Positions 1 to 43,976 of a stretch of 43,976 nucleotides of DNA are shown piece after piece. The stretch comes from a virus (Duplodnaviria; Caudoviricetes). The notes beneath the pieces are model-generated. The model searched no databases and was not told the DNA's origin. It worked only from the letters and a program-made list of their open reading frames with translations. Location of the stretch: the IMG/VR virus record IMGVR_UViG_3300025943_000016, positions 1 through 43,976 of that record. One strand, written 5' to 3'. The number at the start of each line of letters is the position of its first letter. The first letter of the stretch is position 1. A program made the translations under genes and the position numbers.

Positions 1-127
1 ATGACTTTGTTTGATGGTAATAAAGATTTTTACGGGGAGTATATAGCAGGTGAAAAGAATACAGAAGGAAAAGAAAAGGGAGCTTGTTCTACTATAAAAC
101 AACCGGTGACCTTTGAACTATATAAAG
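1..127. repeat. Terminal overlap identical to 43850-43976 (circular assembly signature)
   Basis: Direct comparison: 1-127 equals 43850-43976. The repeat falls inside the primase ORF. Confidence 0.95.
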
Positions 128-1533
128 CGCACCTGTTAGGTGATAAAGGTCTCGGAATTTCACCTCTTGTAGTTGATAAGGTAAAATTTGCTGTGATAGA
201 TATTGATATATACACTAACACAATACCTATAAACGATTACCAAAAAACAATAAATGAGTATAATCTGCCCTTTGTAATGTTTAAATCAAAGAGCGGCGGA
301 ATACATATGTATGTATTCTTTAAGGAGTTTGTCGATAGTAAAAAGATAAATGAAGTACTTTCTTTATTTATAGCAATTTTTAATATTGATAGAACTACAG
401 AAATATTTCCCAAACAGTTTAGGATAAGTGAGAAAGGATTCTCAAACTGGATAAATCTTCCCTATTATGGGGATACCCGCAAAGCACTTGATACAAATTG
501 TAATGAAATGAGCGTTCAGGATATGATATGCAGTGCCCTTGACCGTCTAACTACAATACAGCAGCTATTATATTTAATAAACTCCCTTCCTTTGCATGAT
601 GCTCCACCTTGTTTACAATCTATGTTTTTAATGAACAATACCCCTATGAGAGAAATGTATTTATTTAATATGGCTGTGTATCTAAAATACCGCAGCCCAG
701 ATGATTGGAAAACGTATATTGAGAAGGCGAATAACAGATTGATAGAACCTATAGATGATAGCAGGCTTTATCAACAGGTTATAGCCTCTAATGAAAAACA
801 TACTTATAGCTATAGGTGCAAAGAGGAGCCATTATGTAGCCGTTGTTATAGGGAGCTCTGTTATGCGCGGAAGTATGGAAAAGATGGAGATGAAATAAGT
901 AACTTATCCTTTGAAGGTTTACAACAAGTTATGTGTGATCCGCCTAAATATATTTGGACGGTTAACGGCGTTAAAATGACCTTTTACACTGAAAGAGATT
1001 TAAAAGATCAAAATAAGTTCTCCGATTATTGCATGAGATATTTGCATTATGTTCCTAACACTGTAAAAAATTCAAAATGGAATGGAATATTAAATAAAGC
1101 ATTCAGTGAAATTGAAGTTGTTAATATGGATATAAAGGATAGAATCGATCCTACTTCAATACTTTCAGAATATATCGTTGAATTTTTAACAGAAACAGCA
1201 CGGGCACAAGCTAAAAAAGAGCTAATGAATCTTGGCCGTGTATACTTTAATATAGAGACCGGGGAATATTTCTTTAAAAAACAAAGCATAGTTAAATTTA
1301 TAACTATGACTAAAAACTTTAGATATTTTAGTCCTGTCAAATTGGATGATAAGATTAAGGAGTTAGGTGCTCAATCAACAAGATTATATATAGATGCTAA
1401 ACATACAATAAGAACCTGGAGTATATCGGAAGATACATTAAAAAATTTACATGAGGGTGACTTTAATAAACAGCTTGTTGACTTTAGCTTATATGATAAT
1501 ATAGATAATGAAAATGAGGAGCCTAAATTTTGA
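1..1533 (+). CDS. DNA primase / primase-polymerase (AEP-like N-terminus, PriCT/Zn-like region). True start is probably ATG 43817 across the circular junction.
   Basis: AEP-type motifs 'AVIDID' and 'KSKSGGIHMYVFF', plus 'WINLPY' and 'PPCL'. Lies in the replication module. An in-frame ATG at 43817 has AAGGG upstream. Confidence 0.75.
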   Translation: MTLFDGNKDFYGEYIAGEKNTEGKEKGACSTIKQPVTFELYKAHLLGDKGLGISPLVVDKVKFAVIDIDIYTNTIPINDYQKTINEYNLPFVMFKSKSGGIHMYVFFKEFVDSKKINEVLSLFIAIFNIDRTTEIFPKQFRISEKGFSNWINLPYYGDTRKALDTNCNEMSVQDMICSALDRLTTIQQLLYLINSLPLHDAPPCLQSMFLMNNTPMREMYLFNMAVYLKYRSPDDWKTYIEKANNRLIEPIDDSRLYQQVIASNEKHTYSYRCKEEPLCSRCYRELCYARKYGKDGDEISNLSFEGLQQVMCDPPKYIWTVNGVKMTFYTERDLKDQNKFSDYCMRYLHYVPNTVKNSKWNGILNKAFSEIEVVNMDIKDRIDPTSILSEYIVEFLTETARAQAKKELMNLGRVYFNIETGEYFFKKQSIVKFITMTKNFRYFSPVKLDDKIKELGAQSTRLYIDAKHTIRTWSISEDTLKNLHEGDFNKQLVDFSLYDNIDNENEEPKF

Positions 1534-2069
1534 TATGTAGTAAGTACAACATAATAGTTAAATGGGGTATTGTGTTCTACTTATATTATGACTGTAAGCA
1601 CATAACAATAAAAAGAAAAAATCAGAAAAAAGATATTGTGTTAAATAGAAATAATGATTGTTACGAATGCACAGACAGAAAAATAAATGAGTCAGGGTAT
1701 GCTGAAATAGTGTTTAAAGGTAAATGCTATAAGATGCATAGATTCATATATTGTCTGTTAAGCGGTAAAGATTTTAAAGACATTAAGCGTTATGTTTTAC
1801 AACATACTTGTGATAATCCTTTATGCTGTAATCCATTACACCTAATACCTGGCACGCAATCGGAAAACATGCGGGATATGCGGGAAAAATACAGGAGCCC
1901 ATATGGAGAGAAACACTGTAGAGCCGTCTTGACTAATGCGGATACGCTTTCTATTTATGAAAGTGAATCACCTATTGACTATTTGGCGCAAGTATACAGC
2001 GTAACAGAGCGAAAAATAAAGGAGATTAAAGCGGGAAAATTTAATCCTGCTATTTTAAATAAGGGGTAA
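1530..2069 (+). CDS. HNH homing endonuclease
   Basis: 'GYAEI...MHRFIY...VLQHTCDNPLCCNPLHLIPGTQSENMRD' is a typical phage HNH motif, followed by an HTH-like C-terminus. Confidence 0.85.
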   Translation: MICSKYNIIVKWGIVFYLYYDCKHITIKRKNQKKDIVLNRNNDCYECTDRKINESGYAEIVFKGKCYKMHRFIYCLLSGKDFKDIKRYVLQHTCDNPLCCNPLHLIPGTQSENMRDMREKYRSPYGEKHCRAVLTNADTLSIYESESPIDYLAQVYSVTERKIKEIKAGKFNPAILNKG

Positions 2070-2072
2070 AAT

Positions 2073-2504
2073 ATGGATAGGGAAGAGATAAAAATGGTTG
2101 TGAATGATTGTATAGAGAAGCTTAAAGGAGTGCTTGAAAATCTTAATAAGATAGAGGTGAGTAATCATACTGTAAAACAAGAAGCGCAGCTTATTCAATT
2201 TATTATAGAGTTTGTTAAAACTCAAAGCTCTATAGATAGAGGGGAGATTCTAAATGGAAAAATTTATTTTGATAATTCAAGAGATACTAAATACTTTATT
2301 AAATCAAGTCTAATCACATTTATAACTATTACTAAAGGACTTAAAACTTTTAATAGAACTGAAATAGACATAATCTTGAAGAAATTAAATTTTAGCATAG
2401 GAATTATTGCATTAGACCAGTGGCTATTACGTGTTTATAAAATAACGGAGGATGAAATAAAAAAAATAGAAGAAAGTTTTAGCCTAAATCAATTGCTTCT
2501 TTAA
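2073..2504 (+). CDS. Hypothetical protein paralogous to the primase C-terminal domain
   Basis: 'FIIEFVK..GKIYFD..YFIKSSLITFITITK' aligns by eye with primase 'YIVEFLT..GRVYFN..FFKKQSIVKFITMTK'. Confidence 0.65.
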   Translation: MDREEIKMVVNDCIEKLKGVLENLNKIEVSNHTVKQEAQLIQFIIEFVKTQSSIDRGEILNGKIYFDNSRDTKYFIKSSLITFITITKGLKTFNRTEIDIILKKLNFSIGIIALDQWLLRVYKITEDEIKKIEESFSLNQLLL

Positions 2505-2550
2505 TTATTATTGGATTAGTATTAAATATATTTATAGTAAAGGATAGAAT

Positions 2551-3120
2551 ATGGATAATGCAAGAATAGAATTAATTTTTGATTATGACAGAGCTATGAG
2601 AAATGTGTACCGTTATCAAACGATTCACACTGTAAGAAAACAAAACGTAGCAGAGCACTCAAACTTTGTAGGAATTTTGTTTATTGAAATATGCAGGGAT
2701 GAAGGGTGTGGGATTGACACTTGTGATATATTATATGTTATGCGCCATGATCTTATGGAGACTATAACCGGGGATTTACCTTATCCTGTTAAAGAATCAA
2801 TAAAAGAAGAGTGGGAAACAGCGGAAAGAAGACTTTCGCTTAAAAATAGATATTTACCGTATTACACGGATAAATCTTGTCCATTTAAAGATGATAAGAC
2901 TAAATATACTATATTTAACGCAGCGGAGGCTATTGAAGTTTTAATGTTTTGCCTGGAAGAGTTAGAGGCAGGGAATAGACATGAGGATATAATAAAAATA
3001 GTAGAACAATATACTAATAGTCTTACCACATTCTGTGTGGGTATAGACTCCATATCAAGAATATGCTCGGTGTTATTTGATCAAATAAGTAAACAACTTA
3101 ATTGTGTAGTGGGTAAATAA
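2551..3120 (+). CDS. HD-domain (deoxy)nucleotide phosphohydrolase, YfbR/DatZ-like
   Basis: 'RY...QNVAEHS...RHDLMETITGDLPYPVK' signature. Confidence 0.85.
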   Translation: MDNARIELIFDYDRAMRNVYRYQTIHTVRKQNVAEHSNFVGILFIEICRDEGCGIDTCDILYVMRHDLMETITGDLPYPVKESIKEEWETAERRLSLKNRYLPYYTDKSCPFKDDKTKYTIFNAAEAIEVLMFCLEELEAGNRHEDIIKIVEQYTNSLTTFCVGIDSISRICSVLFDQISKQLNCVVGK

Positions 3121-4505
3121 TGGAATTCACTTTAATATATGGATCACCTGGAACAGGTAAAACAACAAAGCTATTAAGTATATTAGATGATTGCTTTAAG
3201 CAGAATATTCCACCGGAAAAAATAGCCTTTGTTTCATTCACACGTAAGGGCACCTATGAGGGTAGAGATAGAGCGGTTGACAGATTCGGGTATAATGAGG
3301 AAAGATTCCCTTATTTTAGAACAATACACAGCTTGGCTTTTCGCTTTTTAGACTTACGGCCTAATCAAATGGTAACAAAAACACATTATAAGGATTTATC
3401 AAAGTTACTGAATATGAATTTCTCTGGTTACTATACAGAGGATTTAAAGAATGATGACGATAAGTATATATTTTGTGAATCATTACAGCGTAATAACAAG
3501 CAAGCAGCTACTATAATGTTAGACGGTATTAACAATAAATTATTTGAATGGGTAAAGGAAAATTATATTGAGTATAAGAAACGTAAAAAGGTTTATGATT
3601 ATACGGATATAGTAGAGTTATCAATAAAAAATAAAATAAATATACCCGTTGACATTGCTATAATTGATGAAGGGCAGGATTTAACGTCATTACAGTGGGA
3701 ATTCGTTTGGTTAGCATTTAATAAATGCAAAAAGATATTTGTTGCCGGTGATGATGATCAGGCAATTTATGAATGGTCTGGTGCAGACGTTAAACAGTTT
3801 TTAGCATTAAATAAAAAGGCAAACAACATAATAACACTGGATAAAAGTTGGAGATTACCCTATGAAATACACAGTTACGCCTCTTTAATAACCGGTAGCA
3901 TGATTAACAGAATACAAAAAAAGTTTTCGCATAACGGATCAAAAGGCGTAATAAAATTTGTTAATGATATAAAAACAATACCAATAGATAATGAATCTTC
4001 CTGGGCTATTTTATGCCGTAATAACTATTATCTTGATAGCGTATGCGATTATCTATATAATAAAGGTATATGCTTTGAACGTAACAACAAATTATCCTAT
4101 AGTCAAGGCGTAATAAAAGCTATACAGTCATATAATCTTATAAAAAAAGGTTTATATGATAATAATAAATACTTAATAAAGAAATTTATGCCAGGTGATA
4201 GTTATGACGGTGACTGGTTTGATGCATTTACTAAATTATCTTATGAAACAAGGGTTTATTATAAAAAAATATTAGAAAATAAAAGTTACATAAGCCCTGT
4301 GTTTATTGGAACGATACACAGTATTAAAGGCGGTGAGGCGGATAATGTTGTCTTGTTAATGCAGTACACAAAGACAATTGAAGAGAATTATTTAAAAAAT
4401 GCTGATGCGGAATTGCGCTGTTACTATGTAGCTGTTACAAGAGCAAGAAAAAACCTGTATCTTGTTCAATCGGAAACAAGGAACGGGTATAAACTATTAC
4501 AATAG
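3120..4505 (+). CDS. UvrD/Rep-like superfamily 1 DNA helicase
   Basis: Walker A 'GSPGTGKT', 'TIHSLAF', 'IIDEGQD', 'GDDDQAIY', 'TIHSIKGGE', 'YVAVTRAR'. Confidence 0.93.
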   Translation: MEFTLIYGSPGTGKTTKLLSILDDCFKQNIPPEKIAFVSFTRKGTYEGRDRAVDRFGYNEERFPYFRTIHSLAFRFLDLRPNQMVTKTHYKDLSKLLNMNFSGYYTEDLKNDDDKYIFCESLQRNNKQAATIMLDGINNKLFEWVKENYIEYKKRKKVYDYTDIVELSIKNKINIPVDIAIIDEGQDLTSLQWEFVWLAFNKCKKIFVAGDDDQAIYEWSGADVKQFLALNKKANNIITLDKSWRLPYEIHSYASLITGSMINRIQKKFSHNGSKGVIKFVNDIKTIPIDNESSWAILCRNNYYLDSVCDYLYNKGICFERNNKLSYSQGVIKAIQSYNLIKKGLYDNNKYLIKKFMPGDSYDGDWFDAFTKLSYETRVYYKKILENKSYISPVFIGTIHSIKGGEADNVVLLMQYTKTIEENYLKNADAELRCYYVAVTRARKNLYLVQSETRNGYKLLQ

Positions 4506-4515
4506 GAGTTAACTT

Positions 4516-4989
4516 ATGTTAAGACTAAAAGAATGTAATGATTTTATGCGTATGGCCGGGCTTGCTGCGGAAAAAAGCACATGCCATAAAATAAAAATAG
4601 GAGCTGTGTTAGGTGTTTATACAAATAAGCTTGATTGTTATTATAAAGCTTCATCCGGCTATCACGGTTTTATAGAATCATGTAAAATCGATAAACAAGG
4701 GCTTTGTCCTGATAAGATTAAATGTTTAGCTATTCGCTCTGAGCAAAGGGCTTTAATTGAGGCGCTGTCTTTTTTCGGTAGAACCTTATTTGATACAAAT
4801 AATAAAATAAGGTTTGAAAGTGCTTTATTTCTGACGCATAATCCTTGTGATGATAGCGTTAAGTTATGTGTATACACAGGGATAAAAAGAATCATATATA
4901 AGGAAATGTATACAGGAATTTGCTATGATAAATGGGAACCTTACATAGAAATAATTTGGTTTGAGGATATTAAGAATGATTTACCCTGA
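4516..4989 (+). CDS. dCMP deaminase-like protein with degenerate zinc site
   Basis: Fold motifs 'KSTC..KIGAV', 'SGY.G', 'TH.PC', 'GIKRIIY'. HAE is replaced by RSE and PCxxC by PCDDS. Confidence 0.75.
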   Translation: MLRLKECNDFMRMAGLAAEKSTCHKIKIGAVLGVYTNKLDCYYKASSGYHGFIESCKIDKQGLCPDKIKCLAIRSEQRALIEALSFFGRTLFDTNNKIRFESALFLTHNPCDDSVKLCVYTGIKRIIYKEMYTGICYDKWEPYIEIIWFEDIKNDLP

Positions 4990-6805
4990 CCTTTCTAATT
5001 CTGATATATTAGCTCTTGACCTGGAAACCTACGATCCTAATCTAAAGACAAAAGGAAATGGGGTATATCGTAAAGAGGGATTTATTTTAGGAGTAGCTTT
5101 ATCAAATGGTAAAGGCTTTAATGCGTTCTACGGTTTTGATCACAAGGATATTCCTTTTGAAGAGCGCAATAAAAATAAAGCGTATATAAAGGATCAATTA
5201 TCTAAATGCAAACAGGTAGTAGGGGCGCATATACTATATGATATTGATTGGCTGGAAAACTTTGAAGGTATGAAAGTAAATGGGTTTTTACGTGATGTCT
5301 TAATCGCAGAACCTTTAATAAATGAATTACAATATAAGTTTAGTTTGGAAAACGTGCTTAAAAAGTATTTGAATAAAAGTAAGAATACTTCAAAGCCTGA
5401 AAAGTTTTGTACTGATAATAAACTAATAGGAGATTTCAGGCAACACTTACATAAGATGTCTTTTGAAGCAGTAAGTGATTATGCTTTAGGGGATACTGCT
5501 GATTTAATAGAAGCGCATAACAAGCAGCTTGACATCATTAACTATGAAGGTACTAAAGATATTTATGATCTTGAATGTGAACTATTAAGGGTTTTGCTTA
5601 TGATGCGTAAGAATGGCGTAAGAATTGATCTTAATAGGCTGTATAAAACAGGTATGCAGTTACAAGATAAACTATTATGGTATGACAATTATTTTAAAAA
5701 GGAAGTAGGTAAATATATAAATGTTAATGCTGCAGCAGATATGTTGTATGTATTCAGGAAGTTTAATTTTCCTATAACATACAACACACCAACGGAGTTA
5801 ATGCTGAGTAAGGGAAAGATCAAAGGAAATCCAAGTTTTGATAAGCTGGCTTTAATGCGTGTTGATCATCCTATAGTAAAAGCTATATTAAACGCACGAC
5901 ATATTAAGACATTATTAAGTTTTTATATTGAGCCATATCCTGATTTAATTTGTCCAGACGGCAGAATACACTGCAACTTTCATCCTTTAAAGTGTGATGC
6001 GGGCGGCACTATAACAGGCAGACTATCCGCATCACAACCTAACTTACAGCAGGTATCTGGTAAAGATGAAGAGGATCAAAACGATATTGATAATGATTTA
6101 AAAGGTCAAATAATAAGAAAACTTTTTTTACCGAATGAGGGATGCTTATGGGGTAAAAAAGATTTAAGTCAAATAGAATATCGTATGATAAGCCATTATG
6201 GTAGGGGTGTAAGTGCTGAGCACATAAGAGAAAGATACAGAAAAGAACCTAAAACAGATTACCATAAAGAAATGATGGAAATGGCAAATTTGCCAGACCG
6301 CAAAACAACAAAGGCGCTAAATTTTGGAGCTGCTTATAATATGGGCTGGCGTAAAATGGCTATTGCTTTTATGTGGGAGCAGGAATTCGCTAAAGAAGTT
6401 TATAGCAGGTATCATGCAAAAGTACCTTTTATTAAGTACACTTCTCAACTTGTAGCTGATAGTGCTATTGCTAAACGTTATATAGTCACTATATTAGGTA
6501 GAAGGTCAAGGCTTAAAAATGATAAGTTAGCTTATCAAATGTTTAACCACCTAATACAGGGTAGCTGTGCGGACTATATGAAAAAAGCTATGGTCGATGG
6601 TTATAAAGCGGGTATCTTTGATATAATACCGCTTCATCTAACAGTACATGATGAACTTGACAATAGTCTACCCCATACAAAAGAAGCTTATCAAGCTTGG
6701 AAAGAATTAGATTTTATCATGAATCATACAATACCTACAATGCGCGTGCCTGTTAAATCATCAAGTGAGATTGGTTTTAATTGGGGCGAGTTAGTAGAGA
6801 TATAA
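4976..6805 (+). CDS. polA: Family A DNA polymerase with 3'-5' exonuclease domain
   Basis: Exo I 'DLETYD', 'TGRLSASQPNLQQ', motif A 'DLSQIEYR', motif B 'RKTTKALNFG..Y', 'IQGS.AD', motif C 'VHDEL'. ATG 4976 follows a GAGG SD. Confidence 0.95.
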   Translation: MIYPDLSNSDILALDLETYDPNLKTKGNGVYRKEGFILGVALSNGKGFNAFYGFDHKDIPFEERNKNKAYIKDQLSKCKQVVGAHILYDIDWLENFEGMKVNGFLRDVLIAEPLINELQYKFSLENVLKKYLNKSKNTSKPEKFCTDNKLIGDFRQHLHKMSFEAVSDYALGDTADLIEAHNKQLDIINYEGTKDIYDLECELLRVLLMMRKNGVRIDLNRLYKTGMQLQDKLLWYDNYFKKEVGKYINVNAAADMLYVFRKFNFPITYNTPTELMLSKGKIKGNPSFDKLALMRVDHPIVKAILNARHIKTLLSFYIEPYPDLICPDGRIHCNFHPLKCDAGGTITGRLSASQPNLQQVSGKDEEDQNDIDNDLKGQIIRKLFLPNEGCLWGKKDLSQIEYRMISHYGRGVSAEHIRERYRKEPKTDYHKEMMEMANLPDRKTTKALNFGAAYNMGWRKMAIAFMWEQEFAKEVYSRYHAKVPFIKYTSQLVADSAIAKRYIVTILGRRSRLKNDKLAYQMFNHLIQGSCADYMKKAMVDGYKAGIFDIIPLHLTVHDELDNSLPHTKEAYQAWKELDFIMNHTIPTMRVPVKSSSEIGFNWGELVEI

Positions 6806-6816
6806 AAGGAGTTATT

Positions 6817-7143
6817 ATGTCTTTAGTTATATGGAAATTATTTTTTAATTGGTTAAAATCTTTATGGTTACCTTTGTTAGTTTGTTTAAGTATATTTGCA
6901 ATTGTTAAATGCTTTCGCATTCATTCCGATAACAAGCTTGCAGGTGGTGGATATATTGCAGAGCACTTTAAGCATATAGGAGAAGACAAAGAGCTACGGG
7001 AAGAGGTGCTTAAAGCCATTCGCAAAACATCGGACTACTACGAAACAAAGGAAAAAGAAATCTCCGGAGAAAAATATGATTTATCCGAAAAAAGTCTTCC
7101 AGGTACCTTACCTGGAGATTTGAAGCAAAAAATAAATGACTGA
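6817..7143 (+). CDS. Hypothetical membrane-anchored protein
   Basis: N-terminal hydrophobic stretch. AGGAG SD precedes ATG 6817. Confidence 0.55.
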   Translation: MSLVIWKLFFNWLKSLWLPLLVCLSIFAIVKCFRIHSDNKLAGGGYIAEHFKHIGEDKELREEVLKAIRKTSDYYETKEKEISGEKYDLSEKSLPGTLPGDLKQKIND

Positions 7144-7196
7144 AAACCGGTACGAAGTATAAGGAAGCAAATTTAAATTGCTTTAGTCAATTATAT

Positions 7197-7430
7197 ATGC
7201 AAGGGAAAAGGTGTGAAATGCCGTGTGATTATGGAGTATTCCCCATTCATAAACTAAATAGCGATGATTGTTTTGACTGTGAATTAGACTGTGAACAAAC
7301 ACATCTAATGGAGCAGGAAATTTATAATGATACGGACTATATATGTAAAAAGTGTAAGCTTTATAGAAAGTTATGCGATAGATGCACCGGGTTCATATTT
7401 AATACAGGAGGGAATAATGAGTGTTTATAG
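7197..7430 (+). CDS. Small Cys-rich hypothetical protein
   Basis: Several CxxC motifs; same orientation as the operon. Confidence 0.45.
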   Translation: MQGKRCEMPCDYGVFPIHKLNSDDCFDCELDCEQTHLMEQEIYNDTDYICKKCKLYRKLCDRCTGFIFNTGGNNECL

Positions 7431-7821
7431 TAAATGTAGCGTATGCGGTAGGGTAAAAGTTAATTGTAATAATGATAGAGGTTACATATGCTCTGAGTGT
7501 AAAGCATTAAATAAAAAGTTTAAAGAAACAAAGGAATGTTTATATTGTAAGAGAGATTTTATAGTAAAACGTATTACGCAAAAGTTTTGTAGTAATGAGT
7601 GCAGAGATAGAGCGCATAAGGCTATTTACAATAATAAAAGTGCTCATTATGATAAAGTATGTAAGAGCTGTAATAAAAAATTTCATACTGTTAAACAAAA
7701 TAAGCTTTATTGCTGTAAGCTTTGTTATAATGAGGCAAAGGTAAAAAGAGGGAAGAGCAACTATATATTAAAAAAAGAGTATAACACTCAACAAAGGACA
7801 GATAGCTTTGAAATTAAATAA
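7417..7821 (+). CDS. Zinc-ribbon repeat protein
   Basis: Repeated 'CxxC...F....QKFCS.EC'-type units. AGGAGG SD precedes ATG 7417. Confidence 0.6.
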   Translation: MSVYSKCSVCGRVKVNCNNDRGYICSECKALNKKFKETKECLYCKRDFIVKRITQKFCSNECRDRAHKAIYNNKSAHYDKVCKSCNKKFHTVKQNKLYCCKLCYNEAKVKRGKSNYILKKEYNTQQRTDSFEIK

Positions 7822-8125
7822 TGAATATGACTGTTATGACCTTTTAAAAAAAGAGTACACAGAAAAAGGCTGGGGATTCTTACGCATTGAATCAATAGGT
7901 ATACCGGACATAATAATATTTAAAGGGAATGATTATATATTTATAGAGGTCAAGTTTTATAAGGGTAAAGCACTATTGAATAATCTGTCTATAGAACATT
8001 TAAATGAAAAAGGTTATTTCAGGCCAGGACAATTATTATTTAGGGAATCCATGCGTATACGTAAAGTATTAAATCATTACAAATTGATTGTATTTAACAA
8101 CAGAGGGGAAAGGATAGAATTATAA
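7808..8125 (+). CDS. VRR-NUC / Holliday junction resolvase-like PD-(D/E)XK nuclease
   Basis: 'RIESIGIPDI...FIEVK...RPGQ' motif. Confidence 0.75.
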   Translation: MKLNNEYDCYDLLKKEYTEKGWGFLRIESIGIPDIIIFKGNDYIFIEVKFYKGKALLNNLSIEHLNEKGYFRPGQLLFRESMRIRKVLNHYKLIVFNNRGERIEL

Positions 8126-8799
8126 TGACACTTGATAATATAACACTATACAAGGGGGATTGCAGAGATACATTAAGAAATATCATACAAGAAGGAATAC
8201 GCGTTGATCTAATTATAGCGGATTTACCGTATGGGATAAATTATGAAAGTGATATATCACGAGATAATAAAAGATTTGGGCTTATTCTTAATGATAATAT
8301 TTTTATGCTTGAAATAATACCCATACTTTATGCTATACTAAAATTTACTGGTGCTATGTATTTCTTTACAAGATGGGATGTCTATCATGTATGGTTTAAA
8401 TGTATTAAAGACAATAAATTTACAGTTAAAAATTGTTTGATATGGGATAAATGTAACTGGACAGCCGGGGATTTACCCGGCAATTATAGCTATCAATACG
8501 AGCAAATTTTATTTTTAACAAAAGGTAATCATGGGCTTAATGGTACAAGAAAAAGTAATTTACTTAAATATAGCAGAGGATATAACGGATATTATACACA
8601 TCCAACAGAAAAACCATTAGAGTTAATGCGTTTCTTAATAAATAAATCAACTAACAAAGGTGATCTGGTGCTTGATCCTACTATGGGGAGTGGAGTGGTG
8701 GGTGAAGCTTGCAAGCTAATGCAAAGAAAATTTATAGGTATAGAATTAGAGGATAACTATTTTAACATAGCAGAAAAAAGGATAAACGGAATTAAATAA
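8125..8799 (+). CDS. Orphan DNA methyltransferase (N6-adenine/N4-cytosine, beta class)
   Basis: 'ADLPYG' (DPPY-like motif IV), 'HPTEKP', 'VLDPTMGSG', 'FIGIE'. Confidence 0.9.
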   Translation: MTLDNITLYKGDCRDTLRNIIQEGIRVDLIIADLPYGINYESDISRDNKRFGLILNDNIFMLEIIPILYAILKFTGAMYFFTRWDVYHVWFKCIKDNKFTVKNCLIWDKCNWTAGDLPGNYSYQYEQILFLTKGNHGLNGTRKSNLLKYSRGYNGYYTHPTEKPLELMRFLINKSTNKGDLVLDPTMGSGVVGEACKLMQRKFIGIELEDNYFNIAEKRINGIK

Positions 8800-9680
8800 T
8801 GACAATACAGGACATAATGAAGAGAACAGGAAAAACAAGAGAAGAAATTTTAGAAAAGTTAATAGATAAACAAAAGATAAATAAGCCAGTAATATCAAGT
8901 AAAGTAATACTATCTATAAAAATAATCTGCTTAATAATAAGCGCTGCATCAATACTACTATCTATATACTTTTCTCAAAAGTGGATTGTTCAACGTTTGC
9001 CGAATCTCTTTTTGTCATGGACATTATCAAGCGTAATAGTCTTATTCCTAAGTTTATCCTGGCCTGCAAGAGAGCTGCTATTGCTGTTAGGTTTTAAAAA
9101 AGAAGCAAGCGCCATATTGTGGCTTTCAATAATTATTATGGCCTATTCTATGATAAGCTCAGTTATAGGTCAATTTGATCAAATACCGAATAACATAGAG
9201 CAGGTGGCAAATAAAAAGCTTAACGTTATGCGGTTGCAAAACATAGATGATCAAATAACAGCAAATAATAAAAAATATGAAGAAACTTATAAAGAAAAAG
9301 ATTTACTGCTTAAAACAATAAGTGAATTAAGGAGTAACATGATTAAGTATAAAGAAGGAGATAAGGAATATAGTATATTATTGTATCAAGTAAATAAAGA
9401 AAGTGAGAAATTAAAAACGTTAAATAGTCTATTAAGTAGTTATGATAGTACTATAAATAAACTTAATGAAGATAAAACAACTTTTTTAAATTCAGACAGA
9501 AATATAAATGTTGTTGAAGAACAGCACTTAACCTTTTTCGCATGGGTGCAGAGCATCTTTTCCTTTATAGATAAGGATGCCCTGCAGCTGATCATTTTTC
9601 TTTTCCCCGCGATATTTATTGATATTGCCGCGCCATTTTGTTTAAAGTTATTTGTTATACTCTCAATCAAAAAGCATTAG
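8799..9680 (+). CDS. Membrane protein: three N-terminal TM segments, a coiled coil and a C-terminal TM segment
   Basis: Hydrophobicity pattern and a heptad-rich middle region. Confidence 0.6.
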   Translation: MTIQDIMKRTGKTREEILEKLIDKQKINKPVISSKVILSIKIICLIISAASILLSIYFSQKWIVQRLPNLFLSWTLSSVIVLFLSLSWPARELLLLLGFKKEASAILWLSIIIMAYSMISSVIGQFDQIPNNIEQVANKKLNVMRLQNIDDQITANNKKYEETYKEKDLLLKTISELRSNMIKYKEGDKEYSILLYQVNKESEKLKTLNSLLSSYDSTINKLNEDKTTFLNSDRNINVVEEQHLTFFAWVQSIFSFIDKDALQLIIFLFPAIFIDIAAPFCLKLFVILSIKKH

Positions 9681-10053
9681 CACCCTCTATTTGCATGTAA
9701 TAGCGCCTAATAGCAGTTATCTTATCATCAAGTGTGGGTGTTTTAAACTCTTCACATAAAACGGAGTATGCTTGGACTACATACATTAAATCTCCTGGCT
9801 TAATATCAGCCGGATCATTTTTTATTTTATAGAATTGTTTATCTATATCATTAACTGTTTGAGTACCAATATACTGGCTAATAGGCATAAGCTTTTCATT
9901 CAGCTTTACTTCTATTAAATTATTAAAGGAATAATCTAAATATGTTAACGCTCCTACAATAGCGGGAACTACTACGATTAAACTTTTAACAATTGACACT
10001 AAACTTTCTTTACCAAAAAGCAATTTAAAGAATACTTTAAAAAAATCTTTCAT
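9667..10053 (-). CDS. Single-TM membrane protein, possibly lysis-related
   Basis: One N-terminal TM segment; last gene of the late operon. Confidence 0.5.
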   Translation of the reverse strand: MKDFFKVFFKLLFGKESLVSIVKSLIVVVPAIVGALTYLDYSFNNLIEVKLNEKLMPISQYIGTQTVNDIDKQFYKIKNDPADIKPGDLMYVVQAYSVLCEEFKTPTLDDKITAIRRYYMQIEGANAF

Positions 10054-10054
10054 T

Positions 10055-10342
10055 TCATTTTCTCCTTATCATTTCTTCTACTGTTGACGGGCTTGTTTTG
10101 CTTATCATGGTCTCCCTCGCCGCATAACGCAGATTGACTGTACTAACGATTGAGCCTATTACAGTACAAAGAGCTATAAACAAGGGAGCGAAATTTTTAT
10201 TAAAAGCTCCTGACATAATAACAGTGAATGTATACTCAAAACACATAAAGAAAAACACTGTTAGGTTAAACGCCTGGAGCCGGGATTTATGATTTACCAT
10301 GTTAATATAAGTCTTGATTGTGTGCCGCTTGATGCAATCCAT
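10055..10342 (-). CDS. Putative holin (two TM segments, charged C-terminus)
   Basis: Two hydrophobic segments and a basic tail ('MIRRK'); lies downstream of the tail genes. Confidence 0.45.
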   Translation of the reverse strand: MDCIKRHTIKTYINMVNHKSRLQAFNLTVFFFMCFEYTFTVIMSGAFNKNFAPLFIALCTVIGSIVSTVNLRYAARETMISKTSPSTVEEMIRRK

Positions 10343-11895
10343 GTTTGAGAAGTTATACTTCCAGCCAAGGACACACCATATAACACAATAGCAGTTGTTG
10401 TTGTTCTCTCTATTCTGTGTATATGTATTCCGCCGGAAGCGTCTGCATAACCTATTACATGTGCAGCATCACCTATTTCCGGAACAATATGGGATATTTT
10501 AGGAAATAATTCTGAAATAAATAACAAAGATGTGCTATAAATAAAATGTGCTTTACTTGCGTATTTTGTAGAATCATAAATTCCCCTAACCGCATACAAC
10601 TTATTGACTGATAAATTATTAAACGCACCGTTACAATATTGATCTAATAAAAAATTGTAATTGACCCCACGGATAAAATCTTTTTCATAGTAATACTCAT
10701 CATCCGTATTGTCATAATTGCTATTATATGCCGTGGTGCTGGTGTTTGCAATTAAAAGGGATTGCATATAAAAAACACTTTTGTCAAAGCTTTCAGCCTC
10801 TAAGGTAGATAAATACGTTTGAGCGCCAAGAGCAATAAGCGTTTTAGTTATGTTCATGTTTGATATACCTGTGCCCGTAGTTGTCTTTGTTCCATTAGTT
10901 ACACCATCCATTTCAATTCCATTCACCCACATATTAGCAACATTACCACCCTTACTAAAGTTATATATAATAGAATGTCTAACTTGTAATTGAGGATTAC
11001 TTGTGTAAGCGTTTGACTCCACTTTTAGTCCATTACTATTATCATCATATACAAGTAAAGTAAATTTACCAGCAGCATAATATAATAAATGCATATTGTC
11101 ATTTGAGGCAGCGAATGCTCTTGTATCGATTATGAACACAGTATCAGTGTACACGAATTGAGGATAAATAATAAAGGCCACTGTCATTTCATTACTTGAC
11201 GTAAAATTATAAATTAAATATCCTTTATTAAAAAACAATACCCCTTTATTCGCAAACGCTGCGAAAATGGAAGAGCTATCTTTAAAATCTAATCCTACAG
11301 CCCGTATAGGAAGACTCCTCGCGCTGTTTGCCAGGTTAGGGGAAGAAAAGCCCCAATATGTTACGCCGCTGTCCGGTAAAACAATTCCGTCATAAACATT
11401 CTTATCAATCGTTTCACCGATCTTAAAATCTTTTATCTTTAAGCCTTTTTCTTCGGATGTCTGCAAGCGCCTGTATATATTGGGTTCTGCTCCACCGTAT
11501 TCAATCTCCCAATCAAGTACACGGAAACCGCTGATATTATAATATCCGTTTTTTGTTTCATCCCACGTTCCCGGGTCTAATGTTAATTCAGCGCTTCTAT
11601 GTGTTGTATCACTACCAGCGATTAACGCAATATAATAAACCCCGGGCGCTGGAAATGCCAAGTTTAATTCTGTTGTGCAAACAAAGGGAAGGCCATTTTC
11701 ATCAATCACACCAGATACTTCCAGTATAATTTCTTCCGCCATAGAATCCCATCTAACAGATGATCGATCTTTTCCATTTCTCTGCGCTTCAATATTTGTG
11801 TTTTGCGCCTGGTATCCCGTACTTACCGCTCCGGGTAAAGAATCAACCCAGCTATCTAACGCTGCGTTGACTGTTATCATTGCTAATTCATCCAT
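10294..11895 (-). CDS. Tail fibre / receptor-binding protein with a possible LamG/concanavalin-like domain
   Basis: Last large tail gene; beta-rich, with 'MTVAFIIYP...NMWVNG...IALGA' pattern. Confidence 0.6.
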   Translation of the reverse strand: MDELAMITVNAALDSWVDSLPGAVSTGYQAQNTNIEAQRNGKDRSSVRWDSMAEEIILEVSGVIDENGLPFVCTTELNLAFPAPGVYYIALIAGSDTTHRSAELTLDPGTWDETKNGYYNISGFRVLDWEIEYGGAEPNIYRRLQTSEEKGLKIKDFKIGETIDKNVYDGIVLPDSGVTYWGFSSPNLANSARSLPIRAVGLDFKDSSSIFAAFANKGVLFFNKGYLIYNFTSSNEMTVAFIIYPQFVYTDTVFIIDTRAFAASNDNMHLLYYAAGKFTLLVYDDNSNGLKVESNAYTSNPQLQVRHSIIYNFSKGGNVANMWVNGIEMDGVTNGTKTTTGTGISNMNITKTLIALGAQTYLSTLEAESFDKSVFYMQSLLIANTSTTAYNSNYDNTDDEYYYEKDFIRGVNYNFLLDQYCNGAFNNLSVNKLYAVRGIYDSTKYASKAHFIYSTSLLFISELFPKISHIVPEIGDAAHVIGYADASGGIHIHRIERTTTTAIVLYGVSLAGSITSQTWIASSGTQSRLILTW

Positions 11896-11907
11896 AATTT
11901 TTCCTTT

Positions 11908-13569
11908 TTAAATTGATTCGATAGAAACAGTATCTTGACCGGGATCATTATCTATAACAATCCAATCTGTAAAGGGTGAAAATGTTCTATCATTTATTAC
12001 TATTGGCATTACTATTTTATCCAAAAGATTTATTGCTATTGTATCAATACCTAACGCTGTACTGATTGATTCAGAGATTGTTCCAAAACGTGATAACAGC
12101 CTTGTAGCAAGGTCAGCTGCATCAACAGCGTTTAATAAATCTGTTTTAAATGTAGCTCTGTTTTTTCTTCTATACAATTCATTTAACATGAGCTCTTGCG
12201 TATCGTCTAAATAACTGTTGTTATATTTTTGTGTTGTGTGATTATAATTATATTCTATTAACACGGAGCTAAAATAAAGCTTTACCGCGTTCTCTGTTGT
12301 CTTTGTAGGTACACTCATTAAAGGCCACGATTCAATCGTATGAGTAGTATATGTTTCTCCCCACCTACGCAAAGTTAAGCGTCCATCATTTTTAGTCATT
12401 AAAAAAGCACTATCGTTTTGTAAACACTTAACCACAAGAGAGCGTAAATCTCCATCTTGAAAATATAGTCCAATAGCCGGGGAGATTGATATATAATAAT
12501 CTGTTTCCGTTTTGTCCCAGGGATTCTCTACATAGGGGATAAGTGATTTACTTCCTATTTCGCTTGTTATTATCTCCCCTATAGTGTTATTTGTTAATCC
12601 TGTTACGTCTGCACTTTCCGCATCGATTGCAGTTATTACACCATTTAATAGAGTAAAAGAAATAGAAGCTCCATCTTTATCATATACAGTAGTAACAGCT
12701 GTTAAATAATTAGGATCAAGTGCAATATACTGATTAGTACCAACGGGAATTAAAGGTATTCCATATAACACTCCATAGCCTATTGGTATGCTTTTATCAA
12801 TACTCGCAGCAGGAGCAGATGGAAAAATAGCAGTTGTTATACGCCGTGTAACCGGATAAGTTAAACTTCTTAAAACTTCTGCACAATTAACGATCAAGCT
12901 TTCTTGCGTTACTGCGACATTATCAACAAAGCCATATCTAATAACATTAAAATCACTTAATTTAGGGTTGAGTACACTTGTACGCTTTAACCTAACAGGT
13001 GTGTTATATGCATTAAGGGCTTGAACATTATCAAAATAACCGTCTTCATTATTTAATGATACTGAAAAGGTACTATATAAAGCTGTACCATTTATCGCAT
13101 CGGATAAAGAAGATTTTACAGAGGGTATATCAAGCTTTACTGGAGCATTTATAAAATTACCTAATGCATCTTCAAAGGTTGTATCCGAGGGAAGTGCTCT
13201 ATTACGTGGAGCAGAGCTATAAAGCTCTATTGAGCTTGTTTCCGTTACTTTATCATTAAACTGCCAGGGTTTTTTATATAGATTGAGATAAACAAAATTT
13301 TGAGTAACTAAAAAACTACCAACAACAGCTAACAAAGCAGCAACACTATAAACCTCTGTTAAATAGCTTTCAAATAACAGCTGTACACCGGGATATATAG
13401 GATTATCATAGTACCCTCCCCAATCCGTCCAATAATTATCGCCCTCCGGTCTACCCGTAGCAAATACACTAATGTTATATTTCTTTTCAGCTAAACAAGA
13501 GGCTAATGCTAATTCAGGCGGATACTCTGTCCTTTGTGCTAATTCCAATAAATATATAATTTCTGACAT
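11908..13569 (-). CDS. Tail tip / baseplate hub protein
   Basis: Position after the tape measure and distal tail genes; 'KSIPIGYG' hub-like motif. Confidence 0.6.
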   Translation of the reverse strand: MSEIIYLLELAQRTEYPPELALASCLAEKKYNISVFATGRPEGDNYWTDWGGYYDNPIYPGVQLLFESYLTEVYSVAALLAVVGSFLVTQNFVYLNLYKKPWQFNDKVTETSSIELYSSAPRNRALPSDTTFEDALGNFINAPVKLDIPSVKSSLSDAINGTALYSTFSVSLNNEDGYFDNVQALNAYNTPVRLKRTSVLNPKLSDFNVIRYGFVDNVAVTQESLIVNCAEVLRSLTYPVTRRITTAIFPSAPAASIDKSIPIGYGVLYGIPLIPVGTNQYIALDPNYLTAVTTVYDKDGASISFTLLNGVITAIDAESADVTGLTNNTIGEIITSEIGSKSLIPYVENPWDKTETDYYISISPAIGLYFQDGDLRSLVVKCLQNDSAFLMTKNDGRLTLRRWGETYTTHTIESWPLMSVPTKTTENAVKLYFSSVLIEYNYNHTTQKYNNSYLDDTQELMLNELYRRKNRATFKTDLLNAVDAADLATRLLSRFGTISESISTALGIDTIAINLLDKIVMPIVINDRTFSPFTDWIVIDNDPGQDTVSIESI

Positions 13570-13571
13570 CC

Positions 13572-14234
13572 TTAAAACCTTTCAACAAAATCGAATCTTT
13601 TTGAGTACAAATAGTATGCAACACTTGATTGAAATACAATCTCATTCCCGCATGATGCATACAGCCTTAACCAGTGAATTTTTTTATCTTCATTATCAAA
13701 CAGTATAAATAAAGGAAAGCCCTTACTTATTTGATTAAAATAAGCCTGCTCTATTTCCTTTATTATAGTCTCATTAAACTTATATCTAAAATCTAATGAT
13801 ATTTTTCTTCCAGCTACACCTCCAGCTCCAATAACAACTTGACCGGCGGCGGTTACACGCGGGGCGCTTGTAGTATAGTAACCGGGTTCCCGCGTAGGTG
13901 AAGCGGATAACGATACATATTTACCAGCTGCGAATCTTCCAATATACGTGCCGTTATGCGATATTGTAAGGGTATCCGTTAATAAGGGTGTTACTAATGC
14001 ATAAAGGCCATTTTTAAAAGAATCGGGTGTCGTAGCTGTTATTGTTATGCTCTCACCATTAACTATTAGAGTTGTAGCATCGGTGTAACCTATACCAACA
14101 CAATCAATATCATATGTATCGTCAAGCGTTATAACAAACGCGGTTAACGCGATATATTTATCAGACAAGGCGGCGCTTTTTAATTTTTCATCCGCATCGG
14201 AATCTTGAACACGGTCATAAAAAAGTATTTTCAT
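13572..14234 (-). CDS. Distal tail protein (putative)
   Basis: Immediately follows the tape measure gene. Confidence 0.5.
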   Translation of the reverse strand: MKILFYDRVQDSDADEKLKSAALSDKYIALTAFVITLDDTYDIDCVGIGYTDATTLIVNGESITITATTPDSFKNGLYALVTPLLTDTLTISHNGTYIGRFAAGKYVSLSASPTREPGYYTTSAPRVTAAGQVVIGAGGVAGRKISLDFRYKFNETIIKEIEQAYFNQISKGFPLFILFDNEDKKIHWLRLYASCGNEIVFQSSVAYYLYSKRFDFVERF

Positions 14235-17200
14235 TAACCAGCCCTTCTTGACGTTATATTATAGTCATTAAGTTTAATTTTTCCTGCAAGCACACCCTTA
14301 TTTATAATTTTAAATATATTATCCTCGTTAATGTTTATGCTTATTTCAGTTAGTCCACCGTTAGACTCTCCCCTGGGAGTTACTTTTATATTTTCTCCCG
14401 CCGATGCCATTATAGCCACATTATCCGCTTTAGATGATGACCTAACAGAGGGAATATCAAAACCCTCAAGAGGCGTTCCAGTTTGTAAAGGTGGCAGAGG
14501 TGCACTGTTAAGCGCAATCGCTCGGGCTATTCCTTCACCTAAATAAAACGCTGACCAGGGCAGACCAAAACCTAAAGGATTGGCAACATATGATTTAGTG
14601 ATAGCAGATGAGGTATTCGCTATGATCTCAAGATTACCCGCGATACGTGTAGCTATTGCATTTTCACGCTTAATCTTTCTTTCCTCTTTTGCCATAGCTT
14701 CATTTTGAATAGCCCTATCTTGTTCTGCTTTCATCTGTAAATCATTAGCAGTTATAGTGTTTTGTAAATCAGTTATTTGCTGTTGTAGCTTTATTTTTGT
14801 TTCTTCATCGGTTGCTGAGCTTAAATCACTTTTCAATTGCTCTAATGTTGAAAGATTATTTTTTACTTCATCTTGCTTTTGCTTCTTTAAAAAATTTTGA
14901 TAGTCAATTTCACTTTGTGTCTGTGCTCCGTACTTCTCTCTTAATGCTTCTAACTCTGCATCATTACCCGCAATAAAAGCGCTTGCAATAGAGTTTGTTA
15001 GGCTACTGATAGCACTTGCATATTGCGCATACAGCTCACCCTTTGCCTTTAAGGAATCCTCTAATGCTTTTTCTTCTTCCTTTAAATGTTCTTCGTATTC
15101 CTTTTTAGCTTTATCATGCTCTTCTTTTCTTGTTGAAGTATCTTTTTTATAAATTTCTTTTGCCGCATCCGTTGCTGCTTTTAATGCTGTTGCTTTTTCA
15201 TCATTAGATAATGAATCTAACTTTGATATTCTATCGTATTCACTTTTTAAAAAAGCATAACGCGCGTTGCCTGTTATTTTTTCCTGTTCAATTCTTTTTT
15301 GTAAAAAATCTTTAAACGTTTTTAAATTTTCTTGCTGTAATACAGCTTCTTTATTATTAAGTATTGACAATCTTTCTGAAAGTGTTATTTGCTTTTCCCT
15401 TGCAGCATTATCTTTATCTATTTGTGCAAGCAGTTCTTTTTCTGCATCGGTTAATTCATCAAGAGCTCCTGCCTCATCTTCTAAAGACTTGTTATTTTTT
15501 TCAGCAATGCGTAGCTGCTGCGCCCGTAGCTCTACTTGTTTAGCGATTGATTCATTATAGAGCTTTATCTTTTCAATTGATATAAGATTGAGATTAACAG
15601 AATTAGCCAAAAAATCAATTGTTTCTTTTCTTCCCTGCCTTGATTTTTCCACCTCTAAATTAGCATTCGCCAATTCACTGTTAGCTTTTTGCTGCGCTTT
15701 TGCGTTACTTTCAAGCGCCATACTAACACGAGATATAGCTCCTGGGTCTACTACATTAAACCCTATTGCATTTAATTCTTTTTGCTGTTGTGTTAAATCC
15801 TTTTCTTCATTTGTTAGTTGTTTTAATCTACTGTTTAACTTTGTTATAGTATCAATTCTTTGATTTTCTGCATCCCTTGTCTGTTGTAATGACTTTACTG
15901 TCTTTGCTAAATCAGCTTCTATTTGCAACCCAGCAAGTTTAATTCGTGTATTTAATGTGTTTGTTTCCTCAGCATTAAGGTTTTTAGTAGCTGTTTTTAG
16001 TTCTTCATTAGCCTTTTTATATTCTTGTACTGATAGCTTTAAATTATCCGTATTTGTTAAAAGTTCTTTATGTTTATTAGACAGGTTTTCTGATTCATTA
16101 ACAAATATAGGGAACGCATCATTAAGCGCCATTATAGCGGGAACTAAAATTGTAGACAATACAACAGCTAACGCGCCTATAGGATTAGTTGCAACAGCAA
16201 CAGTCAAAGCTTTAAAAGACTTTGTTAAAAAATCAACGATAGCAGCGCCTTTAGCTACTACTAAAAAAGTAACAAGCCCAGCTGTCACACCAGCTAACAC
16301 GTATGTTCCTATTTTAATAGCACTATTTACGGCCTCTTCATCCTGCAAGAAATTTGTTAATTGATTACTGGCCTCGGTTAAACCTGGAATAAGCCCGGAA
16401 AAAAGCCGTATTTTAGTTCCTTCTATTGCTGCGTTTAAACGCTTTTGTGAATCATCCCATAAACCAGCATTCTTTGCGGTCTCACCTGTAATAACGCCAA
16501 ACGCAAGAGCTTCTTTTCTTAATCTCTGTATACCCTCTGCGCCTTGTGAGTTTATCGTAAGCATATCTTTTCCAGCACCGGCAAACAAGGCGCTTGCTAA
16601 TGATGCTTTTTCAAAAGAATCCGCTGCGTTATCAAGAGCTTTAACCGATATATTAAAAGCATCTTCCGTATCTTTTGCAAGTACAAGCTGCTTTAATAAC
16701 TCAGGATTAGATTTAACTAAATTAGTATATAGTTTTCCTGTACCTTCTCTCGCATCACCTAACGACCTGTTTAAATTCTTTAAGCCACTTGTCAACTTTT
16801 CTTGTGACACGTCATTAAGTTTAGCAGCGTAAGACAATTCTTGATAAGCTTCAATCGTTATCCCGATCTGGTCAGCATACGTTTGATAATCGTCTCCGGC
16901 TTTAGCTATATCGATAGCACTTTTTATTGATATACCGGCTACAGCAACAACAGCAGCACCTAATGCTAATAAAGAGTTTTTAGCGACATCAACAGATTTT
17001 TTACCTAACTCTTCTAATGCTTTTGTTTCCTGTTCGGTTTTAATGCGTAGAGCCTCTGTTTTATCTTTTGTCTGAGTTATTCTATCACCTAACTCAGAAT
17101 ATCTACTTATTAAAGGTTTTAACACGGCATCTGTTGGAGATAAACCCTTATTTATAAGCCTTTCAATCTCCCTCTGCATGTTGTTATATTCTATTTGATT

Positions 17201-17401
17201 GGCGGCCAATTCCCCTCTTGTAGCCATTAAAGCTATTTTGTTTCTCTCTTGCTTTGATATAAACTTGTCAATCTGTTCTGTTTTGAATGATTCAGCATAT
17301 TTCTGTATTCTTTTGACCTCTGACTCTGTAAATCCTGAAAAGTTTTTTAAATCTCTTTCCGCTTGTTCAAAGTCTGTTGATATTTTTAAAGAAATCGCCA
17401 T
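14234..17401 (-). CDS. Tail tape measure protein
   Basis: 1055 aa, helical and Ala/Lys/Glu-rich, with a hydrophobic 'NPIG' segment; follows the chaperone genes. Confidence 0.88.
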   Translation of the reverse strand: MAISLKISTDFEQAERDLKNFSGFTESEVKRIQKYAESFKTEQIDKFISKQERNKIALMATRGELAANQIEYNNMQREIERLINKGLSPTDAVLKPLISRYSELGDRITQTKDKTEALRIKTEQETKALEELGKKSVDVAKNSLLALGAAVVAVAGISIKSAIDIAKAGDDYQTYADQIGITIEAYQELSYAAKLNDVSQEKLTSGLKNLNRSLGDAREGTGKLYTNLVKSNPELLKQLVLAKDTEDAFNISVKALDNAADSFEKASLASALFAGAGKDMLTINSQGAEGIQRLRKEALAFGVITGETAKNAGLWDDSQKRLNAAIEGTKIRLFSGLIPGLTEASNQLTNFLQDEEAVNSAIKIGTYVLAGVTAGLVTFLVVAKGAAIVDFLTKSFKALTVAVATNPIGALAVVLSTILVPAIMALNDAFPIFVNESENLSNKHKELLTNTDNLKLSVQEYKKANEELKTATKNLNAEETNTLNTRIKLAGLQIEADLAKTVKSLQQTRDAENQRIDTITKLNSRLKQLTNEEKDLTQQQKELNAIGFNVVDPGAISRVSMALESNAKAQQKANSELANANLEVEKSRQGRKETIDFLANSVNLNLISIEKIKLYNESIAKQVELRAQQLRIAEKNNKSLEDEAGALDELTDAEKELLAQIDKDNAAREKQITLSERLSILNNKEAVLQQENLKTFKDFLQKRIEQEKITGNARYAFLKSEYDRISKLDSLSNDEKATALKAATDAAKEIYKKDTSTRKEEHDKAKKEYEEHLKEEEKALEDSLKAKGELYAQYASAISSLTNSIASAFIAGNDAELEALREKYGAQTQSEIDYQNFLKKQKQDEVKNNLSTLEQLKSDLSSATDEETKIKLQQQITDLQNTITANDLQMKAEQDRAIQNEAMAKEERKIKRENAIATRIAGNLEIIANTSSAITKSYVANPLGFGLPWSAFYLGEGIARAIALNSAPLPPLQTGTPLEGFDIPSVRSSSKADNVAIMASAGENIKVTPRGESNGGLTEISININEDNIFKIINKGVLAGKIKLNDYNITSRRAG

Positions 17402-17753
17402 TCTTCATTTTCCTTTTATCATATAAAAAATCTTCTATACGACTAAACCACTTATTAAAGCACTTAACAATATCAAGCACTACTGGTTTTTCATTCATCC
17501 AGCCACTACCGGAGGGAAGTCCAAACGCCCTAAAGTTTTCCCACAAATAATAAAGTTCTTTAAACTCTTTAACACATGCGACCAGGTCACTTATAAATAT
17601 AACTTTATCCCCTTCGTTATACTCAAAGTCTTTGTACTGTAAAAACTTTGATATATTATAATAGGATATAGAGCAGTTATCCGGTAACTGCTCTATATCA
17701 TCATTAAAAAATCCATCGTCTAACAAGGACTCCGCATAATCGCAAACTGTCAT
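17367..17753 (-). CDS. Tail assembly chaperone, gpT-like part (probably reached by -1 frameshift)
   Basis: 'FGLPSGSGW' motif; lies between the gpG-like gene and the tape measure; no SD. Confidence 0.55.
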   Translation of the reverse strand: MTVCDYAESLLDDGFFNDDIEQLPDNCSISYYNISKFLQYKDFEYNEGDKVIFISDLVACVKEFKELYYLWENFRAFGLPSGSGWMNEKPVVLDIVKCFNKWFSRIEDFLYDKRKMKNGDFFKNINRL

Positions 17754-17761
17754 ATAAAAGA

Positions 17762-18133
17762 TTATACGGAGTCTTTCTCTTCCTTTTGTGTTAATTCCTG
17801 CTCTTCATTAAGCAAGTGATCCCTTATCTCTATAATAAGAGGTCTTAAATTAAGGTTGTTTGACGTTGCAAGAGCTATGCCGTCGGTTATGCGGCCTTTA
17901 TCGTCTTCCAGGTTGCGTATTTTACCAACGCAGCTTACAATAAGATCATAATCTGAGTATACAAGCTCTGTCGCACCACCTTTAAACCTATAAGACTTAA
18001 AGGAGCTTATTGTTGTAGCTGTAGGGAACTCTTTGAACTCTATTGTTAGGCGTTTGTCCGCATCTTTCTCCTGCATATTGTTATTGAATACAGGGGTAAA
18101 AATCTTTTCTCTTAAGATTGTCTTTATTTTCAT
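17762..18133 (-). CDS. Tail assembly chaperone, gpG-like
   Basis: Position after the tail tube gene. Confidence 0.6.
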   Translation of the reverse strand: MKIKTILREKIFTPVFNNNMQEKDADKRLTIEFKEFPTATTISSFKSYRFKGGATELVYSDYDLIVSCVGKIRNLEDDKGRITDGIALATSNNLNLRPLIIEIRDHLLNEEQELTQKEEKDSV

Positions 18134-18143
18134 TTCTTATCCT

Positions 18144-18842
18144 TTAAAATACTGTTTCCGTAGCGTTTGTAACACGCTGATAAATAGAGGCAGCGCCTTG
18201 TCCTTTCTGGAAGTTAAAGTTAAATGTCTGCGCTCCCTTTAATGGTGCATCAAGCGTAATACCTGATAATATAACAGGAACAAGAATCCATATTTGCACA
18301 TCATCCTCAGCAACACGATGCGAATTTTTTAGTATAGCAAGGATCATATCATCATCATTTTTAGCCGTAAATGTGTACACACCCGCCCCATCATCCGTAA
18401 CAAGGTCAAAGAATCTTTGCATAAATGCTAACTGCCCTGCTGCCATACCGCCTAACGGGTCATTTTCTTTAAAGAAAGCATTCGCGCTGCCGGATATTTC
18501 CGTGAATCCATCTGATATATAGGCGTTATACCCCGCTTCGCAGTCGTCCGTAACGTCAACAGTGCCCTTTGACGGTGATAAGGATAAATCCGCTTTGCAT
18601 ATTTTTGTAAATGTTAGAGGGTAAACATTTTCTCCAACTTTAGGGGTAAGAACACCCGCTGCAATCGCTTCTTTAAATATATATCCTACACCTAACGGCA
18701 GCTCCGGTGCAACAGCAATTGCTGAGCTTATCAAATACCATGTATTAGCCGTTAAAGGCAGTGCTCCTGTTCCTTCAAACAAAGTTCCTTTTGTTACATT
18801 AAATAAAATGGCTTTGTTGCCTTGTATTGCTTTTAAACTCAT
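18144..18842 (-). CDS. Major tail tube protein
   Basis: 'VDVTD...GF.EISGS' tube-like pattern and canonical position. Confidence 0.7.
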   Translation of the reverse strand: MSLKAIQGNKAILFNVTKGTLFEGTGALPLTANTWYLISSAIAVAPELPLGVGYIFKEAIAAGVLTPKVGENVYPLTFTKICKADLSLSPSKGTVDVTDDCEAGYNAYISDGFTEISGSANAFFKENDPLGGMAAGQLAFMQRFFDLVTDDGAGVYTFTAKNDDDMILAILKNSHRVAEDDVQIWILVPVILSGITLDAPLKGAQTFNFNFQKGQGAASIYQRVTNATETVF

Positions 18843-18854
18843 AACTTAACTCCT

Positions 18855-19250
18855 TTAATTACAATCATCTAACTGATTGTAAAATGATAATTCATAATAT
18901 ATAAAGCCGGTGCTCTCCATCGGCCAGATATCATAACCTATATAATCTCTTTCCGTAAAACCTAACAGCTGCACAGTAATGTTGTCAAACAGATACTCAT
19001 ATAAAATATCATTATACGGGGTAAAATGACTAATAGAGTTTAACTGTAATTGTATGATAAATAAACAACTATCTCGCTCACCATTATTATTACCATCCGC
19101 TAAATAAACACATAGTTCATTATCATCGATCTGTAATGGTCTTCCCTGCACAAATTGATCAATAGCGGGTAATCCTGCTGTTAAAAGTAAAGATGGTATA
19201 TCCACGCTTAATTTATTCTTTATAAGTAATTCAATATTACTGTAATTCAT
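18855..19250 (-). CDS. Tail terminator / completion protein (putative)
   Basis: Acidic 131-aa protein just before the tail tube gene. Confidence 0.5.
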   Translation of the reverse strand: MNYSNIELLIKNKLSVDIPSLLLTAGLPAIDQFVQGRPLQIDDNELCVYLADGNNNGERDSCLFIIQLQLNSISHFTPYNDILYEYLFDNITVQLLGFTERDYIGYDIWPMESTGFIYYELSFYNQLDDCN

Positions 19251-19653
19251 TTTTGAGCACCTCTTCTAAGGGTTCTTTTTCAAAATCATTCGCGTATTGT
19301 GGCAAATTAGACATAACCGCTTCTTTAAGTTTAACTTGTAACACAAACTTTCCAGGTTCTCTTTCACCATTACGCAAATACCTCCCCTCTTCAAATAAAT
19401 TAAGTGGGTAAGATTTTATAGTCGTAGATTTTCTATCTTTACTTACATTAGAAGTTATTGTATATCTTCCTTTTTTATCTTTTGGATAAGCTCTTAAATC
19501 AATCTCTTGACCAGATAAAAAAAGCTTTTTCAAAAGATGTCTTGCTTTGCCTCCGACATAAGCAAGGAACTTACCGGATACAGACGGCAATACTCCGGCT
19601 ATTTGAGATAATCGTTTATTATCTGTAGTAAATGTATACTTTATATAAGCCAT
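19237..19653 (-). CDS. Neck / tail completion protein (putative)
   Basis: Basic protein in the neck cluster, 'LFEEG' motif. Confidence 0.5.
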   Translation of the reverse strand: MAYIKYTFTTDNKRLSQIAGVLPSVSGKFLAYVGGKARHLLKKLFLSGQEIDLRAYPKDKKGRYTITSNVSKDRKSTTIKSYPLNLFEEGRYLRNGEREPGKFVLQVKLKEAVMSNLPQYANDFEKEPLEEVLKNELQ

Positions 19654-19949
19654 AAGTGCTGTATTCCTTCATCGTCTATTCCTGCATAACCGAATAAATA
19701 CTCCGTACCGTCTTCACGCGTTATCTTTGATACACGCGGTATAAGCCCTGTAGGTACTGTTGCAACTAAAATCCGCGCAAGCAGCTTACGATTCGTAACG
19801 TTACCTTTATCTTGTGAACCTTCTATGAAAGCGCGGTCAAAAATACCTTTAAATGTGTTAGTTGTACCTATTATACCAAACATTTCCGAAAAGGGACTAT
19901 TCTCTAACAGGTAAACTTTGTTATCATTATAGGTACTTCGACCGCTCAT
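19641..19949 (-). CDS. Head-tail joining protein (FII-like, putative)
   Basis: Small beta-rich protein after the capsid gene, 'GIFD...DDEG...L'. Confidence 0.55.
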   Translation of the reverse strand: MSGRSTYNDNKVYLLENSPFSEMFGIIGTTNTFKGIFDRAFIEGSQDKGNVTNRKLLARILVATVPTGLIPRVSKITREDGTEYLFGYAGIDDEGIQHLWLI

Positions 19950-19976
19950 TAAAAATCCTTAAAGGTGTGTTATGTG

Positions 19977-21050
19977 TTAAAATGTTCCAACGCTTTCTAC
20001 TGTATGATTAATGTTAGCTGGAATAAAAACGTGTCTTGTGTTTGACCGAATATAATCGATTGTTGGGTCTTTACTATTAAAAGTGTCAAACACTAATTGA
20101 CCGGAAAGCCTTTCCGTTGCTCCATTCGTGCCAATTACGCTCATACCACGCAGAACCGTGTAACGTGGTGAGTTTAGTGTAAAGGCAATAGCGGAGGTGG
20201 CTGGAATCCAATCGCCAACGGATGCGCCATCATAAGCGATATAGGGCACGCCGGGGTCGTAGCTTAAAATATAAACAGGTGCAAGCATGTTAGGCGCTCT
20301 GTATATAGCCAATAAGTATAAACCTTGTACTCCTTGCAATTCCGGAGGCATCATGTTCTGCAGAAGCAACATATTCGCAGTGTTAGCTTGTAAATATGCA
20401 AGCACTCCGGCATCAATTGAAAATTGATTTAACCAGTCACTGCCTAATATAATAGCGATTCCGGATAAACCGCCTTTATTTGTTATATGTATAATATCCA
20501 CCATAGCTTTAATTGCTTTAGCCATAGTCGCACCGCCTGCTGTAAAGTCATAAGTTGTACTATTACCCGCCGCTCTGCCAAAATCAAAACCAACATTTAA
20601 ATCTTTACCGTCTATACCATTAGCATAGAAGTTGCCTGTACGTATAACATCAATGGCTTGTTTGTTTTTTGTAATAGTATGGCCTGTTACATGACTCTGT
20701 ACAATCTGCATCATTGTTTTAGCCGTGTGTTCAGTAATAGGAGCTGTTGCTTCAAGCCCTGTTGCTACGACATCCCTTAAACTTTCCGGTATAGGCGTTT
20801 TTTCAGAACAGTGGGGTGCTTCATACAAAGAACCCACACCTGCCTCATGTTTCCGTATAACACTTTGAGAGTCACTTTCACGATAAACAACACCGTGAGG
20901 GTTCTGTATAAACCGATCAATCAAAAAGCTTGAGGATAAATCCTCATCCGGAATAGGAAAAAGAAATTCATGCAGCTGCTTTTGTGTTGTATCAAAAAAG
21001 TACTGCTCATATACTTTACGCGCTCCACGCGTTAAAATCTCTAAACCCAT
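19977..21050 (-). CDS. Major capsid protein (lambda gpE-like)
   Basis: 357 aa; follows protease and decoration genes; 'VGFDFGR' pattern; strong SD. Confidence 0.8.
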   Translation of the reverse strand: MGLEILTRGARKVYEQYFFDTTQKQLHEFLFPIPDEDLSSSFLIDRFIQNPHGVVYRESDSQSVIRKHEAGVGSLYEAPHCSEKTPIPESLRDVVATGLEATAPITEHTAKTMMQIVQSHVTGHTITKNKQAIDVIRTGNFYANGIDGKDLNVGFDFGRAAGNSTTYDFTAGGATMAKAIKAMVDIIHITNKGGLSGIAIILGSDWLNQFSIDAGVLAYLQANTANMLLLQNMMPPELQGVQGLYLLAIYRAPNMLAPVYILSYDPGVPYIAYDGASVGDWIPATSAIAFTLNSPRYTVLRGMSVIGTNGATERLSGQLVFDTFNSKDPTIDYIRSNTRHVFIPANINHTVESVGTF

Positions 21051-21089
21051 AATATTTAACTCCTTACAATCTTTTAGTGTTTAAGTTTA

Positions 21090-22016
21090 TTACATTCGCT
21101 TTATATAAAGACCAGCTTTAGCGAATGCCTGCCGCATCCATTCGGTAAATGTTAAAGCCACGCCTGCATCATTTACGACACCATCTTCACGCAACTCCCC
21201 AAAGATGATTACAGTACCATAACCAGGCGCTAAAATGATTCTTCCATTAGCTCCATCATAAACACAGCTTACAGCATCATAATCGGTTGTATAGCGATAA
21301 GTACCAGCCGTTGATACAGCGATTGCAAATTTATCACCTACCTCAAAATCTATTGCTCCATCGGTTAAGGTAAGGGTAAACCCGTGGCCTACATAATTGA
21401 TAGAGCCTAATGCCGTGCCAGGTAATTCAATATCAATATCAAGTACTTCACCGGTAGGCGCTACAAGCTTAAATACTCCACCATGCACTGCTGATACTGT
21501 TATTGTAAACCCATCCCCGACAATAAAATCGGTAAGCCCATCCGCAAGAGTAATGGAGAAATGAGTACTAACAAAGGCAACTCCAACAGTTAGGTTATTC
21601 ATAAGCTCACCGGTAGGCGTTGTTACTCTAAATATTTCACTACCCGACACCGTAGCAGAAATACATTCAAGTGTATAAACCCCAGACTTTACGTCTGCGC
21701 CTAATGTAACTACGCCAGGCGCACCGTTTCCAGTATTACCACCATCAGCAACCATGCCGAGTGGTGCCGTTTTAGTGCCTGCTTTATATGTACATTCAAG
21801 GTTATAAGTACCTGCCGGTACTTTTTTATTTGCAAGTACTAACGTTAATGTTCCATCACCAGTGTTCCCAACATTAGGCGTAACTACACCAGCTGCTTCG
21901 TACTGTAAAGGCATACCCTGGTAATAAGTATCTGCGGCTAAAGGTACTTGATCGGTAAATATCTTACCGCCTATCACCTTATTTCCGACTGAATAAGTTT
22001 GTGTTTCCGGTGTCAT
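21090..22016 (-). CDS. Head decoration protein with internal repeated beta domains
   Basis: Lies between protease and capsid. Repeats 'GNTG.G...G.Y.LEC' and 'L.DG..DF.VGD.F.I.V'. Confidence 0.7.
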   Translation of the reverse strand: MTPETQTYSVGNKVIGGKIFTDQVPLAADTYYQGMPLQYEAAGVVTPNVGNTGDGTLTLVLANKKVPAGTYNLECTYKAGTKTAPLGMVADGGNTGNGAPGVVTLGADVKSGVYTLECISATVSGSEIFRVTTPTGELMNNLTVGVAFVSTHFSITLADGLTDFIVGDGFTITVSAVHGGVFKLVAPTGEVLDIDIELPGTALGSINYVGHGFTLTLTDGAIDFEVGDKFAIAVSTAGTYRYTTDYDAVSCVYDGANGRIILAPGYGTVIIFGELREDGVVNDAGVALTFTEWMRQAFAKAGLYIKRM

Positions 22017-23113
22017 TATTTCACACTCCTTTTAGTCTTTTCGGCAACTTTCTTAAGTGCCTTGTCCCAGTCATCGTTTAAATCTTTTGCATTATCCGGG
22101 GTTTTCCCTGCTGAATCAATAAATTTACCGAAATTTTGCGGTGATCCGCTTGATTTTCTTTGAGCATTAAGCTCATCAATTGCGAATTCTTCCACCGTTT
22201 TATTATTTTTAATAGCATTTAATGCTATTTCCGGAATGTTTGAACCGGATAGCACAAGTATTTTTTCAACGTTTTCTATGTGTTTGTTGATAATTTCTTT
22301 AGAATTTTTATCAACTAACGCATTAAAAGCGTCCTGGTAAGCGTCCCCTTGTGCTAAAAATTCGTTTATATCCATAATTTTAGCTCCTTTATTTTCAAGC
22401 TCATTCGGTTTAAATGAGCTTTTATTAACAATATTATTTATCTTTGATATAAAAGCAGCGTCCTTTTGTTCTGTTTCAATTCTACGCTTGCATTTTTCAT
22501 TAACAATACGTAATTGAGTCTTACAATTAACTACTTCAATCTCTTTATTGCTTTGCATATCAAACATAGGAAAAAGATTTTCTTTTTTGTTCTTTTCATC
22601 AAATTCTATATAATCTATTTTTTCATCATCATTAAGTATTCTTGTTGCAAACCCATCATTCTTAATCTCATCACCGAAAAGCCATGTTTCTTCATCCATT
22701 TCTTTCCGTATCTTCTTTATTTCCTTACCGCTAACGTTAGAATAAGACTCCGCTATGATCTTTGTTAGGCTTTCGGAGAAATTCGCGGCCTCTCTTAAAG
22801 CCCTATAATCACCCATACCAACAGTAAACACGTTATGATGCAACCATAAAGTATTTTTTCTCCCTATTCTTTCAGCATCTTTAATACTAACAATATAAGA
22901 AGCGGCAGAGGCAACCAATGCGCCTAACACAAAAGTTATTTTTCCTTTATAGTTAAGCAGCATATCTTTAATGTCATATGCATCTAACACATACCCACCA
23001 GGTGAAGAAACAAATATAGCTATATCACTACCAGCTGCCTCAGATAAAAATGAGGATACCTTATCCGCTGTAACCTCCCAGCCTATAGTACCAGTCATAA
23101 AAAAAGTTTTCAT
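22016..23113 (-). CDS. ClpP-type head maturation protease with scaffold C-terminus
   Basis: 'SSPGG', 'ASAASYI', 'HHN', 'MDEETW' ClpP motifs. Confidence 0.9.
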   Translation of the reverse strand: MKTFFMTGTIGWEVTADKVSSFLSEAAGSDIAIFVSSPGGYVLDAYDIKDMLLNYKGKITFVLGALVASAASYIVSIKDAERIGRKNTLWLHHNVFTVGMGDYRALREAANFSESLTKIIAESYSNVSGKEIKKIRKEMDEETWLFGDEIKNDGFATRILNDDEKIDYIEFDEKNKKENLFPMFDMQSNKEIEVVNCKTQLRIVNEKCKRRIETEQKDAAFISKINNIVNKSSFKPNELENKGAKIMDINEFLAQGDAYQDAFNALVDKNSKEIINKHIENVEKILVLSGSNIPEIALNAIKNNKTVEEFAIDELNAQRKSSGSPQNFGKFIDSAGKTPDNAKDLNDDWDKALKKVAEKTKRSVK

Positions 23114-24570
23114 ATTGTTTCAACTCCTTCATTTTTTGCAATAATAGCTGCTTGCTTTTCCGCTGATATATTAGCATACTCAATCTCCTGCTGTGTGTAC
23201 TCTTCAAGAAAATTATCCCATTCATTACCGTACATAGCTGCAGCATCACCACGCAGCTTAAACGCTGCATCCACGGCTGTCTTTTCAGCATTAACTTCTT
23301 GTAAAGGGTTTATTACACCTAACACAGGAGCAAGATAATTGCCTTGTAAATAGGCAAACTGTATAAAAGGATTCATAAAAAACCCAGGAGCGGTTATATA
23401 TTTATTCTTAATTGCATCTTTAGCAATTTCCTTTAAAACAATCTGCATTACATTATTTTTAAAGTAATTGCGTTTATATGTAAAGTTAATTTTAAAATCA
23501 TTTAGTGTACCCCTGTGTGCGGTATAACTTGTGCTATACTTTGACATAGCAACCTCGGCAGGTGTCCCTGTATATGCGCCAACATAATCATAGGCGGCAG
23601 TCTTATATTGTGCAAATGTGTTTGAGGGTGTCTTTAAATCTGTAAAGCTTAACTTTTCCCCTTTACGCGTAACATACACATTCCCTGTTCCCATACGCAT
23701 AGTGTTAAAGATACGACTAAAGAACCCCTCTTTAACATCTTCACCCTTTTTAAGTTTTTCTTTTATGTTATTCCTTGCCATACCCCTGGCCTGCTGTACA
23801 GGGTCGGAAACATCCGTTTCAAAATTTCCAAACTGCATTGATTCTAACACTGCACGCTGCGTTGTAGCATCCCAGTGCCTGTCATCATTTTTCATAAAGT
23901 TAATTAGGCCATAGTGCAGAGGAAATCCGCGCATCTGCCTCGCTTGCTGTTTAAACATAAACAGAATTATATTTTGATCTTCATTATCTTCTTTAAACTT
24001 TATAGCTTTACCGTCTAACTTTATAATGGCTTTCCTTCTGAAATATTCGTCCCTTTCTATACCTAAAGTATGTGTATCATCTGTCATTTTCCAGTCAATT
24101 TGATCATTACCATACTCTATAATATCACTTAAAAAGCCTTGTTCATCCCTTAAAAACAACAATAGAGAATCACCTGCGGATAGCGTAGACACAAACATAA
24201 TGCGCTGCTTTTCATAAATATTAAACTTATTACAATAAAAATGAACTATGCTTTGAAAATCTTTAGCCCAATCTTTCGCAGATTCCCTTGTCATATCAGG
24301 AATGCGCTTATAATCCGGCTGTGAACGAAAAAACATTCCGGAGCCTATAGCATAATCAGCTTGCTTATCAACAAACGCCTTTATAATTGTAGTATGGTAT
24401 AAAGTTAAAGAACGTGCAACCATAATACCATAAGTATCTTTAAGCATTGAGTTTGGATCAACGTTATAGCTATTCCACCCCTCAAGATCACCGGGGATTT
24501 TTTCCCCGTCATACTGTTTCCCTGCATCAACGTTATAGACTCTGCCATTCTTATATATAATAATACTCAT
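23110..24570 (-). CDS. Portal protein, lambda family
   Basis: 'Q.RG.P', 'SYTAHR', 'INPLQEV.A' motifs; follows the gpW-like gene. Confidence 0.88.
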   Translation of the reverse strand: MSIIIYKNGRVYNVDAGKQYDGEKIPGDLEGWNSYNVDPNSMLKDTYGIMVARSLTLYHTTIIKAFVDKQADYAIGSGMFFRSQPDYKRIPDMTRESAKDWAKDFQSIVHFYCNKFNIYEKQRIMFVSTLSAGDSLLLFLRDEQGFLSDIIEYGNDQIDWKMTDDTHTLGIERDEYFRRKAIIKLDGKAIKFKEDNEDQNIILFMFKQQARQMRGFPLHYGLINFMKNDDRHWDATTQRAVLESMQFGNFETDVSDPVQQARGMARNNIKEKLKKGEDVKEGFFSRIFNTMRMGTGNVYVTRKGEKLSFTDLKTPSNTFAQYKTAAYDYVGAYTGTPAEVAMSKYSTSYTAHRGTLNDFKINFTYKRNYFKNNVMQIVLKEIAKDAIKNKYITAPGFFMNPFIQFAYLQGNYLAPVLGVINPLQEVNAEKTAVDAAFKLRGDAAAMYGNEWDNFLEEYTQQEIEYANISAEKQAAIIAKNEGVETI

Positions 24571-24571
24571 T

Positions 24572-24805
24572 TTACCACCCAGGCTTTATTACCATACCAC
24601 CACCGCCACGCAATTCACGCAAACGCAGCTCTAAATCTCTTTTATCTTTAACTAATATGCTATAGTCAACCATAGTTACAGAACGGCTTGAGGCACCGCT
24701 GCTTATGGTGAATGATTGACCACCTAACCGTAGAGCATTGATAGCGGCTTTAATCTGTACTAATTCCGCTTCTATTTCTGTTATTTCTTCACTACTACAA
24801 TACAT
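24572..24805 (-). CDS. gpW-like head completion protein
   Basis: 'GGQSFTI..G..RSVT.. D...L' pattern between terminase and portal. Confidence 0.75.
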   Translation of the reverse strand: MYCSSEEITEIEAELVQIKAAINALRLGGQSFTISSGASSRSVTMVDYSILVKDKRDLELRLRELRGGGGMVIKPGW

Positions 24806-24813
24806 TTCACCAC

Positions 24814-26775
24814 CTACGCGGCCAACAGCTCATAATAATAAGCCTGCCATTTCTCAACAGACCATGTTCTAACATTACGCAGCTCCGAAGTACCTACTCC
24901 ATAAATAAAAGTATCCCAAACTTCATTACGCTTATATATTTTAACATAACTATATTCACGGGGTTTAACCTCTTCATAACGTTCGGATAAAAACTGTTTA
25001 AAGTGCTCGTCTGGCACTTCTACAAGCTCATTTCCATTCTTATAATATTTAGGAAAATGAATTAAATTCTTTTTTGCTTTCTCATTTACCATAATGGATA
25101 CAACATCTTTAAGCAGGTCAACGGCAACCATATAATTTTTTTTTAGGAGAGACTCCCCATTTATTCTATTTTCTTTTATCACTCCAAAAGTTTTAAGTGT
25201 CTTTACACCGAACAAAGCAATAAATCTATCACTGTTATACGCCACAAACTCATGAACTATGTTTGATATGTCAAAGTCAGACTCATCTTTAATAATCTTA
25301 CCACTTCTCGGGTTGTATCTTGTATCAATTCCGGTTAAAGCTATAATACATTCTTTCCCGAGTATGTTATATGAATGAGCGTATACGTAATCCCTTAATG
25401 CATCCCAGCAAGGCGCATCAATTGACTTTGTATCCCCGTAAAATATTTGATAATCGACTGACCATATAGCTCCTCTGTACCCTATACCTATGACATGCAG
25501 CTCCAGTCTATCTTTATGCACATCAACGCCACCAAACAATACGAGCGCTCCATCATACACCTCTTCCCCTTCAACGTTAATAAGTTTTCCCGCGGGAACT
25601 TCACCATAACAATAATCATCTGCAGCAGCTTTAAATTCTTTCCAGGGTGTTATTTTATGCGTAATAGCCCAGGCCAATCCTTTATAGTTTATTACGTAGT
25701 CCTTATATCTTAAAAGATCATTACCATAATCGGAATCAATCAATGCTTGACAAACGCGCTCCCAGGATAGAAACATAGTAGGAGAGTATAAAGCATTTAT
25801 CCTAAATGATGCATGATGCTTGTTCTTTGCTTTTGCTGTTGCTCTCCATTCACCATTAGATAGCATATACTGTTTTTTACTTTCATAAATATCTTTCTTA
25901 CAGAATTTACAAATAAACTTTATTGTATCAGGGATTAAAACTTTAAGCCCTGTTTCTTTATCCTTTTCCCTTTTAAAAGTTAAGCCATACTCTCCATCTG
26001 TATCATATAACATAACAAGCAGCTGCATTTCACCACACATAGGACAAGGTACAAAGTAGTAACGTTGATCACCATTTAAAAAACTTCTTTCTATTCTGCA
26101 TGTCTCTTTATTACCAGACGTTGATATTTCCAGGATTTTAAACATTCTTAAACCTAATGTTCGACCATCGATAATCCCATCGATATCACCTTGACCTTTT
26201 AGCTCTTGTGGAGCTTCTGTCCACTCATCTTTTATAATAAGCGCGAATGTGTTAGACTTTAGATCACCAATTGAGTTATAAGAAGTCAATAACAATATAT
26301 GATTACCAATCAATTCCTTATAGTAAGAAGTGTCCGCCGTTTTTCTTTTCATGCGTTCGGACATAGGCTTTAATAAATGAGATAGATTAGAAGTATCTAT
26401 CATAACATCAATAGCGCTGCTACTTCTTATTTTTGCAATATTCTTGTTAGATGTTATATAAAGAATAGAACCTAATCTATATTTAATGAATGCACCGATT
26501 GCACATTCAGCAACAGACACGGTGCCTCCGGATTGTCCGGGCTTTTGAATAGTAACTTTAGTATAATCGCTATCCGGGTGCAATAGATTTAAAGGTTCTA
26601 TCCACTGAGGAGCTGTATTACGGCTGAATTGACCGTAATATTCAGACACCCCTGGCGGGATATACCTGTTTTGTTCTGCCCAGTCAATAAAAGGTGAAAT
26701 GTTATATTCAGAAGTTAACTCTGATAAACGTTTATCAAGGCGGTCAATAACAATAAAGCTATTTTTTAGTTTCAA
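24814..26775 (-). CDS. terL: Terminase large subunit, lambda gpA family
   Basis: 'WAEQNRYI', 'Q.GGT', 'DE' Walker B, 'GDQRYYFVPCP.CGE.Q', 'GVDV..DRLE', 'RNE.WD'. Confidence 0.93.
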   Translation of the reverse strand: MKLKNSFIVIDRLDKRLSELTSEYNISPFIDWAEQNRYIPPGVSEYYGQFSRNTAPQWIEPLNLLHPDSDYTKVTIQKPGQSGGTVSVAECAIGAFIKYRLGSILYITSNKNIAKIRSSSAIDVMIDTSNLSHLLKPMSERMKRKTADTSYYKELIGNHILLLTSYNSIGDLKSNTFALIIKDEWTEAPQELKGQGDIDGIIDGRTLGLRMFKILEISTSGNKETCRIERSFLNGDQRYYFVPCPMCGEMQLLVMLYDTDGEYGLTFKREKDKETGLKVLIPDTIKFICKFCKKDIYESKKQYMLSNGEWRATAKAKNKHHASFRINALYSPTMFLSWERVCQALIDSDYGNDLLRYKDYVINYKGLAWAITHKITPWKEFKAAADDYCYGEVPAGKLINVEGEEVYDGALVLFGGVDVHKDRLELHVIGIGYRGAIWSVDYQIFYGDTKSIDAPCWDALRDYVYAHSYNILGKECIIALTGIDTRYNPRSGKIIKDESDFDISNIVHEFVAYNSDRFIALFGVKTLKTFGVIKENRINGESLLKKNYMVAVDLLKDVVSIMVNEKAKKNLIHFPKYYKNGNELVEVPDEHFKQFLSERYEEVKPREYSYVKIYKRNEVWDTFIYGVGTSELRNVRTWSVEKWQAYYYELLAA

Positions 26776-27364
26776 GTCTTAACCTCCAGGATTTAACCTC
26801 TTTCCGCTGTTCAGTTTTAACAGTATTTAATATGGTGCTATGCTCATTCGATAAAAAAGAAATAAGACCGGAGTAATCTTTTTCCTTGCAAAAGTTTTCT
26901 ATAATTGGTTTAAGCTTTTTTATCAAAGAGAGAAGCTCAACATTAATAGATTCCATATATCCAAAGAACAGCATTTCAGCATCTTTGAACGTGATTAAAT
27001 CACCTTGCTGTATATGAAAATTTAATTCAAGCTCTTTTAACTTTAATCTTAAAGCTTTGTTCTTTAAGATAGGTGCTTCACACTTTGCCTGCAGCGCCTG
27101 CATTTCTAAAATTTGCATTTCCGGGGATATATCTATTAACGGGTTTACTTTAGCACCTTTCTTTTTATCATTTATGGTATTACTATTTAATAAAGCTAAC
27201 CAGCTGGGGTCTTCGGTGTTGATCTTTATCTTATCTTCAACGACTATGGCAAAAGGTGGAGGGTTTGGACTATTAACGAGCTTATACAGCTTTGTCCTAT
27301 CGGGAGCGCCTATTAATTGTGAGGCCTGGTATTGCGTTAATAGCATAAAGCGCCTATACTCCAC
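26759..27364 (-). CDS. terS: Terminase small subunit (Nu1-like)
   Basis: N-terminal wHTH-like region, coiled coil and 'G.LI' motif; overlaps the terL start. Confidence 0.7.
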   Translation of the reverse strand: MEYRRFMLLTQYQASQLIGAPDRTKLYKLVNSPNPPPFAIVVEDKIKINTEDPSWLALLNSNTINDKKKGAKVNPLIDISPEMQILEMQALQAKCEAPILKNKALRLKLKELELNFHIQQGDLITFKDAEMLFFGYMESINVELLSLIKKLKPIIENFCKEKDYSGLISFLSNEHSTILNTVKTEQRKEVKSWRLRLETKK

Positions 27365-27425
27365 TCAAAAAGTTGCCAGGATTTAAAGCCCAGGACTTTA
27401 GCGTTCGATTAAACTTAAATTTCCT

Positions 27426-27435
27426 GGAAGAACCT
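27426..27435 (-). other. cosQ-like motif AGGTTCTTCC, candidate cos region
   Basis: Resembles lambda cosQ context (GGGTCCTTTCC) upstream of terS in a gpA-type phage. Confidence 0.4.
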
Positions 27436-27491
27436 ATCAAATTATTCAATAGCCTAACGCCTAACATTTTTTCACACAACATACTAAAAGT

Positions 27492-27520
27492 ATAGTAGAT
27501 GATTTTTTTTATGGAGTCAA
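27492..27520 (-). promoter_or_regulatory. sigma70-type promoter toward the terminase/virion operon
   Basis: TTGACT-17 nt-TACTAT on the - strand. Confidence 0.6.
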
Positions 27521-27540
27521 GTACTTTTTAGACTTTATTT

Positions 27541-27581
27541 AAAAAAGAAAAGGCCACTCCCTCACTTTTGGGGGGAGTGGC
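27541..27581 (-). terminator. Rho-independent terminator after 27619-28095
   Basis: GCCACTCCC/GGGAGTGGC stem followed by CTTTTCTTTTTT on the - strand. Confidence 0.8.
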
Positions 27582-27618
27582 TGGGCATGGGAGATAATAG
27601 ATAATAGATAAATGTAAC

Positions 27619-28095
27619 TTACTCTGCGGATTCGATAGGGCTGTATCCCTTCCAATCGTCCGGAACAGCTGCACCAACAGACTCAACGATATATGTATCA
27701 TTATCCAGGTCATAGCTAATCCAGGTTCTTTCCTCGGGCTTTACACCGCGTACAGCATATTTAAGAACTTCCCGCATTCCCTCTGTGCCTTTCTTAAATT
27801 CTTTATAGCATTCAAGCCCGGTCATGGTTACCCTTTCACGCAATACTGAAACAATTCCGGCTTTTGGGTTTACAGTGTGGGAGACTCCGATCTGGGCACC
27901 TTTTGTACCATCCCCAACAGCAAAGAGTAAAGCCCTTTTCAGGTCTTTATCATCGCTGCTGATATTGCGCAAATAGAGCTGCGCAGCGTGCCGTCTGATC
28001 TTGTTTACCCTGTTTTTACTATCCTTAGGAATGACCTCTTCAAATTGTTTAAAGCAAGCATCCAAAGGCTTTTTAACATCAATTAAAATTTCCAT
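27619..28095 (-). CDS. Hypothetical protein in its own transcription unit
   Basis: 158-aa ORF with AAGGAG SD, its own consensus promoter and a terminator. Confidence 0.8.
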   Translation of the reverse strand: MEILIDVKKPLDACFKQFEEVIPKDSKNRVNKIRRHAAQLYLRNISSDDKDLKRALLFAVGDGTKGAQIGVSHTVNPKAGIVSVLRERVTMTGLECYKEFKKGTEGMREVLKYAVRGVKPEERTWISYDLDNDTYIVESVGAAVPDDWKGYSPIESAE

Positions 28096-28127
28096 TTTAA
28101 CTCCTTTTCAAAATGTTTGATAATAAG

Positions 28128-28156
28128 AGTATACCACTTAATTATCAATATGTCAA
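28128..28156 (-). promoter_or_regulatory. Near-consensus sigma70 promoter
   Basis: TTGACA-17 nt-TATACT. Confidence 0.8.
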
Positions 28157-28173
28157 TACTTATATTAAATATT

Positions 28174-28629
28174 TTATGATAAAGCGTAATAGAGTGCTTT
28201 GCGCCAACCTATACCCTTGTGTCCTGCAAGCCCTGTACCCGAAGCTGTTTTAGAGAATAACCACCACCGCTCCTCCGGTCTTAAAGCAAGCCATTTCTTG
28301 CATATAGTTTCGCATTGTTCCAGCTCCGCCTGCTCCGCAGCCCAGGCTAATACACAAAGCTCTTTACCTAAAAAAGGATCAAGGTATATTTTCCCCACTG
28401 TCCATGCGCCTGCAGCCTGCTTGTTATCCCGCAGGCGCTTGTTAAAATCCCGCCTGGCATCATCCCTTATTTTTACCCATAGATGATAGGATAGTTCAAC
28501 CCGTTTGACCTCATTACCAGTGTACCCATAATCCTCATAAATGAGCACCTTTCTTTTCCTATCAAACGGGATAGAAACGTAAAATTTATGTAATCCTTGT
28601 GCTTTAGGCGCTCCATAATTATTATCCAT
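28174..28629 (-). CDS. DUF3780 family protein (anti-phage defence-associated family)
   Basis: Motifs 'H.FYV.IP', 'FN.RL', 'LGKELCVLAWAAE', 'W.AL.PEERWWLF', 'GWRKAL.YAL', which I recognise as DUF3780. Confidence 0.85.
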   Translation of the reverse strand: MDNNYGAPKAQGLHKFYVSIPFDRKRKVLIYEDYGYTGNEVKRVELSYHLWVKIRDDARRDFNKRLRDNKQAAGAWTVGKIYLDPFLGKELCVLAWAAEQAELEQCETICKKWLALRPEERWWLFSKTASGTGLAGHKGIGWRKALYYALS

Positions 28630-28649
28630 ATCAACCCTCCACTATAAAT

Positions 28650-28678
28650 AATATAATAGATAAACGTTAAATAGTCAA
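28650..28678 (-). promoter_or_regulatory. sigma70 promoter for the DUF3780 gene
   Basis: TTGACT-17 nt-TATATT, followed by a GGAGG SD. Confidence 0.7.
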
Positions 28679-28872
28679 GCAAAAAGAAAATTTCCACTTG
28701 TGCTATGTTATATTTTCTCATAGAGAAGTTGAAATTTGCCTTTCTCATAAATGCATTAACATAATAGGGTATATAACGTTAAACAATCAAGCAAATTGAA
28801 ATTTTCCGCTTCTCCCCTCCCTGTCACTACTGTCACTATCCCCGACATTACTTCCGCCTAACACACACAACC

Positions 28873-28903
28873 TTTTAATTCCTTATAGCATAAGGAATTA
28901 AAA
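28873..28903. repeat. Palindrome TTTTAATTCC-N11-GGAATTAAAA, copy 1
   Basis: 14-bp perfect arms with a 3-nt centre. Confidence 0.9.
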
Positions 28904-29210
28904 CCCCTATATAGGTGATCTAATGACGGTCATGAACACTATGCCAGCCAACTTAATTCTGGATAAGAAGTGTTAGGTGTTAGGTGGCTTAGCCACTATA
29001 CCTCTTCTCCTAAATAGTAATGATTCCTATTATCATTTATTTGTTAGGTGTTATGTTATCTTTTTGTATACTTTTATATTCTATAATTGCTATTATATGT
29101 ATTTTTTGTAAAATTTATTTCAGCTTAAATTCATAATTCATCTAATGACACCCATTCACCAACCGGGTGTCATGTCTGTCAAGTCTGTCATTAATATTTC
29201 TAAAAAGTTA

Positions 29211-29241
29211 TTTTAATTCCATATACTACAAGGAATTAAAA
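29211..29241. repeat. Palindrome TTTTAATTCC-N11-GGAATTAAAA, copy 2
   Basis: Same 10-bp arms and 11-nt spacing as copy 1. Confidence 0.9.
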
Positions 29242-29385
29242 CCATGTTGATGTTAGGTTAAAGTAATGACAAACGTCATGACAACCCTGTCACTATTGAC
29301 ATTATCATAATAGGCAAATACCATGCCAAACGCGCTATTATTATAGTATATAATTAAAATATATTTATATAATATTAAATAATAC

Positions 29386-29414
29386 TTGCAATCCTTTTTA
29401 TAATGTTGTATATT
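29386..29414 (+). promoter_or_regulatory. Early sigma70 promoter P1
   Basis: TTGCAA-17 nt-TATATT with an AT-rich upstream region. Confidence 0.7.
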
Positions 29415-29420
29415 AGTAAA

Positions 29421-29452
29421 AGAGGGTAGCGCAAGGCGCAAATAAACCCTCT
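29421..29452 (+). ncRNA. Structured 5' leader motif, copy 1
   Basis: AGAGGGT-A-GCGC aag GCGC-AAATAA-ACCCTCT. Confidence 0.6.
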
Positions 29453-29469
29453 ACCGTTGGAGGTGAATT

Positions 29470-30084
29470 ATGATAGAAATATACAAAAACAAGTTTATTA
29501 CAGTGGAAACAAAAGGATATAGGGATAGATTTATTACAGCAAAAACAATATATAATATTGAATATAAGCTTAGCACAATGAGCTTTATTGCAAAAGTCTC
29601 TTTTGATAATAGAGAAAAAGCAGTGGGTTTTATGTATAACGCACTTAGTTTTCCCATTAACGAGGCCAATCATGAATTAGACACCCGCCCAGAAAGCACC
29701 TATATATCCGGGGATACTACAATAGGAACAACAAAAGAAATTTGTCTTTCCCTTAACGATGTTAAATCCATAAATGCATATCTATCTTTATTGCCTAAAG
29801 ATGAAGATATGGATCAATATAAGACTGAACTATCGAAGCATTTAGAACAACACCCCTTAACCGATGATATTAAACAGATCGTTGATTGGCAAATTGCTAA
29901 ATGTGATTTGGCTAATTTCCTTAAATATGGACATAAAAACGGACATCAGGCAGCCCTGCAGGCTGGTGTGGAAGTACCCAATCCGGATAAAAGCGCCGCA
30001 GATGCAATCAGAGATTTAATAAGACGATCTCTTTATTATTGTAAACCAACAATAAATGAGTTATTTATTGCTCCGCAAGTTTAA
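29470..30084 (+). CDS. Hypothetical early protein
   Basis: 204-aa ORF with GGAGGT SD; first gene after P1. Confidence 0.75.
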   Translation: MIEIYKNKFITVETKGYRDRFITAKTIYNIEYKLSTMSFIAKVSFDNREKAVGFMYNALSFPINEANHELDTRPESTYISGDTTIGTTKEICLSLNDVKSINAYLSLLPKDEDMDQYKTELSKHLEQHPLTDDIKQIVDWQIAKCDLANFLKYGHKNGHQAALQAGVEVPNPDKSAADAIRDLIRRSLYYCKPTINELFIAPQV

Positions 30085-30094
30085 GTAAATTACA

Positions 30095-30170
30095 CGTTGG
30101 AGCGGACTACGTAACCGCTCCAACGGTTCACCCTGCCGGTGTATAATGTTCTATCCGGCAGGGTTCTTTT
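30095..30170 (+). terminator. Two tandem hairpins, the second followed by a T-tract
   Basis: CGTTGGAGCGG/CCGCTCCAACG, then ACCCTGCCGG/CCGGCAGGGT followed by TCTTTT. Confidence 0.6.
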
Positions 30171-30183
30171 GAAAGGGGTTTAA

Positions 30184-30357
30184 ATGGATGTTGCTATATT
30201 TCTTTCTCTGATAGTCCTACCGGTAATAATTATAGCTTCTTTTTCCTTATATGGAATTGCACATAAGGGGATAAAGTGGAATGTTATAGGAGTATTTTTA
30301 TTTATTATAGCTATAATAATAGCCTTTATAGTATTAAAGCTATTTGGTGCTATTTGA
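30184..30357 (+). CDS. 57-aa two-TM membrane protein (not in the ORF track)
   Basis: MDVAIFLSLIVLPVIIIASFSLYGIAHKGIKWNVIGVFLFIIAIIIAFIVLKLFGAI, with AAAGGGG SD. Confidence 0.65.
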   Translation: MDVAIFLSLIVLPVIIIASFSLYGIAHKGIKWNVIGVFLFIIAIIIAFIVLKLFGAI

Positions 30358-30388
30358 TGCTGCAGGGTTCTTTTGAAAGGAGACTTAT

Positions 30389-30613
30389 TTGTTAGATAAT
30401 CAACCACACTTCTACAACACAACAGAAGGCTTATTAGTATTAGGTGAAAAGTTAGGTAATAAAATAATAAACATTAGAGCAACAGCAGAGCGCCTTAAAG
30501 ACGGTTCATTTAGTTGTATAGTTGGTGGATGTTATTATAAAAATGTTCCTTCTAAAGAATTAGCTGTTGATTATATAAGGAAGACTTTAAATATAGGAGA
30601 AATGTTATGGTAA
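30389..30613 (+). CDS. Hypothetical protein
   Basis: AAGGAG SD and TTG start; part of the operon. Confidence 0.55.
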   Translation: MLDNQPHFYNTTEGLLVLGEKLGNKIINIRATAERLKDGSFSCIVGGCYYKNVPSKELAVDYIRKTLNIGEMLW

Positions 30614-30825
30614 TTCTACCAACGGCAATTGATTTTAAACGTAGAAGAGTGGAATCTTCTGAAAATATTAAAAATTTTTTGAAAGAGCTTAATTCATTAG
30701 ATGCAAAAGAGAATAAACTTGAATTATGTATCCCTTTTACACCGGATGAGCTATCCTACATTAAAGCGCGTGGGTATAGTATAGCCTGGAGCAGCCCTTG
30801 TAAATGGTGGGTAGTGTCATTCTAA
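30607..30825 (+). CDS. Hypothetical protein
   Basis: AGGAG SD; translationally coupled. Confidence 0.6.
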   Translation: MVILPTAIDFKRRRVESSENIKNFLKELNSLDAKENKLELCIPFTPDELSYIKARGYSIAWSSPCKWWVVSF

Positions 30826-31475
30826 TGATAACTACTAAATACAATAATTTAGAAGAAAAACAGATTAATATATTTCATAATCTTTTTTCAATCTTTAATG
30901 AAAAGCTTTTTAATAATGAATTAAAGAAACCTATTATCTTAATTGATTATAATGTTAAAAAGGCTACGGGATACGCATCAAACAAACGTTTAATTGATAA
31001 TGAAACAAAACAAGAAAACTCAGTTCTCGGTCTTAATCCTGATTTTTTTGATGACAGATTAGAGTTGTTACAAACATTAGCACATGAAATGTGCCATTTA
31101 TGGGAGTATCAGCAACCGGGATATAACAGCAACAATAACAGACATACAAAGCTCTGGGCGGATAAAATGGAATCAATTGGCTTAATGCCGTCAAGCACAG
31201 GAAAAATTGGTGGAAAAAGAACAGGTTCAAAAGTGCTTGATTATATAATAGACTATAGCCCTTTTGCTATGGAAGCTCAAAGTATATTAGATAATAATCG
31301 GGAAATAGCCTATTTATTAGGTAAACTGATTAAAGCTAAAGAATCAAGGATAAATAAGACTTATAAATATGTCTGCCCTTTATGCAAGTGCACCCTACGG
31401 GGAAAATCCGGGCTTGATATTATTTGTGGAGTCTGTATGGAGACTATGGATGAAGTGGTTAAAACTAATGCGTAA
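30825..31475 (+). CDS. SprT-like zinc metallopeptidase
   Basis: 'TLAHEMCHLW...H...W..KME.IGL.PS.TG..GG..TG' plus C-terminal CxxC/CxxC. Confidence 0.85.
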   Translation: MITTKYNNLEEKQINIFHNLFSIFNEKLFNNELKKPIILIDYNVKKATGYASNKRLIDNETKQENSVLGLNPDFFDDRLELLQTLAHEMCHLWEYQQPGYNSNNNRHTKLWADKMESIGLMPSSTGKIGGKRTGSKVLDYIIDYSPFAMEAQSILDNNREIAYLLGKLIKAKESRINKTYKYVCPLCKCTLRGKSGLDIICGVCMETMDEVVKTNA

Positions 31476-31491
31476 ATAGCTCTCTTTTCTC

Positions 31492-31520
31492 TTGACTCTA
31501 TGCATTAAATAGACTATATT
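31492..31520 (+). promoter_or_regulatory. Early sigma70 promoter P2
   Basis: TTGACT-17 nt-TATATT. Confidence 0.8.
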
Positions 31521-31525
31521 GTATG

Positions 31526-31562
31526 TATAAGGTAAGCATTAAGTGCAAATAAATACCTTGTA
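31526..31562 (+). ncRNA. Structured 5' leader motif, copy 2
   Basis: TATAAGGTA-A-GCAT taa GTGC-AAATAAA-TACCTTGTA. Confidence 0.6.
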
Positions 31563-31576
31563 AAGAGGGGAAGGTA

Positions 31577-31762
31577 ATGATGAAGCGTATTGAAACGGAA
31601 AATGATAGAAATAATGCAAGATGCGGAGTAAAGGTGTGCTCTCCATCAAGTAAATGTTGGGGGTGCCCTATAGCGGATGAGATAGAAAAAGAAAACGCTT
31701 TAACCGATGAAGCGGAATTTCAAAACTTTATAGCTGAGGAGTTTCCGCAAGATTTTGATTGA
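31577..31762 (+). CDS. Small hypothetical protein (Cys-rich, acidic tail)
   Basis: SD present; first gene after P2. Confidence 0.6.
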   Translation: MMKRIETENDRNNARCGVKVCSPSSKCWGCPIADEIEKENALTDEAEFQNFIAEEFPQDFD

Positions 31763-31766
31763 CTTA

Positions 31767-31904
31767 ATGGGTGATTATCATGATGACATCTGCCCTATCT
31801 GTGGGAAACAGATAGAAGAGGTGGGTGATAGATATACTGAGTTAGGTTCTATTATGTGTAAACTTTGTCAAAATGCATTAGAGTTAATAGAAGAAAATGA
31901 TTAA
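31767..31904 (+). CDS. 45-aa zinc-finger-like protein (not in the ORF track)
   Basis: MGDYHDDICPICGKQ...MCKLCQN, with two CxxC motifs. Confidence 0.45.
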   Translation: MGDYHDDICPICGKQIEEVGDRYTELGSIMCKLCQNALELIEEND

Positions 31905-31932
31905 ACATTTTAATAATAATAAAGGAGAAATT

Positions 31933-32283
31933 ATGGCTATTGAAAACACAAGCAACCACCCCGGGTTTATACCCGCATTTGGAGGAGATTCCTCTGTGAT
32001 TGAATCACAGGAAAGAGCTGGTCAGCAAGAGTTAGTAAACTCTTCACAGTTACCAAAAAGAGGGATTGAAGAGGCTTGTAAAGAGATAACAGTAATAGGG
32101 GATTCAAAGGAAGATGCTTTATTTGTTGATGTTAAACTACCTAAAGGATGGAAAATTATTGAGGACAATCCGCCTTATTGGTCTGCCTTAATTGATGAAA
32201 AGGAGAAAGTAAGAGCAAAAATATTTTATAAAGCTGCCTTTTATGATAGGAGAGCATTTATAAAGTTTATGCTTATATATTAA
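31933..32283 (+). CDS. Phage hypothetical protein
   Basis: AAAGGAG SD; 'LP.GW...IFYKAAFYDR' motif. Confidence 0.7.
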   Translation: MAIENTSNHPGFIPAFGGDSSVIESQERAGQQELVNSSQLPKRGIEEACKEITVIGDSKEDALFVDVKLPKGWKIIEDNPPYWSALIDEKEKVRAKIFYKAAFYDRRAFIKFMLIY

Positions 32284-32301
32284 AATACTTATCATTTATG
32301 C

Positions 32302-32330
32302 TTGACTCTTAATGTTAAATACCTTATATT
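32302..32330 (+). promoter_or_regulatory. Early sigma70 promoter P3
   Basis: TTGACT-17 nt-TATATT; shares downstream TATGTATAAGGT with P2. Confidence 0.8.
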
Positions 32331-32337
32331 ATATGTA

Positions 32338-32376
32338 TAAGGTTAATGAACGAAGAGTTCATAAATAAAAACCTTA
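32338..32376 (+). ncRNA. Structured 5' leader motif, copy 3
   Basis: TAAGGTT-A-ATGAAC gaaga GTTCAT-AAATAAA-AACCTTA. Confidence 0.6.
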
Positions 32377-32388
32377 AAGGAGCACAGA

Positions 32389-32523
32389 ATGGTACAAATA
32401 ACAATCTATGACAAAGAAAACAGAATAATTGACACAATAAAAACAACTGCTGCGGAATTAAAACTTACAGTTAACTTAATAATGTCCTGGTATTTTAAAG
32501 GAGAACAGAATGGTACATTATAA
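32389..32523 (+). CDS. 44-aa hypothetical protein (not in the ORF track)
   Basis: AAAGGAG SD; MVQITIYDKENRIID resembles ITVYGKDGEVID of the next ORF. Confidence 0.5.
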   Translation: MVQITIYDKENRIIDTIKTTAAELKLTVNLIMSWYFKGEQNGTL

Positions 32524-32746
32524 AAGCAGAGTAACAGAAACAAACGGGAACGCAGAAAACGGAATCCGTGGATCAAGAATCACTGTTTATGGAAAAGACG
32601 GGGAAGTAATTGACCGTTTTTCCATACCGGTAAGAGGTGCAAGATATTATTGCGCTAAATACCCTAATGGTGTGTATGGCAAACGTTGCACCGAAGCGGT
32701 TAATAAAATGAAAGCACAGCTTGAGAAGGTAGAACAAAATAGCTAA
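32510..32746 (+). CDS. Hypothetical protein
   Basis: AAAGGAG SD; 78 aa. Confidence 0.65.
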   Translation: MVHYKSRVTETNGNAENGIRGSRITVYGKDGEVIDRFSIPVRGARYYCAKYPNGVYGKRCTEAVNKMKAQLEKVEQNS

Positions 32747-32788
32747 TTGTTCTCCTTTCTCCTTTAATCATGCCCAGGGAAACCTGGG

Positions 32789-32840
32789 CTTGTAATGTAG
32801 CCGATGCCGGTCACAAGCCCGGATAAATTCAGAGTGAAAG
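32789..32840 (+). ncRNA. Twister self-cleaving ribozyme, type P1
   Basis: UAA-UGUA-GC-CGAU-GCCGG-UCACAAGC-CCGG-AUAAA-UUCA-GA-GUG matches the twister layout, including the CAC/GUG and GC/GC pseudoknots. Confidence 0.85.
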
Positions 32841-32849
32841 GGGTTTAAT

Positions 32850-33005
32850 ATGTATAACGTTTATGACCATATCAACAAATATGCGGAGGATAATGAACTC
32901 CACCGTCAAACTATGATTGATGATGCCAGGAAAAACTTTCCGGAAATTTCGTATAAAGAAATTTCTGATATAGTCGATGTTGTTATAGAAAATTCTTGTG
33001 AATGA
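32850..33005 (+). CDS. 51-aa acidic hypothetical protein (not in the ORF track)
   Basis: MYNVYDHINKYAEDNELHRQ...; its AAAGGGG SD overlaps the twister 3' end. Confidence 0.6.
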   Translation: MYNVYDHINKYAEDNELHRQTMIDDARKNFPEISYKEISDIVDVVIENSCE

Positions 33006-33414
33006 TATATATGCTTGCCGACCTTTAACAAGGCGCATAGGAAGAAACGAGGCAAGGGCTTTTATGCTAAACTACAATAAAGGGGATATGTTAATAAATG
33101 AATTAGAGGAAATTATCATAATAAGGGATGTTTCTGTTTATGGTGTTTACTATCAATCTTTTGGTGATGATCAGACGCATTTTTTGATATTTTCAGCACT
33201 GGAAGGCTATAATTTTATTGAAAAAGAATTGGCGGTTAAAAAGCTAAAGATAAAGCTGTCTAAAAAAACAGTCAATGATTGTCTTTGCCTTGCTGCTGCT
33301 TTTGTAAGAATTGTTGATATGGCCGCAGAGGATAGGGCAGTTTGTGCTGTTAATTTAGCGGATGGTGTGTCTACCGTAAATAATTTAATCAGCTGGTTTA
33401 AAACAGAGGAGTAA
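32998..33414 (+). CDS. Hypothetical protein
   Basis: Coupled ORF in the early operon. Confidence 0.6.
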   Translation: MNDIYACRPLTRRIGRNEARAFMLNYNKGDMLINELEEIIIIRDVSVYGVYYQSFGDDQTHFLIFSALEGYNFIEKELAVKKLKIKLSKKTVNDCLCLAAAFVRIVDMAAEDRAVCAVNLADGVSTVNNLISWFKTEE

Positions 33415-33416
33415 TC

Positions 33417-33626
33417 ATGGACAAAGTCTTAATAACGGTAGAAGCGCTGAAAGAGATTGAAATATTTCTTTCAGCGCTTGAAAGGACAAAGACAGAGTTG
33501 CAGAAATTCACAGCTAAAGAGGGGAATGGGCGCTTTGTCCATAAATTAAATGGAATAAGTGCAAAATTATTTATGGGGATCAATGCCATTCGCTCATGGA
33601 TAAAGATAGGAACAAAGGGGGAATAA
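33417..33626 (+). CDS. Hypothetical protein
   Basis: GAGGAG SD. Confidence 0.6.
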   Translation: MDKVLITVEALKEIEIFLSALERTKTELQKFTAKEGNGRFVHKLNGISAKLFMGINAIRSWIKIGTKGE

Positions 33627-33627
33627 T

Positions 33628-33861
33628 ATGGATAAGTTAGATGTTCTTAAAAAAGAGTTCGGTGGCACAATAACGGAAATAGATAATCAGAGACAGTACC
33701 AATTAACAGACGGAAAAAATCTGCTGCTTGTTAGTTTTGTGCATGAATGTCTTAAAGTTATTTATAGGGATAAATCCGGAGATGAAGAAATGCACTTATT
33801 TAAACATTTTTTGAGTGTAGAGGGCTTTATCAAATTAAAAGGCTTTAAAGGAGTAATTTAA
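33628..33861 (+). CDS. Hypothetical protein, similar to the N-terminus of 33864-34463
   Basis: 'LKKEFGG...QYQL' versus 'LKADFGG...QYRL'. Confidence 0.6.
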   Translation: MDKLDVLKKEFGGTITEIDNQRQYQLTDGKNLLLVSFVHECLKVIYRDKSGDEEMHLFKHFLSVEGFIKLKGFKGVI

Positions 33862-33863
33862 TC

Positions 33864-34463
33864 ATGGATAATATTTTTTATGAGCTTAAAGCAGATTTCG
33901 GTGGTGATGTCTTTGTTTATGGGGACTATTCTCAATATAGGTTAAAAACTGATGAAATGTTAATCACTGTGGATATAGCTATTGCAAGAAACCCACAAAC
34001 AGACATTATCGGTGATATGTTTAAGGTTGTTTGTAATAGTTTTTGCGGTTTATATCATGAAACATGTATACTACAAAAATTATCCTCTGTTAAAGATTGT
34101 CTTAAAAGACATATTGAAAAAGTTTTTTCTTTAAGCTATAATAAACAAGCTTTAATTGATGTTCTGTTAGAATCTACTAAAGATATTAAAAAAGAGCTTA
34201 AAGGATGTCTAACAAATAACAAAAGTAAAAAGTTAAATGGTATTGATACGAATCTTTTTACCTTACATAAAAATGAAAAAGTTACTCTGGTTAAATCTGA
34301 AAAGTTTGTAGTGGCTTGTCTTTATGATTTTAATGATACTGGTCACCCCATATGGGCTTTAGAAGAACATGATAACTATGATAGTGCTTTAGAATCATAT
34401 AACAAACAACATAACTGCTATCATGCTATAAGGCTTTTTAAGGTAATGAAAGAAGGAGAATAG
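33864..34463 (+). CDS. Hypothetical protein
   Basis: AAGGAG SD; 199 aa. Confidence 0.65.
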   Translation: MDNIFYELKADFGGDVFVYGDYSQYRLKTDEMLITVDIAIARNPQTDIIGDMFKVVCNSFCGLYHETCILQKLSSVKDCLKRHIEKVFSLSYNKQALIDVLLESTKDIKKELKGCLTNNKSKKLNGIDTNLFTLHKNEKVTLVKSEKFVVACLYDFNDTGHPIWALEEHDNYDSALESYNKQHNCYHAIRLFKVMKEGE

Positions 34464-34466
34464 ACT

Positions 34467-35126
34467 ATGCAATTTATAGAAGGAAACGAAAAAATTGTTC
34501 AGATACTAAAAACACTTTTGCTTGATGCGGAAAGTGAATGGAGTAAGTATGAAGGTACTAACAAAGAAGCTCTTAAGCTATTTTATATAGTGTTAGGGAT
34601 TAAAGGTGTAATAATGTGTTTACAAAGCCTTACTGACTGGATACTTTTAAGTTATAATGATGAGCTTATATTAGAAAATAAGAATATTATTAAATTGCTT
34701 AATGCACTTTTGCTTGATGCGGAAAGCGAATGTATTAAATATTGTAGGGATAAGCAAGATAGCGCGGTTAACAAAGAGGCTTTTAAGCTGGGATATATAC
34801 AATCTGGTATTAACACTCTAATAAACAGCATAGAGCGAAAAACTCAAGATAATATGCACAGTCTAATTAAAAAAGTAACAGGTGAAGACTACCAGGAAGA
34901 CTTTATAAATTACTTTCATAGCATTTATTGTATACCAGAATGCGGCTGTGAGTGTAACGAGCATTATATTGAAGGTGCTGACTTAAAAGATATTTTAGGT
35001 TGTTGTATCGTTAAACATAGTGAAAAAGAAGCTATTGATATAATCAACACTGTTATTGATAATGTTGATAAGGAGTATTATTGGGAGGGGGCTATAGGCT
35101 GGAAAAAGATTGAGTATTTAGGTTAA
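34467..35126 (+). CDS. Hypothetical protein with an internal duplication
   Basis: 'LLLDAESE..KY...NKEA.KL.YI' occurs twice. Confidence 0.7.
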   Translation: MQFIEGNEKIVQILKTLLLDAESEWSKYEGTNKEALKLFYIVLGIKGVIMCLQSLTDWILLSYNDELILENKNIIKLLNALLLDAESECIKYCRDKQDSAVNKEAFKLGYIQSGINTLINSIERKTQDNMHSLIKKVTGEDYQEDFINYFHSIYCIPECGCECNEHYIEGADLKDILGCCIVKHSEKEAIDIINTVIDNVDKEYYWEGAIGWKKIEYLG

Positions 35127-35130
35127 TAGC

Positions 35131-35394
35131 ATGGATGACAAAATATTTAAAGAGCTTCTGGAAATATTAGAGGAAAACTCTGAAACACATATCATATATA
35201 AAGAAAAGAACTCATTAGGCAAAGAAGTATACTATCGCTTTTTACAAAACAGACAAAATATTATGGCTACTATTATAACCACAAATACTTTAGATAAAGA
35301 AAAAACCTTTAACTTTATAAAATATGAATCAAGAACAGTAGTTAGAATATCCGCTTTGAAGTGGGCTTTTAATATAGAAGAAAAGGAGCTTTAA
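35131..35394 (+). CDS. Hypothetical protein
   Basis: Tightly packed operon ORF. Confidence 0.55.
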   Translation: MDDKIFKELLEILEENSETHIIYKEKNSLGKEVYYRFLQNRQNIMATIITTNTLDKEKTFNFIKYESRTVVRISALKWAFNIEEKEL

Positions 35395-35395
35395 C

Positions 35396-35593
35396 ATGGA
35401 TGATATAACAGCAAATGAATTAAAGAAACTTTTGGAAGATGCGGATAATGCATATACAGCTTATAAAGGTTATGAAGTGATTGGTGATCCATATGAAGAT
35501 GATAATTCTCCTTGCAAGTTTAAATATAGCTATGTTAAATCTGGCATAGAGCATATATTAAAAAATCATTTTGATAAAACAGAGGGGCGGTAG
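35396..35593 (+). CDS. Hypothetical protein
   Basis: AAGGAG SD. Confidence 0.6.
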   Translation: MDDITANELKKLLEDADNAYTAYKGYEVIGDPYEDDNSPCKFKYSYVKSGIEHILKNHFDKTEGR

Positions 35594-35777
35594 TATGTAT
35601 GTTGTTAGTATAGACAAATATCCACCAATAAAGATGTCCTTTATTGAAGCGCGGGAGGTTCTTTTATTAAGAGGATACAACAATAAGAAATTTACACCTA
35701 ACTACTTATCATCATTAAATAAGTTAATTTTTAATGGTGTAACTATTAACATTATTAAAGGGAAAAAATATGTTTGA
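35571..35777 (+). CDS. Hypothetical protein (start probably the internal ATG)
   Basis: Operon ORF. Confidence 0.5.
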   Translation: MIKQRGGSMYVVSIDKYPPIKMSFIEAREVLLLRGYNNKKFTPNYLSSLNKLIFNGVTINIIKGKKYV

Positions 35778-36024
35778 CTATATAAGAGAATTTGTAGGAG
35801 AGGAAAGGAAGGGTATAATATCTAAACTTGTAACAGATATAGAGACACTTTATGAATTACATAAAGATATGAGTCTTTTATATGGTGTTTATTTAGGCGA
35901 ATTAAAAGTGCTTACCGGGAATGTCATTGATTTTAATAGAGCTTTGTCAAATGTGCTGAATCCCGCTATGTTTGAAGTATTTGGTGAAGCATTTCTTAAA
36001 ATAAAGATAGGTAATATAAAATAA
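35770..36024 (+). CDS. Paralog family member 1 of 3
   Basis: 'YGVYLGE...LNPAMFEVFGE.FLKI.I'. Confidence 0.7.
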   Translation: MFDYIREFVGEERKGIISKLVTDIETLYELHKDMSLLYGVYLGELKVLTGNVIDFNRALSNVLNPAMFEVFGEAFLKIKIGNIK

Positions 36025-36037
36025 AAGGAAGTGTAAA

Positions 36038-36313
36038 ATGTCCGATTATATAAAGGAATTTATAACAAAAGTAAACGATAAGAAAAATGAAGATATTATT
36101 TTTAATAAACTTGTTAAAGAAATAAGGAAGCTTAATAAGGTGTTAAATAATATGACTTTAGTCTATGGTGTTTATTTAGGTGAAGCAAGAGTAACGGCGT
36201 TAAATAAATATATGTTTAGTGATATTATTGATAATGTAGTAAACCCCGCTTTTTATATAGTATTCAGTGAAAGCTTTTTGGATATATGTATTGGTGCAAT
36301 TAAAGAGAGGTGA
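36038..36313 (+). CDS. Paralog family member 2 of 3
   Basis: 'YGVYLGE...VNPAFYIVFSESFLDI'. Confidence 0.7.
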   Translation: MSDYIKEFITKVNDKKNEDIIFNKLVKEIRKLNKVLNNMTLVYGVYLGEARVTALNKYMFSDIIDNVVNPAFYIVFSESFLDICIGAIKER

Positions 36314-36317
36314 TAGT

Positions 36318-36572
36318 ATGTATGAATTTTTAGAAACATATTTTTTAAATAATGGGGGTAAGGAACAAGCTATGACTATTCTTAAAGAAAAAATAAGCTC
36401 TTTATATAAAGAAAATAACAATATAGCAATTGTTTATGGATTTATTATGGGATTAACCAGAGCGCGTATAGTCTATGACGGGAACTATTTAACGTTCATT
36501 AAAGATTTTTTAAATCCTGCTATGTTTGAAGTGTTTGGTGAAGAGTTTTTAAAGATAAGAATAGAGGGGTAA
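36318..36572 (+). CDS. Paralog family member 3 of 3
   Basis: 'YGFIMG...LNPAMFEVFGEEFLKIRI'; GAGGTG SD before ATG 36318. Confidence 0.7.
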   Translation: MYEFLETYFLNNGGKEQAMTILKEKISSLYKENNNIAIVYGFIMGLTRARIVYDGNYLTFIKDFLNPAMFEVFGEEFLKIRIEG

Positions 36573-36574
36573 GT

Positions 36575-36823
36575 ATGGAAAAAATAATAAACGATCAAAG
36601 GGAAAAAGATATAAGAAAAGTGTGCAAAGCGCTGTTGTACTTTCATTTTGTATGTGTTACTCCGGAGCAGGATGAGTGGGTACATTGCAGGTATTGCAAA
36701 AGTAGCGGAGTAATGGCAAAGAATTTCAGATTTCTCCATAGAGGGGAGCAGCGAGCAGCAGCAAAAAGAATTAAGCATGATATATACTGCCCCGTACTTA
36801 TTGCAAAAGATTTACTAACATAG
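36575..36823 (+). CDS. Hypothetical protein, possibly zinc-binding
   Basis: 'CRYC...H...CP' motif. Confidence 0.55.
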   Translation: MEKIINDQREKDIRKVCKALLYFHFVCVTPEQDEWVHCRYCKSSGVMAKNFRFLHRGEQRAAAKRIKHDIYCPVLIAKDLLT

Positions 36824-36830
36824 AGATATA

Positions 36831-37169
36831 ATGGAAAAGATAAATGAAAAATTAGACATAATAAAGCAGGCTTTAGCAAAGGTTAGATACTTTAGTAATG
36901 ATTATGGAATATCCTTTTGTGGTGTAGCTGTAGTTAGTGAAAAAATAAAGGCCGCGGAAAATGCTATTGTCTTTCTTGAATCATTACCACATAACAATAT
37001 ATTGATAATAAAAGAACACATAAAAACAATAAAAGAAGCTTTAAACGCTATTATGTTTAGAGTTAATGACTATGGAATGAAAAAGTATAAATGGAAAGCA
37101 GTAAAAGATAAAATAACCGCTGCAGAGGGTGCTCTTGCTTCTCTTCCCGGATGTTATGCGAATGTGTAA
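36831..37169 (+). CDS. Hypothetical protein with an internal duplication
   Basis: 'IK.AL......NDYG.......V..KI.AAE.A' occurs twice. Confidence 0.65.
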   Translation: MEKINEKLDIIKQALAKVRYFSNDYGISFCGVAVVSEKIKAAENAIVFLESLPHNNILIIKEHIKTIKEALNAIMFRVNDYGMKKYKWKAVKDKITAAEGALASLPGCYANV

Positions 37170-37229
37170 GCAAAATTTATGCCAGCAAGCCGGGAACAAA
37201 GTTTATTTTGGTTTTTAATTTTAAATAAT

Positions 37230-37270
37230 AATTGTAAAATACTTTACAATTTATAATTATTGTGTATACT
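37230..37270 (+). promoter_or_regulatory. Promoter TTTACA-16 nt-TATACT with an inverted repeat over the -35 box
   Basis: AATTGTAAA-atac-TTTACAATT at 37230-37251; TATACT at 37265-37270 preceded by TGTG. Confidence 0.55.
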
Positions 37271-37276
37271 GTAAAT

Positions 37277-37774
37277 ATGGAGCATGTGAAATGGAAAAAG
37301 GAAAAAAGATGCATATACTGTCTATTTCCATTGATATTGTGTGTATTGTGTTTATTTGTATTGGTGCAACAAGTGCATTCACAGGATCAAACAAAGAACA
37401 AACTACAAAGCTTGAACAATCAATCGATGATAATTATAAACGAATTGAAACTAATTTATCAGGAATTGCAGAACAAATTGACGTTATCCAATCAACAACT
37501 AACAAACTACAAAATATTATTAAAGAATTACAGCGACAAACTACAGAGCTTGAATCAGGCTTTGACGATATACAAAAATTCTATCGGGATATTGGAACAG
37601 GACTACAAACAACTATTGACAAATTACAACAGCTTGAAAAGCTTAATAGAGAAACTGGAAAAGAAATTGAAAAACTATGATAAAGAAAAAATTATCACAT
37701 CAAGTATTAGCGCTATTATAGCGTTGATAGTTGGTTATATTGTAGGCTATTTAGTAAAACAGCTTACAATATAA
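37277..37774 (+). CDS. Signal/TM - coiled coil - C-terminal TM protein (spanin-like candidate, outer ORF)
   Basis: Hydrophobic N-terminus, long heptad repeat and C-terminal TM segment. Confidence 0.6.
   Translation: MEHVKWKKEKRCIYCLFPLILCVLCLFVLVQQVHSQDQTKNKLQSLNNQSMIIINELKLIYQELQNKLTLSNQQLTNYKILLKNYSDKLQSLNQALTIYKNSIGILEQDYKQLLTNYNSLKSLIEKLEKKLKNYDKEKIITSSISAIIALIVGYIVGYLVKQLTI
37291..37680 (+). CDS. N-terminal TM plus coiled-coil protein nested out of frame (spanin-like candidate, inner ORF)
   Basis: GGAG SD 8 nt upstream; TM segment then heptads; fully inside 37277-37774. Confidence 0.6.
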   Translation: MEKGKKMHILSISIDIVCIVFICIGATSAFTGSNKEQTTKLEQSIDDNYKRIETNLSGIAEQIDVIQSTTNKLQNIIKELQRQTTELESGFDDIQKFYRDIGTGLQTTIDKLQQLEKLNRETGKEIEKL

Positions 37775-37900
37775 ACTATAAAAAAGGAATATAATCATGA
37801 GTTTATTATTCTTGACATTATTTTTAGGATTATTTATTGATTACTTTGTGTGATTAGGTGCAGGCGCTGCCTGCCCTTATTCCCTTTAAAGGAGCTTATA

Positions 37901-38104
37901 ATGAGTGATACGGAAATACAGAGCAAAAAACAACTTGCTCTTTTAACTAATGAAATGATTGATAATGTTATTTCAACCTCGGATGAAGATATACTGAAAG
38001 AGGTTAAAGAGGACTATGGCAGCTCTGATTATGAAGCTAACAAAATGCGTGAAATAATAGCAAAGATGAAAATATTCGCAGCTATTGCGAATAAAAGGAT
38101 TTAG
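37901..38104 (+). CDS. Hypothetical protein
   Basis: AAGGAG SD before ATG 37901. Confidence 0.55.
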   Translation: MSDTEIQSKKQLALLTNEMIDNVISTSDEDILKEVKEDYGSSDYEANKMREIIAKMKIFAAIANKRI

Positions 38105-38321
38105 CATGGATGAACTATTTAATGTAAAGAATTTAAAGCAAATTAAATATGAACACGGTGGCAGCAGAATATATCTTGAATCTAATCATAAAAGAATTTT
38201 GCTATGTGATACCTTTAGCTACTTTGATACTTTTAGTAATTCAACAGAGGATAACAATAATCAGCGTGAGGAAATAAGGGAAGTCATATTTAATGCTATT
38301 AAAGAATATTTAGGGAAGTAA
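38085..38321 (+). CDS. Hypothetical protein
   Basis: Operon ORF. Confidence 0.55.
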   Translation: MRIKGFSMDELFNVKNLKQIKYEHGGSRIYLESNHKRILLCDTFSYFDTFSNSTEDNNNQREEIREVIFNAIKEYLGK

Positions 38322-38330
38322 AGGTAAATA

Positions 38331-38882
38331 ATGCAAACAATAAGAGAAATAGCGCAGAATGTTGTGAGAATGGAAGATGTCCAGCCCGGTTACCCTAATT
38401 GGCAAAGAATACAGGAATTAAAGAAAAAAAACATAAAACCCGCTTCCGGAATGATGAAAGGTGTTACATGGTGTAACAGGTTTGTTGATAGAGTTGCAAC
38501 TCTTGCAGGATATGACACATACCCTATGCTTGATGATAAGTATCATCATATAGGCTACACAAACGCAAATACTTGTTATAATCAATTATGTAAGGCGGTA
38601 GAAAATGGAACAATCCCGGTGGATGTTACTGCTGCGGTAGCACAAAGTTTAGCTAATATGAATATATTAGTTATAATGGCAGCACCTGGTAGATATCACG
38701 GTCATGTTGCTATTGTAATTAATGATAGAGTACCATATGATGAAAAGTTAGGTGTAAAGATCATACAGGCCGGTGGGCTTAATGGGGAGTTCTATGCAAA
38801 TAAAATATTTATTGCACCTTTTATTTATCCGGAAAGAATAAGATATTTCTTATTGAATAGGATAAAGAGCCTAAAAGAATGA
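38331..38882 (+). CDS. Putative endolysin, CHAP/NlpC-like Cys-His peptidase
   Basis: 'TWCNRFV' (catalytic Cys), 'GHVAIV' (catalytic His), 'IQAG'. Confidence 0.65.
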   Translation: MQTIREIAQNVVRMEDVQPGYPNWQRIQELKKKNIKPASGMMKGVTWCNRFVDRVATLAGYDTYPMLDDKYHHIGYTNANTCYNQLCKAVENGTIPVDVTAAVAQSLANMNILVIMAAPGRYHGHVAIVINDRVPYDEKLGVKIIQAGGLNGEFYANKIFIAPFIYPERIRYFLLNRIKSLKE

Positions 38883-38991
38883 CTTATTACGAATTACGCA
38901 ATCATTTTACAACTTATCATTTAGGCTATATAACAAAGAAAGGGCTTGTTATTATAATAAATAAATGGCAAGAGGAAGGAGCTAAAATAAA

Positions 38992-39528
38992 ATGACTAAA
39001 AATATAATGATTGACCTTGAGACTATGGGAACTAATTCATTCACACCTATCATTTCAATAGGCGCTGTATATTTCGATGAATATGGTATTGGTGAAAAGT
39101 TTTATACTAAAGTCTCATTAGACTCTTGCTTAAATTGCGGTATGAAAATTGATGCTGACTCTGTTATATGGTGGCTGCAGCAATCCGATGAAGCAAGAAA
39201 AGAGTTTAAATATAATTCTCAAGATAGGTGCATTCAAGATGCTTTAGCTATGTTTAAAGATTTTTATAAAGAGGATTCTTATGTCTGGGGTAATGGTGCG
39301 GATTTTGATATTGTAATATTGGCTAATGCATATAAAAGAGTTAATCTTCCTGTTCCCTGGAAATTTTATCATGTTTGTTGTTTTAGAACGATTAGAACGC
39401 TTTTTCCGGATATAGAGGCACAAGATTGTTCCGATTTGATTGCACATAACGCTTTACATGATGCTATAAATCAAGCAGCTTATGCTATTGAAGTTTTAAG
39501 GCTTTTAAAAAGAGTAGGTAATGAATGA
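38992..39528 (+). CDS. DEDDh 3'-5' exonuclease (RNase AS / exonuclease VIII-like)
   Basis: 'MIDLETMG', 'SIGAV.F', 'WW..Q', 'WGNGA.FD', 'HNAL.DA..QA'. Confidence 0.9.
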   Translation: MTKNIMIDLETMGTNSFTPIISIGAVYFDEYGIGEKFYTKVSLDSCLNCGMKIDADSVIWWLQQSDEARKEFKYNSQDRCIQDALAMFKDFYKEDSYVWGNGADFDIVILANAYKRVNLPVPWKFYHVCCFRTIRTLFPDIEAQDCSDLIAHNALHDAINQAAYAIEVLRLLKRVGNE

Positions 39529-40190
39529 GTGTTAGAATAAGCAATTCTTTGATATCTGCGGTTGATTGGTATTTAACAGCACCAAACACAGCACATAATA
39601 AAAAAGAGGGTGAAACCTGGAAATCAGATGCTTTAAACCAATTAAAGTCACTTATATTTAAGATGCCATTTATTGAATCGGAAGAGATGAAACATGGCCT
39701 TGTATTTGAAGAATTCCTTTATAAATGCGCTTTAAATAATAAACGCGGAAAAACAGAGCTTTTTAATAAAGTGCTTAATAATATAATAGGTGCACAGTAT
39801 CAAAAGTGGATGAAGCAATTACGGTTTGGAGTTACTTATGATATGAAAGGTTATAATATTGTAATGTCGGGAAAGATAGACGTTTTAAAAGAAGATAAAA
39901 TCATAGACATTAAAACAACTAACAGTTTTAATAAAGATAAATATACAAATAGCTGGCAGCATATAATTTATTGCATAGGTACTGGTCTGTTAAACTTTGA
40001 ATATCATGTGATTACATGGGGTAAGTACCCTACAATAAAGAGTTATGACATAGTGCCTTTTAATTGTAATAAGGATGACTTATACTATATTTATAAGCCT
40101 ATGTTGGAAAAGAAAATTGAAGAATGTTTAGCTGTTATTGACCAGTTAGGCTATCTAAAAGAATATTTATCCGGATTCTATTGTATTTAA
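39525..40190 (+). CDS. PD-(D/E)XK exonuclease (Cas4/RecB-like)
   Basis: 'G..FE...SGKID....IIDIKT...Q...Y'. Confidence 0.75.
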   Translation: MSVRISNSLISAVDWYLTAPNTAHNKKEGETWKSDALNQLKSLIFKMPFIESEEMKHGLVFEEFLYKCALNNKRGKTELFNKVLNNIIGAQYQKWMKQLRFGVTYDMKGYNIVMSGKIDVLKEDKIIDIKTTNSFNKDKYTNSWQHIIYCIGTGLLNFEYHVITWGKYPTIKSYDIVPFNCNKDDLYYIYKPMLEKKIEECLAVIDQLGYLKEYLSGFYCI

Positions 40191-40201
40191 AAGGGGTTGC
40201 A

Positions 40202-40531
40202 ATGGCAAATAAACAAGAGCGTATTTTCAGGGGACATAAATTTTTTACTGAAATAATTCATAATGAGGATGATAATAAGGATTATGAGTGCATGACAGTA
40301 GCGGATTTTGCAAAGGCAACAGGAAAACACGTTTCACAAGTACACTTATACATGAGAAAATTTCCTAATATTACACCTTTAAAAGTAATAAGAATTATAA
40401 ATAAGCCTTTTATACCTGTTAGTGAGCTGTGTGACTTTGTATTTACTACTAACAGCATAATGACTTATCGCTATAACGCGGCAGGGGAAAAAGTTTTTAC
40501 AGATAAAGGAATTGAAAAAATTGTTGAATAA
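40202..40531 (+). CDS. Putative HTH DNA-binding protein
   Basis: 'MTVADFAKATGKHVSQVHLY', an excisionase/MerR-like HTH pattern. Confidence 0.5.
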   Translation: MANKQERIFRGHKFFTEIIHNEDDNKDYECMTVADFAKATGKHVSQVHLYMRKFPNITPLKVIRIINKPFIPVSELCDFVFTTNSIMTYRYNAAGEKVFTDKGIEKIVE

Positions 40532-42131
40532 AATAGTTCCTTTACCCCGACAATATCAATATGATGCCTTTAATTATTTACAGTTAAAAAGATCTGCTGC
40601 TTTAGCTATGGAGCAGGGATTAGGTAAAACAAAAGTTTGTTTAATGTATGCGGAATATCTATACAATTTAGGTGTAACGGATAGGATTCTTGTTATATGT
40701 CCTAATAGTTTAAAGTATCAGTGGGTAGAGGATGAACCAAATACTCACCTGATAAATGATTTTAAAGGTATGTTCTGGGACAACTTCGTGACTAAAAAGA
40801 GAAAAAAGGAGTTTGATTGTTTCCTGTTGTATAAAGGCTTAAAGATATTTAGCGTTAACTACGAAGCATTTAGCAGTAATAGAGTTGATAAATATATCAT
40901 TCAATATTTAAAAGATAAGGAAGCGCTTATAGTATGCGATGAAAGCACAGAGATTAAAAATCCAAAGGCTTTAAGAACAATAAAAATATTAAGTAGATTC
41001 ATAAAAAGAAAATATAAAGTAATTTTATCCGGTACTTTATTAAATAATAGTCCTTTTGACCTATGGCCTCAATATGAATTTCTATATCCTAACTTTTGGG
41101 GTATGGATTATTCTATGTTTATATATCATCATGCTATGATGATCAAAAAAACTCACCCGGTAACTAATGCAGTGAAAAATGCTGTAATGACTGAATTTGA
41201 TTTTAATATAATAAAGAGTAGGCTTAATAAGATTATAAAAGATAAAGGAAGATTAACAGAGAAAGACTTTGAATATTTATCAGATATTCTATTTGTTAGG
41301 GAAAAAGATTTAATATCTATCCATGCTATGGGTAAGTTTACGCCATATAAAAACCTAACAGAGCTGCGTAATAAGATGTCAAAGGTTACGTTTTACTGTA
41401 AAAAAGAAGGTAACCTTGAACTACCGGAAAAGATTTATAATAAGCTGGAATGTGAATTAAACGCAGAGCAGAAACGACTAATAAAAGAGCTTAAAAGTGA
41501 CTTAATGACTCAATATGAAGATAAGACACTTACTTTAAAGAGTGTTATATGTTTGTTGTTAAGACAGCAAATGATAACTGGTGGATTATTCCCTTATGAA
41601 GATATTATCTTTGATTCCGATGGATACCCTATTGATAGCATAAAGGGTACAAACTATATTGATAATGTGGAGAAGTTTAATCTGTTTGAGGAATATATCG
41701 CCAGCGTAGGTGATGGTGATACGGTTATTGTATGGGCTATCTTTAAGTATGAGCTTTTGAAGTTGCATGAAATACTTTTAGATAATGGTAAAAGTGCTTA
41801 TCTTTATTATGGTGATACTCCGCATAATGAAAGACAAGAAATAATTGAAAACTTTAGACAGGGTAAAGCGCAGTATCTTGTAATAAATCCTGCTGTTGGT
41901 AAGTTTGGCCTTAATCTTCAAATTGCTAATCGTCAATTATTTTATAGTAACAGCTGGAAAGCAGATAACAGATTACAGGCGGAAGACCGTTCTCATAGGT
42001 TAGGACAAAAAAGAGCGGTTATATACACTGATGTTATTTGTCGTAACTCTGTTGATGAAAAGATTTTAAAAGCTCTAAAAAATAAAACAGATTTAATAAA
42101 TTATTTAAGAAGTAATCCGAAGGAGTTTTAA
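40512..42131 (+). CDS. SNF2-family helicase
   Basis: 'MEQGLGKT', 'CDES..IKNP', 'LSGT', 'GLNLQ', 'QAEDRSHRLGQ'. Confidence 0.93.
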   Translation: MKKLLNKIVPLPRQYQYDAFNYLQLKRSAALAMEQGLGKTKVCLMYAEYLYNLGVTDRILVICPNSLKYQWVEDEPNTHLINDFKGMFWDNFVTKKRKKEFDCFLLYKGLKIFSVNYEAFSSNRVDKYIIQYLKDKEALIVCDESTEIKNPKALRTIKILSRFIKRKYKVILSGTLLNNSPFDLWPQYEFLYPNFWGMDYSMFIYHHAMMIKKTHPVTNAVKNAVMTEFDFNIIKSRLNKIIKDKGRLTEKDFEYLSDILFVREKDLISIHAMGKFTPYKNLTELRNKMSKVTFYCKKEGNLELPEKIYNKLECELNAEQKRLIKELKSDLMTQYEDKTLTLKSVICLLLRQQMITGGLFPYEDIIFDSDGYPIDSIKGTNYIDNVEKFNLFEEYIASVGDGDTVIVWAIFKYELLKLHEILLDNGKSAYLYYGDTPHNERQEIIENFRQGKAQYLVINPAVGKFGLNLQIANRQLFYSNSWKADNRLQAEDRSHRLGQKRAVIYTDVICRNSVDEKILKALKNKTDLINYLRSNPKEF

Positions 42132-42665
42132 ATGAGCAATATATTTGATAAGTATACTAAAGATCAAACTATTGAAAATAAAGATTTACAAGATTTACAG
42201 TTTTTACTTAATAGGTTAAAAGACTGTGAACATAAGCTAAAAGTGCATGAGGAAAATGGAAAGTTTTTACAGAATGACCTTGAGCATATAAAAAGGAAAG
42301 CTATCCCGGAATTGTTTAACAAGATTGGTTTACAAAAAATAAACCTAACAACAGGGCAGCAGATTGAGGTAAAGAATGTTTTATATACGTCTATTGCTAA
42401 AGAAAAGGTCAAACAGTTATATAAAGAGCTTATATCTTTATACGGAATTGAATGTGAAGATTTGTTTAAAACGGAGCTTGTAATAAATGACGCTCCGGCA
42501 TTCGCTAAACAGCTGTTTATTGATAGTAAGATTCCCTACGATGAAGAAAAGACAATTCACTGGAAAACGTTAAACGCTTTTTGTAAAAAGCTTTTAGAGC
42601 AAGGTAAAAAAATACCAGACAGTGTTACGGTGTTTCAATATAAAGAAGCGGAGATAAAAGAATAA
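42132..42665 (+). CDS. Phage replication-module protein (coiled coil, 'IHWKTL.AF')
   Basis: Position between the SNF2 helicase and the SSB-like gene. Confidence 0.55.
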   Translation: MSNIFDKYTKDQTIENKDLQDLQFLLNRLKDCEHKLKVHEENGKFLQNDLEHIKRKAIPELFNKIGLQKINLTTGQQIEVKNVLYTSIAKEKVKQLYKELISLYGIECEDLFKTELVINDAPAFAKQLFIDSKIPYDEEKTIHWKTLNAFCKKLLEQGKKIPDSVTVFQYKEAEIKE

Positions 42666-42675
42666 AGGGGAGTAT

Positions 42676-42927
42676 ATGGTATTAAGATTTGAATTAACAG
42701 ATAATGATTTAAGGGAAATGGTTTATAAGCGCATAATTCATCAATTCGGTTTACCGGATGAATGCTTTAAAAAAGATGAAATTTTATTTATTTTGTCTAA
42801 TGAGGCAGGGGAATCTTTCAGCACAATAAGCGCTGTTGTTAGGTGCTCATTAGATAAAGATAAAGATAAAGATAAAGGTAAGAATAATAATCTTATGAAA
42901 ATACTTACAAAAGATGACTCTGAATAA
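42676..42927 (+). CDS. Hypothetical protein
   Basis: AAGGGGAG SD. Confidence 0.55.
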   Translation: MVLRFELTDNDLREMVYKRIIHQFGLPDECFKKDEILFILSNEAGESFSTISAVVRCSLDKDKDKDKGKNNNLMKILTKDDSE

Positions 42928-42974
42928 TATTAGAGTATAAATATAAATATTAAGATAAGGAGTTTAAAAACAGT

Positions 42975-43733
42975 ATGGAAGAGAAAGATTTAATCATACC
43001 GGGTAAAGAAGTGCTTGACTTATTTAACAAGCATAAAAAAGAATCAAGCGGTTTTGAAGGATTAACGCAAGATGCATTTAAAATGCCGTTCATCAAGATT
43101 CTTGAGGATTTATCTCCGGAGGTCAAGCATGGTGCTTTCCGCGTTGAAGGTGCACGGCCTGGAATGTTTTTTAATACGGCAACTCATGAGATATCAGAAA
43201 AGATTCAGGTTATTGTATTAAAAGTAAAACACTCATTGCTTGCCTGGGCACCTAAACGCGCGGGATTTAGAGGGGAGTTTGAAATAAGCCAGGAAAAGTC
43301 TATTGTTGTAAGTACAGAAAAAAATGGTTTTATTAAATATGATAAAGATAATAACCTAATACAGGATACATTAACATTCTTTTTATTAAATGCGAATGAT
43401 ATGCAGGCGCTGGCGGCTATGCCATTAGCAGTAACGCGCTTTAAAGACGGTCAAGCATTTAACAGCCGTTTGTTGTATTTAAAGTGCAATGGTGAATATG
43501 TTGGTGTAACCTGGGCGGCTGTATGGGAATTAGGGCTGGTGGAAAAAACAAATGACCAGGGCACTTGGAATATACTCGGGAATACCCCGGAGTTTATCCG
43601 TTTTGTAACAGAGGATGAAATAAACAAATTTATTCTGCCCGCTTTAGAAGGTATTAAAGACAGGGTGGTCAATTATAATGATTTAAGCCAGGAATCCGAA
43701 GGAGCTGGTGAAACAGAAAAAGAAGAATGGTAG
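42975..43733 (+). CDS. Putative single-stranded DNA-binding protein
   Basis: 'GFE.....D...PFIKIL..LSPE.....GA.PG.FFN', 'N..G.W', acidic C-terminal tail; precedes the primase. Confidence 0.6.
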   Translation: MEEKDLIIPGKEVLDLFNKHKKESSGFEGLTQDAFKMPFIKILEDLSPEVKHGAFRVEGARPGMFFNTATHEISEKIQVIVLKVKHSLLAWAPKRAGFRGEFEISQEKSIVVSTEKNGFIKYDKDNNLIQDTLTFFLLNANDMQALAAMPLAVTRFKDGQAFNSRLLYLKCNGEYVGVTWAAVWELGLVEKTNDQGTWNILGNTPEFIRFVTEDEINKFILPALEGIKDRVVNYNDLSQESEGAGETEKEEW

Positions 43734-43771
43734 AATTGTTGTTTTAATTATTGTTTATTTTCTTTTATTAC

Positions 43772-43791
43772 GCGCGCGATTAATCGCGCGC
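43772..43791. repeat. Perfect 20-bp GC-rich palindrome (terminator or protein-binding site)
   Basis: GCGCGCGATTAATCGCGCGC in AT-rich intergenic DNA. Confidence 0.8.
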
Positions 43792-43849
43792 TATTTATAA
43801 CTAATTAAGGGCAGCTATGACACTTAATGATGACACTATCAATATGTTT

Positions 43850-43976
43850 ATGACTTTGTTTGATGGTAATAAAGATTTTTACGGGGAGTATATAGCAGGT
43901 GAAAAGAATACAGAAGGAAAAGAAAAGGGAGCTTGTTCTACTATAAAACAACCGGTGACCTTTGAACTATATAAAG
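43850..43976. repeat. Terminal overlap identical to 1-127
   Basis: Direct comparison. Confidence 0.95.

Follow-up and report, generated by a model that had tools for sequence, protein, structure and literature searches.

Does the short stretch between two small early genes of this phage encode a self-cleaving RNA, and what would cleavage do to the gene whose Shine-Dalgarno sequence (SD) it overlaps? The window, meaning the whole stretch of DNA that was analysed, is an entire virus record of 43,976 bp (34% GC), and the public sequence sets that hold it are DNA runs labelled wetland metagenome. Its minus strand carries the terminase, portal, head protease, capsid and tape-measure genes. The rightward arm begins with small ORFs of no assigned function and continues with exonuclease, helicase, primase and DNA polymerase genes. 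The best cultured matches of the terminase are only 27–28.5% identical, and blastn against cultured phages returned two weak partial matches. The locus lies within the rightward early arm, about 460 nt past a sigma-70-like site, and comprises the following features:

32302–32330, plus strand: sigma-70-like promoter "P3" (TTGACT-17-TATATT), a near-copy of the site at 31492–31520 (repeat family D6)
32338–32376, plus strand: copy of a 5' leader motif (outer stem, inner hairpin, AAAUAAA bulge), after promoter P3
32389–32523, plus strand: 44-aa ORF, on the predicted 5' cleavage product
32510–32746, plus strand: 78-aa ORFan, directly upstream of the ribozyme
32723–32761, plus strand: predicted 14-bp hairpin with the stop codon of the 78-aa ORF (32744–32746) in its loop
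32752–32765, plus strand: two tandem copies of CUCCUUU, complementary to SDs of this phage, a possible anti-SD 5' of the cut (from the sequence)
32772–32789, plus strand: P0/L0 hairpin of 7 bp with a GAAA loop, extendable to 32769–32792 (folding and shuffles)
32789–32840, plus strand: type-P1 twister ribozyme without a P3 arm (Rfam alignment and core comparison)
32793–32794, plus strand: predicted scissile bond, U/A (alignment to RF03160)
32837–32843, plus strand: SD AAAGGGG, overlapping the nominal 3' strand of P1, 6 nt before the ATG
32850–33005, plus strand: 51-aa ORF, first gene of the predicted 3' product
32850–37169, plus strand: 14 rightward ORFs in close succession, which may all lie on the 3' product if co-transcribed

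The transcript from promoter P3 would start near 32337, and the next promoter-like site beyond the 14-ORF run is at 37243–37270. The figure of about 14 downstream genes given in the original prediction agrees with the fourteen rightward ORFs that run up to 37169. The 44-aa ORF matched no PHROG or Pfam family, and the 51-aa ORF had no family match. The 44-aa and 78-aa ORFs have nearly identical strings from ribosome-binding site (RBS) to start (32374–32391 and 32495–32512) and encode a similar short peptide (6/13 identical), which suggests tandem duplication.

Identity and structure of the ribozyme

The twister class goes back to Roth et al. 2014 (summary in PMC5408937 and PMC11662667). The original prediction had read a type-P1 twister from the letters, with a hairpin before it and GGGG and ATG 32850 after it, and had proposed a covariance-model search as a check. 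All of these elements are present at the positions given. The search with RF03160 (twister-P1) matched 32789–32840 on the plus strand over the full model (1–68 of 68) at 49.6 bits, with E-values of 4.6e-10 in a 601-nt search and 3.3e-8 in the whole window, though below the gathering score. At the gathering threshold, Rfam gave no match in the whole window, the cut-off of RF03160 being 67.2 bits. The same cut-off was missed, at 47–59 bits, by 11 of 12 other natural type-P1 copies picked for calibration, most of them P3-less; the remaining one scored 68.1. The sub-threshold score is due to the absence here of the model's P3 arm rather than to non-membership. Up to an E-value of 1, the only other Rfam match in the whole window was a chance-level sRNA (E 0.29). 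Matches to RsaE and STnc230 (E 3.4–4.8) were dismissed as chance level.

Aligned to the model, the core has P2 at 32796–32799/32828–32831, with three of four pairs and one U.U (U32798.U32829), the single mismatch that had been foreseen. P4 is perfect (32807–32810/32819–32822), and both pseudoknots are fully paired: PK1 at 32800–32801/32817–32818 (GC) and PK2 at 32812–32814/32834–32836 (CAC with GUG). A C-GAU-G stub replaces the model's P3 arm. A32794, A32795, G32832, A32833 and L4 agree with the invariant columns, and the alignment places the predicted cut between U32793 and A32794, the same bond as first proposed. A32794 would be the general acid and G32832 the general base, with residue roles transferred from PMC5408937. 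Taken together, the full-length match, the intact catalytic bases and the two pseudoknots identify the locus, at the level of sequence, as a type-P1 twister and one more member of a known ribozyme class.

Besides the mismatch in P2, one other pair is non-standard, G32792.A32837 at the top of P1. Position 32829 is spanned by contigs of three sequencing runs (X1, X2 and X4) that show no alternative letter, so the U.U mismatch is not an assembly error; X1 may itself be the source of the record. P1 had been called weak, which is right but understated: it has at most three pairs with the G.A on top, its strand duplex is worth −0.8 kcal/mol, and its pair probability is 0.00–0.01 even with competitors masked. 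The topology is still of the P1 type. The predicted absence of P1 arises because the P0 hairpin takes C32789 and can extend over U32791/G32792, competing for the 5' strand of P1. Folding without pseudoknots also yielded rival hairpins, both within the core and by pairing of L4 with the SD.

According to PMC5408937, P1 is dispensable for twister cleavage. In the survey of PMC11662667, about 94% of the natural twisters assayed were active, and imperfections in P1 and P2 did not lower cleavage. Cleavage activity is therefore likely here, perhaps partial.

The hairpin noted upstream, GCCCAGG-gaaa-CCUGGGC, is present and corresponds to P0/L0, an optional stem directly 5' of the twister that is found in about 10% of surveyed twisters (PMC11662667). 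It was more stable than 200/200 shuffles of the 60 nt upstream. In the same source, mean cleavage was 0.40 with P0 and 0.85 without any auxiliary stem. With an intrinsic terminator defined as a GC hairpin followed by at least five U in 8 nt, four terminator-like sites occur in 28500–39000; P0, which is not among them, was rejected as a terminator. P0 is a plain 7-bp tetraloop hairpin, there is no P3 or P5 insert, and no riboswitch family was matched around the ribozyme with E-values up to 10; the locus does not have the make-up of a ligand-dependent switch, glmS-like or aptazyme.

The closest known system is the type-P1 twister with P0/L0 (RF03160, clan CL00120). The full model match, P2, P4, the pseudoknots, the U/A cut and the catalytic A and G are common to both, P0 stands directly 5' of P1 here too, and the P3 arm is missing as it is in 25 other natural cores among the matches listed. 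What differs here is the U.U in P2, the G.A in P1, a P1 that is predicted absent and overlapped by the SD, and an upstream stop-codon hairpin with a tandem anti-SD.

Comparison with other natural twisters

Next, we compared the locus with other natural twisters. Pattern scans of viral contigs and GTDB genomes gave at least 436 core matches in at least 432 loci. At least 192 matches were parsed as type-P1 with full flanks and fell into 64 clusters including the window. One cluster (L355), a probable chance match, was excluded before counting, leaving 62 others (54 viral, 8 genomic).

Among the matches listed, 26 cores including the window lack P3. In these, 96.1% of the alignment cells were paired, and 10 of the 18 pairs had changes on both sides. 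Their covariation lay above that of 500/500 shuffles and of every slid control; this test is partly circular, as the parser demanded at least three P2 pairs and a paired PK2 middle. The middle pair of PK2 was A-U in 15 of these listed cores, C-G in 6, G-C in 4 and U-A in 1. In an earlier unfiltered list it was Watson-Crick in 34/36 of the matches listed.

The layout of the locus recurs as well. Among the matches listed, 51/62 others have a P0 of −7 kcal/mol or lower that ends within 9 nt of the cut, compared to 47% of shuffles, and the mean P0 energy is −12.6 kcal/mol in the 62 others versus −6.7 in shuffles. An SD with an ORF of at least 30 aa follows within 70 nt of the core in 51/62 of the listed others, compared to 15/62 on the opposite strand and 184/1240 shuffles. 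In those 51 loci, the median distance from core to start codon is 28 nt, versus 13 nt here; the SD starts inside the 3' strand of P1 in 8/51 and lies outside P1 in 43/51. A hairpin, a ribozyme and an SD in this order form a common layout in phage and prophage-like contigs, and the locus as it stands is one more example of it. A literature search that covered few subscription papers located no experimental test of a natural phage twister with an overlapping SD.

Other arrangements were seen in the same scan. Type-P3-like twisters, judged by eye, also lie just before SDs, and several phage contigs (L056, L037, L117, L098–L100) carry two to five of them, each before an SD and start codon (by eye). 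One contig (L224:351-721) has a type-P1 twister with an SD overlapping P1 and two same-strand tRNA genes nearby.

No homologous locus was found in which conservation of the stop-codon hairpin, the tract and the SD could be tested. Searches of viral contigs with the 78-aa and 51-aa proteins gave 13 and 18 pattern matches, none confirmed, and the 78-aa protein was its own sole match in a protein search. The nearest ribozyme sequence was also sought by a metagenome scan, which yielded only the window genome (L433) and one phage (L434, with the flanks of L027), whose record had no match to the window terminase. Four relatives (G001–G004) have terminase large subunits (TerL) 49–53% identical to that of the window phage. 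RF03160 was matched in 0/4 of their records, which are incomplete. In G001 (50% TerL identity), a tRNA was the only strong Rfam match. The head and tail genes of the window phage have counterparts in G001 and G002, but none of 36 tested rightward-gene proteins does.

Predicted consequences of cleavage for the early transcript

We consider it probable that the P3-less type-P1 twister with its P0 processes the phage early transcript constitutively, perhaps not to completion. Transcripts that start at promoter P3, or that read through from promoters further upstream, would carry the twister, whose core could fold once G32836 is transcribed and would cut at U32793/A32794 with no need for P1. The 5' piece would be about 457 nt long from promoter P3, contain the two small ORFs, and end with P0, four bases and a 2',3'-cyclic phosphate, giving it a terminator-like protected 3' end without termination. 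The 3' piece would begin with a 5'-OH, and the folded core would serve as its 56-nt leader, followed by up to 14 ORFs. It would be uncoupled from the upstream RNA, as with insulator ribozymes, and could be stabilised or degraded according to host nucleases. The overlap with the SD would then reflect tight packing, and SD access may be only modestly altered by cleavage. Two parts of the original prediction fare well in this model: the hairpin-ended upstream RNA is likely, P0 being a known stem enriched 5' of the other listed twisters, and so is a downstream mRNA as the 3' product, predicted to start 56 nt before the ATG. Against the processing reading stand the sub-cut-off score, the P2 mismatch, the G.A in P1, the lower cleavage linked to P0 and the competing folds, and a plain processing site leaves the stop-codon hairpin and the tandem anti-SD unexplained.

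Processing of this kind has been put forward for other ribozymes. The hammerheads of phages and prophages (Perreault et al. 2011, PMC3088659) are likewise self-cleaving RNAs at gene boundaries in early polycistronic units, and processing into gene-length mRNAs was proposed for them. Processing of phage polycistronic RNA by hammerheads was also shown in vitro (PMC3088659; PMC6765202), and ribozyme processing of such RNA is still a standing hypothesis (PMC6765202). In haloviruses HF1/HF2, the hammerhead is separated from the start codon that follows by 13 nt, and 5'-end mapping placed an end no more than 3 nt from the cut (PMC3088659). The present locus differs in ribozyme class, in having a single copy where the hammerheads form clusters, and in that its cut is predicted from sequence where a 5' end was mapped there. 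RiboJ (PMC6206723) and glmS (PMC6765202) give a new 5' end by leader cleavage, as proposed here. RiboJ raises mRNA about 2-fold, with stabilisation suggested (PMC6206723), and glmS cleavage leads to mRNA decay (PMC6765202). RiboJ is synthetic and glmS is cofactor-dependent, whereas no aptamer or cofactor site was seen here.

An alternative that we regard as unlikely is a translation-sensing gate on the SD, released by cleavage through the distal tract. On completing the 78-aa ORF, ribosomes would open up the stop-codon hairpin (32723–32761), and the freed CUCCUUU at 32759–32765 would pair with the SD (32837–32843), replacing P1 distally around P0 and the core. The cut would make this short helix intermolecular, so that it dissociates and the downstream gene is turned on. 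In the folding model, with the core held and the coding arm open, the SD is 96–97% paired across the cut; it becomes about 70% (70–71%) unpaired once the tract is masked or the RNA is cut, and the intermolecular tract-SD helix has a predicted Kd of about 0.2 mM. The stop-codon hairpin (−14.6 kcal/mol) ranks first in strength among 35 rightward gene ends, with a z of −3.14 and 2/200 shuffles equally good. Its 3' arm is the pyrimidine tract, and no other CTCCTTT occurs on the plus strand of 29400–43976 (14.6 kb). Pairing across the cut had p 0.02 (shuffle) and 0.044 (swap) in a post hoc test, the tract having been noticed first. Engineered twisters with the SD in P1 offer a precedent, activating about 5-fold (PMC5052635).

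The modelled gate is, however, a delicate one. Pairing across the cut gains only about 2.7 kcal/mol by an energy model that handles no pseudoknots and was applied to one genome. It falls to 0.45 when the stop-codon hairpin is allowed to form. With a ribosome opening the coding arm, predicted pairing is 0.98–0.99 if 14 nt past the stop are covered and 0 if 16 nt are covered. Longer folds are predicted to pair the tract with the coding arm or with upstream RBSs. Among the matches listed, anti-SD pairing across the cut was at chance level elsewhere (2/44 by swap, 3/44 by shuffle), and it was rejected as a general property of phage twisters (2/44 listed loci). No homologue showing covariation was found. 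A natural translation-coupled switch of this design, in which the stop hairpin is opened, the anti-SD shuts the SD and self-cleavage frees it, timing the 14-gene block, is likewise unlikely. A functional distal anti-SD would make the locus a natural equivalent of engineered ribozyme ON-switches. The locus is very compact: its stop and start codons are about 110 nt apart, and processing, stability and SD release could be separated by a few point mutants.

Two other twisters, in L251 and L206, have sequence 5' of P0 that complements the downstream SD, and only that in L251 reached p<0.05 in both controls. An antisense gene with the tract as its own SD was rejected, as inspection found no suitably spaced start codon.

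The twister may instead be decaying or largely inactive, so that the hairpin and the RBS matter and cleavage does not, a reading to which we give little credence. A single substitution separates the U.U from the perfect P2 seen in the nearest look-alike (L434/L027), and the U.U is the sole P2 mismatch in the 26 P3-less cores among the matches listed; the lower mean cleavage with P0 (PMC11662667) and the alternative folds point the same way. These observations have to be set against the survival of all invariant bases and both pseudoknots in a 34% GC genome and against the tolerance of P2 mismatches reported in PMC11662667. The relative with 50% TerL identity lacks a twister match, but it shares only head and tail genes, so this absence says little.

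The original prediction held that the SD is sequestered in canonical P1 and exposed by cleavage, which now appears very improbable. The SD does overlap the 3' strand of P1 physically, as in 8/51 other loci among the matches listed, and the engineered switch of Felletti et al. 2016 (PMC5052635) likewise places the SD in the 3' strand of P1 of a type-P1 twister in a 5' UTR. P1 is predicted absent here, its three pairs at most, G.A and −0.8 kcal/mol giving a probability of 0.00–0.01 in competition with P0; G32841–G32843 of the SD lie outside it, and in 43/51 listed loci the whole SD does. In the engineered twister, P1 has a designed full anti-SD and still reached only 5-fold activation with low expression, because the core stays folded before the SD (PMC5052635). 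At the present locus, canonical P1 is nearly absent and any anti-SD is 5' of P0.

Least credible, alongside the P1 model, is that cleavage chiefly makes the 5' RNA, whose 3' tail (tandem anti-SD and P0) would silence its own two RBSs or other SD-bearing mRNAs in the manner of an sRNA: the tract can pair with the RBSs of the 78-aa ORF (−16.1 kcal/mol) and a 128-aa ORF (−13.7), and its second copy is predicted to bind the 32376 or 32497 RBS when the 5' product is folded, but any anti-SD word fits all RBSs by construction, the tract is mostly tied up in the local stop hairpin, and no conservation was found.

The leader motif and the surrounding early arm

The original prediction joined the ribozyme to a leader motif in an RNA-based early-gene control system. 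The motif itself is real: three copies were found genome-wide (29421–29452, 31526–31562 and 32338–32376, with bulges at 29440, 31547 and 32363). Every copy is on the plus strand, immediately follows a promoter-like site whose last bases are TATATT, and precedes an SD. In shuffles there were 0.03 matches and never three. The stems vary in sequence yet stay paired, that is, they covary, and the AAAUAAA bulge is invariant. Rfam gave no convincing match to the motif, and no copy was found in G001 or G002. No link to the ribozyme emerged: only one of the three copies lies in the promoter P3 unit, no mechanistic tie was found, and nothing was seen to connect the two beyond their common transcript from promoter P3. 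PeSLs are cassettes of a promoter plus a stem-loop that functions as a terminator and is located within or ahead of the promoter (PMC2839356); the leader motif is only loosely PeSL-like, since its structure follows the promoter. It may be a protein-binding or stabilising element. If the translation-coupled switch were true, it and the three AAAUAAA-bulge leaders would make an RNA-level early-gene programme.

Several further features of the window were observed. After the first early gene, two strong tandem hairpins (30095–30186, z −4.15) precede a U-rich run and may be a terminator or an RNase III-type processing site. They are also followed, at about 30171–30183, by the RBS string that stands behind the twister in identical form, here without a twister, and the tail of the second hairpin with its RBS recurs at about 30362–30382. 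The divergent control region at 28600–29400, a candidate origin or operator region, contains a 90-nt imperfect inverted repeat (28846–28935/29179–29268), a repeated palindrome (28873–28905, 29211–29243) and short direct repeats. On its leftward side, at 28174–28629, is a strong DUF3780 match (E 2.3e-56), and a SprT-like protein is encoded at 30804–31475.

Further along the rightward arm, a 219-aa ORF has an internal repeat (34467–34824; families D3 and D4), and three small ORFs (35770–36572; families D1 and D2) are tandem paralogues. Near a possible lysis gene, two long same-strand ORFs with hydrophobic N-termini (37262–37774 and 37291–37680) overlap in different frames and may be a nested spanin-like pair.
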